A DNA stretch of 44,898 nucleotides, from assembly GCA_035266665.1 (NCBI GenBank), contig DATFMZ010000302.1:1-44898 (forward strand), in the 5' to 3' direction. The position numbers were made by a program, and so were the translations under genes. The notes beneath the pieces are model-generated. The model was given only the letters and a program-made list of their open reading frames with translations. It was not told where the DNA came from and ran no database searches. Shown here in pieces: positions 1 through 44,898 of this stretch (the stretch's first letter is position 1; every line of letters starts with the position of its first letter). The DNA comes from Gemmatimonadales bacterium. GTDB lineage: Bacteria > Gemmatimonadota > Gemmatimonadetes > Gemmatimonadales > GWC2-71-9.

Positions 1-651
1 TACTACATCGCGCCGATCTACCCGGCGCTCTACGCCGCGGGCTGGGTAGCCGTCGAATCACTCACCGCGCCGCGGGCGCGCGCGCTCGTGACCGGAGTGG
101 CGACGGTCGGGATCGTGCTTTGGGGTGTCCTGGTCTTCCCGCTCGGCTATCCCGTGCTCCCGCCCGCGCGGATGGCGCGATATCTCGAACGCCTCGGCAT
201 CGAGCAGGCGACGGAAACGAATCATGGCACCGTCCTGCGGATCCCGCAGGACTACGCCGACATGCTCGGCTGGGAGGCGCAGACCAAGGCCGTCGCCGCG
301 GTCTTCGATTCCCTCACGCCAGCCGAGCAGCGCACCGCCGCGATCGCCGCGGGGAACTATGGCGAGGCCGGCGCGCTCCAGTTCTACGGCCCGCGCTATG
401 GACTCCCGCCGGCCGTCACCAACGCGGGAAGCTTCTGGTATTTCGGCCCCGGTGACCGGCCGGGCGATCCGCTCGTGGCGCTCGGGTCCGATAGTGCCGA
501 TCTCGTGAGGAACTGGCGCACCGTGACGCGCGCCGGGCGTGTCATCAATCGGTGGGGCGTGGCCGAGGAGCAGGACGTTCCCATCTGGGTGGCCCGGGGC
601 GAGAAGGAGACGCTGCAGGCGCTCTGGCCCTCGCTCGGCGGGCACGAGTGA
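1..651 (+). CDS. C-terminal part of a membrane glycosyltransferase (GT39 / ArnT-PMT-like); 5' end outside window
   Basis: Frame 1 is open from base 1 (YYIAPIYPALYAAGW...) into listed ORF 88..651. The tail ...IPQDYADMLGWEAQ...AGNYGEAGALQFYGPRYGLPPA... resembles the soluble C-terminal region of bacterial GT39-family proteins as I remember them. Confidence 0.6.
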   Translation, partial: YYIAPIYPALYAAGWVAVESLTAPRARALVTGVATVGIVLWGVLVFPLGYPVLPPARMARYLERLGIEQATETNHGTVLRIPQDYADMLGWEAQTKAVAAVFDSLTPAEQRTAAIAAGNYGEAGALQFYGPRYGLPPAVTNAGSFWYFGPGDRPGDPLVALGSDSADLVRNWRTVTRAGRVINRWGVAEEQDVPIWVARGEKETLQALWPSLGGHE

Positions 652-708
652 CGCCAAGGTAGCGCCCGACACCTGGCGCATTCGTCGTCGCGCGGGAATC
701 TTCGACCG

Positions 709-1974
709 ATGCTCGATTACGGCCGCGCGCGCCAGCGCCAGATCTACATCGCGGGCCTCGCCGGCAAGAGGCCGTGCGTTCCCGTGCAGCCGAACGCCCT
801 CGAAGCCGCGGCCGAACGCGCGATGTCGCGCGAAGCCGCGACGTACGTCGCCGGTCCCGCCGGGGGCGGCGCGACGTTTCGCGCGAACCGCGCTGCCTTC
901 GACCGCCGTCGCATCGTGCCGCGCGTGCTCCGTGACGTCGAGCGGCGCGACACCTCGATCACGCTCCTCGGGCACACGCTTCCGGCACCGATCCTCCTCG
1001 CTCCGATCGGCGTGCTCGAGATGGCGCATCGCGACGCCGATCTCGCGGTGGCGCGTGCGGCGGCGGCACATGGTATTCCCATGATCTTCTCGAACCAGGC
1101 GTCGGTGGCCATGGAAGCATGTGCCGCCGCCATGGGCGATGCACCGCGCTGGTTCCAGCTCTACTGGAGCAAATCGGACGAGCTGGTGGAGAGCTTCGTG
1201 CGCCGCGCCGAGCGCTGCGGGTGCGAGGCAATCGTGCTCACGCTCGACACCACGATGCTCGGCTGGCGGCCGGGCGATCTCGACCTCGCCTTTCTGCCGT
1301 TCCTTCACGGGAAGGGCATCGCGCAGTACGTGAGCGACCCCGTCTATCGCAAACTGCTCGACCAGCCTCTCGAGGACGTGACGGAAGTGAAGGCGCCCGT
1401 GAACTTCCACACGCTCACGGCCTTTCTCGAGATGGTGCGGAAGTACCCGGGCGGGCTGTTCGAGAAGCTCAAGTCCGGCCATCCGCGGGCGGCGGTGCAG
1501 CGCTTCGTCGCCACATACTCGCGGCCGTCGCTCACGTGGGAGCACGTGAGCAAGCTCGAGGGCATGACCAAGCTCCCGGTGATCCTCAAGGGGATTCTGC
1601 ATCCCGACGACGCGCGGGAGGCGATCGCGCGCGGGGTCGACGGAATCATCGTTTCGAATCACGGCGGCCGGCAGATCGACGGTGAGGTCGCGAGCCTCGA
1701 CATGCTGCCCAAGATCGTGGAGGCGGTGGCGGGACGGATCCCCGTGCTCTTCGACAGCGGCATTCGGGGCGGTGCCGACGTGTTCAAGGCGATCGCGCTC
1801 GGTGCCGCAGCCGTGCTTCTCGGGCGACCGTACGTTTACGGCTTGGCGCTCGCGGGCGAGGCGGGCGTCCACGAGGTGATCTCGAACGTCATCGCCGAGT
1901 TCGATCTCACGATGGGTCTCGCGGGTTGCCGCAGTGTGGCCGAGGTGGCGCAGGCGCGACTGGTCGAGGCGTGA
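709..1974 (+). CDS. FMN-dependent alpha-hydroxy-acid dehydrogenase/oxidase family (lactate 2-monooxygenase-like)
   Basis: 421-aa ORF with hallmark [12 protein letters not shown] and [19 protein letters not shown] motifs of the FMN TIM-barrel family. A long insertion lies between the barrel halves. Confidence 0.9.
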
Positions 1975-1982
1975 CACTCGGC

Positions 1983-3056
1983 ATGAGGCGCCGCCTCACG
2001 CTGCTCGGCGCGCTCGGGTTGATCGCCGCCTGCCGCCACGGCCCGCCCAACGTTCCGCCGTCGATCGGGCTGCTCAAGGTGGCGACGCTGGGTTCCAATG
2101 GCGGAGCCGGAGCGCTACCCGTATCCCCGGCGTCCATCGCGCGTGACGCAAAGGGACGGTACGTGGTCGCGCTCGGGAGCGGTCGAAGCGCACCGCTCTT
2201 GATCTATGACAGCACTGGAACCTTCCTGGACACGCTCGGCGCGCTCGGCGACGGTCCCGGTGAATTTCGGACACCAGGTCAGATCATCATCGGGCCCAAC
2301 GACACGATGTACGTGTTCGATCGCGCACGTCTCGAGGTCTTCGATCCAAACCGCACTCCGGTCCGGACAATCAACGGCACCCCGCCTTCCCTGAACGGCG
2401 ATGCAATCCGACTGGACGACGGGCGGTTCGTTCTGAACGCGGGTGACATCCATCCGCCGAACATGCTCGCACTGTACGACGCCGCCGGTCGTCTCATCCG
2501 CACGTTCGCACCGGCGCATGGCTACGAATGCAAAGGGTGTATCCCGCTGGGCTACGCCCTTTCACAAACGGATCAGGGCACGTTCTGGGCGGCGAGCATG
2601 AACTATGACCCTGCCCTCGAACACTGGGACACTGCGGGGCGCCTCCTCGACTCCGTCGTGCCCGCGTTGAGCTGGTTCCACCCATATACACATCGCCCCA
2701 ACGTTGCACCCGATTCGGCACCATCGCCGATCACGACCGGACTCTGGCACGATCGGAAGGGCAACCTCTGGATTCTCGGCGCCGCCGCGAACCCACATTG
2801 GGCGCGAGGACTCGGCCCCATGAAAGAGAGCGACGGGATCCACTACTACCCGATCGACGATCTCACGACGGTCTACGATCTGATGATCGACGAGATCGAT
2901 CCAGATTCAGGAGCGGTGATGGCCGAACGCCGGTTTCCCGCGCTCGGTTATGCGTTGGTGATCGAGCCCGGCCTCATCGGCGCGCTCCGCCAGGATCCCG
3001 ATGGCTGGTGGTACGTGGATGTCTACTACGTGATGAGCAACGAGGGACATGACTGA
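1983..3056 (+). CDS. lipoprotein, predicted beta-propeller (NHL / 6-bladed type), function unknown
   Basis: ORF 1926..3056 trimmed to ATG 1983, giving MRRRLTLLGALGLIAAC (signal plus lipobox Cys). Beta-rich repetitive sequence. The 3' end overlaps the next gene by 8 nt. Confidence 0.7.
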   Translation: MRRRLTLLGALGLIAACRHGPPNVPPSIGLLKVATLGSNGGAGALPVSPASIARDAKGRYVVALGSGRSAPLLIYDSTGTFLDTLGALGDGPGEFRTPGQIIIGPNDTMYVFDRARLEVFDPNRTPVRTINGTPPSLNGDAIRLDDGRFVLNAGDIHPPNMLALYDAAGRLIRTFAPAHGYECKGCIPLGYALSQTDQGTFWAASMNYDPALEHWDTAGRLLDSVVPALSWFHPYTHRPNVAPDSAPSPITTGLWHDRKGNLWILGAAANPHWARGLGPMKESDGIHYYPIDDLTTVYDLMIDEIDPDSGAVMAERRFPALGYALVIEPGLIGALRQDPDGWWYVDVYYVMSNEGHD

Positions 3057-3984
3057 GACACCCGACACCACCCGCTCTCACGTCGCGGGCTATCTCTTCG
3101 CCCTCGCGGCCGGTGCCGTCTGGGGAACCACAGGCCCCCTGTCCACTGCGCTCTATGCGCAGGGCGCGGCGCTCACCGGGATCGGCTTCTGGCGCATCCT
3201 GCTCGGTACGGGTGGGTTCGTGATCTACGGACTCTTCCACCCGGGATTCTTCCGGATGGATCGGAAGGCCGTGCTGCTGGTGGGACTGGGCGGCGGCGCG
3301 CTCGTCGCACTCTTCGAGGTCGCCTATCAGTTCGGCATCGCGGGTGCGGGTGTCGCAGGAGCCGCGGCACTGCTCTACATCGCCCCGGTCCTGGTGGCGC
3401 TGCTCGCCAAGCCGCTCCTGGGCGAGAAGCTCACGCCACTGCGCATGGTGCTCGCCGTGGTCGTGATGGTGGGCGCCGGGATCACGGTCTCCGGTGGGAG
3501 CCATGGACTCGCGGGTGTGGCATTGCCGAGTCTCCTCCAGGGCGTGATCGGCGGTCTCCTCGCGATGGCGAGCTATGCCGGCTCGACGCTCCTCGCGCGG
3601 TACGCCGTGCCGCGCTACGGTGCCGTGCGCGTGCTCTTCCTCGAGATCGCCGGCGGGACGGTGCTCCTGGGAATCATCCTGCCGCTGGCCGGCCATCCAC
3701 CGCTCCCACCCGCAACGATGAGCGGCTGGCTCTTCATCCTTGCCCTTGCACTCGGGCCGGTGGTCGGGGCGAATTTTCTCTTCTTTGCGGGAGTGCGCCG
3801 CATTGACGCCGCACCGACGGCCGTCGCCGCGACGATCGAACCGGTGGTCGGCACGCTCCTCGCCCTCTACCTGTTCGATCAGCGGCTCAGCGTGCTCGGT
3901 TGGATTGGACTCGCGATGGTGGTAGGCGGTGTGGCGGGGGGATATCTGAGGGAGGCAACGGCAGCGGTGGGCGCGGAGCCGTGA
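3049..3984 (+). CDS. EamA/DMT-superfamily transporter
   Basis: 311 aa, about 10 hydrophobic helices, duplicated EamA-like halves (GYLFALAAGAVWGTTGP... / ...GPVVGANFLFFAGVRRIDAAPTAV). Confidence 0.88.
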   Translation: MTETPDTTRSHVAGYLFALAAGAVWGTTGPLSTALYAQGAALTGIGFWRILLGTGGFVIYGLFHPGFFRMDRKAVLLVGLGGGALVALFEVAYQFGIAGAGVAGAAALLYIAPVLVALLAKPLLGEKLTPLRMVLAVVVMVGAGITVSGGSHGLAGVALPSLLQGVIGGLLAMASYAGSTLLARYAVPRYGAVRVLFLEIAGGTVLLGIILPLAGHPPLPPATMSGWLFILALALGPVVGANFLFFAGVRRIDAAPTAVAATIEPVVGTLLALYLFDQRLSVLGWIGLAMVVGGVAGGYLREATAAVGAEP

Positions 3985-4027
3985 GCCGAACGACCTGCGC
4001 CCGGCCCACGTCTCCCGTCTCCCGTCT

Positions 4028-4726
4028 TTACGGCCTCCCACCCGGCCGATAGTAGACGCGCAGGAACGGCACCTGCATCTGGAATCGCCCGTTGTTCGCG
4101 GTGACGTAGAGCCAGAGATAGCTCTTGGTGCCCGAGAGCGTGAACCGCTGGACCAGCTTCATCCCGCTGCCCAGATCGCGCTCCACCCGGAGATCGCCGT
4201 TGTCCCTCCATTCGGCCTGCGTCTCCTCCTTGGCCCCGCCGGGGAGGATCTGGGTGGTCTTCTTCTTGTTGGGATAGAGCACGAGCGTGTCGGTGCCCGC
4301 GATCAGCGTAACCGTGGAATCCGTCTGCAGGATGTCGAGTGCCTTGGCGGGCCGCGCGAGCACGGTGAGCGCCCGGTATCGAATGCGGTCTTCCATGCTC
4401 ATGCTCTGGGGGCCGCGCCGGCCCATGCGCCGCCCGCCGAAGCCACCGCCGTATCCACCGCCGAAGCGGCCTCCCATGGCGCCGCCTTCACCGCCCTCGC
4501 CGCCCTCGGCCGGCTCACCGCCGCCGCCCTCCCCACCTTCCGCGGGTTCCGCCTGGCTGCGCGGCGCCTGGCCGGCATCGATCCCCATCGGCTGCGGCGT
4601 CACGTGATCGCTCTTGGCGCTGTCGTAGATCCAGCGGCCGCTGAAATCGGTGTGCTGCTGCTGTGCGGCGGCTTGACTCGGCAACAACGCGAGCGCGCCG
4701 GCAACGAGGGCGACGTAATAGCGCAT
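4028..4726 (-). CDS. secreted protein with Gly/Glu-rich low-complexity segment, function unknown
   Basis: ORF 4028..4819 trimmed to ATG at 4726 (MRYYVALVAGALALLPSQAAAQ signal peptide; GGAG about 10 nt upstream). Central EPAEGGEGGGGEPAEGGEGGEGGAMGGRFGGGYGGGFGG region. Confidence 0.7.
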   Translation of the reverse strand: MRYYVALVAGALALLPSQAAAQQQHTDFSGRWIYDSAKSDHVTPQPMGIDAGQAPRSQAEPAEGGEGGGGEPAEGGEGGEGGAMGGRFGGGYGGGFGGRRMGRRGPQSMSMEDRIRYRALTVLARPAKALDILQTDSTVTLIAGTDTLVLYPNKKKTTQILPGGAKEETQAEWRDNGDLRVERDLGSGMKLVQRFTLSGTKSYLWLYVTANNGRFQMQVPFLRVYYRPGGRP

Positions 4727-4795
4727 AGGGACCAACTCCAAAGCGTAGAGACGCATCTGCGACAGCCGGCGGTCGCCGACCGTTAGCCGCGACTG

Positions 4796-4817
4796 GCGTA
4801 CGCAGAATATCGTACGC
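4796..4817. promoter_or_regulatory. inverted repeat GCGTACG-N8-CGTACGC upstream of the Tat-GH29 fucosidase gene
   Basis: Perfect 7-bp arms at 4796-4802 and 4811-4817 around an AT-rich cagaatat centre. The repeat ends 26 nt before ATG 4844, in a divergent intergenic region. Confidence 0.3.
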
Positions 4818-4843
4818 AACTTGTCGCGGACCTCAACCCACGG

Positions 4844-6229
4844 ATGCCCGTGCCCCTGAATACGCCCTTCACCCGCCGCGAGTTCCTAAAGACCACCGCC
4901 TCTGCGGCATTCGGGGTCGGGATGCGCGGTCGCCTCCCGTGGGACGGCATCACCGGTCCCACACCCTCCGGCCCACAACTCCGGTGGCAGCGGGACGAGC
5001 GTGCGATGTTCACGCACTTCGGCGTGAACACGTTCACCAACCGCGAGTGGGGCGACGGGACCGAAGACCCCGCGATCTTCGACCCAACGGCCCTCGACCC
5101 GCGGCAATGGGCGCGCGTCGCTCGCCGCACGGGCTTCCGCGCAATGGTGCTCACGGCCAAGCATCACGATGGGTTCTGCCTCTGGCCCAGCCGCTATACC
5201 GATCATACCGTCGCCCACAGCCCGTGGAAACAGGGGCAAGGCGACGTCGTGCGCGAGTTCGTGGACGCCTGCCGCGCGGAGGGCCTCAGGCCGGGTCTCT
5301 ACCTCTCGCCCTGGGATCGTCACGAGCCCTCGTACGGGGACTCCCCCCGCTACAACGACTTCTACTGTAATCAACTGACCGAGCTGCTCTCCAACTACGG
5401 CCCGATCGCCGAGATGTGGTTCGACGGCGCGAACGGCGAGGGACCGAACGGCAAGAAGCAGGCGTACGACTGGCCGCGCTTCTTCGGGCTCGTGCGCCGT
5501 CTCCAACCACACGCCGTGATCTTCTCCGATGCCGGTCCCGACGTGCGGTGGATCGGGAACGAGAAGGGCGTGGCGGGCGATCCCAACTGGTCCACGGTCG
5601 ATCCGGCGGTGGTCCCGTATCCCGGCGCGAGCGGGCCCGGTATCACCGAGGAGCTCCAGCATGGCGATCCCCACGGGAGCGCGTGGCGCCCCGGCGAATC
5701 CGACGTCTCGATCCGTCCCGGATGGTTCTACCATCCCGCGGAAGACGACAAGGTCCGTTCGCCGGACGATCTGATGGATCTCTACTTCTCGTCGGTCGGG
5801 AGGAACTCGAAGCTGCTCCTGAACGTGCCGCCGACCCGGGAGGGGCTGCTTCATCCCACCGACGTCCAGCATCTCACGGCGTTCGACGCGCAACTCACCG
5901 CGCGCTTCCACGACGACCTCGCGGCCGGCGGACGGACCAGCTGGCACAAGACCGGAGCCACCACGGGCGTCCTCACGATGGATCTCCCGCACCCCGCCAC
6001 GGTCGGCCTCGTTTCGCTGAGCGAGCGGATCGAGCAGGGACAGTGCGTCGCGAGATACAGCGTGGCGGGCCGGACCGGCTCGGCGTGGACGCGGCTCTCG
6101 GCGGGGACGACGATCGGCTACAAGAAGCTCGATCGCACGACGCCGGTCGAGATCTCCCGCATCCGCGTCACGATCGACGACGCGCTCGCCGAGCCGCGGC
6201 TCGAGCCGCCGAGGCTCTATCGCGCCTAG
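4844..6229 (+). CDS. alpha-L-fucosidase (GH29) with Tat-type signal and C-terminal beta-sandwich domain
   Basis: TRREFLKTTASAAF twin-arginine signal. GH29 signatures FGVNTF..., VLTAKHHDGFCLWPS, WFDGANGEG. Confidence 0.9.
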   Translation: MPVPLNTPFTRREFLKTTASAAFGVGMRGRLPWDGITGPTPSGPQLRWQRDERAMFTHFGVNTFTNREWGDGTEDPAIFDPTALDPRQWARVARRTGFRAMVLTAKHHDGFCLWPSRYTDHTVAHSPWKQGQGDVVREFVDACRAEGLRPGLYLSPWDRHEPSYGDSPRYNDFYCNQLTELLSNYGPIAEMWFDGANGEGPNGKKQAYDWPRFFGLVRRLQPHAVIFSDAGPDVRWIGNEKGVAGDPNWSTVDPAVVPYPGASGPGITEELQHGDPHGSAWRPGESDVSIRPGWFYHPAEDDKVRSPDDLMDLYFSSVGRNSKLLLNVPPTREGLLHPTDVQHLTAFDAQLTARFHDDLAAGGRTSWHKTGATTGVLTMDLPHPATVGLVSLSERIEQGQCVARYSVAGRTGSAWTRLSAGTTIGYKKLDRTTPVEISRIRVTIDDALAEPRLEPPRLYRA

Positions 6230-6320
6230 CGTCGCGGCGCCGAGGCGCACCCTGGCGGCGGCGGAACCCCCGCGCCATCTTCGTGTCACACCCTCCGTAT
6301 CATCCCTCAGGTGGAGTCAG

Positions 6321-8015
6321 ATGCCTCTCTTTCCGCAGCGGGAATCGTATGACGTCGTGATCGTCGGCTCCGGCGCCGGCGGCGGGATGGCCGCCAAGGT
6401 CCTCACGGAATCGGGCGCCAAGGTACTGGTCCTCGAGGCCGGCGTCCCCTGGAACAACTACACCGACTCGGCGATGCTCGAGTGGCCGTACGACTCGCCG
6501 CGCCGCGGTGCCTCGACGCACCAGCGGCAGTTCGGCGAGTTCGACGCCGGCATCGGCGGGTTCTCGCTGGACGGCGAGCCCTATACGCGCGCCTCGGGCG
6601 AGGACTTCCTCTGGTTCCGGACGCGGATGGTCGGTGGGCGCACCAACCATTGGGGACGCATCTCGCTGCGGTTCGGCCCCTACGACTTCCAACACAAGAA
6701 CATCGACGGCTTCGGCGACAATTGGCCGATCACCTACGACGACGTGAAGCCGTACTACGACAAGGTGGACCGGCTGATCGGCCTCTTCGGGAGCGAAGAG
6801 AACCTGCCGAACGAGCCGAACGGGATCTTCCTCCCGCCGCCCAAGCCCCGTTGTTACGAGCTGCTGATCAAGCAGGCCGCGGACCGCCTCAACATCACCT
6901 GCATCCCGTCTCGGCTCTCCATCATCACGCGGAATTTCAACGGCCGCCCCGCGTGCCACTACTGCGCGCAGTGCAACCGCGGCTGCAAGACCAACTCGAA
7001 CTTCACCTCCACCAACGTCCTGCTCCCCCTCGCGGACCGGACCGGGAATCTCACGCTCAAGACCGGTTGCATGGTGCGCGAGGTGACGATCGACAAGCAG
7101 GGCCGGGCCACGGGCGTCTCGTACGTCGACAAGGAGACGGGCCGCGACGAGCACGTGAAGGGAAGCATCGTGATGCTCGCCGCGAGCTCGTGCGAGTCGG
7201 CGCGGATTCTCTTGAACTCGAAATCGGCGATGTTCCCGGACGGCCTCGCCAACTCGAGCGGCGTGGTCGGCAAGTATTTGACCGACACCACCGGCACGGA
7301 CGTGATGGGATTCATCCCGAAGCTGATGAACGGGATCCCACACAACGAGGACGGCGTGGGCGGGATGCACCTCTACATGCCGTGGTGGCTCGACAACAAG
7401 AAGCTCGACTTCCCGCGTGGCTATCACATCGAGATCTGGGGCGGGCGGGGGCTCCCTGCCTACGGCGCGATGAACGGCCTCCAACGCTTCCCCGATGGCG
7501 GTGGCTACGGTACGAAGATGAAGGCGGACGCGCGTCGCTATTACGGCTCGACGGTCGGCTTTTCCGGCCGCGGTGAGATGATCCCGAACGAGAACAGCTA
7601 CTGCGAGATCGACCCGCACACGGTGGACCAATGGGGGATCCCGGTGCTCCGGTTCCACTGGAAGTGGAGCGACCACGAGCTGAATCAGGTGAAGCACATG
7701 CAGGAGACATTCCGCTCGATCATCCACGAGATGGGCGGCACGCCGTTTGGCGACATGCCGAGCAAGGCGGACGGTTACGGCATCTCGGCGGGCGGACAGA
7801 TCATCCACGAGCTGGGCACCACGCGGATGGGCGACGACCCCAAGACGTCGGTCCTGAACTCGTACAACCAGGCGCACGACGTGAAGAATCTCTTCGTGGT
7901 GGACGGCGGGCCATTCGTCTCACAGGCGGACAAGAACCCCACCTGGACGATCCTCGCCCTCTCGATGCGGGCGAGCGAGTACGCCGTCGAACAGCGGAAA
8001 CAGGGGGCCCTCTGA
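6321..8015 (+). CDS. GMC-family FAD oxidoreductase (large subunit of a two-component sugar/polyol dehydrogenase)
   Basis: N-terminal YDVVIVGSGAGGGMAAKVLTESGAKVLVLEAG Rossmann FAD motif. C-terminal ...HELGTTRMG...NLFVVDGGPF... GMC motifs. GGTGGAG upstream of the ATG. Confidence 0.92.
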   Translation: MPLFPQRESYDVVIVGSGAGGGMAAKVLTESGAKVLVLEAGVPWNNYTDSAMLEWPYDSPRRGASTHQRQFGEFDAGIGGFSLDGEPYTRASGEDFLWFRTRMVGGRTNHWGRISLRFGPYDFQHKNIDGFGDNWPITYDDVKPYYDKVDRLIGLFGSEENLPNEPNGIFLPPPKPRCYELLIKQAADRLNITCIPSRLSIITRNFNGRPACHYCAQCNRGCKTNSNFTSTNVLLPLADRTGNLTLKTGCMVREVTIDKQGRATGVSYVDKETGRDEHVKGSIVMLAASSCESARILLNSKSAMFPDGLANSSGVVGKYLTDTTGTDVMGFIPKLMNGIPHNEDGVGGMHLYMPWWLDNKKLDFPRGYHIEIWGGRGLPAYGAMNGLQRFPDGGGYGTKMKADARRYYGSTVGFSGRGEMIPNENSYCEIDPHTVDQWGIPVLRFHWKWSDHELNQVKHMQETFRSIIHEMGGTPFGDMPSKADGYGISAGGQIIHELGTTRMGDDPKTSVLNSYNQAHDVKNLFVVDGGPFVSQADKNPTWTILALSMRASEYAVEQRKQGAL

Positions 8016-8602
8016 TGACCGACATGAATCGCCGTGACGCCGTGCAGGCGATGGCCGCCGGCACGGCGCTCACCTGGACCGCGCGCCATGCCGATCGCGC
8101 GTCACGCTTCGTCAGGTCGCTCGGCGCTTCGCAGGACTACACGCCGAAGAACTTCACAGCGCACGAGTACGATACGGTCCGCGTGCTGGTGGATCTGATC
8201 ATCCCGCGCGACGAGAAATCGGGCAGCGCCACCGACGCCGGCGTGCCGCAGTTCATGGACTTCATGCTGGGCGACCGGCCGCAGATGCAGACACCCATGA
8301 AGGGCGGCATCGCCTGGCTCGACGCCGAGTGCGAGCACCGGTTCGGGAAGACCTTCGTGGACTGCGCGCCGGAGCAGCAGACGGCCGTGCTCGACGACAT
8401 CGCGTGGCCCGCCAAGGCCCCGAAAGACGTGAGTCAGGGCGTCGCGTTCTTCAACCGCTTCCGCGATCTCACCTGCTCGGGCTACTACTCGAGCAAGATG
8501 GGCGTCGCCGACCTCCAGTACATCGGCAACGTCTACAATCCCGGATACGACGGCTGTCCTCCGGCTCAGCTCAAGAAGCTCGGCGTGAGCTACAGCGACT
8601 AG
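8015..8602 (+). CDS. gluconate 2-dehydrogenase subunit-3 family protein (Tat-signal small subunit for the GMC enzyme)
   Basis: ORF 7631..8602 trimmed to ATG 8015, which shares one base with the GMC stop (TGATG). MTDMNRRDAVQAMAAGTAL twin-arginine signal. Small-subunit size and gene order are typical of this pairing. Confidence 0.85.
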   Translation: MTDMNRRDAVQAMAAGTALTWTARHADRASRFVRSLGASQDYTPKNFTAHEYDTVRVLVDLIIPRDEKSGSATDAGVPQFMDFMLGDRPQMQTPMKGGIAWLDAECEHRFGKTFVDCAPEQQTAVLDDIAWPAKAPKDVSQGVAFFNRFRDLTCSGYYSSKMGVADLQYIGNVYNPGYDGCPPAQLKKLGVSYSD

Positions 8603-8624
8603 GATTCGGATTGTCGAGGGAGAG

Positions 8625-8785
8625 TCGAATGCGCGAGCGGGTGACGCGGGCTTAGGGCCTTGCATGCGGGGGCGCACGGCTAGGACATAAGCGACGGCGC
8701 TTTGATCGATCTCGCCCCGTATGTCCTACCCGAGCGTCCCCGCCTCGCAAGCGCCCGGCGCCCGCGTCACCCGCTCGAGATTCGA
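8625..8785. repeat. about 160-nt imperfect palindrome (rod-like hairpin) filling most of the intergenic region
   Basis: Nested complementary arms: tcgaat 8625-30 / attcga 8780-85; a perfect 17-mer gagcgggtgacgcgggc 8635-51 / gcccgcgtcacccgctc 8760-76; gcgggggcgc 8666-75 / gcgtccccgc 8734-43 (one G-T); taggacata 8681-89 / tatgtccta 8720-28. Central gatcgatc at 8704-11. Confidence 0.8.
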
Positions 8786-8838
8786 TCACGCACAACGCTG
8801 ACCACCAGACGTAGCCAACCACTTTCACAGGACTTTTC

Positions 8839-10077
8839 ATGGCGGAACGACGACTCGGAATCGGCATCATCGGCAGCGGCTTCAACGCGAAGTTCCACAT
8901 CCAAGCATTCGTGGGTGTCCGCGACGCCGACGTGCTCGGTATCTGGAGCCCCAACAACGAGCATGCGCGTGAAGCCGCGTCGCTCGCCCGAAAGCTCCGG
9001 GTCGGCCGCGCCAAGGCGTTCGCGACCATCGATGAGATGGTGGAGCATCCGGGGATCGACGCCATCTGGGTCTGCGGGCCGAACCACGCGCGCATCGCGA
9101 ACCTCAAAGAGGTGGTCGCGGCCGTTGCACACGGAGCCGAGCTCAAGGGCATCGCCTGCGAGAAGCCGCTCGCCCGAAACGCCGCCGAGGCGCGCGAGGT
9201 TCTGCGGATGGTCGAGCGCGCGAAGCTCAACCACGGTTACATGGAGAACCAGCTCTTCGCTCCGTCGATAACACGCGGCCGCGACATCATCTGGGCGCGC
9301 GGGGCGCGCCTCACCGGCCGGCCGTACCTGGCGCGCGCGGCAGAAGAACACGCGGGTCCTCACATGCCGTGGTTCTGGCAGGGGAAGCTGCAGGGCGGCG
9401 GCGTCCTGAACGACATGATGTGTCACTCGATCGAAGTTGTGCGGTTCCTGCTCACGAAGCCCGGCGCGCCCCGATCCTCGCTCACGCTCCGGAGCGTGAG
9501 CGCGCAGATCGCGAGTCTCAAGTGGTCCCGCCGCGAGTACGCCGCGAAGCTCAAACGGGCAATGGGGAAGGACGTGGATTACCGTCGCCGGCCCGCGGAG
9601 GATTTCGCGACGGTCACGGCGGAGTTTGAGGCGGAAGACGGGAACACGGTGATCGGCGAGGCGACCACGTCCTGGAGCTTCGTCGGCGCGGGGCTTCGGC
9701 TCTCGGGCGAGCTGCTCGGCCCCGAGTATTCACTCCAGTGGAACACGCTCGACACCGACCTCAAGCTCTTCTTCTCGCGCGAGGTGAAGGGTCGCGCGGG
9801 CGAAGACCTGGTCGAGAAGCAGAATGCCGAGATGGGATTGATGCCGGTGGTCTCGGACGAGGCGCACGCGTACGGCTACGTCGCCGAGGACCGGCATTTC
9901 GTGCAGGCGTTCCTGGATGAGCGGACCCCGTCACTCACCTTCCACGACGGGCTCGCGGTGGTGGATACGCTGATGACCGCGTACATGAGCGCCGAGCGCG
10001 GCCGCACGCTGAGCTTCCCGCCGCGCGGCTTGACGACGTTCAAGCCGGCGGTCGCGCGGGGGAAGTGGCGGCCGTAG
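8839..10077 (+). CDS. Gfo/Idh/MocA-family NAD(P)-dependent oxidoreductase (cytoplasmic type)
   Basis: LGIGIIGSGFNAKFH Rossmann start and ACEKPLA catalytic-region motif; 412 aa. Confidence 0.9.
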   Translation: MAERRLGIGIIGSGFNAKFHIQAFVGVRDADVLGIWSPNNEHAREAASLARKLRVGRAKAFATIDEMVEHPGIDAIWVCGPNHARIANLKEVVAAVAHGAELKGIACEKPLARNAAEAREVLRMVERAKLNHGYMENQLFAPSITRGRDIIWARGARLTGRPYLARAAEEHAGPHMPWFWQGKLQGGGVLNDMMCHSIEVVRFLLTKPGAPRSSLTLRSVSAQIASLKWSRREYAAKLKRAMGKDVDYRRRPAEDFATVTAEFEAEDGNTVIGEATTSWSFVGAGLRLSGELLGPEYSLQWNTLDTDLKLFFSREVKGRAGEDLVEKQNAEMGLMPVVSDEAHAYGYVAEDRHFVQAFLDERTPSLTFHDGLAVVDTLMTAYMSAERGRTLSFPPRGLTTFKPAVARGKWRP

Positions 10078-10108
10078 TTGGCGTGAAGCTTCGGGCCGGT
10101 CTCCCGTT

Positions 10109-12073
10109 CTACCGCTTCCTGCTCCACACGTTGTTCTTGGGATTCACGTCCGGCAGCTGTTCCTTCGGATCGACCACCACCGAATCCAGCGGTGTCGTGG
10201 ACGGATACTTGAACGTCCACGTGGCACCGCCCTCCCAGATCTCGACCGGGAGCTTCACCGTGCTCGTGTCGCCTGAAGACTGCTTCACCCACACCGTTAC
10301 CGGCATCGGGAGCGAGTCGAGATTCGCGATCGTGATCAGCGCACCCTTTGCGGGATCGTTGTCGACGTAACTCACGCTGTCCATCGCCTGGTCGAGCGCC
10401 CACTTGTGGACGAACCAACCCTTCCAGAACCAGGTCAGATCCTCGCCGGCCACGTCATCCATCGAGCGGAAGAAATCGAGCGGCTGGGGATGCTTGAACG
10501 CCCAGCGTTTGACGTATGTCTTGAACGCTTCGTCGAAGCGATCGTGTCCGAGGACGACCTCACGCAGCAGCACGAGGCCGAGTGCGGGCTTGTAGTACTC
10601 GATCGGATGCCGGTAGTGCTCGGAAACGGCATCCGCCGGTGTCAGGATGGCCGGCGCGTCCGGATCGAGGAGATAAGGGACGAACTCGCGCGCCGGGTTC
10701 CCGCCCTTGGGAGCGTATTCGCCATCCCGCTTGGGGGCATACTCGCCGTGGTTGAACCAGTTGGAGGCGTAGACGTCGATGAAGGTGTTGAACCCCTCGT
10801 CCATGAACGCGTAGCGCCGCTCGTTGGAACCCACGATCATCGGGAACCAGTCGTGACCGATCTCGTGCGCGGTCACCGCCCAGAGGCTCTTCCCCTTCCC
10901 GCGGTAGCTGCAGAAGACGATCCCCGGATACTCCATCCCGCCCACCGGGCCACCGACATTGATCGCCACCGGCCACGGGTACTCGAACCAGTGCTTGGAG
11001 AAGATCTCGATCGCGCCCTTGAGGTACTCGGTCGAGCGCCCCCACGCCGAGTCCCCCGCGCTCTCCACCGGATAGGCCGACATCGCGAGCGCCTTACGGC
11101 CGCTGGGCAGGTTCACGCGCGCCGCATCCCAGATGAACGCGGGTGACGCGGCCCACGAGACGTCGCGCGTGTTGCGCATGTGGAAGTGCCAGGTCTTCAC
11201 GCCCGCCACGCGGCGCTTCGCCGTGCGCGCAACCTCGGCCGGCGTCCGGATCATCACCGTCGCGTCGCTCTGCCGCGCCTTCTCGAGCCGCGCGCGATCC
11301 GTGGCGGTGAGCGTGCTGTCGGGATTCTGGAGCGTGCCGGAGCCCATCACGAGGTAGCCCGCCGGCACCGTCACGCGGTAGTCGTAGTCGCCGTAGTCGA
11401 GATAGAACTCGCCGTTCCCGAGGAAGGGGAGCGTGTTCCACCCGCGCACGTCGTCGAACACCGCCATCCGCGGATACCACTGCGCGACGTCGAAGATCGG
11501 CCCGCTCTTGGAGTTCATCCACCCGGTGCGCTCGGCCTCTCCTTCGGGAATCACGAACGAATATTTCACGGCGATGTGCACCACCCCACCGTTCGGCGCC
11601 ACCGGCTCCGGCGGGATGATCCGCATCCGCGTGTCGGAGACCAGATAGTCCGCGTCCATGTAGGCGCTGTCGCGGCCGATCTTGACCGAGGTCAGCTTGA
11701 CCCCGCCCGTGATCGGGTTCGGGAAGCCGAGTGGGCTCACACGGTCGCTCCGGGACCCTTTCGCGAAGCGATTCTCGTCGAGCTGGAGCCAGAGCACGTC
11801 CAGCGAGTCGGGGCTGTTGTTCGTGTAGGTGATGACGACGTCACCGGAGACGGCGTGGCGCGCCGTATCGAGTGTGGCGTCGATGGAATAGTCGGCGCGA
11901 TTCGACCAGTAATCGGGTCCGGGCGCGCCGTTGCCGCTCCGGTACGCCGTGCCCGGCGCGCTCAGGAAGCTCTCGTCGAAAGCTGCGTGCGGATCGTACC
12001 GCGACGCCTGTTGGGCGAATGCGGGCTCAGCGAGAACGGCGAGCGCGAGTGCTACGCCGAGTGCACGGTTCAT
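10109..12073 (-). CDS. secreted M1-family zinc metallopeptidase (aminopeptidase N-like)
   Basis: ORF 10109..12211 trimmed to ATG 12073 ([22 protein letters not shown] signal, GGAG upstream). [18 protein letters not shown] and MDEGFNTF (HExxH + E) motifs. Confidence 0.9.
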
Positions 12074-12263
12074 TGCCGATACTCCAGGAGATGGTGGGGA
12101 TGGGAACCCGAGGCCCCCGCAGGGTACGCGGTGGCACGGCGGATGTTCCCCGGGCGGACCCACGCGGGAGAGTCCCTCGCGCCGCGCCGACGCCCACGAC
12201 ATCTTGCACACTTCGGGTCGGAACGTCTACCCCACTCCTGGACTCGTTTGAGGAGAGCCCGTC

Positions 12264-13043
12264 ATGCCACGTTCCTCGTTCACCGCCGTGCTTGCAGGCC
12301 TCGCCCTCGCCGCCGGGACCACGTCGCTTCTCGCGCAGCAACCCCAGAGCAAGTGGAAGCCGGACGACCCGAACCGGCCGCATCCGCCGATCGTGACGCC
12401 GGGCCCCGCCGGAGCGCCCGTCCCGCCACCGTCGGACGCGGTGGTGCTCTTCGACGGGAAGGACCTTTCAGAGTGGATGGCGGCCGACAGCGGGCCGGCC
12501 AAGTGGAAGGTGCAGGACGGCTACGTCGAGATCGTGCCGGGCACGGGCACGATGCTCTCACGCCGCAAGTTCGGGAGCTTTCAGCTGCACCTCGAGTTCC
12601 GGGAGCCCACACCGCCCGAGGGCGAGGGACAGGAACGCGGCAACAGCGGCGTCTTTCTCATGAGCCACTACGAGATCCAGCTGCTCGACTCCTACGACAA
12701 CGTCACCTACGCTGACGGCCAGGCGGGCGCGGTGTACGGCCAGACACCGCCCCTGGTCAATCCCGCGCGAAAGCCCGGCGAATGGCAGAAGTACGACATC
12801 GTCTTCCATCGCCCGATCTTCAATACCGACGGCTCGATCGAGCGGGACGCGCACGTCACCGTCTTCTTCAATAACGTGCTCGTCCAGGACAACACCGACA
12901 TCTGGGGCTGGACGGTGGATCATGCGGTCGCGCACTACAAGCCGCATCCCGATAAGATGCCGCTCGGCCTCCAGGATCACGGATTCCGGCTGCGCTTCCG
13001 CGACATCTGGGTCCGCCCGCTCCCGGACGACGAGTCCCGATGA
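12264..13043 (+). CDS. DUF1080 (3-keto-disaccharide hydrolase family) exported protein
   Basis: Signal peptide. LFDGKDLSEW...KWKVQDGYVE...NSGVFL...YEIQLLD...LQDHG..LRFRDIWVRPL pattern typical of the DUF1080 lectin-fold family. GAGGAG SD. Confidence 0.9.
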   Translation: MPRSSFTAVLAGLALAAGTTSLLAQQPQSKWKPDDPNRPHPPIVTPGPAGAPVPPPSDAVVLFDGKDLSEWMAADSGPAKWKVQDGYVEIVPGTGTMLSRRKFGSFQLHLEFREPTPPEGEGQERGNSGVFLMSHYEIQLLDSYDNVTYADGQAGAVYGQTPPLVNPARKPGEWQKYDIVFHRPIFNTDGSIERDAHVTVFFNNVLVQDNTDIWGWTVDHAVAHYKPHPDKMPLGLQDHGFRLRFRDIWVRPLPDDESR

Positions 13044-14353
13044 GGCACCGCGTCACGTTGGGCGCGCTCGCGGCGCTCACGGCTCTCGCCGCCCCGAACG
13101 CCGCGGCCCAGCAGGGCTACCAACCCGCGCCGGCCAACGTCGCGGCACGCCAGTGGTTCCGCGACGCCAAGTTCGGGATGTTCGTCCACTGGGGCATCTA
13201 CTCGGTCCTGGGCGACGGCGAGTGGGTGATGCAGAATCATCGGATTCCCGTCTCGAGCTACGAGTTCGTGGCGACGCAGTTCAACCCCACGAAGTTCGAC
13301 GCCGATCAATGGGTCTCGATCGCCAAGGCCGCGGGAGCGAGGTACATCACCATCACCTCCAAGCATCACGACGGCTTCGCGATGTTCGATTCCAAAGTCT
13401 CCGACTGGAACGTCGTGGACCGCACGCCGTACGGCAAAGACGTCATGGGTGAGCTCGCCGCGGCCTGCAAGCGCCAGGGGATCAAGCTCTTCTTCTACTA
13501 CTCCCAGCTCGACTGGCACAATCCCAACTACTACCCGCGCGGCGCCACCGGGCAGTATGCGGCGCGGCCGGACAGCGGAAACTGGCAGAAGTACCTCGAC
13601 TACATGGATGCCCAGCTCACGGAGCTGCTCACCAACTACGGACCGATCGGTGGAATCTGGTTCGACGGCATGTGGGACAAGCCGAACGCCGACTGGCAGC
13701 TCGGCAGGACGTACGCGTTGATCCATCGGCTCCAACCGCAAGCGCTGATCGGATCCAACCATCACCGGACGCCCTTCCCCGGCGAAGACTTCCAGATGTT
13801 CGAGAAGGATCTTCCGGGCCAGCATACGACGGGCTTCAATCAAGATCAGACCGTCAGCAGCCTCCCGCTCGAGACCGCGGAGACCATCAACGACTCGTGG
13901 GGCTTCAATCTTTCCGACCAACACTTCAAGAGCGTGCACGACCTGGTGCAGCTCCTGGTCAAGGCCGCGGGGAACGACGCCAATCTCCTGCTCAACGTCG
14001 GTCCCAAGCCCGACGGTACCATTCCCCAGCCCGAGGTGGACCGCCTCCGCGCCATGGGGAAGTGGCTCGAGACGTACGGCACCTCGATCTACGGCACGCG
14101 CGGCGGGCCGCTCGCACCAGCGCCATGGGGCGTCACGACCCAGCGCGGTGACACCGTATTCGTTCATGTTCTAAATTGGAACGCCCCGCTCCTCGCGATC
14201 CCACCACTCCCACATCGGATCCGTAGCGCCAGGCTCGTGGCCAACGGCACGGCGGTGCACTTCCAGGAAACCAAGCACGGGATCGTGCTCACGCTCCCGC
14301 CGGCGCGCGCGGATACGTATGATCAAGTGGTCATGCTCGTGCCGCACAAATAG
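13040..14353 (+). CDS. alpha-L-fucosidase (GH29), secreted
   Basis: ATGA start/stop overlap with the DUF1080 gene. Signal peptide. FGMFVHWGIYS, ITSKHHDGFAMFDS, IWFDGMW GH29 motifs. Confidence 0.92.
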   Translation: MRHRVTLGALAALTALAAPNAAAQQGYQPAPANVAARQWFRDAKFGMFVHWGIYSVLGDGEWVMQNHRIPVSSYEFVATQFNPTKFDADQWVSIAKAAGARYITITSKHHDGFAMFDSKVSDWNVVDRTPYGKDVMGELAAACKRQGIKLFFYYSQLDWHNPNYYPRGATGQYAARPDSGNWQKYLDYMDAQLTELLTNYGPIGGIWFDGMWDKPNADWQLGRTYALIHRLQPQALIGSNHHRTPFPGEDFQMFEKDLPGQHTTGFNQDQTVSSLPLETAETINDSWGFNLSDQHFKSVHDLVQLLVKAAGNDANLLLNVGPKPDGTIPQPEVDRLRAMGKWLETYGTSIYGTRGGPLAPAPWGVTTQRGDTVFVHVLNWNAPLLAIPPLPHRIRSARLVANGTAVHFQETKHGIVLTLPPARADTYDQVVMLVPHK

Positions 14354-14357
14354 GTCC

Positions 14358-14470
14358 GCCCACGTCCAGCGCGATGCTCCCGTAGGGCGCCTTTGTTCGC
14401 GGTGCCCGGGGTACCAGCCATCCCTACTCGCGAACTGCAGCGCCCGCAGGGAGCATTGCGCGACGTGGGC
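14358..14470. repeat. about 110-nt imperfect palindrome (extended hairpin) between the GH29 and DPP-IV genes
   Basis: gcccacgtc 14358-66 / gacgtgggc 14462-70 (9 bp). gcgcgatgctccc 14369-81 / gggagcattgcgc 14449-61 (13 bp, one G-T). gggcgc 14385-90 / gcgccc 14440-45. gttcgcg 14395-401 / cgcgaac 14429-35. Confidence 0.75.
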
Positions 14471-14597
14471 GAAGGCAACATTCGCTGCGGAAGCCACGTA
14501 GCCCATATGGCCCGGCGCCGACCGCCGCGGTATCATCCATCGACGCCGTCGCCGCCTCTGGGCGGCGCATCCCAGAACTCCAGCCGGTGAGCCACTG

Positions 14598-16847
14598 ATG
14601 CGCGTGAAGACTTCGATCGTGATGCTCGCGGGACTGCTCGTCGCGGTTCCGGGCATCGGCCAGGCCCAGCAGAAGCAGATGTTCAAGGACCGGGACGACG
14701 CGCTTCGCGCGGGCCGCATGCTCTCCGGTGGCTCGGCGCCCGCCGACGTCAACTGGATCGACGGCGGCCAGCGCTACTCGTACATCGCGCGCGGCGACTC
14801 GGGCGGCCAGGAGATCCGGGCCTTCGATCCGAAGACCGAAAGGGACACCCTCCTCTTCACCGCGAAGGGCGTCACCTTCCCCGGCACGGATGAGGCGTTC
14901 AACTACCGCTCGTTCCAGTGGGCGCACGACTCGAAGCACCTGGTGTTCCAGACGAACTTCAAGCAGCTCTATCGTCGCTCCGGCACCGCGGATTTCTACG
15001 TGTATTCGCTCGCCGATCACTCGATGCGGCTCGCGGCCAAGGGCGCGCGCACGGGGGAGCTGTCCCCCAACGGGGTGATGCTCGGCTACGAGCGGGACGG
15101 CAACATGTACGTCTCCGACGTCGCGACCGACAAGGAGACGCAGCTCACCGATGACGCGACCGACACCAAGTACAACGGCCACTTCGACTGGGTGTACGAG
15201 GAAGAGTTCGGGATGGCGCAGGCGTGGAACTGGTCGCCCGACTCCAAGTACATCGCCTACTGGCAGGTGGACGAGAGCGCGGAACCGATAGACCAGTTCA
15301 CCGATTACGCCGGCGCGCACCCCGACTACGTCGACATCCGCATTCCCCAGCCCGGTGACTCGAACCCCACCGTCAAGATCGGCGTGGTGAACGTCCATAC
15401 CGGCAAGAAGGTCTGGCTCGACCCGGGCCTCACCGGCGACTACTACGTCCCGCGGATCTATTGGACCAGCCGGCCGGACACGCTCGCGATGATCACGCTC
15501 AACCGGCCGCAGAACGAGATGCGGGTCTACTTCTTCGACGTGACCACCGGCGGCAAGCGGCTCGTGCTCACGCAGACGTCGGACACCTGGATCGACATCT
15601 ACGATTTCTACGCCGGCGTCCAGGACATGATCTCGTTCCCCGAGGGGACGCACGAGTTCTTCTGGATCTCGGATCGTGACGGCTGGCAGCACATCTATCG
15701 GTACGACTATTCAGGCAAGCTCCTGAACCAGGTGACGCACGGCAATTGGAGCGTCACGCGCATCGAGGGTACCGACGCGAAGCACAAGACCATCTTCTAC
15801 ACCTCTACCGAGGCCTCGCCGCTTCAGCGGCAGCTCTATGAGATCCGCTTCGACGGCACGCATCAGCGGCAGCTGACCAAGGACGAGGGCACGCACCGGA
15901 TCGACATGTCGCCCAACACCGCGTACTACATCGATTCGTGGTCGTCGGTGAGCACGCCGCGCCAGGTGGCGCTGTATGCCACGGGCAAGAAGATGATCAA
16001 GCTGCTGGGGAGCAACGAGAAGACGCTCGACTGGCTCAAGGATCACGCCTACTCGCCGACCCAGCTCTTCAGCTTCACCACCTCCGACGGCCAGAAGCTC
16101 GACGGCTCGCTCGTGATGCCGATGCAGTTCGACTCCACCAAGAAGTATCCCGTGATCTTCGCGATCTACGGCGGGCCCGGGTCGCAGGGCGTCTATGACG
16201 ACTTCGGGACGAGCGGATGGACGCAGTGGCTCGCGCAGGAGGGGTACGTCGTCGCGAACGTGAACAACCGCGGCAACAACAACTACGGCAGTGCGTTCGA
16301 GAAGATCGTCTACAAGCACCTGGGCAAGTGGGAGAGCCACGACTTCGCCGAGGCGGCGAAGTATCTGGACAGCAAGAGCTGGGTGGATGCGACGCGGGTC
16401 GGGATCATGGGCGGGAGCTACGGCGGCTACAGCACGCTTTACACGCTCGAGATGTATCCCGACGTCTTCTCCATGGGGATCGCCAACTCACCCGTCACCG
16501 ACTGGCGGCTGTACGACACGATCTACACCGAGCGCTACATGAGCCTGCTCGACGACAACCTCGACGGCTACAAGGCGAGTTCGGCGGTTCTGAACGCGGA
16601 CAAGGTGAAGGGGAAGTTGCTCGTGGTGCACTCGATGATGGACGACAACGTGCATCCGCGGAACACGATGCAGTTCCTGACCGCCATGACCAACGCCGGG
16701 CACGACGTCGATCTTCGAATCTACCCGCCGGGCCATCATGGTGCGGCGTACAACGGCGCGAGCTACCGGCTCATGCTCGGCGTATACGATCAGTTTCTCA
16801 TGCGGAACCTGATGGGCGGAGACGCGTCGGAGAGCGGGACGAACTGA
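14598..16847 (+). CDS. dipeptidyl-peptidase IV-type S9 serine peptidase, secreted
   Basis: Signal peptide. DPP-IV N-terminal propeller (WSPDSKYIAYWQVDES). C-terminal GGSYGGY nucleophile elbow, DDNVH and PPGHHG catalytic region. Confidence 0.92.
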   Translation: MRVKTSIVMLAGLLVAVPGIGQAQQKQMFKDRDDALRAGRMLSGGSAPADVNWIDGGQRYSYIARGDSGGQEIRAFDPKTERDTLLFTAKGVTFPGTDEAFNYRSFQWAHDSKHLVFQTNFKQLYRRSGTADFYVYSLADHSMRLAAKGARTGELSPNGVMLGYERDGNMYVSDVATDKETQLTDDATDTKYNGHFDWVYEEEFGMAQAWNWSPDSKYIAYWQVDESAEPIDQFTDYAGAHPDYVDIRIPQPGDSNPTVKIGVVNVHTGKKVWLDPGLTGDYYVPRIYWTSRPDTLAMITLNRPQNEMRVYFFDVTTGGKRLVLTQTSDTWIDIYDFYAGVQDMISFPEGTHEFFWISDRDGWQHIYRYDYSGKLLNQVTHGNWSVTRIEGTDAKHKTIFYTSTEASPLQRQLYEIRFDGTHQRQLTKDEGTHRIDMSPNTAYYIDSWSSVSTPRQVALYATGKKMIKLLGSNEKTLDWLKDHAYSPTQLFSFTTSDGQKLDGSLVMPMQFDSTKKYPVIFAIYGGPGSQGVYDDFGTSGWTQWLAQEGYVVANVNNRGNNNYGSAFEKIVYKHLGKWESHDFAEAAKYLDSKSWVDATRVGIMGGSYGGYSTLYTLEMYPDVFSMGIANSPVTDWRLYDTIYTERYMSLLDDNLDGYKASSAVLNADKVKGKLLVVHSMMDDNVHPRNTMQFLTAMTNAGHDVDLRIYPPGHHGAAYNGASYRLMLGVYDQFLMRNLMGGDASESGTN

Positions 16848-16866
16848 GCGTCGTCGAGACGTGAAG

Positions 16867-16936
16867 CTTCGGACGGGTCGCCTTCGCGTCCCGAAGTTCG
16901 CGAGTAGCGCCGGTCTGGTACCCCCGGGCCGGCGCT
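16867..16936 (+). terminator. two consecutive GC-rich hairpins after the DPP-IV stop (candidate intrinsic terminator, no U-tract)
   Basis: cttcggacg 16867-75 / cgtcccgaag 16887-96 (one bulge) and agcgccgg 16906-13 / ccggcgct 16929-36. Neither is followed by a T run. Confidence 0.3.
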
Positions 16937-17091
16937 CACTTACGTCCGCTCCGGCGGCCCGCCCGTGCGTTCCGATCACTCTGAAACACCATCCATCGCG
17001 TCAGCTTGCGACGCATGGTCCCCCCGCAAAGATTTCCCCTCGTGCCCTACCACGCCTTCACGACGTTCAACACCCACCCGGACCGCTGACC

Positions 17092-19128
17092 ATGTCACGT
17101 CTCCGCTCGATCTTCGTGGCCCTCGCGGTGCTCGCGCTGCCTTCCGCACTCGTGGCGCAGCAGCACGCGATGACCATCGCCGACTATCTCTCGCTCAAGA
17201 CCGTGGGCGACCCCCAACTCTCCCCCGACGGGAAGACGGTCGCCTATACCGTCACCGACGTCTCGCTCGAGAAGAACGCTGGCTTCACCCACATCTGGCT
17301 CGCCCCGCTCGCGGGCGGCGCACCGCGCCAGATCACGTTCGGGCCTGGCTCGGACATGGCGCCGCGCTGGTCGCCCGACGGGAAGACGCTCGCGTTCATC
17401 TCGACCCGTGAGGACGGCGCCCAGGTCTGGGTCCTGTCCCTCGCCGAGGGCGGCGAGGCGCGCCGACTGACCAAACTCGACAACGGCGCCAACGACCTCC
17501 TCTGGATGCCGGACGGCAAGGCGCTGCTCGTGATCGCCGATACCAAGTGGCCCAAGATGCAAGAGATCGATGAGCGAAACGGCGCCTTCCCCACCGAGGC
17601 GAAGATCTGGACCAACCTCATGTACCGTCACTGGAACGAGTGGCGGGTGGGCAAGCGCCAGCACGTCTTCAAGGTGGACGTGGCCGACGGGACCACCACC
17701 GACCTCACGCCGGTGGAACACGACGTCCCGACCATTGCCACCGTCGGCGCGGGCGACGTCGCGGTCTCGCCCGAGGGGAACGAGATCGCCGTCGCGATGC
17801 ACGGGGACTCGACCGTCGCGGACAATACGAACGTGGACGTCTACGTCATGGGGCCGGACGGCGGGACGATGCGCGATCTCACGTCGCCCGCGCACGGTGC
17901 CGACAACACGCCGCGGTTCTCGCCCGACGGGAGGTGGATGTCGTACATCTCGCTCGAGCGCCCCGGCTTCGAGGCCGACCGCGGGCGGCTGATGCTTCTC
18001 GCCCGGAGCGGCGACAAGACCGGTGGCACGCCCACGGAAGCCACCAAGGGGTGGTCGCTTTCGGTGAGCGCGTACACCTGGTGTCCCAACTCGCAATGCG
18101 TCTATGCGCAGGTCGAAGAGCGCGGCAGTGACGTCATCTATCGAATCGACATCCCGTCGTTCACGCGCACGCGGGTCGAGACCGGCGGCGTCAACACGAA
18201 CATCCAGGTGGGCCCGGACAGCAAGACGCTGGTCTATCTCCACCAGAGCAACACGCAACCCGCCGAGGTCTGGGCGGACGGACATGCATTCACGCACGTC
18301 AACGACTCGGCGGTAGCGACGCTCGATCTTCATCCGCTCGAATCCTTCGGGTTCGTGGGCGCGATGGGCGACTCCGTCTTCGGCTGGATCCTGAAGCCGC
18401 CCCACTTCGATCCCCACAAGAAGTATCCTCTGGTCTACCTGGTGCACGGCGGCCCGCAGGGCGCGTGGACCGACGATTGGCACCCGCGCTGGAACTATCA
18501 GATGTTCGCGTCGCCGGGCTACGTGATCGCCGCGGTCAACTTTCATGGCTCCACCGGCTACGGGCAGAAGTTCACCGACGCGATCTCACGCCACTGGGGT
18601 GACTACCCGTTCGAGGACCTGATGAAGGGGCTCGATGTCGTGTCCAAGCTCCCGTACGTGGATTCGACACGGATGGGCGCGGCGGGCGCCTCGTACGGCG
18701 GGTACATGATCTACTGGATGGAGGGCCATACCCATCGCTTCAAGGCGGTGGTGGACCACGACGGCGTGTTCAACACGGTGAGCGCGTTCGGGAGCACGGA
18801 GGAGCTCTGGTTCCCGATGTGGGAGTTCGGCGGCACGCCGTACGAGGGCACGCCGGATGGCAACCGCGCGCTCTACGAGAAGTTCTCGCCGCTCAATTTC
18901 GTGAAGAACTGGCAGACGCCGATGCTCATCATTCACTCGCAGCACGACTATCGACTCGATCTGTCGCAGGGACTCGAGGCGTTCACGGCGCTGCAGGTGA
19001 TGCACGTGCCGAGCAAGTTCCTCTACTTCCCGAACGAGTTCCATTTCGTCACCAAGCCGCGCGATCGCCGCCTCTGGTGGGGGGTGGTGCTCGATTGGCT
19101 CAATCAGTACCTGCGTCCGGGGCGGTAG
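17092..19128 (+). CDS. S9-family prolyl-oligopeptidase/acylaminoacyl-peptidase-like serine peptidase with TolB-like propeller, secreted
   Basis: ORF 16861..19128 trimmed to ATG 17092 (MSRLRSIFVALAVLALPSALVAQ signal). Repeated SPDGK propeller motifs. GASYGGY nucleophile elbow, HSQHDYRLD. Confidence 0.9.
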   Translation: MSRLRSIFVALAVLALPSALVAQQHAMTIADYLSLKTVGDPQLSPDGKTVAYTVTDVSLEKNAGFTHIWLAPLAGGAPRQITFGPGSDMAPRWSPDGKTLAFISTREDGAQVWVLSLAEGGEARRLTKLDNGANDLLWMPDGKALLVIADTKWPKMQEIDERNGAFPTEAKIWTNLMYRHWNEWRVGKRQHVFKVDVADGTTTDLTPVEHDVPTIATVGAGDVAVSPEGNEIAVAMHGDSTVADNTNVDVYVMGPDGGTMRDLTSPAHGADNTPRFSPDGRWMSYISLERPGFEADRGRLMLLARSGDKTGGTPTEATKGWSLSVSAYTWCPNSQCVYAQVEERGSDVIYRIDIPSFTRTRVETGGVNTNIQVGPDSKTLVYLHQSNTQPAEVWADGHAFTHVNDSAVATLDLHPLESFGFVGAMGDSVFGWILKPPHFDPHKKYPLVYLVHGGPQGAWTDDWHPRWNYQMFASPGYVIAAVNFHGSTGYGQKFTDAISRHWGDYPFEDLMKGLDVVSKLPYVDSTRMGAAGASYGGYMIYWMEGHTHRFKAVVDHDGVFNTVSAFGSTEELWFPMWEFGGTPYEGTPDGNRALYEKFSPLNFVKNWQTPMLIIHSQHDYRLDLSQGLEAFTALQVMHVPSKFLYFPNEFHFVTKPRDRRLWWGVVLDWLNQYLRPGR

Positions 19129-19162
19129 GCGCCACGGCGTGCGCACGTAGTGGCGTCGCGCC

Positions 19163-19636
19163 ATGCGGGTGAGGGACGCCGCCGCGCCGGATGTCGACCG
19201 CCTCGCCGACATCTGGTATGAGGGGTGGCGGGATGCGCACTTGGACATCCTGCCGCCGGAGCTCGCGCGGTATCGGACACGCGAGAGCTTTCACGAGCGG
19301 CTCGTCCGAGATCTGCCGATGGTGCGGGTCGTCGGTCCACCCGGCGCGCCGCTCGGCTTCTGCATGATCCGGGATGACGAACTGTACCAGCTCTACGTCG
19401 ATGCCTCCGTGCGGGGTCAAGGGAGCGCCGCGGTGCTCCTGGCGGATGCGGAGGCACAGCTCGCCGCACGCGGCGTCGAGACCGCGTGGCTCGCCTGTGC
19501 GATCGGGAATGATCGCGCCGCACGCTTCTACGAGAAGCACGGCTGGATGCGCGCCGCGACCGTTCGCACGCCCGTCGAGATCCCCGATGGGGTGTTTCCT
19601 CTCGAGGTCTGGCGCTATGAGAAGCGGCTTGGGTGA
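19163..19636 (+). CDS. GNAT-family N-acetyltransferase
   Basis: 157 aa; LYVDASVRGQGSAAVLL...ARFYEKHGW acetyl-CoA-binding pattern. Confidence 0.85.
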   Translation: MRVRDAAAPDVDRLADIWYEGWRDAHLDILPPELARYRTRESFHERLVRDLPMVRVVGPPGAPLGFCMIRDDELYQLYVDASVRGQGSAAVLLADAEAQLAARGVETAWLACAIGNDRAARFYEKHGWMRAATVRTPVEIPDGVFPLEVWRYEKRLG

Positions 19637-19638
19637 CC

Positions 19639-19665
19639 TGTCACGGGATCCACAGCCCGTGCGTC
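19639..19665 (+). promoter_or_regulatory. ECF41-type promoter-like motif upstream of the CMD/AhpD-like gene
   Basis: TGTCACG-ggatccacagcccgtg-CGTC (6/7 of the -35 heptamer, N16, CGTC). Starts 3 nt after the GNAT stop; 33 nt lie between CGTC and ATG 19699. Confidence 0.5.
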
Positions 19666-19698
19666 CTCTTGGTAGATCCCCCTACCAACAGGAGCACG

Positions 19699-20193
19699 AT
19701 GATGGATACGACCCGCCACATTGACATCGAGCAGATCGCCCCGGCCGCCGTTCGCGCGGTGCTCGGACTGGAACAATACGTTCGCCGGTCGTCGCTCGAG
19801 CCCGATCTCCTCGAGCTGGTGCGCCTCCGCGCCTCATACATGAACGGCTGCGCCTACTGCGTGGACATGCACACGAAGGACGCTCGCGCTGCGGGTGAGA
19901 CCGAACAACGTCTCTATGCCGTACCCGTCTGGCGCGAGACGCCGTTCTTTTCCGCCCGTGAGCGCGCGGCGCTCGCGTGGACCGAGGCGGTGACGGCACT
20001 GAGCTCACGGAGCATTCCCGAGTCGGCACGCGAGCAAGTCAGCTCCGAGTTCACCGATGCCGAGATCGTGGATCTCACGATGGCCATCATCACGATCAAC
20101 TGCTGGAATCGCGTCGCCGTCCCGCTCGGCGCCGACGTGGGGAGCTACACGCCCGGCCGGCATGAAGCGGAGCCCGCGCCAGCCGCTCGATGA
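19699..20193 (+). CDS. carboxymuconolactone decarboxylase / AhpD-like family protein
   Basis: ORF 19633..20193 trimmed to ATG 19699 (AGGAG 5 nt upstream). CAYCVDMH (CxxCxxxH) AhpD-core motif. Confidence 0.88.
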   Translation: MMDTTRHIDIEQIAPAAVRAVLGLEQYVRRSSLEPDLLELVRLRASYMNGCAYCVDMHTKDARAAGETEQRLYAVPVWRETPFFSARERAALAWTEAVTALSSRSIPESAREQVSSEFTDAEIVDLTMAIITINCWNRVAVPLGADVGSYTPGRHEAEPAPAAR

Positions 20194-20839
20194 ACCGGCT
20201 TGTCGGCCGGTAGATCGCTTCCGGGATCTCGGCGAGACGGGAGTGCTGGAGCTTCGGTCCGAGGCCGAAGAACTCCTGGAAGCTCATGATGAGCGGACGC
20301 CAGCGCGTGGGATCGATGCGGTTCGCGTGGCCGTCCATGCGGATCGCGTCGTCCACGTGCACGCGCACTACACGCACCTCGAGTGCCACGAGCCGGCCCC
20401 GCCGCTCGGGATCGCGGCCCTCGAGCTCGTGAATCCCCTCGAGCACGGCTTCCAGCTGCACGGGGCACTCCGCCACGCGCGGCGGTGCCACGCGATCCGA
20501 CGGGACCGGGGTGAGGCCGGCCGTGCCGAACTTGTCGGCCTCGTGGCGGTAGCCCATCGCCACCTTGTGCTCCGGCACGGGTGACGACCCCGTCGTCCGC
20601 GCCAGGCGGTCCACCGCCGCGACCTGATCCACCGACGGCAGGTTGAGCACGCACTCCCCCGACCGCTGAATGTTCGCGGGCGTGTGGGATCGTGCGCCGA
20701 ATCCGAGCATACAACTCTTGCCCAGCCACCACGCCGACGACATCGGTGCGAGGTTCGCCGAGCCGTCGGGGTTGCTCGAGCTCACGAGCACCACGGGGGT
20801 GCCGAAGTAGAAGATCGCGGGGTCGATGACCGAGTGCAT
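20096..20839 (-). CDS. flavin reductase-like (FMN-binding split-barrel) family protein
   Basis: ORF 20096..21130 trimmed to ATG 20839 (AGGAG upstream). FGTPVVLVSSSNPDGSANLAPMSSAWWLG... typical of the flavin-reductase domain. The Arg-rich tail overlaps the convergent CMD gene by 98 nt. Confidence 0.82.
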   Translation of the reverse strand: MHSVIDPAIFYFGTPVVLVSSSNPDGSANLAPMSSAWWLGKSCMLGFGARSHTPANIQRSGECVLNLPSVDQVAAVDRLARTTGSSPVPEHKVAMGYRHEADKFGTAGLTPVPSDRVAPPRVAECPVQLEAVLEGIHELEGRDPERRGRLVALEVRVVRVHVDDAIRMDGHANRIDPTRWRPLIMSFQEFFGLGPKLQHSRLAEIPEAIYRPTSRFIERLARAPLHAGRACSSPRRRRAGRRRDSSS

Positions 20840-20934
20840 GAACGCTCCTGAGGGTGAGACGCCGAACCGCCCTGCGCTCACGTTATCCGCACCGGCCCGT
20901 TGCATCGACCCGAATCTTGCGCGCCTGCCCGAGC

Positions 20935-20961
20935 TGTCACACCACGGCCCGCGCGTCCGTC
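20935..20961 (+). promoter_or_regulatory. ECF41-type promoter-like motif upstream of the OMP-epimerase-monooxygenase unit
   Basis: Exact TGTCACA-ccacggcccgcgcgtc-CGTC (N16). In the divergent intergenic region, with 137 nt to ATG 21099. Confidence 0.6.
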
Positions 20962-21098
20962 TACCGCATGAGAGACGTACTCTCGCGGTGAAACGGGCGC
21001 GCCGATTTCCCATCGCGCCATCACACAACATGCAACCGACCGGTGTCGTCCGCGGCGACGCCGGGCGGCGCACACGATACGAAAGGAACGTGTACGTC

Positions 21099-21695
21099 AT
21101 GTCATTCACACGAAACATCGTCGGAGCCATCGCGCTCTCCGCCCTCCTGGCGGCACCGGCCTACGCCCAGAACCACGCGATCTGGATCGCCGCGAAGGGC
21201 GGTGGGTTCAACGCGGTGACCAATCTCGACTCCGCCGGCACCGCCGACTTCAAGAAGGTCGGCTTCGACGTGGGCGGTGCCATAGGCGTCGACCTTCAGC
21301 GCTACGTCGCCATCCGCGCCGACTTCACGTTTGCCCGCAATCAGCTGCGCGCGGCCGGCGTGCCGACGGGCAACCGGCTCAACCGGTTCTTCTACGACGC
21401 GGCGGTGCAGCTCCAGTATCCCACGGCCGTCGGCGTCGAGCCCTACGTCTTTGCGGGCGGCGGGGCGGTCACCCTCCACGAGGTCGGTACCAGCGGCCAG
21501 AACAAGACCAAGGCGACCGGCACCGCCGGACTCGGCGTGAGCTACGCCGTCCCGGGGACAGGGTTCGGCATCTTCGCCGAGGGCCAGGGATGGCTCTATA
21601 AGGCGAAGGACCTCGGTGGCTCCCTCGCCGACTACGACAAGACGCAGATCGAACTCGCTTGGGGCGGCGGCGTATCGTACCGCCTGCCGTTCTAG
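21099..21695 (+). CDS. outer-membrane beta-barrel protein (OmpW/OMP_b-brl-like)
   Basis: ORF 20826..21695 trimmed to ATG 21099 (MSFTRNIVGAIALSALLAAPAYAQ signal). Alternating amphipathic strands. C-terminal ...GVSYRLPF with terminal Phe typical of OMP beta-signals. Confidence 0.75.
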   Translation: MSFTRNIVGAIALSALLAAPAYAQNHAIWIAAKGGGFNAVTNLDSAGTADFKKVGFDVGGAIGVDLQRYVAIRADFTFARNQLRAAGVPTGNRLNRFFYDAAVQLQYPTAVGVEPYVFAGGGAVTLHEVGTSGQNKTKATGTAGLGVSYAVPGTGFGIFAEGQGWLYKAKDLGGSLADYDKTQIELAWGGGVSYRLPF

Positions 21696-21840
21696 CGTGT
21701 CGCAGCATGCGCTCGATCGGCGCGGCGCCTTCCTTGCGGAGGGCGTCGCGCCCTGCGGCTGTCACGCCGCACGGTCCGCGGCGTCCAGCTGGGTGATCGC
21801 CAACGCGATCGAGCATCACTGGATGCGAAACGCGAAAGGA

Positions 21841-22812
21841 ATGTCGATGTCCGGGAAGACCGTTTTCGTCGCCGGCGCCACGGGGGTGATCGGGCGCCGC
21901 CTCGTGCCGGTGCTGCTGGAGGCCGGCCATCGCGTGACGGCGGTAGGACGCACGGCGGAGAAGCGCGCGCGCCTCGAGGAGGTGGGTGCCACGGCGGCTC
22001 CGGTGGATCTCTTCGACGCGGACGCGGTACGCCGCGCCGTCCGGGGCCATGACGTCGTCGTCAACATGGCGACACACATTCCGCCGAGCAGCCGCATCTT
22101 CGTGCCCGGGGCCTGGCGCCAGAACGACGGCGTTCGGCGCCGCGTCTCCGCGAATCTCGCGGCCGCCGTGCTCGCCACGGGCGCCGAGCGCATGATTCAG
22201 GAGTCGTTCGCGCCCATCTACGAGGATGGGGGCGATCGCTGGATCGAGGAGGACGGGCCGGTGCGCACCGCCCGTTACAACCGCTCGGTGCTGGACGCGG
22301 AAGCGGCGGCCGAGCGCGTGACTCGAGCTGGAGGAATCGGAGTTGTCCTTCGTTTCTCGTACTTCTACGGTGCGGACTCGGACTCCACGCAGGACATGAT
22401 GCGCTACGCGCGCCGGGGGCGGGCACCTGTCATCGGATCGCCCGACGCCTACATGTCCTCCGTCGCGCTCGACGATGCGGCGCGCGCCGTCGTCGCGGCG
22501 CTCGGCGTACCCGCCGGCCGCTACAACGTCACCGACGACCGCCCCGTCACGCGACGGGAATTTGCGGAGACACTGGCCGCGGCCCTCGGCGCGCCGCCTC
22601 CGAAGTTCTTTCCCGCATGGGTTGCGGCGCTGGGCGGCTCACTCGGCGCCATGCTGGCGCGGTCGCAACGGATCTCGAACGCCAAATTCGAGGCGGCGAG
22701 CAGTTGGAGGCCCAGGTACCCCAGCGTGAACGAAGGGTGGCGCGCCACCGTCAGCGAGGCGATGCGCAAGGACGCGAGGTCGAACGGAAGCGCCTCGATG
22801 GGGCGACGATGA
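21841..22812 (+). CDS. NAD(P)-dependent epimerase/dehydratase-type SDR
   Basis: ORF 21616..22812 trimmed to ATG 21841 (AAAGGA upstream). KTVFVAGATGVIGRRLV Rossmann motif. Confidence 0.88.
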   Translation: MSMSGKTVFVAGATGVIGRRLVPVLLEAGHRVTAVGRTAEKRARLEEVGATAAPVDLFDADAVRRAVRGHDVVVNMATHIPPSSRIFVPGAWRQNDGVRRRVSANLAAAVLATGAERMIQESFAPIYEDGGDRWIEEDGPVRTARYNRSVLDAEAAAERVTRAGGIGVVLRFSYFYGADSDSTQDMMRYARRGRAPVIGSPDAYMSSVALDDAARAVVAALGVPAGRYNVTDDRPVTRREFAETLAAALGAPPPKFFPAWVAALGGSLGAMLARSQRISNAKFEAASSWRPRYPSVNEGWRATVSEAMRKDARSNGSASMGRR

Positions 22813-23948
22813 GGAAACGAGCACTCATCGTGGGCGGCGGAATCGGCGGCCTGGCCGCTGCGCTTGCCATGCGAAAGGCGGGATGGGCGACGACGGTCTT
22901 CGAGCGTGCATCAGCCTTCAGTGAAGTGGGCGCCGGACTCTCAGTCTGGGCCAACGGACTCGACGCGCTCGATGCGCTGGGGGTCGGAGCCAAGGTGCGC
23001 GCGGCGGGACGCCGATTCGAAGCCGGAGCGGTGCGCACCACGACAGGGGATGTGCTCTTCAGCCTCGCGACGCAACACGCGACGGACGGCGATAGGTGGA
23101 TCGGGGTGATGATCCATCGCGCCGATCTTCTCGACATTTTGGTCCACGCCGTCGGCACGGGTACGCTCCGCGCGGGAGTGGAGCTTCAGGCGCTCGAGCC
23201 ACGCGGCGAGCGCGTGATCGCGCACTTCACGGACGGCTCGACCGACGACGGCGACGTCCTGATCGGCGCCGACGGGATACACTCCACCGTGCGCCGTGCC
23301 GTCGTCGGCCCCGAGTTGCCGCGATACGCGGGATATACGGTCTGGCGCTGGGTGGCCCCCTTCCCCGCGGAGAGGGTTCTCCCCGGCGAGACGTGGGGTG
23401 CCGGTGCCCGCTTCGGACAAGCGGCGCTCCCCGGTGGGCAGGTTTACGCGTATGCCACGCACGATGCCGCCCCCGGCGGCCGAGCGTCCGCGTCCGGAGG
23501 CGAGCGCGCGGAGATCGAGCGGCACTTCGGCGGATGGCATTCACCAATCCCCGCGCTGATCGAGGCCGCGCCTGAAGGCGCCATTCTTCGGCACGACTGC
23601 TACGACATTCGTCCCCTGCACTCCTGGTGCCGAGGGCGGGTGGCCCTCTTGGGCGATGCCGCGCACGCGATGACGCCAAACCTCGGCCAGGGGGCGTGTC
23701 AGGCGCTCGAAGACGCCGTAGCGCTCGGCCGTCACCTCACCGGCGCGGGCGACGTCGTAGGTGCACTCAAGGGCTACGCGTCGGAGCGCCGTCCGATCAC
23801 CGCGCGGTTCCAGCGGCGCGCGCGCCTCACCGGCGCAATTGGGCAGTGGCGCCATCCCCTGGCACTACGACTACGCAGGAGTCTCGCGCGCAGAGTGCTC
23901 GCACCGCTCAGCGCGCGGGCGATGCGCGCGATGATCGAGAGGGTCTAG
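22809..23948 (+). CDS. FAD-dependent aromatic-ring monooxygenase family
   Basis: ATGA overlap with the epimerase gene. ALIVGGGIGGLAAALAMRKAG FAD motif; DVLIGADGIHS and LLGDAAHAMTPNLGQGA motifs. Confidence 0.9.
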   Translation: MRKRALIVGGGIGGLAAALAMRKAGWATTVFERASAFSEVGAGLSVWANGLDALDALGVGAKVRAAGRRFEAGAVRTTTGDVLFSLATQHATDGDRWIGVMIHRADLLDILVHAVGTGTLRAGVELQALEPRGERVIAHFTDGSTDDGDVLIGADGIHSTVRRAVVGPELPRYAGYTVWRWVAPFPAERVLPGETWGAGARFGQAALPGGQVYAYATHDAAPGGRASASGGERAEIERHFGGWHSPIPALIEAAPEGAILRHDCYDIRPLHSWCRGRVALLGDAAHAMTPNLGQGACQALEDAVALGRHLTGAGDVVGALKGYASERRPITARFQRRARLTGAIGQWRHPLALRLRRSLARRVLAPLSARAMRAMIERV

Positions 23949-24829
23949 CGAGGCACCGACTCCAGCGCACGAAGTTTGTCCGGATTGAGCACCCGGTAGA
24001 CCGCGAGGATCTTCTCGCCGTCGGTATGAATGGCGGTGGCCGCGAACACACGCTCGCCGGCGTAGCTGATCCACGCCGGCTCTCCGTTGAGTCGCCCCAT
24101 CCGAGTGACCAGCATGCCGCGTGTCTTCCACGAGAAGCCGAGCACCAGGCGGGCCACGCGCATCGCGCCCCGGACGATCCGCGTCGCGGCACGCGTCTTC
24201 CCGCCGCCGTCACTTGCCCAGCTCGCATCCTCCGCGAGCAGCGCCACCACCCCTTCCTTGTCGTCCGCCTCGATGGCGGCGATGAAGTCGGTGAGGAGGC
24301 GCTCCTTGGACTCGAGGGAAACCTCGAAGCGCGGCTTGTCGCGGCGCACACGCTCGCGCGCGCGATGGACGATCTGCCGGCAGGCCGCCTCGCTCTTCGC
24401 GAGCGTTTCGGCGATTTCCGCGTAGCCGCAATCGAAGACGTCGTGCAGCAGCAGCGCCGCACGTTCTTCAGGCGCCAGCCGCTCGAGCATCAGCAGAAAG
24501 GCCATCGAGAGGTCGGACTCCAGCTCCGTGCGTTCGTCCGCGCGGCGCCACGGACCGGTGGGGAGCGGCTCCGGAAGCCAGGGCCCGAAGTAGGCGTCAC
24601 GTTCGGTCCGCGCCCGGCGGAGGCGGTCGATCGCGAGCCGGGTGATCACCGTGACGAGCCAGCCCTCGGGCTGGCGCAGGGACGACGTATCTGCTTCCTG
24701 CCACTTGAGATACGTCTCCTGCACGAGATCCTCCGCGTCCTCGATCGCACCGAGCATGCGATACGCGATCCCGAAGAGCCGGGGTCGGGCGCGCTCAAAG
24801 CGCGCGGTCTGATCGGCGATGGAAGCCAT
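23945..24829 (-). CDS. ECF41-group (SigJ-like) sigma-70 factor with fused SnoaL-like C-terminal domain (paralogue B)
   Basis: Sigma-2/sigma-4 regions, YFGPWLPEP linker, and C-terminal DGGGK and NPDKL motifs. In-frame ATGs at 24844, 24835 and 24829; I chose 24829 because the upstream promoter-like motif ends at 24846. The stop shares a CTAG tetranucleotide with the convergent monooxygenase stop. Confidence 0.88.
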   Translation of the reverse strand: MASIADQTARFERARPRLFGIAYRMLGAIEDAEDLVQETYLKWQEADTSSLRQPEGWLVTVITRLAIDRLRRARTERDAYFGPWLPEPLPTGPWRRADERTELESDLSMAFLLMLERLAPEERAALLLHDVFDCGYAEIAETLAKSEAACRQIVHRARERVRRDKPRFEVSLESKERLLTDFIAAIEADDKEGVVALLAEDASWASDGGGKTRAATRIVRGAMRVARLVLGFSWKTRGMLVTRMGRLNGEPAWISYAGERVFAATAIHTDGEKILAVYRVLNPDKLRALESVPR

Positions 24830-24845
24830 GGTCATTACGAACATA

Positions 24846-24871
24846 GACGGACGGGGGGCTGGTGTGTGACA
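24846..24871 (-). promoter_or_regulatory. ECF41-type promoter-like motif upstream of sigma paralogue B
   Basis: Minus strand reads TGTCACA-caccagccccccgtc-CGTC (N15). 16 nt lie between the tetramer and ATG 24829. Confidence 0.5.
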
Positions 24872-24905
24872 GGGAGTCGGCGGCGAGACCGACGGTCGGA
24901 ACGGC

Positions 24906-25385
24906 TCAGGCCTGTTGGCGGAGGTAGGCAGCCAACAGATCGAGCTCCTCAGCATACACGCGATCGAGCAGACCGCGGACGAGACGCCGTTCGACCCATC
25001 CGAGCGGACCCCGGCGTCTCGGGAAGGCGGTCGTGATGGTCACGCTGCATGCGTTCTCGCCGGGACGCGGCTCCACCAGGAAGGACGTCTCCACCTGCGC
25101 ATCGGGATAGGTCTCGACGAGCCGGCGTCCGGGCGCCGGCTCCGTCACGATCCCGCGCATCGTCCGGACGCGACCGGCGACCTTCGTCCGGACGATCAAC
25201 CGGGTTCCGGCACCGGACCCGCCTGCTTCCACCTCGAGACCCGCGAAGAAGCGTGGCGGCAGAATCTTCGGATGGGCCTCACGGTAGTCGGCGAACACGG
25301 CGTACACTCGCCCGGCCGACGCCTCGATGTGCCGGGTGACCGCGACGTCGTACGTCCGGCCGGCGCGTCGAGTGTCGGCGCTCAT
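24906..25385 (-). CDS. SRPBCC (polyketide cyclase/START-like) family protein
   Basis: ORF 24906..25496 trimmed to ATG 25385; about 159 aa. ...IEASAGRVYAVFADYREAHPKILP... pattern typical of SRPBCC ligand-binding proteins. Confidence 0.8.
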   Translation of the reverse strand: MSADTRRAGRTYDVAVTRHIEASAGRVYAVFADYREAHPKILPPRFFAGLEVEAGGSGAGTRLIVRTKVAGRVRTMRGIVTEPAPGRRLVETYPDAQVETSFLVEPRPGENACSVTITTAFPRRRGPLGWVERRLVRGLLDRVYAEELDLLAAYLRQQA

Positions 25386-25428
25386 CGCGAGCGCGTGCCC
25401 ACTGCGGTGTGTGCGAGCATGCGTGTCA

Positions 25429-25824
25429 TCACGTCTCCGAGGTACCGGCAACCTGCTGACCGGCCGATCGTTCGACCGCGGCGGCGAGCGCAACACCCAG
25501 GCCCATTGCGATACCGCCTGCCAGAAGATGCGCGAGCTGGACGACCCAGTGCATGGGCCCCGGCAGGATCCGCCCCTGCACTCGCCCGAACATGACGACG
25601 CCGACTCCCCAAAGGAAGACCACGGCCGCGAAGCCCTGTCGCACCCCCGCGCGAAACGCGAGTACCGCGATCACCCACATCGCGAGCACGAGTGTCGCAC
25701 CGAACACGATGTGCACCGGCAACCAGCTGAAGAGATACCCCGCCCAGATGGCGAGGCCGAGGAGGAGGGCTCCGCCCCCCGCGAGACGAATGAGATGCTT
25801 GAGAGCACGTGCGGCGCCGGCCAT
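25429..25824 (-). CDS. small integral membrane protein (4 predicted TM helices), unknown function
   Basis: 131-aa ORF with four hydrophobic segments and His residues in PVHIVFG and LAHLLAGG. GC3-rich codon usage consistent with neighbours. Has its own promoter-like motif upstream. Confidence 0.65.
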   Translation of the reverse strand: MAGAARALKHLIRLAGGGALLLGLAIWAGYLFSWLPVHIVFGATLVLAMWVIAVLAFRAGVRQGFAAVVFLWGVGVVMFGRVQGRILPGPMHWVVQLAHLLAGGIAMGLGVALAAAVERSAGQQVAGTSET

Positions 25825-25893
25825 GCGGGTCGACCTCCATGCGTGTGTTCGGCTGGGGCGGCGCCCTGCCGCCCTCGTTGTGTCCTGCCGCCC

Positions 25894-26418
25894 TCATGAC
25901 GGGTGAGACCCTGGTGCTGTGACACCCGGGCTCGACGCGGACCGGACGGGCCGCCTGAACACGATCACGAGGTTGACGATCACCGCGGGCACGAGCACGC
26001 CGAGGGCAAGTACCGGCGCCGCGGCCGGAAGGTGTGCGGCCGATCGCACCAGGCGCCAACGCCCGGCCGCGACCACCGTCGCGATCGCGCCCCAGAGCGT
26101 GGTCTCGAGCGCCTGGAGGCACTCGTCGGCGCGGAGATGGAATCCGGTGGCCATGAGGACGATGAGCGCGAGGCCGAGGCAGGCGAGGGGCGTGAGCCAT
26201 GGTAGGCGCCCCGTGGTCATCGGGAGAATCAATCCGGCGGCACCGAGCACCTCGGCGACGCCGATCGCGATCACCAGCGGGCGCGGCATGTCGGAAAAGC
26301 CCGTCCAGCGTTCGAGGCCACGGCCGACGAGCTTCGGGGCGCCCGCGAGAAGGAAGAAGAGCGCGAGGAACCCCTGCGCGCTCCAGAGCACGACATTGAG
26401 CGTATCGGATTGTGGCAT
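25894..26418 (-). CDS. DoxX-family membrane protein
   Basis: 174 aa, four TM helices. ...LFFLLAGAPKL...GVAEVLGAAGLILP... typical DoxX pattern. Confidence 0.85.
   Translation of the reverse strand: MPQSDTLNVVLWSAQGFLALFFLLAGAPKLVGRGLERWTGFSDMPRPLVIAIGVAEVLGAAGLILPMTTGRLPWLTPLACLGLALIVLMATGFHLRADECLQALETTLWGAIATVVAAGRWRLVRSAAHLPAAAPVLALGVLVPAVIVNLVIVFRRPVRSASSPGVTAPGSHPS
25898..25924 (-). promoter_or_regulatory. ECF41-type promoter-like motif upstream of the 4-TM protein / SRPBCC unit
   Basis: Minus strand reads exact TGTCACA-gcaccagggtctcacc-CGTC (N16). Lies inside the last codons of the DoxX gene, with 73 nt to ATG 25824. Confidence 0.6.
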
Positions 26419-26477
26419 CGTATAGCATCTCCCGCGTGGCGATTCATCGGTCAGGCGTCGCGAACTCCACGGGGCAT

Positions 26478-26504
26478 GACACGGGAGGCGGCGTGCGTGT
26501 GACA
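26478..26504 (-). promoter_or_regulatory. ECF41-type promoter-like motif upstream of the DoxX gene
   Basis: Minus strand reads TGTCACA-cgcacgccgcctcccg-TGTC (N16; -10 tetramer TGTC instead of CGTC). Lies between the sigma A stop and the DoxX ATG, with 59 nt to the ATG. Confidence 0.5.
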
Positions 26505-26511
26505 GAGCGGG

Positions 26512-27390
26512 CTAGGTCTCGGGAGGAAGTCCCGCGAGCTTGTCGGGATTGCCGACCGCGTAGACGGTCCGGATGCGGCCGCCTCGAATGTCGAAGATGA
26601 GCGCCGCTTGCGCGTGCGTACCGGCATAGGCGATGAACCCCGGCTGCCCGTTGATCGTGGTCGCACGAAGGCTCGTGCGCGCCGGGGCGAATCGCCGCGT
26701 CGTCCCGATGACGAATCGAGCCACGGCGTTCGGGCCATGAATCGGGTTCAGCGCGGCCCCTGGGATCCGGCCGCCGCCGTCGGCCCAGAGGGTGATGTCC
26801 TCCGCGAGGAGCGCGACGAGGCCGTCGACGTCTCCGGCCGCCGTGGCCCGGGTGAACTGCTCGACGAGCCGCGCGGCATGTGCCTGATCCGGCTCGAAGC
26901 GCGCGTGCGCCGTGCCCACGTGCTTCTTGGCGCGCGTCAGCAGCTGACGGCAGTTCGCCTCCGACTTGTCCACGATGCGGGCAATCTCGGCGTACTCGAA
27001 GGCGAAGACTTCGCGGAGCAGGAAGACGGCGCGTTCGATCGGGGAGAGCCGCTCCAGCAACACCAGGAACGCCATCGAGAGAGATTCGGCAAGCTCGACG
27101 GACCCCGACGGATCCGGGACGGTGTCGGTCACGAGCGGCTCCGGTAGCCAGGGCCCCACGTACGTTTCGCGTTGATGCCGAGCGGAGCGGAGCTGGTTGA
27201 TGGCGAGGCGCGTGACGATCGTGGTCAGATACGCCCGCGGCGCACGCACGTCCACCTCTGGCGCCTCCTGCCACCGGAGATAGGCGTCCTGGACCAGATC
27301 TTCCGCATCCATCACGCTCCCGAGCATCCGGTAGGCGATGGAGAAGAGCAACGGTCTGGTCGATGCGAAGACGTCAGCTCGAGTTTCCAT
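26512..27390 (-). CDS. ECF41-group (SigJ-like) sigma-70 factor with fused SnoaL-like C-terminal domain (paralogue A)
   Basis: ORF 26512..27501 trimmed to ATG 27390. Clearly alignable by eye with paralogue B (FSIAYRMLGS, YVGPWLPEP, LSMAFLVLLERLSP, DGGGR, NPDKL). Confidence 0.9.
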   Translation of the reverse strand: METRADVFASTRPLLFSIAYRMLGSVMDAEDLVQDAYLRWQEAPEVDVRAPRAYLTTIVTRLAINQLRSARHQRETYVGPWLPEPLVTDTVPDPSGSVELAESLSMAFLVLLERLSPIERAVFLLREVFAFEYAEIARIVDKSEANCRQLLTRAKKHVGTAHARFEPDQAHAARLVEQFTRATAAGDVDGLVALLAEDITLWADGGGRIPGAALNPIHGPNAVARFVIGTTRRFAPARTSLRATTINGQPGFIAYAGTHAQAALIFDIRGGRIRTVYAVGNPDKLAGLPPET

Positions 27391-27406
27391 ACGGTTCCGA
27401 ACGCTA

Positions 27407-27433
27407 GACAGACAATCCCTCGCATCTGTGACA
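27407..27433 (-). promoter_or_regulatory. ECF41-type promoter-like motif upstream of sigma paralogue A
   Basis: Minus strand reads TGTCACA-gatgcgagggattgtc-TGTC (N16). 16 nt lie between the tetramer and ATG 27390, the same geometry as at paralogue B. Confidence 0.5.
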
Positions 27434-27559
27434 TCTCGACGAGGGATGCCGGACCTCACGGGGGACCGCGGGCACACCGAGCGCAGGGATTCGGATCCCA
27501 TTCCCCCTGCCGGGGTGTATTACGGCTTTCCCGTCACCCCACCCCGCGCGGAGGAGTCC

Positions 27560-29218
27560 ATGCGATCTCGAGTGGCCCTGGCGAGCGCCCTCGGCGCGCT
27601 CGCGATCATGGCGTGCAGCTCCCAGCAGGCGGCGGGGCCCCCGGCCCCGCCCGCCTGCGGCGGGCGCGAGACGGTCGTCTCGCTCACCGTGGGCACCTAT
27701 ACCAGCGTCGACCCCACCAGCGATTCGGGGTGCGCGACGTTCGCCGCCAACGCCTCGAGCACCGACACCGCCGAGTATCTCGTGGTGGCCCAGGCCGCGG
27801 GCGGCGCCCCCGGACAGACCGGCTCCTTCGCGCTCAGGACGCTCGCGCTCACCGCAACCGCATCCGTCACGGGCCCTCCCATGCACGTTGAAGCGTCGGC
27901 GCCGACGACGGCCGCGACGTTCGACCACTTCCTGCGCGAGGTGGGCGAAGGCATCGTTCAGCCGGCGCGGCCGCCCGCATCGTTCCTGGCGCCGCGCTTT
28001 GACGTGACGGGCGCCGCGGGGGCACCGCCCACCGTCGGCTCGCTCCGGACCTTCACCGTCTGCGCCACGCTCACGTGCAGCAGCTTCACGTCCGTCACGG
28101 CCAGGGCCCGCGCGGTGGGCACGAACGTCGCCATCTACGTGGACACGCTCGCGCCGACCCCCGGGTTCTCCACCGCCGACGTCGACACGCTGCTCCAGAC
28201 GTTCGGTCAGCAGCTCTATCCCGCCGATACGAATGCCTTCGGTGGCCCCACCGACATCGATCAGAACGGCGTCGTCATCGCGCTGTTCACCGGCGTGGTG
28301 AACTCCCTCGTCACGAAGGCGCAGTGCACGTCGAGCGGGTTCATCGTCGGCTACTTCTTTCCCGGAGACTTGAGCCCGGCCGTCTCGCAGACCTACAACC
28401 ACGGCGAGATCATGTACATGCTCGCCCCCGATTCGCTCGGTACGCTCAGCTGCCCGCACACCGTGACGTCGCTCAAGCTCCGCATCGGCGCGACGTTCAT
28501 GCACGAGTTTCAGCACATGATCAACTACGGTCAGCACGTGGTCGATCGGAATGGCCCGGCCGAGCAGGTCTGGCTCGACGAGGGACTGTCCAAGTACGCG
28601 GAGGAGCTCGGCGGCCGCACGTTTCTCCCGTCCGATCCGACGGACTTCTCGTACTACGTCACCGATGACGTCTACGACGGGGGGAACTACCTCGCCGCGA
28701 CCGGCGACCATGCGCTGATCACGTCCAGCGATCAGAATCTGCCCGACGTCGGCGCGGGATGGCTGTTCGTGCGCTATCTCGTGGATCGGTTCGGCACGGG
28801 GATCACGCGGAAGCTCACCGAGACCACCAATATCGGCACGACGAACGTGGCGGCGGCGACGGGCGAACCTTTTGCCACGACGGCCGGTGATTGGGCGCTC
28901 GCCAACTGGGTGTCCGACCTACCCGGATTCACGGCGCCGCCCGAGCTCAAGTACACCTCGTGGGCCTTTCGCGCGACGTTCGCGGCGGCCAATCAGCAGG
29001 ACCCAGCGGACTTCCCATCGCCGTTCCCGTTGGTGCCGCTTCGGATGCTGTCCGACTCGGTCAACGTGAGCGGCGTGCTGCACGCCGGATCGGGCACCTA
29101 CGTGCGCGTACTGCAGCCGCCGAGCGGCGGAGCGTTCACGCTTCGCTTCGACGGCGGGGGTGTCGTCGCACTCTCCGATTCGCTCGTGCCGCGGCTCGAC
29201 GTGGTCCGGACGCGCTGA
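27560..29218 (+). CDS. lipoprotein with gluzincin-type HExxH...E metallopeptidase motif (possibly M30/MA-clan-like)
   Basis: ORF 27338..29218 trimmed to ATG 27560 (GAGGAG upstream). MRSRVALASALGALAIMAC lipobox. ATFMHEFQHMINYGQH...VWLDEGLSKYAEE zinc-site-like motif. The family assignment is my recollection only. Confidence 0.72.
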   Translation: MRSRVALASALGALAIMACSSQQAAGPPAPPACGGRETVVSLTVGTYTSVDPTSDSGCATFAANASSTDTAEYLVVAQAAGGAPGQTGSFALRTLALTATASVTGPPMHVEASAPTTAATFDHFLREVGEGIVQPARPPASFLAPRFDVTGAAGAPPTVGSLRTFTVCATLTCSSFTSVTARARAVGTNVAIYVDTLAPTPGFSTADVDTLLQTFGQQLYPADTNAFGGPTDIDQNGVVIALFTGVVNSLVTKAQCTSSGFIVGYFFPGDLSPAVSQTYNHGEIMYMLAPDSLGTLSCPHTVTSLKLRIGATFMHEFQHMINYGQHVVDRNGPAEQVWLDEGLSKYAEELGGRTFLPSDPTDFSYYVTDDVYDGGNYLAATGDHALITSSDQNLPDVGAGWLFVRYLVDRFGTGITRKLTETTNIGTTNVAAATGEPFATTAGDWALANWVSDLPGFTAPPELKYTSWAFRATFAAANQQDPADFPSPFPLVPLRMLSDSVNVSGVLHAGSGTYVRVLQPPSGGAFTLRFDGGGVVALSDSLVPRLDVVRTR

Positions 29219-29245
29219 ATGACCGACGCCCAGGCGGTACCGGCA

Positions 29246-30874
29246 TCACGGAGCGGCGTTGAGGGCCTGCCGAACCGCGTACTCGACGTCTTCGATCGCC
29301 CACGGCTTGGGGATCACGCGGACGCCGCGCGGCACCAGGAACGTCTTCCCGGGTCGATCCTGGTATCCGCTTGACAGGAGAAACGGCACGGAAGGGCTCC
29401 GGTCGCGGATCGCGCGGTACACGTCCGCGCCGCTGAGGCCGGGCATCATCATGTCGGACATCACGAGATCGATCTCGCCCGCGTGCGCCTCGAAGAGCGC
29501 GATGCCCTTCGAGCCATCCTCGGCGATCAGTACGCGATAGCCCAGATAGTGCAGTACGCGCTGACCGGTGCGACGCAGGCTCGCGTCGTCCTCGATCAAG
29601 AGGATCGTTGCCCCGGTATGCGTAGGCGCCGTGTGAGTCGGTGCGGGGGGCTGCGCGCGGGGCATCTCCGTGGTTCGCGGGAAGTAGAGATGGACGGTCG
29701 TGCCGCGTCCCGGCGCGCTCTCCAGATCGAGGAATCCGTTCTGCTGCTTCATCAATCCGTAGACCATGGAGAGCCCGAGGCCGGAGCCCACGCCCGGAGG
29801 CTTGGTCGTGAAGAACGGCTCGAGCGCCCGGGTCCTGGTCTCTGCGTCCATTCCGTCGCCGCCGTCCTCGACCGAGATCCGAATGAAGTCGCCGGGCGAG
29901 AGCCAGGCCGGCCGCCGCGTATCCGCGCCGTCCACGTGCTCCGGCGTCACGATGACCCGTACGCCTCCGGACGTGAGCGTCGCGTCGCGCGCGTTGGTGG
30001 CGAGGTTCAACAGGATCTGTTCGACGGCGACGACGTCGCACAACGCGATGCACGCCGGGGCGATCTCGACATCCAACGCAACGTGCTCCGGGATCACCTG
30101 CCGCAGCATCGACTCCGCTCCGCGCGCGACGGCGCTCAGGTCGGTGGGCACGACGTCGAGACTCACGTTTCGGCTGAAGCCGAGGAGCTTGGCGATCATC
30201 GTCGCGCCGCGGCGCGCGGCGCCGCGCAGCTCCGCCAGCTCGGTCCGCGTCTCGGCATCTTCGGGATCGAGCGATGCCGCGATCAAGGAGGCATTCGCCA
30301 TGATGACCGAGAGCACGTTGTTGAAGTCGTGGGCGACACCCGCCGTCATCCGCCCTACCGCCTCCATCTTCTCCGCCTGCCGGCGGCGGGCTTCGAGAGC
30401 TTCGCGCCCGATGCCGCTCCCGTGAAAGTGCACCTCGATCGCGCGCACCCCCGGCGTATCGAGGCGGTTCACCAACTTCACGGCGAGCCACGGGAATTCG
30501 CACGTGGGATCCGGTGTCTTGATCGTCGCGGGGATCGCGACGTCCGGTTGCTCGAGACACCGACCGAACACGTCCTGCGCGTAGGCGACGTCGTCGGGCA
30601 CACAGAGGTCGAAGCCGAGCCGGCCGACGAGCTCGGCGGGAGGGTAGCCGAGGTAGCGCTCGGCAACGGCATTCGCATACCGGATGACGCCCGTGCCATC
30701 CACGAGGAGCATCCCCTCGTCGCTGTTTTCGACGAGCGTGTGAAAGTGAGCGTCGCGGGGTGTAGGGGAGCGCGGCGGTCGGCGGCGTGTGGCACCGGCG
30801 ACCGGTGGGAGAGGACTCGTGCGCGGGAAGCCATCCCGCCGGGGCGGCCCTCCGAATGGCCAGGGCCGATCCAT
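29246..30874 (-). CDS. hybrid sensor histidine kinase / response regulator (PAS-HisKA-HATPase-REC), cytoplasmic
   Basis: AAGGAG SD 7 nt before ATG 30874. PAS (LVENSDEGMLLVDGTG). H-box GVAHDFNNVLSVI. G-boxes DGGDGMD...GSGLGLSMVY. C-terminal REC (ILLIEDD...DLVMSDMMMPGLSG). Confidence 0.92.
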   Translation of the reverse strand: MDRPWPFGGPPRRDGFPRTSPLPPVAGATRRRPPRSPTPRDAHFHTLVENSDEGMLLVDGTGVIRYANAVAERYLGYPPAELVGRLGFDLCVPDDVAYAQDVFGRCLEQPDVAIPATIKTPDPTCEFPWLAVKLVNRLDTPGVRAIEVHFHGSGIGREALEARRRQAEKMEAVGRMTAGVAHDFNNVLSVIMANASLIAASLDPEDAETRTELAELRGAARRGATMIAKLLGFSRNVSLDVVPTDLSAVARGAESMLRQVIPEHVALDVEIAPACIALCDVVAVEQILLNLATNARDATLTSGGVRVIVTPEHVDGADTRRPAWLSPGDFIRISVEDGGDGMDAETRTRALEPFFTTKPPGVGSGLGLSMVYGLMKQQNGFLDLESAPGRGTTVHLYFPRTTEMPRAQPPAPTHTAPTHTGATILLIEDDASLRRTGQRVLHYLGYRVLIAEDGSKGIALFEAHAGEIDLVMSDMMMPGLSGADVYRAIRDRSPSVPFLLSSGYQDRPGKTFLVPRGVRVIPKPWAIEDVEYAVRQALNAAP

Positions 30875-30998
30875 AGGAACTCCTTCAATTGTGGACTACG
30901 GGTTCCAGGAGATGGTCCTAGTATGAGGGTGATGCACGCCGTGCGAAAGGGCCACCGGGGCCACAAGCCCATGATGCTCCCGGTTGGGTAGTGCGATC

Positions 30999-31028
30999 TT
31001 GGGACATCACCCCGCGAAATTGGGACAT
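30999..31028 (+). promoter_or_regulatory. phased direct repeat TTGGGACAT-N12-TTGGGACAT (candidate transcription-factor operator)
   Basis: Exact 9-mers at 30999-31007 and 31020-31028 (21-nt period). Each is preceded by GCGA-NN. Located in the 405-nt divergent region between kinase 1 (ATG 30874, minus) and the SBP gene. Confidence 0.6.
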
Positions 31029-31279
31029 TTCCGGCGTCGCGCAGCCACCGCGAGCCGCATCACGCGTTACGCATCGCGCACGCAGGCCGCGGGCGCTCAC
31101 CATTGTCCGGATCGCTTGTTGCGCAACGTCGTCAGCCATCACAACTTGGCAACGGACACCATGCGTTCGTCTAGTTGGCGCTCACGGCGCTGGATGCACC
31201 GCGGCGTGCGCGATGGTGTCATTCTGCATGAGTCGTGTCGTGGGCTCGTCCATCAAGGGGCCCGTCGGAGGACCGTCTC

Positions 31280-32095
31280 GTGAGGCGAAGTTGGATCGCG
31301 ATCACCTCCCTCACCGCCGTCGCACTGGGTACCTCCTCGTGCGGCTCTCGCCACTTGAGCACGCTCGACCGCGCGCGCGCCGCCGGCATCATTCGCGCCG
31401 CATATGCCCCTGAAGCCCCTTACGCGTACCGCGACAGCGCGGGCCGTGTCACGGGCCAAGCTCCCGAGCTGCTCCGCGAACTCACGCGTCGACTCGGCAT
31501 TCCGCACGTCGAGTTCGTGCAGACAGAATTCGCCCTGCTGATCCCGATGCTCCAATCCGGGAAGGTGGACGTGATCGCCTCGGGCATGTTCATAACCCCG
31601 AGACGGGCCACGCTCGTGGCGTTCAGCGATCCCACGCTATCCGTCTATGAGAATCTACTCGTTCCACGCGGCAACCCACGCCATCTGACCTCATACGCGA
31701 GCGTCGCGCGTGACACCACCGTCCATCTCGCCGTCCTGGCCGGCTCCGTCGAGGAGGCGACCGCACGAGCCGACGGTGTGGCAGCATCCCGCTTGCTCAT
31801 CGCGCCCGACGTGCGCACCGCAAACGCGGCATTCACGGCAGGCCAGGTGGACGCGCTCGCGATCTCGGCGCCGACCGCGCGCCGCGCGGCGGCCGGCCTC
31901 CAGGCAGACGTCGTTCCGCTTCCCGGGGGGCGCTCCTCGGCGGCGTTCGCGGTACGGCAGGACGACCGCCATTTCCTCGCGGCGCTGGATTCTACGCTTC
32001 GGATCGTGCTCGCGGCTCCGGCGTACGCCGGGTTCGTCGGTCGATTCGGGTTCCTCCCGGACGAGGTCCCGGGAGCGGCGGACTCCACGCCATGA
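31280..32095 (+). CDS. family-3 periplasmic solute-binding protein (amino-acid type), lipoprotein-like signal
   Basis: ORF 31235..32095. I favour GTG 31280 (GGAGG 8 nt upstream), giving MRRSWIAITSLTAVALGTSSC. SBP_bac_3-like ...IRAAYAPEAPYAYRDSAGRVTG...GKVDVIASGMFITPRR... ATG 31235 remains possible. Confidence 0.85.
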   Translation: MRRSWIAITSLTAVALGTSSCGSRHLSTLDRARAAGIIRAAYAPEAPYAYRDSAGRVTGQAPELLRELTRRLGIPHVEFVQTEFALLIPMLQSGKVDVIASGMFITPRRATLVAFSDPTLSVYENLLVPRGNPRHLTSYASVARDTTVHLAVLAGSVEEATARADGVAASRLLIAPDVRTANAAFTAGQVDALAISAPTARRAAAGLQADVVPLPGGRSSAAFAVRQDDRHFLAALDSTLRIVLAAPAYAGFVGRFGFLPDEVPGAADSTP

Positions 32096-34239
32096 CGCCA
32101 CCGTCACTTGGCGCGCTGCGGAGGGCGTTCGGCCACGTCGCTACCCAGTTGGCGCTCGCCGTCGTCGGGGTCGCGTCGGTGATTCTTCTCCTCGTCGGTG
32201 CGCGCGCGTCCCAACGTGCCCGCGAGCGCACGAGGAGTTTGGTGCAGGAGGTGGGTGATGCACGGCTCAATCTCACCAAGGCGTATCTCGTGATCGGTCG
32301 CGTGGCCGCCGGCGACTCGACCTTCTCGCTTCAGGATGCCGTCGCGTACGCCGAGAACGCCCATGCGGATCTGCGCGATCTGCTCGGAGGGACGGATGCT
32401 GGTCAACCTGCCGCGTCGCCGCTTGTCGCGGACGACACCCTCCGGGCCATGCTGGCCGCCCTCGATCAGCGCGCGCGCGCATTCGACAGTGTGGCGCATG
32501 CCGAGACCCCGGGCACGCCGATGCGCGCCATGGAAAACGTCGACCGGCGTGTGGCGTTCGGCGCCTTCGAGCGGTTGGCGGATACCATTGACGCACGGCT
32601 GGACGCTCGGTTGAACGCCCTCGACGCCGCCGCCGAGTGGGATGTCTTCCTGACCCTCGGGGCGTGGGTCGTGTTCCTCGTCGGAATGGGCGCCGTCGTC
32701 CATGCGCTCACACGCTCGCGGCGCCGCGCCGAGCTCCAGTTGCGACGGAACGAAGCGCGGTATCGCCTGCTGTCGTCCCTCGCCCCCGTGGGCATCTTCC
32801 GCGCGGACGCTGACGGCCGCATGCTCGACGTCAACGAGCGCTGCGTGCTCTTGGCGAGCTTCGCGAGCGACTCGCTGATCGGTCGCTCGTGGTTCGACGC
32901 CGTACATCCACAAGAACGGCAGCGCGTGCGCGAGGCGTGGCGCGACGCGCTCGAACATGACAAGGAGTTTCGCGTCGAGTGCCGGCTCGCCGGATCCGAT
33001 ACCCGTGAGCGCTGGGTCCTCGCGCGGGCCGCACGTGTGGACGGCGCCGGCGTGGTCGGGACACTCATCGATATCTCCGACCGCAAGCACGTCGAGCTCC
33101 AGCTGCAACAGGCGCAGAAGCTCGAATCCGTGGGCGAGCTGACGGGGGGGATCGCGCACGACTTCAACAATTTGCTCGCGGTGATCGCGACGAACGCGGA
33201 GCTCCTCGAGCCCGTCCTGCCGCCGAACGAGCCTGAGGCGGCGGCGATGCTGTACGACGTGCGCGAGGCGGTGAAGAGCGGCACCGAGCTGGTGCGCGGG
33301 CTCGTGGGATTCAGCCGCCGTGCCGATCTCCGACTCGAGGAGGTCCGGCTCGCAGACGTCATCCAGACCACGGGCAAACTCATGCGGCGGGTCGTGCCGG
33401 CCAGCATCACGGTCCGGGCAGACGACGTCGATGACACCGTGTACGTGCACGCGGACCCCGTTGCGATCCAGCAGATCCTCCTCAATCTCGCGACGAACGC
33501 GCGCGACGCGATGCCCAAGGGCGGCGTGCTCACGCTCGAGGTGCGGTGGCGGGACGCGGACGAGGGCTTCTTGCGTGAGCATCCGTGGGCTATTCCGGGA
33601 TGGTACGGCATCCTCGAGGTGCACGATACCGGCACGGGGATGAGCGAAGCCGTGCGGAGTCGCATCTTCGAGCCGTTCTACACGACGAAACCGGTCGGAC
33701 GCGGCACGGGGCTCGGGCTCGCGATGGTGTACGGACTCGTTCGCCAGCAGTTCGGGTTCGTCCACGTGTACAGCGAGTTGGGCCATGGCACGCGATTCGT
33801 GGTCGGCCTGCCGGCGAGCACCGCGACCGCGCAAGAGCGTCATACCCCGAGCGGACGCACGCACGCCTTCCGCTCGGGGTCCGAGCACGTGCTCGTGCTC
33901 GAGGACCAGGACAGCCTGCGCCGCGCCCTCTGCCGGACCCTCGAGCACCTCGGGTACCGCGTCACGGAGGCGCCGGATGGTGCGGCCGCGCTCGCGCTCC
34001 TCGAGGGCGAGCACGACATTGACCTCGTCATCGCCGACATCGTGATGCCCGGCATGGGTGGCATTGACGTGTTCGATCGCCTGGAAGGCCGCGCGGCACC
34101 ACCGTTCATCTTCACGAGCGGCTACACGGCACGGGACATCCAAGAGCGCGCAAAGTTGCCGGAGTACGCGGCGTTCCTTCGGAAACCGTGGACACTGCAG
34201 GATCTGAACGACCAGCTGCGCACCGTGCTCGACACGTGA
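32092..34239 (+). CDS. membrane hybrid sensor histidine kinase / response regulator (2 TM-periplasmic region-PAS-HisKA-HATPase-REC)
   Basis: ATGA overlap with the SBP gene. Two TM segments flank a sensor region of about 150 aa. H-box GGIAHDFNNLLAVI; HATPase G-boxes; C-terminal REC (VLVLEDQD...DLVIADIVMPGMGG). Confidence 0.92.
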   Translation: MTPPSLGALRRAFGHVATQLALAVVGVASVILLLVGARASQRARERTRSLVQEVGDARLNLTKAYLVIGRVAAGDSTFSLQDAVAYAENAHADLRDLLGGTDAGQPAASPLVADDTLRAMLAALDQRARAFDSVAHAETPGTPMRAMENVDRRVAFGAFERLADTIDARLDARLNALDAAAEWDVFLTLGAWVVFLVGMGAVVHALTRSRRRAELQLRRNEARYRLLSSLAPVGIFRADADGRMLDVNERCVLLASFASDSLIGRSWFDAVHPQERQRVREAWRDALEHDKEFRVECRLAGSDTRERWVLARAARVDGAGVVGTLIDISDRKHVELQLQQAQKLESVGELTGGIAHDFNNLLAVIATNAELLEPVLPPNEPEAAAMLYDVREAVKSGTELVRGLVGFSRRADLRLEEVRLADVIQTTGKLMRRVVPASITVRADDVDDTVYVHADPVAIQQILLNLATNARDAMPKGGVLTLEVRWRDADEGFLREHPWAIPGWYGILEVHDTGTGMSEAVRSRIFEPFYTTKPVGRGTGLGLAMVYGLVRQQFGFVHVYSELGHGTRFVVGLPASTATAQERHTPSGRTHAFRSGSEHVLVLEDQDSLRRALCRTLEHLGYRVTEAPDGAAALALLEGEHDIDLVIADIVMPGMGGIDVFDRLEGRAAPPFIFTSGYTARDIQERAKLPEYAAFLRKPWTLQDLNDQLRTVLDT

Positions 34240-34386
34240 GACCGAACCAATCCTGACGCGACGCCCTTGCCCCGCTGCACGTACGGTCGTAGTCTAGCGG
34301 CAGCAGAGGAGCGGCATACGAGCCACCCCACCGACGCGCGTCCCCACCCCCCCGACCAAAGTCGCTTTACCCGTGCCGCCACCATC

Positions 34387-36705
34387 ATGGCCTGGGTCTG
34401 CGTCGGCATCGGCGTCGCCGGGCTCATCGGCTGGGCGCTCGGCATCCCCACGCTCACCCGCGTGATGCCTGGGCTCGCCGCCATGAAGGCGAACACCGCG
34501 ATCGGCTTCATCCTGCTGGGCGTCGCGCTGGTCGTACGGGTGCGGACGCCGGATTCGCCCGCCACGGTGCGCCTCGTGCAGTGGATGGTCCTACCCGCGG
34601 TCCTGCTGGCCGCGCTCTCGTTGGCCGAGTACGTCACGGGACGCGCGTTCGGGGTGGACACGCTGTTTTTCGGGTTCTCCCAGGCGGCCGGGACCATGAC
34701 GTACCCGGGCCGCATGGCTCCGGGGACGGCAACGAGCTTCGTCTTCCTCGGCGCGATGATCGCGCTGCTCGAGCGGGATGCCGTGGATCTACTTGCCGTC
34801 GTACCGGCAGCCCTCGGCGTGGTGGGCACCGCGGGCGCCGTGGATACGCTCGTCTGGCCAGGGGCCGTGACGTCGTATTCCTCGATGGCCATGCAGACGG
34901 GCATCGGGATCACCCTCCTCGCCCTGGGCGCCTCGCTGTCCCGCCCCAACCGCGGCTACGCCGGCCTCCTGCGGCAGGCCACGCCGACGGGGTCGCTGGC
35001 CCGCGGCCTCCTGATCGGCGCGTTCGCCGTCCCGCTCGGCATCGGCTGGGCCCTGTACGATCTGGCGCGCGAAGACCTGATCTCCGGCACCTCGTACGCG
35101 GGGCTCACGATCATCGTGACAATCCTGGTGCTCGCCGTGCTGGCGCAGGTCCTCACCATCCGGCTGCACCGGGCCGAGTCCGCGCGTGCCACCGCCGATG
35201 CGCGGTTCTTCGAGCTGTTCGACTCGGCGCCCGTGGGACTCTTCCGCTCGCTTCCGGACGGCACCATCCTCGACGGCAACCCGGCGCTGGTGCACATCCT
35301 GGGGCTGCCGGATCGCGCCGAGCTGTTCGCGCACAATGCACGCGACTTCTACCTCGACGGGGCTGATCGCGACCGCTTCGTGAAACAGCTCATGACCTCG
35401 GGCACCGTCTCCGGCATGGAGTTTCGGTTCCAGCACGGCGACGGCTCGATTCGCTGGGTGGAGTCCCACGCGCATGCGGTGCGGAATCCGGATGGGACGT
35501 TCAACCACCTCACCGGATCGTTCATCGACATCACTGCACGAAAGCAGGCGGAGGCCCAGTTCCTCGCGGCGCAGCGCATGGAAGCGGTCGGCCAGCTCGC
35601 GGGCGGCGTGGCCCACGACTTCAACAACCTGCTCACCGTTCTCCACGCCACCGCCGAGTTCCTGCTCGAGGAGACACCGCCCGGCGACGAGCGCCGCGCC
35701 GATGTCGAGGAGATCCTGCGCACCACCAAGCGTGCCACCGCCCTCACGCGCCAGCTCCTCGCGTTCAGCCGGCGCCAGGTGTTCGAGACCCGCGTGCTGA
35801 ACCTGAACGACCAGGTGGCCGGGATGGACTCCCTGCTCCGACGCATCATCGGGGACGACGTGCGGCTCGTCACCGTGCGCGCCGGCGATCTCGGGAACGT
35901 GCGTGCCGATCCCGCACAGATCGAGCAGGTGATCGCCAATCTCGCGGTGAACGCGCGGGACGCGATGCCGGATGGCGGCACGCTCACCATCGAGACCGCC
36001 AACGTCACGCTCGATGCGCGACAAGCCCGTGGCCAGCTGGACGTGACACCGGGCGACTACGTCTCGCTCGCCGTCTCCGACACCGGCCACGGGATGCCGG
36101 CGGACGTCGCGGCGCACGTGTTCGAGCCATTCTTCACCACCAAGGGCATCGGGAAAGGCACGGGCCTCGGACTCGCCACGGTGTACGGGATCGTGCGACA
36201 GAGCGGTGGTTCGGTGAAGCTCGACACCGCGCTCGACGCCGGCACGACCTTCACGATCTATCTGCCGCGCGTGGCGGAAGCGGTCGACGCGGAGGAGGTG
36301 GGCATCGCGCGTCGAACGGCACCCCGCGCGAAGGCGGGCGAAACCGTCCTCGTCGTGGACGACAACCGCGACGTGCGCGGCACCACCGCGCGCATCCTCC
36401 GCACGCTCGGCTACGTCGTCGTGGAGGCGTCGGGACCGGAAGGATGGGAGGAGGCGAGCCGCGGACATGGCGGCACCATCCACCTCTTGGTGACCGATGT
36501 CGTGATGGCCGGACTGAGCGGCCCCGAACTCGCCGAGCGGTTCCGCGCGCGGCATGCCGACGCGCGCGTGCTCTTCACCTCAGGCTACGCCGACCGCGGC
36601 GTGGCGGGCGGCAGCGGCCTCCCCACGGGTGCCGCGTTCATCCAGAAGCCGTTCACCGTGGATGGACTCGGCCGGAAGGTGCACGAGGTGCTGCACGGGG
36701 GGTGA
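34387..36705 (+). CDS. polytopic membrane hybrid sensor histidine kinase / response regulator (multi-TM-PAS-HisKA-HATPase-REC)
   Basis: ORF 34267..36705 (TTG). Conservative start at ATG 34387 (MAWVCVGIGVAGLIGW...). N-terminal block of about 300 aa with 7-8 TM helices. H-box GGVAHDFNNLLTVL; REC (VLVVDDN...HLLVTDVVMAGLSG). Confidence 0.9.
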   Translation: MAWVCVGIGVAGLIGWALGIPTLTRVMPGLAAMKANTAIGFILLGVALVVRVRTPDSPATVRLVQWMVLPAVLLAALSLAEYVTGRAFGVDTLFFGFSQAAGTMTYPGRMAPGTATSFVFLGAMIALLERDAVDLLAVVPAALGVVGTAGAVDTLVWPGAVTSYSSMAMQTGIGITLLALGASLSRPNRGYAGLLRQATPTGSLARGLLIGAFAVPLGIGWALYDLAREDLISGTSYAGLTIIVTILVLAVLAQVLTIRLHRAESARATADARFFELFDSAPVGLFRSLPDGTILDGNPALVHILGLPDRAELFAHNARDFYLDGADRDRFVKQLMTSGTVSGMEFRFQHGDGSIRWVESHAHAVRNPDGTFNHLTGSFIDITARKQAEAQFLAAQRMEAVGQLAGGVAHDFNNLLTVLHATAEFLLEETPPGDERRADVEEILRTTKRATALTRQLLAFSRRQVFETRVLNLNDQVAGMDSLLRRIIGDDVRLVTVRAGDLGNVRADPAQIEQVIANLAVNARDAMPDGGTLTIETANVTLDARQARGQLDVTPGDYVSLAVSDTGHGMPADVAAHVFEPFFTTKGIGKGTGLGLATVYGIVRQSGGSVKLDTALDAGTTFTIYLPRVAEAVDAEEVGIARRTAPRAKAGETVLVVDDNRDVRGTTARILRTLGYVVVEASGPEGWEEASRGHGGTIHLLVTDVVMAGLSGPELAERFRARHADARVLFTSGYADRGVAGGSGLPTGAAFIQKPFTVDGLGRKVHEVLHGG

Positions 36706-36714
36706 TTGCGCGAC

Positions 36715-36733
36715 GCCGCCAACCACCGGCGGC
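36715..36733 (+). terminator. short GC hairpin 10 nt after the kinase 3 stop
   Basis: gccgcc 36715-20 / ggcggc 36728-33 with a 7-nt loop. No U-tract. Confidence 0.2.
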
Positions 36734-36804
36734 AACGCCATCTCGCGCTCGAGCGCGCACGATCCGACCCCGGCTCGCTGCGTTCCGCGCCGATCACCCG
36801 ACAA

Positions 36805-36834
36805 ATGTCCCAAAACCGACATACGATGTCCCAA
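36805..36834 (-). promoter_or_regulatory. second copy of the phased repeat (minus strand reads TTTGGGACAT-N11-TTTGGGACAT; same 21-nt period)
   Basis: Plus strand has ATGTCCCAA at 36805-36813 and 36826-36834. The spacer sequence is unrelated to the first site; only the 9-mers and their phasing are conserved. Located 100 nt after the kinase 3 stop and about 70-87 nt before the next gene. Confidence 0.6.
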
Positions 36835-36920
36835 AGTGTCACTATCGCATCGGCGCGTTCACTTGAACATTTGCACAAGTCCGCCCGCGAGGCCGACCCG
36901 ATGTGACCACACCACACCGT

Positions 36921-37496
36921 ATGTCGCTCTTCCTCACCTGCGCCGTGCTCGCGCACCCGCTGGTCCCCGGCGTCGCCGCCGCGCAGGGCGAGACCGCCAT
37001 CCTCGACAGCCTCGAACACGTGGCCCTCACTGCGACGGATGCCTCGGCGCGCGTACGCGCCGCCCTCGCGATCACCGACGCCGGACGGCTCCAGGTGGAC
37101 GCGGGTCCCACCGACACCGCACGGCGGCACCCACGGTATCCCGGCGTGGTCGCACGACTCGTGACGATCTATCGGAAATCCACCGACCCGGCCGTGCGCG
37201 ACTTGGTCGTGCAGTGGATGCCGGCGCTCGCCGATCGGCCTCGTGCCATCGCCTTCCTCGTGGAGGTTGCGAGCGAGACACCGATCCCACGCTCTGGGGG
37301 AGCATCACACGTGTTGCCGCCCGGACACGGCACCGCATCCAGCCGGGCGCACACGGCTATCTACGCGCTGACGCGAATGGGTGCGGCGGGACGCGCGGCG
37401 CTCGCCCGCCTGGACGTGAGCGGAAGCGTTCGTGATCCGGAAGCCAGAGCATATCTCGCGCGGCTGGCGAACGAGGGATACGAGGACCGCGAGTAG
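36921..37496 (+). CDS. hypothetical exported, Ala/Arg-rich helical (HEAT-like?) protein
   Basis: ORF 36903..37496 (GTG). ATG 36921 gives MSLFLTCAVLAHPLVPGVAAAQ, a signal-like N-terminus. No recognisable catalytic motif. Confidence 0.5.
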   Translation: MSLFLTCAVLAHPLVPGVAAAQGETAILDSLEHVALTATDASARVRAALAITDAGRLQVDAGPTDTARRHPRYPGVVARLVTIYRKSTDPAVRDLVVQWMPALADRPRAIAFLVEVASETPIPRSGGASHVLPPGHGTASSRAHTAIYALTRMGAAGRAALARLDVSGSVRDPEARAYLARLANEGYEDRE

Positions 37497-37556
37497 CGAG
37501 GCGCATGCCGTTCCCTAGCGCCGTCCTCGGTCCAGGGCGTCCTGCGAGAGCCTACG

Positions 37557-37576
37557 GCTTGACGCTCGCTTGACGC
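37557..37576 (+). promoter_or_regulatory. tandem direct repeat GCTTGACGC-tc-GCTTGACGC (11-nt period; contains TTGACG -35-like hexamers)
   Basis: Exact 9-mers at 37557-37565 and 37568-37576, 42 nt before ATG 37619 of the DUF4382 lipoprotein gene. Confidence 0.4.
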
Positions 37577-37618
37577 CCTGAATCCACCATGCGCAACGTC
37601 CCGAACCGGAGCGGACCG

Positions 37619-38578
37619 ATGCGTGCGTTGATGATAGCCGCCATGGCGGCCAGCCTGATTCCCCAGGCCTGCGCAAACGAGCCCACCGCCAACCCGGCAG
37701 GGCCAGCCACCAAGGACTCCACGGCCAAGGCCTCGGCCACCGCCACGCATATCCTGCTCACGGACGATCCCTTCCCGTATGACCGCGTCGCGCGGGTAGA
37801 CGTCTACGTGGTGAACGTCTCGGTTTCGCTCTCACCCGATACGAGCAGCACCGGGTCCTTCGTGACGGTCGCGACGCCGAACCGGCGCATCAATGTGCTC
37901 GCCCTCCAGGGGGGTGACACCGACGAGTTGGGTGCGCTGAAGCTTCCACCAGGAATCATCACGGCCGTCCGCCTGGTGCTCGATACCGATTCGTCGAGCA
38001 TCACGCTCGCGGACGGCCGCGTGCTCACGGGGAGCTCGTCGCCGGGAATCGCCTGGCAGTCGAGCGCGGGACGCCCGGTGCTCAACGCGCTGGTGCACGA
38101 GCAGATTGCGGTGCCCGATTCGGGCGGTCGGGTGGTAATCGTATTCGACGTCGGCGAGGCATTCATTCCCGTGAGCGTGCTCGACTCCTCGAGCACCGAC
38201 AGCGGCTTCGTGTTTTCGCCCTTCGTCACGGCGTTCGACGGAACACGCACGGGCGCGATCGCCGGCATCGTCCGCGGCACGAGCGACGGCGGTGCGGCCG
38301 TGACCGATGCATCCCTACAGCTCTATCTCGGGAATCCGACCAATCCGGAAAACACCTGGTGGCGGGTGGGAACGGCACGCTCGGATTCGGCCGGAACGTT
38401 TCGCTTCGCCTACGTTACGCCGAGCGCACACTGGACGAGCACGTCGGCGCACGCGACCGACACCTACATCCTGACGGTGGATCCGCCGAACGGCTCGGGA
38501 CTCGGCCGTGTGATCGTGCCGAATATCGAGGTCACGACGGGCAATACGACATCGGTCGGTATGGTGGTGCTGCCATAG
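37619..38578 (+). CDS. DUF4382-domain lipoprotein with C-terminal carboxypeptidase-regulatory-like beta-sandwich
   Basis: ORF 37589..38578. ATG 37619 gives MRALMIAAMAASLIPQAC. ILLTDDPFPYD...INVLALQGG...LPPGIITAVRLVL pattern typical of DUF4382. Confidence 0.78.
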   Translation: MRALMIAAMAASLIPQACANEPTANPAGPATKDSTAKASATATHILLTDDPFPYDRVARVDVYVVNVSVSLSPDTSSTGSFVTVATPNRRINVLALQGGDTDELGALKLPPGIITAVRLVLDTDSSSITLADGRVLTGSSSPGIAWQSSAGRPVLNALVHEQIAVPDSGGRVVIVFDVGEAFIPVSVLDSSSTDSGFVFSPFVTAFDGTRTGAIAGIVRGTSDGGAAVTDASLQLYLGNPTNPENTWWRVGTARSDSAGTFRFAYVTPSAHWTSTSAHATDTYILTVDPPNGSGLGRVIVPNIEVTTGNTTSVGMVVLP

Positions 38579-38579
38579 G

Positions 38580-38599
38580 CCTCGGCCTTCACGCCGAGG
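38580..38599. terminator. short hairpin between convergent DUF4382 and LMF genes (candidate bidirectional terminator)
   Basis: cctcggc 38580-86 / gccgagg 38593-99 with a 6-nt loop. Sits in the 27-nt gap between the two stops. No U-tract. Confidence 0.3.
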
Positions 38600-38605
38600 A
38601 CCGCC

Positions 38606-40156
38606 TCACCGCCCCCGGCTTCCCGTGAAGTCCCTGAGCGAGAATGCCCGCGTCAGCTCGCCGACCCGCTCGCGCTTCCACCAATTCCCGCTCGCTTTCC
38701 GCTCGGCGAAGCTCGTGAACTCGTACTTGTAGTAGATGAGCCGCACGTATTTGGGCGGCGCGGTAGAGAAGGGGCCGGGCGCCATGAGCCGCCGGACCGT
38801 CGGTGAGCCTTCGAGCAGCCGGTGCACGAGCGCGCCAAGGAGATCGCTCGAGGAACGCGGGTTGAGCGCCGCGAACCACATCTGCCAATCCAGCCGCGGC
38901 ATGTGCGGCTCGACGAACGCCGGCCGCCGGCCGAGCGGGCCCGGCTTCCAGCGGAAATCCACCGGCGTCCACGTACTGTCGTCGGCACTCGCCTCGACCG
39001 CGATCTCGCCGCGCTCGGTCGTCATCACCCGGAAGAGTCCATATCCGTTCACCGACCGGAACGGCCCGACGAGCTCCATCACCTGGTTCGTGAACGCAAG
39101 CACCCAGTTGTTCGCTCCCGGCACCGTCGCCACCATCTCGTGCACGAACGCCACGAAGCTCAGCACCCCGATGGCGATGCCCACGCCCGCGTTCACCGCC
39201 CGCTTCCGCCGCCCCTCCCTCTCCCTATCCCCTGCCACCCTGCCACTCTGCCCCCCTGCCGCTCTCTGCGGCATCAACCAACGAATGGCGTCGTCATCCA
39301 GCAACACCACCGCCAGCACGATCGTGAGCAGATTGAAGAACCCGTAGTTCCCCGTGGCCGCGATCAGAAGCTGGAACGCGATGATCGCCGCGCACCCGAT
39401 CCGCCTCGGCCACAGGTTCCGAAGAGGTAGCACGATGGCGATCGGTACGAGCAGCTCGGAGACGTAGACACCGATCACGGAGAGCTTCTGGAACCAGACG
39501 GGCATGTGATACGCGTACCACCCGATCCACGTCGGGAGCGGCTGCGTCTCGTAGTGGTAGGTGAGCGCCGTGAGATTCCGCCACGTGGGGTCACCCGAGA
39601 GGAGCTTCGTGATCCCAGAGAGGAAGATCACCTTGAAGAGCAGCAGCCAGAGGAGCCATCGGATCACCGGCGACGGCGCACGATCGCTCGCGAATCGCGG
39701 CCAGACCCGAAGCGGCGCGTAGAAGATGGCGAGGAACCCCGCTTCGAGCAGCAGCGCATCCCACTGGAAGCTCAGGAACTGTTGTCCCGCGACCGTGAGC
39801 GAGAGATAGAAGAGCCAGAGGAGCACGAGGATCGGCACCGGCGCGACGTCCGCGATCAACAGCACGCTCAGCGCCGCACCGCCCCAACAGAGAAAGCGAA
39901 GCATCGCGTCGCCGTGCGCGAGCCAGAGGAGGGTGGGATAGAAGTAGAACGCTTCGGCACCCAGTGCCGCACGCGCCCTCCCCAGGAGCGCACCGATCGG
40001 CAAGAGCCCCTCGTGGCCCACCAACCCGATCACCTGGACGCCCAACGAGACGAACGCGATGAGATAAACCACGCCGAGCAGGCGGAGAAAGAGCCAGCGC
40101 GAGAGCGAATACTCGACGCGGCGGGGCGACAGCCCCGCCGCGTCAACGGCCGACAC
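38606..40156 (-). CDS. lipase maturation factor (LMF1-like) family polytopic membrane protein
   Basis: C-terminal two-thirds of the 926-aa ORF 38606..41386. Upstream of about 40170 that frame is a shadow of the Gfo/Idh/MocA gene. In-frame GTG at 40156 gives (M)SAVDAAGLSPRRVEYSLSRWLFLRLLGVVYLIAFVSLGVQVIGLVG..., typical of bacterial LMF-family proteins. The start codon is uncertain. Confidence 0.8.
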   Translation of the reverse strand: MSAVDAAGLSPRRVEYSLSRWLFLRLLGVVYLIAFVSLGVQVIGLVGHEGLLPIGALLGRARAALGAEAFYFYPTLLWLAHGDAMLRFLCWGGAALSVLLIADVAPVPILVLLWLFYLSLTVAGQQFLSFQWDALLLEAGFLAIFYAPLRVWPRFASDRAPSPVIRWLLWLLLFKVIFLSGITKLLSGDPTWRNLTALTYHYETQPLPTWIGWYAYHMPVWFQKLSVIGVYVSELLVPIAIVLPLRNLWPRRIGCAAIIAFQLLIAATGNYGFFNLLTIVLAVVLLDDDAIRWLMPQRAAGGQSGRVAGDREREGRRKRAVNAGVGIAIGVLSFVAFVHEMVATVPGANNWVLAFTNQVMELVGPFRSVNGYGLFRVMTTERGEIAVEASADDSTWTPVDFRWKPGPLGRRPAFVEPHMPRLDWQMWFAALNPRSSSDLLGALVHRLLEGSPTVRRLMAPGPFSTAPPKYVRLIYYKYEFTSFAERKASGNWWKRERVGELTRAFSLRDFTGSRGR

Positions 40157-40170
40157 TGCCGCGCCGTTCG

Positions 40171-41517
40171 TCAGTACGACCACCCCTCCCGGTACGTCGG
40201 ATGGATGTACTCCGCCGGTACGGTCACGTTGGTCACGTTCTTGGTCTTGGGATCGAGCTCGAGCGTCCGCCCCATCCGCACCGCGAGCACGCCCAGAACC
40301 ACCATCTCCGTGAGCGGTCCCGCGTACTCGGCGAAGTTCGACCCGGCGGGCGTGCCGCCCTTGGCCGCACGCACGAACTCGGCGTACACGCCGCCCTCGA
40401 TCCGCGGATACTTCTGCGGCAACGGATGCGCGGTGACCTCCGCCTGCTTCTTGGGATCGAGCAGCATCGGCCCGTCGCCGTACGTGCCGGCGGTGAGCTT
40501 CCCGTCGTCGCCGATCCAGAGCTGCCCGCCGTCGTCGCTCGGCGGCCAGAGCTGATCGTCGGGCACCTCGGGCGGGCGCGGCGGGAAGAGACTCCCGTCG
40601 TGCCACACGCACTTCACCGGAGGACGCTTGCCCTTGGCTTCGAAGTAATAGGCGATCCGCTGCATCTTGGGCGCGGTCTCGGGATAGAGCTGGGTGGACT
40701 CCGGCACCACCTTGTTCGGGGTGCCCAGGTCGAGCGTCCAGAACGCCGCGTCCATGATGTGGCACGCCATGTCGCCGAGGGCGCCGGTTCCGAAATCCCA
40801 CCACCCGCGCCATTTGAACGGCTCGTACACGGGGTTGTACGGCCGCTCCTTCGCGGGCCCGAGCCAGAGGTTCCAGTCGAGCGTCGGCGGCACGTAGTAC
40901 TCCTGGAGCGGCCGGTCCATCGCCTGCGGCCAGATGGGGCGATTGGTCCAGAAATGCACCTCGCGCACCGTGCCGATCAATCCGGCCTCGACCCACTCGC
41001 GGATCAGCCGGATCCCCTCGTGGGTGTGGCCCTGATTGCCCATCTGCGTCGGGACTTTGTACTTCCGCGCCGCGTCCTCGAGCGCGCGGACCTCGCCGAG
41101 CGTCCGCGCGAGGGGCTTCTGGGTGCGCGTCGGTTTCCCCGCCTGCATCGCGAGCATCGAGGCCGCGGCGTGCGAGTGGTCGGGAATCGTCACCGTCACC
41201 GCGTCGATGTTCTTCGCCTCCTTGTCGAGCATCTCGCGGTAGTCCTTGTAGTGCTTCGCCTTCGGAAAGGCGCGATACGCACTCGCGGCGTTCTCGTCGT
41301 CGACGTCGCAGAGGATGTAGATGTTCTGTCCCTGGTCGGCGATTCCCTGCACGTCGTTCCGTCCCATGCCTCCGACGCCGATGCACGCGAAGTTCAGTGT
41401 GTCGCTCGGTGCCAAGTATCCGCGGCCGAGTACGTGCCGCGGCACGACGTGAAACGCCGCGCCCGCCGCGGCCATCGACTCCACGAAATCCCGCCGGTTG
41501 ATCTTGCGTTTGGTCAT
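40171..41517 (-). CDS. Tat-exported Gfo/Idh/MocA-family oxidoreductase
   Basis: ORF 40171..41673 trimmed to ATG 41517 (GAGGAG upstream). KINRRDFVESMAAAGAAF twin-arginine signal. FACIGVGGMGRND Rossmann motif; TQKPLA motif. Confidence 0.92.
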   Translation of the reverse strand: MTKRKINRRDFVESMAAAGAAFHVVPRHVLGRGYLAPSDTLNFACIGVGGMGRNDVQGIADQGQNIYILCDVDDENAASAYRAFPKAKHYKDYREMLDKEAKNIDAVTVTIPDHSHAAASMLAMQAGKPTRTQKPLARTLGEVRALEDAARKYKVPTQMGNQGHTHEGIRLIREWVEAGLIGTVREVHFWTNRPIWPQAMDRPLQEYYVPPTLDWNLWLGPAKERPYNPVYEPFKWRGWWDFGTGALGDMACHIMDAAFWTLDLGTPNKVVPESTQLYPETAPKMQRIAYYFEAKGKRPPVKCVWHDGSLFPPRPPEVPDDQLWPPSDDGGQLWIGDDGKLTAGTYGDGPMLLDPKKQAEVTAHPLPQKYPRIEGGVYAEFVRAAKGGTPAGSNFAEYAGPLTEMVVLGVLAVRMGRTLELDPKTKNVTNVTVPAEYIHPTYREGWSY

Positions 41518-41527
41518 GGGCTTCTCC

Positions 41528-42778
41528 TCAGGCAGCCTGCGGTGCGCCGGCCTGGCGGCGCATCGCGATCTTGGGACGGAAGAGCAGGAGGAACAGCACG
41601 AAGACGCCGAACGCGAGCGCGGCAGGCACCAGCCAGATGCTCCGCCAGTCGTGCACGGCGTTGGTGCAGACACCGTTGACCACCGCGCCCACGCAGCGGG
41701 TGTAGCGGTCGGCCACGGCGCCGGAAACGAACGCGCCGATGAAATATCCCACGCCGTTCGTCACGAAATTGATCAAGCCCTGCGCCGCACCGCGGATCTT
41801 GGCGCCGGCCTTTTCGTCAGTGTAGATCTGTCCGCTCACGAAGAAGAAATCGTAGCACATCCCGTGGAGCACGATGCCGAGATAGACGAGCCCCATCAGC
41901 GCCCCCGCGTTCCCGAACGCGAACGCGAGATAGCGCGTGCCCCATGCCGCCATGCCAACCAGCAGAATGCTCTTGATCCCGAAGCGCTTGAGCGCGAACG
42001 GCAGGATCAGAATGAAGCCGATCTCGAACACCTGCCCGAAGGTCTGGATGAACGCGGGATCCGGTGCATGGATGTCGTTGAGATAGAGGTTCGCGAAGGT
42101 GTAGTAGAACTGGAGCGGAATGCAGAGCAGGAACGAGAAGATCACGAAGATCAGAAACGGCTTGTCCTTGAGCATGCCGAGCGCGTCGAGCCCGAGCGCG
42201 TCACGGATGCTGAATGGCGCCCCCGCCGCCTTGGGCGGCGTATGCGGCAACACGAAGGAATAGAGCCCGAGCACGATGCTCGCCCCCGCCGCCACCTTGA
42301 GCGGCACGGCCAGCGCATCGGCGTGCAACACCAGCCCGATCAGCACCCCCGCCACGATCCAGCCGATCGTGCCGAGCACGCGGATCTTCGGGAATTCGCG
42401 CGCCGGATCGTCCACGTGGTGGAACGAGATCGAGTTCGTGAGCGAGAGCGTCGGCATGTAGCAGAGCGCATAGACGATCAGCATCACGTAGAACGCGGCG
42501 AAGCTGTGCAGCGTCGAGACGTACCACAGCACCACGCCGCCCAGCAGGTGCAGGAACGCCAGCAGCTTTTCCGTGGCGAAGAACCGATCGGCCACGACCC
42601 CCAGAAAGAACGGCGAGACCAGCGCCGCGATCGCGGTGGCCCCATACGCGAGACCGATCTGGCTCCCGGTGAAGTGCAGCGTCTTACTGAGGTATGTCCC
42701 CATCGTGACGAACCACGCCCCCCAGACGAAGTACTGGAGGAACATCATGGTCGAGAGTCGGAACTTCGTCCCGGTCAT
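41528..42778 (-). CDS. MFS transporter of the nucleoside:H+ symporter (Nuc_H_symport) family
   Basis: ORF 41528..43201 trimmed to ATG 42778. [23 protein letters not shown] start and 12 hydrophobic helices typical of this family. Confidence 0.88.
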
Positions 42779-43506
42779 GGCAGCACCTTGATCTTGATGT
42801 TGCGGTAGGCGACGCGCCCACCGTGATCCTGGAGACCGATGTAGCCGGTGGCATTCGTTCCATAGTACGGATGCGGTGCGAACTTGCTGTGCGCGACGCG
42901 CGCCTTCCAGTCGGGACTCCCGAGCACGTAGTCCACGACCTTCACCCCGTTGAGCCACTGCTCGATGTGATTGCCCCGCGCGATGATCTCCACGTGGTTC
43001 CACTCCCCCGCGGGCTTTGCGACACCGGGTTTGGTGGGATAGAGCGCGTAGTCGGAGCCCGCCGCGGTGAGCGGGTGCTTCCCGTCCGATGCGTGCGCGT
43101 CGTCCAACACCTGCATTTCCGGCGCGTTCCAGTAGATGGCTCCGTCCACCTCGCTCGCGCGGTAGAAGATCCCGCTGTTGGCGTCGAAGGCGACCTTCCA
43201 ATCAATCTTGAGATCGAAGTTCGCGAACTTCCTGGTCGTGATCAGATCGCCGCCCGTGGGCTCGCCGCCCTTGGCATCGAGCGTGAGCGCCCCGTCGATC
43301 ACCTTCCAGCTGGCGGGCACCGAATCCATCTTGTAGCCCCGCCACCCGTCCATGGTCTTCCCATCGAACAGGAGCTGCCAGCCGTCTGCGCGCTCGGCCG
43401 AGGTCAAGGTGTTCGGTGCGGTCATCGTGCTGTCCTGGGCGAACAGCGGAGCGGCCGCCAGGAGTGCCACGGAAATGCCTACGGCAACGCGTCGAAATGT
43501 CTGCAT
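42775..43506 (-). CDS. DUF1080 (3-keto-disaccharide hydrolase family) exported protein
   Basis: ORF 42775..44349 trimmed to ATG 43506 ([24 protein letters not shown] signal). [14 protein letters not shown]...NSGIFYR...EMQVLDD...[20 protein letters not shown] overlap with the MFS gene. Confidence 0.9.
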
Positions 43507-43668
43507 CAGGAGCCCCGTAAGGGTGGTGGGTACAACCGGCCCGAACCTACGCGCCGGGGCCGCGATGCGCCATAGCCGGAGCGGAGCGAACCATCGAGCG
43601 GACGCCGGCCCGCGACTTTTGGGACCGGCCGGGGTATTTTTCTGTTCAGGTAATCCGGAGTCTCGTTT

Positions 43669-44286
43669 TTGAAGCCCGCCGCCCTCGTTCTCGCTCTCTG
43701 CGCCGCCACCGGAATCACCGGCGTGGCACGCGCGCAATCCCACGGAGTGGACACACTCTCCAACGCGGGCGTCGTCCGCGCGTCGGGGGTGGTGGACTCC
43801 GTGTTCGTGAAGAAGGTGCGCCCCGCGGCCACCATCGCCGGCGGCGATTGGACGTCCTATATGATGGCGCGCCTCGGCATTCGGCCGATCCCGGCGGGCA
43901 TGGGCATCCACGTGGACGTGGATACCGCGCGCATCGAATTGGCCGGCACGATCGGTGAGCTGCCGCCCGAGGCGCAGGCCGAGCTCCGGCCGCTCTTTCA
44001 GATCTTCGGCCCGAACACTCCCTACACGGCAGACGTGACGCTCTTCCCGGCCGGAGCGGGTGCGGTACGGTTCCGGCTCCACCGGGTCACCATCAATCGC
44101 ATCCCCATTCCCGATACCTGGCTTCAGGGCGTGATGACGGAGGTCGGGAAACAGTACCCCGCCCTGACCCGCACGGGCCGCGATCTTCTCGTGGCGATCC
44201 CGCGGGGTGGCGCCGTGCATCTCGTGCGGGGCGGCGTGGAGCTCGAGGCACCGGCGGGGGATACGGCGGCGTCCGCGGGCCGGTGA
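43669..44286 (+). CDS. hypothetical secreted protein
   Basis: TTG start at 43669 with GGAG about 10 nt upstream. MKPAALVLALCAATGITGVARAQ signal peptide. No family recognised. Confidence 0.5.
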   Translation: MKPAALVLALCAATGITGVARAQSHGVDTLSNAGVVRASGVVDSVFVKKVRPAATIAGGDWTSYMMARLGIRPIPAGMGIHVDVDTARIELAGTIGELPPEAQAELRPLFQIFGPNTPYTADVTLFPAGAGAVRFRLHRVTINRIPIPDTWLQGVMTEVGKQYPALTRTGRDLLVAIPRGGAVHLVRGGVELEAPAGDTAASAGR

Positions 44287-44828
44287 CCCGCACGCTCGCC
44301 GCCGCCGCGCTGGCGCTGCTGGCCGCGGCGGGCACTCACCTGGAGACACCCGTGCCGTTCACTCTCACCTCCTCGGCATTCAAGGATGGCGGCTCCATTC
44401 CCAGCGTCTACACCTGTGACGGGAGGGACGTCTCGCCGCCGCTCGCGTGGGCGGGCGTACCCGCCGACGCCAAGAGTCTCGCCTTCATTCTGGACGATCC
44501 CGACGCGCCCGATCCCAAAGCGCCCAAGAGGACCTGGGTGCATTGGGTGCTGTTCAACATCCCGCCGACCGCGACGGGGCTTCCCGAGGCCGTGACAGCG
44601 AAGGCACTGCCCGCGGGGACGCGCGAGGGAACCAACGACTGGAAGCGCACGGGGTACGGCGGTCCCTGCCCGCCGATCGGCCGGCACCGCTACGTGCACA
44701 AGCTCTACGCGCTCGACACGACGCTCGACCTGGAGCATCCCACGAAGGCCCGCCTCGAGGCGGCGATGCGTGGGCACATCGTCGGTGAAGCACAGCTGAT
44801 CGGCACGTATCAGCGGCCGGGACATTAG
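44283..44828 (+). CDS. YbhB/YbcL-type PEBP (Raf-kinase-inhibitor-like) family protein, exported
   Basis: GTGA overlap with the preceding gene. Signal-like N-terminus. LDDPDAPDP, HWVLFNIP and GGPCPP..HRY PEBP motifs. Confidence 0.9.
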   Translation: MTRTLAAAALALLAAAGTHLETPVPFTLTSSAFKDGGSIPSVYTCDGRDVSPPLAWAGVPADAKSLAFILDDPDAPDPKAPKRTWVHWVLFNIPPTATGLPEAVTAKALPAGTREGTNDWKRTGYGGPCPPIGRHRYVHKLYALDTTLDLEHPTKARLEAAMRGHIVGEAQLIGTYQRPGH

Positions 44829-44898
44829 CGGGAGCACCCCTACCGCGTCCTCCGCCGACGCCGTATCGTCTCCCGCTATGACCCGACCCTTCCTCGTC

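Follow-up and report, generated by a model that had tools for sequence, protein, structure and literature searches.

Two ECF41-type sigma factors and seven predicted promoters form a compact candidate regulon in a Gemmatimonadales bacterium

Introduction

The bipartite promoter motif TGTCACA-n16-CGTC, with a spacer of 16 +/- 1 nt, is specific to sigma factor group ECF41 and occurs upstream of ECF41 genes and of the neighbouring carboxymuconolactone decarboxylase, oxidoreductase and epimerase (COE) genes (Wecke et al. 2012, PMC3426412). Its function as an ECF41 promoter has been demonstrated experimentally in two species. For Ecf41Bli from Bacillus licheniformis and Ecf41Rsp from Rhodobacter sphaeroides, one target operon apiece was identified, leading the authors to conclude that ECF41 factors generally control one gene or operon (PMC3426412). 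The motif alone is not proof of activity: three additional genome-wide matches, all imperfect with respect to the consensus, failed to respond to the sigma factor (Wecke et al. 2012, PMC3426412). Similarly, overexpression of the ECF41 factor RpoE9 in Sinorhizobium meliloti revealed a single target, SMb20029, which shares a transcript with the sigma gene (Lang et al. 2018, PMC6180224).

The locus described here lies in a 44,898-nt stretch of DNA from a Gemmatimonadales bacterium, analysed as a whole and referred to as the window. Positions 19639-27433 are interpreted as a regulon complete in itself, in which two ECF41 (SigJ-like) sigma factors are accompanied by seven predicted promoters, a reading given a probability of about 0.85. 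The cluster is a clear case of regulation by a mechanism that has already been described, and an unusually large one.

Results

Seven promoter motifs are confined to one gene cluster

A pattern scan of the window returned seven exact matches to TGTCACR-N{15,16}-YGTC; in 100 dinucleotide-preserving shuffles of the same DNA the count averaged 0.39 and peaked at 4, so that none reached seven. All seven matches fall within 19639-27433, and the remaining 37 kb of the window contains no strict match. An earlier sequence-only reading had placed six copies at the correct coordinates and strands but undercounted, overlooking the one at 21760(+). Rescanning bore out its further observations that the copies at 20935 and 25924 read exactly TGTCACA-N16-CGTC and that the sole other TGTCACA in the window, at 6284, lacks a -10 tetramer. 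The hexamer TGTCAC occurs 20 times on the two strands of the window; each of the seven inside the cluster is accompanied by the -10 tetramer, which is found at N15/16 spacing with none of the 13 outside it.

Every site is oriented towards the next gene on its strand, with 10-137 nt between the end of the -10 and the start codon of that gene (Table 1). Six sites are intergenic, and the remaining one, at 25924, overlaps the final codons of doxX, in agreement with the placement originally reported. Since only ~9% of position and strand combinations in the cluster region satisfy this placement criterion, the chance that all seven sites would do so is ~5e-8; this figure and the shuffles agree with the earlier judgement that chance is unlikely. 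Compared with each other, the sites have nothing in common beyond the motif, and a repeat element is therefore not their source. One gene in mid-cluster, that of the flavin reductase, carries no motif. Away from ECF41-type genes, strict matches occur at approximately the chance rate, with 6 in ~1.1 Mb of actinobacterial loci.

Table 1. Predicted promoters, genes and hairpin of the cluster
Feature	Coordinates	Strand	Description	-10 end to start (nt)
P_cmd	19639..19665	+	TGTCACG-N16-CGTC	33
cmd	19699..20193	+	carboxymuconolactone decarboxylase / AhpD-like, CxxC motif, 164 aa	
P_omp	20935..20961	+	exact TGTCACA-N16-CGTC	137
omp	21099..21695	+	small outer-membrane beta-barrel protein, 198 aa; Pfam OMP_b-brl 30.5 bits	
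hairpin	21719..21752	+	perfect 15-bp, GC-rich, between omp stop and P_epim	
P_epim	21760..21785	+	TGTCACG-N15-CGTC	55 (ATG 21841)
epimerase	21841..22812	+	NAD-dependent epimerase / NmrA-like oxidoreductase, 323 aa	
FAD monooxygenase	22809..23948	+	FAD-dependent aromatic-ring monooxygenase, 379 aa; Pfam FAD_binding_3 86.5 bits	
sigB	23945..24835	-	ECF41/SigJ-type sigma factor, ~296 aa; start ATG 24835 or 24829	
P_sigB	24846..24871	-	TGTCACA-N15-CGTC	10 (ATG 24835) or 16 (ATG 24829)
SRPBCC	24906..25385	-	SRPBCC / polyketide-cyclase-like ligand-binding protein, 159 aa; Pfam Polyketide_cyc2 54.1 bits	
4TM	25429..25824	-	four-transmembrane-segment protein, 131 aa	
P_4TM	25898..25924	-	exact TGTCACA-N16-CGTC, then ATGA	73
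doxX	25894..26418	-	DoxX_2-family membrane protein, 174 aa; Pfam DoxX_2 54.2 bits	
P_doxX	26478..26504	-	TGTCACA-N16-TGTC, then AT	59
sigA	26512..27390	-	ECF41/SigJ-type sigma factor, 292 aa, SnoaL_2 C-terminal domain	
P_sigA	27407..27433	-	TGTCACA-N16-TGTC	16

Both sigma factors belong to the ECF41/SigJ family

The products of sigA and sigB are full-length ECF41/SigJ proteins, comprising sigma2, sigma4, a WLPEP linker and a SnoaL-like C-terminal extension. Among the NCBIfam profiles, sigA scores 360.9 bits with TIGR02957 (cutoff 323.25) and 354.7 bits with NF007214 (cutoff 271); its SnoaL_2 domain reaches 34.4 bits (Pfam cutoff 27), and residues 7-289 align to Mycobacterium tuberculosis SigJ (PDB 5XE7) with E = 9.6e-61. 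For sigB, the SigJ-subfamily profile NF007214 gives 317.7 bits (cutoff 271) and TIGR02957 gives 322.2 bits, 1 bit under its cutoff of 323.25. Sigma70_r2 and r4_2 are both matched in this protein, SnoaL_2 is weak at 17.7 bits, under the Pfam cutoff, and the translation shows the sequences WLPEP, DGGGK and NPDKL. With the SigJ-subfamily cutoff passed and WLPEP present in both proteins, the two factors are assigned to ECF41, in support of the original interpretation. Pfam and NCBIfam searches matched no anti-sigma domain in any cluster gene, and no transcription-factor genes in the cluster besides sigA and sigB.

Predicted transcription units on the two strands

On the plus strand, P_cmd begins 3 nt past the stop codon of an upstream GNAT gene. 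The cmd product is matched by Pfam CMD (76 bits) and NCBIfam ahpD_dom (61 bits), with CAYC in its translation, and the epimerase by Pfam Epimerase (66.5 bits) and NAD_binding_10 (66 bits). The best NCBIfam matches of the FAD monooxygenase, PRK06753 and an HpxO-like family, are both under cutoff. Pfam thus identifies a CMD, an epimerase and an FAD monooxygenase, so that the three neighbour classes named in the sequence-only reading are all here; the consensus it gave is likewise the published TGTCACA-n16-CGTC (Wecke et al. 2012, PMC3426412). Homologues of omp number 275 at E <= 1e-5; where the best of them are named, they come from Gemmatimonadales/Gemmatimonadetes.

The hairpin downstream of omp folds at -44.5 kcal/mol (z = -3.63), a value equalled by none of 200 shuffles, and the hairpin lacks a U-tract. 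It is probably a terminator dividing omp from the epimerase unit. The earlier grouping of omp, epimerase and FAD monooxygenase into one unit is contradicted by this hairpin and by the separate promoter that follows it. Epimerase and FAD monooxygenase form one operon, because the start of the latter overlaps the stop of the former (ATGA).

The minus-strand genes sigA, doxX, 4TM, SRPBCC and sigB are arranged head to tail. Neither Pfam nor NCBIfam provides a family match for the 4TM protein. When the 4TM-SRPBCC and SRPBCC-sigB junctions were folded, no hairpin stood out in either; given this and the head-to-tail order, read-through could link sigA activity to sigB expression. The positions of P_sigA and P_sigB imply very short leaders for both sigma genes.

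The promoters are conserved in other genomes

Motif conservation at orthologous loci, the check suggested at the outset, gave a positive result. Equivalents of P_sigA and P_doxX occupy the same positions in most of ~25 Gemmatimonadales loci (69-76% protein identity): the former lie 8-17 nt from -10 to called start, and the latter directly after the sigA stop or ahead of DoxX. Homologues of doxX adjoin sigA orthologues in at least nine Gemmatimonadales loci. Equivalents of P_sigB and P_cmd are found in most of ~35 metagenome loci (53-58% identity), where CMD genes adjoining sigB relatives bear the same motif; ahead of sigB-lineage genes it lies 10-11 nt from the ATG. Nearly all of ~80 sites at other loci are oriented toward the downstream gene.

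A syntenic cluster (L122), with the gene order cmd-omp-epimerase-sigB-SRPBCC-4TM, shows the strict motif ahead of omp, sigB and 4TM; at cmd its motif has one -35 mismatch (CGTCACA). P_cmd is also kept in L081, a close strain that, like L130, retains both boxes around differing spacers. The same pattern of fixed boxes and varying spacer characterises P_sigB in L081, L122 and L130. P_omp recurs with a comparable leader length in L081, L122 (136 nt), L125 (140 nt) and L123 (113 nt, TGTC as -10); the OMP loci of L123 and L125, both with strict motifs, contain no ECF41 gene within 6-8 kb. P_4TM is kept in L130 and in L122 (TGTCACG-N16-CGTC-ATGA), while in L025 TGTCACA-N16-GGTC precedes a 4TM homologue. 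Such homologues come after sigA or DoxX in L002 and L025 and are also present in L122, where the order of 4TM and the SRPBCC gene downstream of it is unchanged. The weakest of the seven sites is P_epim, with G at position 7, a 15-nt spacer and poor conservation: the corresponding position in L081 reads TGTCAT-N15-CGTC, a -35 mismatch, and in L122 no counterpart is found even with one mismatch allowed.

Two promoter classes follow the two sigma lineages

The first -10 base is T in 35/38 sites of the sigA lineage and C in 38/39 of the sigB lineage (Fisher p = 3e-17, for sites that are not independent). This split between TGTC and CGTC is new here. Lineage-trained position weight matrices, built on related, non-independent sequences and drawing part of their signal from homologous leader sequences, place 26504, 25924 and 27433 in the sigA type and 19639, 20935, 21760 and 24871 in the sigB type. 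Because the -10 split follows the sigma lineages, the window looks like two ancestral ECF41 modules joined side by side, as far as comparative data suggest. The sigA module would combine a TGTC -10, in most cases preceding AT, with a spacer of exactly 16 nt, and would serve sigA, doxX and perhaps 4TM-SRPBCC; the sigB module would combine a CGTC -10, in most cases preceding T, with a spacer of 15 or 16 nt, and would serve sigB, cmd, omp and epimerase-FAD monooxygenase. The earlier interpretation is thereby refined, with support for seven promoters, an epimerase unit with its own promoter and two site classes tracking two sigma lineages.

Discussion

The most serious alternative accepts ECF41 promoters and dispenses with the division of labour: either sigma factor, or a single functional one, would recognise all seven sites, and T or C at the -10 would reflect the separate ancestry of two promoter sets. 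The -35 and the GTC core are common to all seven sites, and the published ECF41 logo pools -10 variants including TGTT and CGTC (PMC3426412). Two sites also blur the classes. The sigA-type score of P_sigA is weak (+5.0, falling to +0.4 when the first -10 base is left out), and P_4TM combines a CGTC -10 with a sigA-type matrix score, its L122 counterpart standing beside a sigB-type sigma gene in a locus that has no sigA gene. Against this, T and C were retained while the spacers diverged freely, and therefore selection on the first -10 base within each lineage is indicated; nor is the difference taxon-wide drift, since both classes coexist in one genome. Sigma region 2 moreover carries lineage-fixed substitutions (R52/E57, Y54/W59 and N65/D70). 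Qiu and Helmann reportedly found in 2001 that single-base -10 differences separate SigX from SigW promoters in Bacillus subtilis, which also counts against shared recognition. On balance, this alternative is a tenable but less favoured account.

It is very improbable that TGTCACA serves a DNA-binding repressor or activator as its operator instead of being a -35 element. The sequence does form a short palindrome, TGT-N-ACA, with inverted half-sites TGT and ACA, and some OMP homologues elsewhere adjoin MarR-family regulator genes; these MarR-adjacent loci, however, lack the motif. A symmetric operator needs neither a one-sided [C/T]GTC at a fixed 15-16 nt nor the orientation toward the downstream gene seen at every site here and nearly every site elsewhere, the only transcription-factor genes in the cluster are the two sigma genes, and the motif is a proven ECF41 promoter in two species (PMC3426412). 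An origin by chance, base composition or dispersed-repeat remnants is effectively refuted: GTC-containing words are common in this GC-rich genome (65-70%), but the shuffles, the empty remainder of the window, the placement statistics, the lack of extended similarity among sites and the conservation of site positions around diverged spacers all oppose it.

In the favoured reading, an ECF41 regulon with two promoter classes, the sigma dependence of the seven promoters is predicted from their motifs. Each would combine a -35 TGTCAC[A/G], a 15-16 nt spacer and a -10 [C/T]GTC, and together they would define seven transcription units: cmd, omp, epimerase-FAD monooxygenase, sigB, 4TM-SRPBCC, doxX and sigA. 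As in characterised ECF41 factors, the fused SnoaL-like C-terminal domain would control each sigma factor in place of a separate anti-sigma factor. By analogy with the family, a signal would relieve this control, enabling the sigma factor to bind core RNA polymerase and transcribe its targets, including its own gene, which would amount to positive autoregulation. Through the seven motif copies, about ten genes for stress response and detoxification are probably activated in this soil bacterium. An AhpD-like CxxC protein, DoxX, an SRPBCC ligand binder, an NmrA-like reductase, an aromatic-ring hydroxylase and a small OMP suggest, by domain content only, that the cluster answers stress from oxidants, electrophiles or aromatic compounds.

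Comparison with known systems

The closest solved structure to sigA is M. tuberculosis SigJ (PDB 5XE7; Goutam et al. 2017, PMC5766207), the likeness extending along the entire protein and taking in SnoaL_2 and the C-terminal NPDK motif. SigJ comes from an actinobacterium and another genomic context, and identity is roughly 45%, as read off the printed alignment. The cmd and sigB module resembles RpoE9/SMb20029 (PMC6180224) in that a CMD protein with CxxC is served by an ECF41-type promoter, whereas cmd here is separated from sigB by 4 kb and has a promoter to itself. With Ecf41Bli and Ecf41Rsp (PMC3426412) the locus shares the same bipartite promoter and the architecture of sigma2, WLPEP linker, sigma4 and a SnoaL-like extension of ~100 aa without an anti-sigma factor; as described for the ECF41 group, CMD, oxidoreductase and epimerase genes are neighbours, and the motif precedes both sigma and COE genes (PMC3426412). 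The scale differs: seven promoters and about ten genes occur here in place of a single operon, which is unusual because the three ECF41 factors with mapped targets each had one target operon. Unlike Ecf41Bli and Ecf41Rsp, this cluster also contains two paralogous sigma genes, targets beyond the COE classes (DoxX, OMP, the 4TM protein and SRPBCC) and two promoter subclasses that track the two sigma paralogues.

A predicted ECF41 promoter cluster

The cluster of ECF41-type promoter motifs at 19639-27433 is real, and the interpretation put forward in the sequence-only reading is supported by motif form, placement, sigma factor family and conservation of the promoters in other genomes. The locus is a clear case of a known kind, namely ECF41 sigma factors accompanied by ECF41 promoters. 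The pattern TGTCACR-N15/16-YGTC has seven matches in the 44,898-nt window, compared with a mean of 0.39 in dinucleotide-preserving shuffles, none of 100 of which reaches seven. All seven matches fall within the cluster and none in the remaining 37 kb; likewise, among the 20 TGTCAC hexamers of the window, a -10 tetramer follows at the right spacing in 7/7 inside the cluster and in 0/13 outside. The six sites named earlier were all recovered by an exact pattern scan, which also added a seventh, overlooked site before the epimerase gene (P_epim).

The consensus and neighbour classes named for this group in the sequence-only reading agree with published work. [quoted passage not shown] 2012, PMC3426412). 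The sites described here are of this kind, with the two boxes spaced 15 or 16 nt apart and placed before co-oriented genes that include COE and ECF41 genes. The consensus TGTCACA-N16-CGTC is exact at two of the seven; the other five deviate by a G at position 7, a T as first -10 base or a 15-nt spacer, and both the G and the shorter spacer occur in published ECF41 material (Wecke et al. 2012, PMC3426412). At every site the end of the -10 element lies 10-137 nt upstream of a co-oriented start codon, a placement shared by about 9% of position/strand combinations in the region, so that seven of seven would arise by chance with a probability of about 5e-8.

An origin of the sites in a repeat element was rejected: a repeat search found no similarity among the seven outside the motif, and the only longer repeats are paralogous segments of the sigma genes. 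A sigma-70 promoter scan of 19000-28000 found none, and terminator-like matches with U-tracts in the same interval are all intragenic. An Rfam scan of 18500-28500 returned only mir-128 and BTH_s19, both below gathering thresholds and treated as noise. Allowing one mismatch gave scattered intragenic matches across the window and a single match near a start codon, CGTCACC-N16-AGTC at 27532-27558 (+), which ends 1 nt before the ATG (27560) of a putative lipoprotein gene divergent from sigA. This match is probably due to chance and was not counted, since neither box is perfect and the transcript would have no leader. An isolated TGTCACA at 6284, noted earlier as lacking a -10 tetramer, indeed has none at the right spacing; it lies (6284-6320, +) 37 nt upstream of a GMC oxidoreductase gene (6321-8015), and no promoter evidence was found for it.

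The sigma factors sigA and sigB

Both sigma factors contain Sigma70_r2 and Sigma70_r4_2 above Pfam cutoffs, and regions 2 and 4 are the only ones present, which is the ECF architecture. Both proteins match the TIGR02957 model (281 positions) and the SigJ model (293 positions) from one end to the other, and residues 7-289 of sigA align to the whole of M. tuberculosis SigJ (PDB 5XE7, E = 1e-60). The SigJ subfamily model NF007214 (cutoff 271) is passed by sigA (354.7 bits) and sigB (317.7 bits); TIGR02957 SigX4 (cutoff 323.25) is passed by sigA at 360.9 bits, with sigB about 1 bit short at 322.2. A C-terminal SnoaL-like extension of ~100 aa was counted as present in both, SnoaL_2 scoring 34.4 bits in sigA (cutoff 27) and 17.7 bits, below cutoff, in sigB. 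The WLPEP linker characteristic of ECF41 (Wecke et al. 2012, PMC3426412) is found as YVGPWLPEPL in sigA and YFGPWLPEPL in sigB. According to a review, the C-terminal extension of ECF41 proteins inhibits the sigma factor through contact with this linker, and activation is thought to proceed by conformational change.

Pfam and NCBIfam domain searches of the neighbouring genes found no anti-sigma domain, and the 131-aa four-TM protein looks too small to hold a soluble one. The neighbourhood is of the COE kind, with CMD, NAD-dependent epimerase and FAD monooxygenase genes all within 5 kb.

The end of the -10 element lies only ~8-17 nt from the called sigma start in both lineages, typically 10-11 nt in the sigB lineage (window 24829-24871 and 27390-27433, and sigma starts in loci L001-L025 and L082-L121). 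The sigma mRNAs are therefore predicted to have no leader or almost none, which leaves no space for a Shine-Dalgarno sequence.

Organization of the locus

Because the window has a G+C content of 65-70%, genes were chosen by third-position GC and domain matches.

Genes, predicted ECF41 promoter sites and other features of the locus; site types are those assigned by lineage-trained matrices
Feature	Position	Strand	Remark
GNAT acetyltransferase	19163-19636	+	
ECF41 site	19639		sigB type
CMD / AhpD-like (cmd)	19699-20193	+	with CxxC
Flavin reductase	20096-20839	-	
ECF41 site	20935		sigB type
Small OMP beta-barrel (omp)	21099-21695	+	
Hairpin	21719-21752		perfect, 15 bp
ECF41 site (P_epim)	21760-21785	+	sigB type
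NAD epimerase / NmrA-like	21841-22812	+	
FAD aromatic monooxygenase	22809-23948	+	start overlaps epimerase stop
sigB	23945-24835	-	
ECF41 site	24871		sigB type
SRPBCC	24906-25385	-	
Four-TM protein (4TM)	25429-25824	-	no family match
ECF41 site (P_4TM)	25924		sigA type
DoxX_2 (doxX)	25894-26418	-	
ECF41 site	26504		sigA type
sigA	26512-27390	-	
ECF41 site	27433		sigA type
Putative lipoprotein	27560-29218	+	
Hybrid histidine kinase	29246-30874	-	PAS-HisKA-HATPase-receiver
Hybrid histidine kinase	32092-34239	+	PAS-HisKA-HATPase-receiver
Hybrid histidine kinase	34267-36705	+	PAS-HisKA-HATPase-receiver

The omp stop codon is separated from the epimerase promoter by a hairpin of -44.5 kcal/mol (z = -3.6). 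With this hairpin and a separate promoter following omp, the gene forms a unit of its own, and epimerase and FAD monooxygenase form a second; the single omp-epimerase-monooxygenase unit proposed earlier is thus not borne out. At the 4TM-SRPBCC junction, the SRPBCC-sigB junction and after cmd, no hairpin was stronger than in shuffled sequence, and these places are not taken as terminators.

The flavin reductase ORF converges on cmd, overlapping its 3' end by 98 nt, and is the sole gene inside the cluster without an upstream ECF41 motif. The cluster is flanked by three hybrid histidine kinase genes; in L122 (4539-6857), a syntenic cluster, a gene for a similar kinase separates the flavin reductase gene from cmd.

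Conservation in other genomes

Orthologues of sigA with 69-76% identity occur in ~25 Gemmatimonadales genomes, most of which carry a strict motif just upstream of the sigma start; in these loci a second copy lies directly after the sigma stop or before a DoxX gene. Relatives of sigB (53-58% identity) in ~35 metagenome loci nearly all lie directly beside a CMD gene; the motif precedes the sigma gene and, in many cases, the CMD gene as well. Strict matches away from such genes occur at about the chance rate. Actinobacterial sigA relatives (~50% identity, L026-L080) almost never carry a strict motif and are uninformative on these promoters.

Two close strains keep the -35 and -10 boxes while their spacers vary: L081, ~97-100% identical to the window across the cluster outside the epimerase gene, and L130, 98.6% identical. 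The window sequence recurs unchanged in L128 and L129, which come from other samples. In the epimerase gene (window 21766-22620), identity to L081 falls to ~67-80%, the drop beginning inside the P_epim -35 box (TGTCAT in L081) and ending near the epimerase 3' end, a pattern that looks like allelic replacement by recombination.

In L122, whose OMP is 79% identical, the gene order is cmd-omp-epimerase-sigB-SRPBCC-4TM, without sigA, DoxX or monooxygenase; strict motifs precede omp, sigB and 4TM, and one mismatch is seen at cmd. A strict motif lies 113 nt upstream of the OMP homologue in L123 and 140 nt upstream of the one in L125, where no ECF41 gene occurs within 6-8 kb; three other homologues, which follow MarR genes, have no motif. 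Homologues placed after MarR genes also lie near RND efflux or DoxX genes. The predicted omp leader is unusually long (~113-140 nt), and its length is kept across genomes, with GC-rich hairpins inside (window 20962-21098, L122 7865-8000, L125 5861-6000, L123 7888-8000; an alignment of 5 sequences only).

Two related loci show further variants. In L005 (7275-7946, -), a strict motif with a CGTC -10 precedes a gene for a 202-aa ECF sigma factor that has regions 2 and 4 and no SnoaL-like extension, the result either of natural truncation of an ECF41-like factor or of a frameshift in the gene. In L002 (13960-14200), a second, more distant ECF41 gene (~35% identical), lying 3 kb away from sigA-DoxX-4TM, is arranged divergently to a CMD gene, and the intergenic region has GGTCACA-N16-xGTC boxes instead of TGTCACA. 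These boxes may represent a third promoter subclass; the pair was not used further, being a more remote paralogue.

Two proposed promoter classes

The first -10 base is T in 35/38 sigA-lineage sites and C in 38/39 sigB-lineage sites (Fisher p = 3e-17, for sites that are phylogenetically related). The spacer is always 16 nt in the sigA lineage and 15 or 16 nt in the sigB lineage, and the base after the -10 is usually A in the former and usually T in the latter. Matrices trained on each lineage, whose signal comes partly from homologous leader sequences, divide the seven sites into two types (table), with a weak sigA-type score at P_sigA, the predicted sigA promoter. P_4TM is classed as sigA type despite its CGTC -10, and its L122 counterpart adjoins a sigB-type sigma gene only. 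Sigma region 2 also shows lineage-fixed differences. Together with the promoter classes, these make the window look like an L122-like sigB module beside a sigA-DoxX module, and suggest two paralogues with partly separate promoter sets.

Transcription from the seven predicted promoters and its sigma dependence are themselves predictions, to which the conserved position of the sites in other genomes lends only indirect support. Each sigma factor would be held inactive by its own SnoaL-like domain until a signal activates it, and would then drive transcription both of its own gene and of its target genes. Expression of sigB may also be tied to sigA activity by read-through in the minus-strand block. 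A more far-reaching reading is advanced tentatively, as somewhat doubtful. The paralogues would have insulated specificities, determined chiefly by two bases, the first of the -10 and the one following the tetramer (TGTCA versus CGTCT), and by spacer tolerance, in a two-tier circuit where sigA drives the membrane module and, by read-through, sigB, which in turn drives the enzyme/OMP module; in Gemmatimonadales the regulon would extend to unlinked genes, among them the OMP family and its ~140-nt leader. If true, this insulated two-tier reading would overturn the idea that an ECF41 factor governs one adjacent operon.

Significance and relation to known ECF41 systems

ECF41 is among the most widespread groups of ECF sigma factors. 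The three members with mapped targets control a single operon each, which gives few clues to their role. The ~10 predicted targets under the ECF41 motif here, including DoxX, an SRPBCC ligand-binding protein, an aromatic-ring hydroxylase, an AhpD-like thiol protein and an outer-membrane protein, provide a richer, testable hint; the domains they contain point to redox, electrophile or aromatic-compound stress as what the system may respond to. Two paralogues residing together, with -10 elements that can be told apart, offer a natural pair for studying how cross-talk between closely related ECF sigma factors is avoided, and could be a source of orthogonal components for synthetic circuits. Since the underlying mechanism is already known, the general importance is moderate.

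A literature search for ECF41 and DoxX together found no paper. ECF41 proteins were concluded to control generally a single gene or operon (Wecke et al. 2012, PMC3426412), and for S. meliloti RpoE9, too, a single target was found, a CMD gene (Lang et al. 2018, PMC6180224). In contrast to the single-target pattern of these experimentally mapped systems, the locus described here combines two sigma factors with an unusually large architecture.

Follow-up and report, generated by a model that had tools for sequence, protein, structure and literature searches.

The two repeat pairs and their gene neighbourhood

We studied a stretch of 44,898 nucleotides from a Gemmatimonadales bacterium (hereafter, the window), in which the 9-mer TTGGGACAT (ATGTCCCAA on the opposite strand) forms two pairs that are located in two separate intergenic regions. 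Coordinates of the pairs, which we term operators 1 and 2 according to the prediction developed below, and of their gene neighbours are provided in Table 1. Operator 1 faces a hybrid histidine kinase (kinase 1), while operator 2 faces a gene for a secreted-looking protein (gene 36921). Between both operators lies a unit of an SBP_bac_3 gene and two further hybrid kinases, which reads away from operator 1 at a distance of about 250 nt.

Table 1. Features at the two repeat pairs (positions within the window)
Feature	Position	Strand	Basis or remark
ECF sigma-factor gene 1	23945-24955	-	window ORF
ECF sigma-factor gene 2	26512-27501	-	window ORF
Hybrid histidine kinase 1 (PAS, HisKA, HATPase_c, receiver)	29246..30874	-	Pfam; candidate target of operator 1
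Position equivalent to -10, operator 1	30962..30967	-	CTTGTG; from sequence vs column counts
Operator 1	30987..31028	-	exact 9-mers; matrix score 39.4 bits
Operator 1 layout	31028-31020 (distal), 31007-30999 (proximal)	-	ATGTCCCAA, 12-nt spacer, ATGTCCCAA, then gatcgCACTACC
Conserved CTA, operator 1	30991-30989	-	
TTGGGACAT pair 1	30999-31007, 31020-31028	+	exact 9-mers
SBP_bac_3-kinase 2-kinase 3 unit	31235..36705	+	Pfam, gene calls in L296, orientation analysis
SBP_bac_3 gene	start 31235; gene-caller start 31280	+	
Hybrid kinase 2	32092-34239	+	
Hybrid kinase 3	34267-36705	+	
Operator 2	36805..36846	+	exact 9-mers; matrix score 60.8 bits; conserved by gene 36921 orthologues
Operator 2 layout	36805-36813 (distal), 36826-36834 (proximal)	+	ATGTCCCAA, spacer AACCGACATACG, ATGTCCCAA, then agtgtCACTATC
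TTGGGACAT pair 2	36805-36813, 36826-36834	-	exact 9-mers
Conserved CTA, operator 2	36842-36844	+	
Candidate -10 hexamer AACATT, operator 2 promoter	36866..36871	+	columns +61 to +66 of site alignment
Gene 36921, 191-aa secreted-looking protein	36921..37496	+	predicted target of operator 2; alternative GTG start 36903
DUF4382 gene	37589..38578	+	Pfam; 92 nt downstream of gene 36921

The window holds exactly four exact copies of TTGGGACAT, where 0.09 are expected by chance, and none of 100 shuffles contained four. Within both pairs, the start-to-start period is 21 nt. The count, the pairing and the periodicity of the original prediction are thus borne out; its positions for the second pair (36834/36813) are right when read as the right-hand ends of minus-strand copies. 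It had also named a generic repeat as the finding that would speak against a binding site. Here, we counted 49 degenerate copies (up to two mismatches) in the window compared to 65 expected, and this lack of an excess rules out a dispersed generic repeat.

The distances from site to start codon also hold, i.e., 125 nt from the proximal 9-mer to the kinase 1 ATG at 30874, which is preceded by the Shine-Dalgarno sequence AAGGAG, and, for the other site, 87 nt to the gene 36921 ATG or 69 nt to its alternative GTG (36903). The product of gene 36921 matches no Pfam family and has five homologues with 64-88% identity. Gene 36921 and the DUF4382 gene probably share a transcript; they are syntenic in L286 and L282, the latter being the same organism in another assembly. 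The statement that no DNA-binding regulator is encoded in the window is correct for AraC-type and LytTR proteins, of which none was found among the window's ORFs, and fails for the two ECF sigma-factor genes.

Site architecture and promoter geometry

Sites were scored with a position matrix of 43 columns, which is based on 63 non-redundant sites of other Gemmatimonadota and excludes those of the window. The two operators stand out: the third-best site of the window reaches -5.1 bits, and the maximum over 50 Markov shuffles is -4.3 bits. In the column counts of these 63 sites, a strong 9-mer is followed by a weaker ..CG.C.(C)TA.. box; both occur twice with a 21-nt period, and both window sites match this pattern, including CACTA(T/C)C after the proximal 9-mer. 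The spacers had been described as unrelated in sequence. Across loci, they rather show a weak consensus aAACGnC(n)TAnc within the 12 nt after each 9-mer, such that the true unit is about 21 nt long and combines one strong and one weak box. The extended pattern ATGTCCCAA-N12-ATGTCCCAA-N5-CNCTA is found at 9 loci among 185,579 species genomes, all of them (9/9) in Gemmatimonadota; of its further matches in metagenomes, 10/11 show the same layout and composition.

Conservation in orthologous intergenic regions, proposed earlier as a check, is observed for operator 2. The operator is kept upstream of four of the gene 36921 homologues (four loci plus a second copy of one, with one of the four followed only as far as its short contig reaches). 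Upstream of orthologues that share 65-88% identity, operator 2 and ACATTT show no variation, in contrast to their diverging flanks. Operator 1 fits the matrix less well (39 vs 61 bits). Its relatives were found only at 99% identity, and more distant kinase homologues (58-62% identity) have no site.

No canonical sigma-70 promoter was found within 30800-31300 or in the operator 2 region. A -10-like element nAnnTT is conserved across sites about 20 nt after the proximal unit, with A62, T65 and T66 present in 57/63, 48/63 and 58/63 independent sites, respectively. Given an element at that distance, the operator would span about -73 to -33. Burkholderiales and Verrucomicrobiota have TATAGT- or TATACT-like hexamers at this distance. 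Such a -10-like element at fixed distance without a -35 consensus is, judged from the sequence, the signature of an activator-dependent promoter. Operator 2 fits this arrangement, i.e., a proximal unit at -35, a fixed -10 and no sigma-70 consensus; its candidate hexamer has A at position 2 and T at position 6, from which we infer a transcription start near 36878. At operator 1, neither the conserved A nor the final T is present in the equivalent hexamer, which makes for a poor promoter fit.

The AraC-type regulator linked to the site

The window was compared with about 100 related loci. When searching with the regulator described below, we obtained 75 loci, all from Gemmatimonadota, and the phased repeat is located directly upstream of the regulator gene in nearly all of them. 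Its start codon (ATG or GTG) lies 2-3 nt past the repeat and abuts the distal 9-mer. Differences in the 9-mer go along with differences in the first recognition helix of the regulator (helix 3 of the AraC domain), i.e., clades with MDRRTC(L/A)RWF have TTGGGACAT, clades with (K/Q)RRT(C/Y)ERWF have TTGCGACA and clades with MTRR(N/S)LDRWL have TTAGGACA. The phasing is 21 nt across these clades (22 nt in one locus). Among the genomes with "orphan" sites like those of the window, 6/7 carry the regulator elsewhere, based on a comparison of contig names. Outside the phylum, the same 9-mer and phasing are found in Burkholderiales beside a regulator with Arabinose_bd and HTH_18 domains, and in Cytophagales, as the same pair, beside a hybrid two-component system with an AraC-type HTH. 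In total, more than 60 loci of three phyla have an AraC-type HTH gene immediately beside the repeat. The comparison of loci ties a two-HTH AraC-type protein to the site. Of the earlier claims, two are supported: the pairs are phased protein-binding sites, as predicted from sequence, and they are oriented alike towards their adjacent genes.

The regulator has about 266 aa and combines an N-terminal domain of receiver fold with a C-terminal AraC-type domain (HTH_18, E=7e-11), for which the DNA-binding domain of AdpA (E=2e-10) is the nearest solved structure by sequence. Its AlphaFold2 model (pLDDT 89.9) shows a (beta-alpha)5 N-domain, with five beta-alpha units in residues 2-118 (pLDDT >88), followed by a seven-helix DNA-binding domain. 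Using Foldseek, we find the N-domain to match the receivers of HupR, DctD, PhoB and MtrA with TM-scores normalised to the target (TMt) of 0.70-0.77 (HupR: 0.74-0.77), while the C-terminal part matches the AraC DNA-binding domain 3oio (TMt 0.78). On the sequence level, the receiver is highly diverged: Response_reg is matched with E=0.05 in one member, and a profile search against solved structures gives weak matches to the receiver-like 4dad (E=0.001), FleR and HupR. When the phosphorylation pocket is inspected by eye on the model, beta-1 ends in Ala-Ala, beta-3 carries D49 (at least 90% conserved), beta-4 carries T77, and no lysine follows beta-5. By this mapping, the acidic pair expected after beta-1 and the lysine expected after beta-5 both seem to be missing. 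Further genes of the regulator operon, present in several genomes, code for a single-domain receiver, a MerR-like protein, LemA and an M48 peptidase.

Given these observations, we consider it likely that the two pairs are operators of a Gemmatimonadota-specific regulator of the AraC/XylS kind that is encoded outside the window and most likely activates the outward genes. Its gene is absent from the window, and its presence in this organism is inferred. Each TTGGGACAT-N12-TTGGGACAT pair would provide two tandem sites of about 21 bp for monomers of one regulator. On the ATGTCCCAA strand, each site would offer the 9-mer as strong box and ..CG.C.CTA.. as weaker box about one helical turn downstream, such that the two HTH motifs of one monomer could contact adjacent major grooves and two monomers would sit on the same DNA face, two helical turns apart. 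The proximal unit would end at the expected -35 position with the -10-like nAnnTT about 20 nt later, and the bound regulator would most likely activate in ATGTCCCAA direction by class II activation. One such promoter is predicted to drive gene 36921 and probably also the DUF4382 gene, while the other operator faces kinase 1 as its candidate target.

A wider reading would place the regulator at the centre of a peptide signalling circuit that is widespread in Gemmatimonadota, which we regard as a speculative and rather improbable extension. The operator would here drive a divergently oriented gene, the product of which is a small lipoprotein-like precursor with a unit of 6-8 residues ending in (Q/N)GSGT repeated in tandem at its C-terminus. 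The conserved neighbours, i.e., a TPR protein, a CheY-like receiver as well as LemA and an M48 protease, could sense, relay or process the peptide. If so, the hybrid kinase and the secreted protein of the window would be outputs or feedback arms of the circuit.

Alternative readings and known systems

The same regulator might bind without being a simple activator, i.e., it might repress the outward genes, or operator 1 might act chiefly on the divergent SBP-kinase 2-kinase 3 operon, in TTGGGACAT direction. The regulator's own start codon next to the distal 9-mer fits auto-repression, and the same protein could thus repress at some sites. In addition, operator 1 lacks the conserved -10 positions towards kinase 1, and a gene start with a ribosome-binding site is located 251 nt away on its other side. 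However, when the two window sites are joined with 13 further orphan loci, most of these 15 sites have a gene start 44-135 nt downstream in ATGTCCCAA direction, and only two have one on the opposite side (about 250 nt away). Together with the signature of activator dependence described above, this makes the reading unlikely.

We further considered whether another protein that travels with the AraC-type regulator, namely the MerR-like or the CheY-like protein of the same operon, binds the repeat. Co-location alone does not separate these candidates from the regulator. But the same repeat lies by AraC-type genes amid quite different neighbours in Burkholderiales and Cytophagales, and it is helix 3 of the AraC domain that the 9-mer co-varies with. 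Furthermore, the sites of MerR proteins are dyads in the -35/-10 spacer, unlike the 21-bp-phased direct repeats found here. We thus hold this reading to be quite improbable.

The original prediction assigned the pairs to a LytTR-type response regulator (AgrA, ComE, AlgR class), which is now very hard to maintain. The LytTR operators of AgrA (P2/P3), ComE and YpdB do resemble the sites in their 9-bp direct repeats with a 12-13-nt spacer facing promoters and in targets that include kinases and small secreted peptides, the latter, as in pheromone circuits, also being targets in relatives. The spacing does not discriminate, since AraC-type regulators have the same phasing, while in more than 60 loci the genes adjoining the site encode AraC-type DNA-binding domains. 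A jackhmmer search with the LytTR domain of AgrA (a single seed of limited sensitivity) found no LytTR protein among the ORFs (60 aa or longer) of the window and of about 297 loci. The LytTR consensus contains a GTT core, which is missing from TTGGGACAT, albeit as a weak test. Finally, the sites are closer to the promoter: the proximal unit extends to about -33, compared to an AgrA proximal repeat centred near -60 (PMC4227749).

Equally implausible is that the inverted pairs are recombinase sites of an invertible 5.8-kb segment. Two inverted copies of one short repeat indeed flank a three-gene unit, and some known switches, such as fim, get by with inverted repeats of just 9 bp; against this, Pfam reveals no recombinase, integrase or invertase family among the window ORFs judged likely genes, the inverted similarity (29 nt at 72%) is no better than that of many chance pairs in this GC-rich region, and in many genomes this repeat stands alone. 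Four assemblies from different samples (ENA ERZ27257098, JGI 3300036921, SRR9709000 and JGI 3300031653) have the window's orientation at the junction each covers. In L286, site 2 lies beside gene 36921 with other upstream neighbours and no adjacent kinase unit, and the 12 kb fetched contain no second site. As gene 36921 orthologues keep site 2 and its -10 even with no kinase cluster alongside, the inverted arrangement would only reflect two targets on opposite strands.

An operator of an AraC/XylS-kind regulator, as favoured here, has close counterparts. At Pm, XylS binds two 15-bp direct repeats, each composed of box A, six nt and box B, i.e., 21-bp-phased direct repeats of an AraC-type regulator (PMC5481539). 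The class II promoter Pm of the TOL plasmid thus shares with the window sites the two direct repeats about 21 bp apart as well as a 5' and a 3' box per repeat, about one helical turn apart; at Pm, each HTH motif of a XylS monomer contacts one of these boxes (PMC5481539). As predicted here for operator 2, the proximal repeat of Pm extends to -35, and a good -35 element is missing. The Pm operator spans -70 to -35, and the span of -73 to -33 estimated here is near to it. The boxes differ (ATGTCCCAA...CTA vs TGCA-N6-GGNTA for XylS), the N-domain has a receiver fold instead of the effector-binding domain of XylS, and the present family is restricted to Gemmatimonadota, with its binding predicted from sequence.

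AraC recognises direct-repeat half-sites 21 bp apart at araI1-I2, with the proximal one overlapping -35, and araC is divergent from araBAD with a shared control region. The phasing is found here as well, and a proximal half-site over -35 and a regulator gene divergent from the activated promoter, with a shared control region, are predicted for the Gemmatimonadota family. In contrast, the sensor domain is a different one, nothing points to a distant looping site, and the divergent gene encodes a small secreted peptide and not a catabolic operon.

For AraC-type hybrid two-component systems of Bacteroides, direct repeats with a non-conserved spacer and a mean spacing of 21 bp have been predicted (PMC3878776). 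The hybrid systems of Cytophagales that adjoin an identical 9-mer pair are in line with this. Compared to these systems and to AraC-type response regulators, the Gemmatimonadota protein is stand-alone, with 266 aa and a receiver that barely matches Response_reg.

Occurrence of the repeat in the window and elsewhere

The 9-mer TTGGGACAT is found exactly four times in the window, where 0.09 copies are expected by chance and none of 100 shuffles reached four. The two pairs of the original prediction are thereby confirmed; respective positions are collected in the table. Degenerate copies (up to two mismatches) are not in excess (49 vs. 65 expected), i.e., the 9-mer is not a dispersed repeat of the window, a reading the original prediction had set against itself. 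We also scanned the window with a position matrix of 43 columns derived from sites of other genomes. Only two sites, operators 1 and 2, were found; the third-ranked site scores -5.1 bits, with a null maximum of -4.3. Both window sites are real and highly significant.

An exact scan for the 9-mer pair in one genome per species (185,579 species) gave at least 115 loci, given a rough chance estimate of about 17 matches for 18 specified bases in 596 Gb. These loci form two classes, namely tandem arrays of whole 21-bp units vs. pairs with unrelated spacers. Among the matches listed, true arrays occur in Diplocloster, some Bacteroidota and Planctomycetes, and unrelated-spacer pairs in Gemmatimonadota (at least 15 loci), Verrucomicrobiota, Cytophagales and Burkholderiales. 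Within the Gemmatimonadota loci, C(A/C)CTA(T/C) comes 5 nt after the pair ATGTCCCAA-N12-ATGTCCCAA, and a ribosome-binding site and gene start lie 45-135 nt downstream. The pattern extended by N5-CNCTA has nine genome matches, all in Gemmatimonadota, and 11 metagenome matches, ten of which show the same layout and composition; the window itself is in neither collection.

The arrays of D. hominis, D. agilis and D. modestus number dozens; each has 2-5 copies of TTGGGACATGTCCATTYCRGT, and many are arranged as inverted pairs. They represent a family of dispersed repeats in which the 9-mer is present by coincidence.

Features and loci, with window coordinates unless another locus is named
Feature	Locus or genome	Position	Strand	Remarks
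Pair 1 of TTGGGACAT	window	starts 30999 and 31020	+	exact matches; between kinase 1 and plus-strand SBP_bac_3-kinase unit
Operator 1	window	30987-31028	-	39.4 bits
Pair 2 of TTGGGACAT	window	36805-36813 and 36826-36834	-	exact matches; between kinase 3 end and gene 36921
Operator 2	window	36805-36846	+	60.8 bits
AACATT	window	36866-36871		
Kinase 1 (hybrid)	window	29246-30874	-	
SBP_bac_3 gene	window		+	plus-strand unit
Hybrid kinase 2	window	32092-34239	+	plus-strand unit
Hybrid kinase 3	window	34267-36705	+	plus-strand unit
Gene 36921	window			DUF4382 gene after it
ECF-type sigma-factor genes	window	23945-24955; 26512-27501	-; -	
ORF with LMF1 domains	window	38606-41386	-	
ORF region split in public gene calls	window	38606-41386/40171-41673	-/-	525-aa LMF1-like gene and 448-aa oxidoreductase gene
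Variant operator	L295 (GCA_040961345.1)	5862-5903 and ~8666-8707		ATGTCCCCA twice, then CGCCCTATC
Peptide gene	L117-L173 (e.g. L144, L147, L122, L164)			~75-110 nt downstream of operator, opposite to regulator gene
Regulator neighbourhood	L127; L149; L163; L176, L177, L179	L127 3798-6510; L149 1417-2688 and 4949-6570; L163 1418-2731		
Operator and Cas3 gene	L080 (Gemmatimonadota LQ108M_Bin_24)	4337-7125		
Repeat, Burkholderiales	L026, L046, L112, L031, L075, L021, L059, L092, L013			
Repeat, Cytophagales	L006, L017, L020, L090, L097, L038			
Repeat, Verrucomicrobiota	L014, L018, L078, L100, L108, L069, L062			
Diplocloster arrays	L002, L008, L010, L030, L035, L040, L041, L070, L095, L103 and ~20 more			

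The probable partner protein of the repeat

Iterated searches of all six-frame ORFs showed that genes with an AraC-type HTH adjoin the repeat in three phyla. In Burkholderiales, this is a divergent 342-aa regulator (Arabinose_bd and HTH_18) whose start codon overlaps the distal 9-mer, and in Cytophagales, the repeat lies about 80 nt downstream of the ends of genes for hybrid two-component proteins whose C-terminus is AraC-type. In three Gemmatimonadota loci (L057, L086, L089), the start of a protein of about 266 aa is 2-3 nt from the repeat, and in two others (L096, L111) the repeat is followed by a TPR gene and then by the gene of this protein. Searching with an alignment of this regulator yielded 75 loci, all from Gemmatimonadota, with the near-universal layout gTTAGTGCGTTT-TTGGGAC(A/T)T-cataNgtCGTTT-TTGGGACAT-tc-ATG. 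A comparison of helix 3 with the 9-mer shows that the latter varies along with the regulator clade: MDRRTC(L/A)RWF is found with TTGGGACAT, (K/Q)RRT(C/Y)ERWF with TTGCGACA, and MTRR(N/S)LDRWL with TTAGGACA. No AraC-type ORF was found in the window. The regulator is also present in 6 of 7 genomes with orphan sites (i.e., operators away from the regulator gene), either on another contig or elsewhere on the chromosome. The best explanation of the window sites is a pair of operators for a receiver-fold/AraC-type regulator specific to Gemmatimonadota, which is presumably encoded outside the window and would bind and regulate there.

Next to its Pfam match to HTH_18 (E=7e-11), the regulator shows a marginal match to Response_reg (E=0.05) in a single member. 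Among solved structures, a profile search returned AraC-type domains, including the DNA-binding domain of AdpA (E=2e-10), VirS and a hybrid two-component protein; receiver-like matches for residues 5-120 are weak. Its relatives in the protein database (at least 986) are at most named 'AraC-like DNA-binding protein'. In the AlphaFold2 model (pLDDT 89.9, pTM 0.83), five beta-alpha units are joined by a helical linker to a domain of seven helices. Based on Foldseek, the model resembles receiver domains (HupR with TMt, i.e., TM-score normalised to the target, of 0.74-0.77; also DctD, PhoB, MtrA) as well as AraC DNA-binding domains (3oio 0.78, GadX 0.77). When the model is compared by eye and by position with a receiver, D49 and T77 correspond to its Asp and Thr; beta-1 ends in Ala-Ala and there is no Lys after beta-5. 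This suggests an atypical or pseudo-receiver.

The original prediction had assigned the repeat to LytTR-type response regulators. A 9-mer with a 12-nt spacer is compatible with this and is not diagnostic, since receiver-AraC regulators share the phasing; as a caution for motif reading, it does not identify LytTR by itself. Neither the window nor any of the fetched loci yielded a LytTR ORF, and the genes associated with the sites in those loci are AraC-type; the assignment was rejected. An invertible segment, the alternative offered along with it, was rejected as well: the window ORFs that were scanned include no recombinase gene, the inverted similarity covers 29 nt at 72% as for many chance pairs, the operator is usually single-copy in other genomes, and both junctions keep the same orientation in four assemblies. 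ECF-sigma, sigma-54, sigma-32 and leaderless-promoter readings fail because both 9-mers are identical and 21 nt apart, no -10 A/T pattern is located at the right distance from the regulator ATG, and the AraC association accounts for the data. A known RNA family was dismissed given no Rfam family above threshold anywhere in the window and a putative transcription start downstream of the repeat.

In three other phyla, the same 9-mer, the 21-nt phasing and the distance to a -10-like hexamer recur. In two of the three, the adjoining AraC-type HTH genes carry very different sensor parts (Arabinose_bd regulators near TctC or BKACE genes; hybrid two-component systems). The DNA-binding module, together with its operator, looks transferable between architectures.

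Proposed operator anatomy and the putative window targets

We compiled a column table from 63 non-redundant sites, excluding those of the window. The consensus reads, in order, ATGTCCCAA, aAACGnCnTAnG, A(T/A)GTCCCAA and aaaCGc(a/c)CTA(a/t)C, followed by about 20 unconserved positions and by a conserved A at +62 (57/63) and T at +65 (48/63) and +66 (58/63). If a -10 hexamer lies at +61 to +66, these three bases would match its positions 2, 5 and 6. Transcription would then start near +73, the operator would span about -73 to -33 and the proximal CTA would occupy the -35 position. Each 21-bp unit therefore consists of two boxes about one helical turn apart, and the proximal unit would overlap -35. 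TATAGT-/TATACT-like hexamers are found at equal distance from the repeat in Burkholderiales and Verrucomicrobiota. XylS at Pm uses two 15-bp direct repeats, each of box A, six nt and box B, and shares with the Gemmatimonadota site the two-box direct repeats and, by the proposed geometry, the proximal unit over -35 (PMC5481539). The 21-bp phasing is likewise shared with that predicted for AraC-type hybrid two-component systems (PMC3878776). The regulator of the window operators is best explained as working like XylS at Pm.

For operator 2, AACATT falls exactly on the conserved columns of the putative -10, which predicts a transcription start near 36878 (+); no sigma-70 consensus promoter was found there. 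The product of gene 36921 (191 aa, secreted-looking) has five homologues with 64-88% identity. Within the reach of the contigs, operator and ACATTT are kept in all four homologue loci fetched and in a second copy of one of them, and the flanks diverge. Since the equivalent site in the related locus L286 has different genes upstream, operator 2 goes with gene 36921 rather than with the kinase cluster. PEP-CTERM secretion of the targets was rejected, as the product of gene 36921 lacks such a C-terminus.

The -10 position of operator 1 reads CTTGTG, a poor fit; if this operator belongs to a promoter of the operator 2 type, transcription would start near 30955 (-). The operator faces kinase 1, whose ATG is 125 nt away and preceded by AAGGAG; on the opposite side, the distance to the start of the SBP gene is about 250 nt. 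Homologues of kinase 1 with 58-62% identity are probably paralogues, since their N-termini and neighbours differ and the site is absent; same-species contigs are 99% identical and thus uninformative for operator 1 conservation. Among the kinase 1 homologues examined, only L295 has a variant operator with 22-nt phasing. This variant precedes, by about 100 nt, a hybrid kinase with 55% identity to kinase 1 and recurs upstream of small ORFs, which suggests a further specificity variant of the regulator family. For hybrid kinase 2, no syntenic loci were found since the best match is 37% identical.

The regulator locus and further putative targets

At the regulator locus, the gene that the operator would drive encodes a 33-104-aa peptide with a lipoprotein-type signal sequence and cysteines. 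It starts with MSRRxR, contains a hydrophobic stretch, a lipobox (AAC or TAC) and two paired cysteines, and ends in 2-10 tandem copies of a 6-8-residue unit terminating in (Q/N)GSGT (e.g., SGYNGSGT x8). The product could be processed into a secreted signal peptide. Its gene adjoins that of a TPR protein (413-438 aa), which in a distant clade instead lies between operator and regulator. Downstream of the regulator gene, we find a single-domain CheY-like receiver, a MerR-like protein, LemA and an M48 peptidase. In other genomes, the targets of orphan sites include a CheY-like protein, a PAS protein, Cas3 and secreted proteins without known function. For Cas3 (HD nuclease plus helicase), one exact operator is located directly upstream of the gene, which hints at a CRISPR-Cas interference gene within the regulon of that genome. 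Together, peptide gene, neighbours and orphan targets raise the possibility that the regulator has a role in peptide signalling.

Our searches turned up almost no knowledge of how transcription is regulated in Gemmatimonadota, and the literature matches listed for the 9-mer (15 of 434) concern p53 response elements and other non-bacterial work. The analysis yields an operator model (about 60 bits), a candidate family of regulators with at least 986 members, a promoter geometry and a first list of putative targets, which comprises hybrid kinases, small secreted peptides, Cas3 and proteins of the CheY-like and PAS types.

Two further observations concern the window itself. Contrary to the original prediction, it is not free of DNA-binding regulators, since two ECF-type sigma-factor genes are encoded; they have long C-terminal extensions (one a SnoaL_2 domain) and sit amid DoxX-like and polyketide-cyclase-like genes. 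Furthermore, the lipase-maturation-factor (LMF1) domains of the minus-strand ORF listed in the table are confined to the C-terminal portion; at the 5' end, this ORF shares its DNA with a GFO/IDH/MocA oxidoreductase gene read in a different frame.
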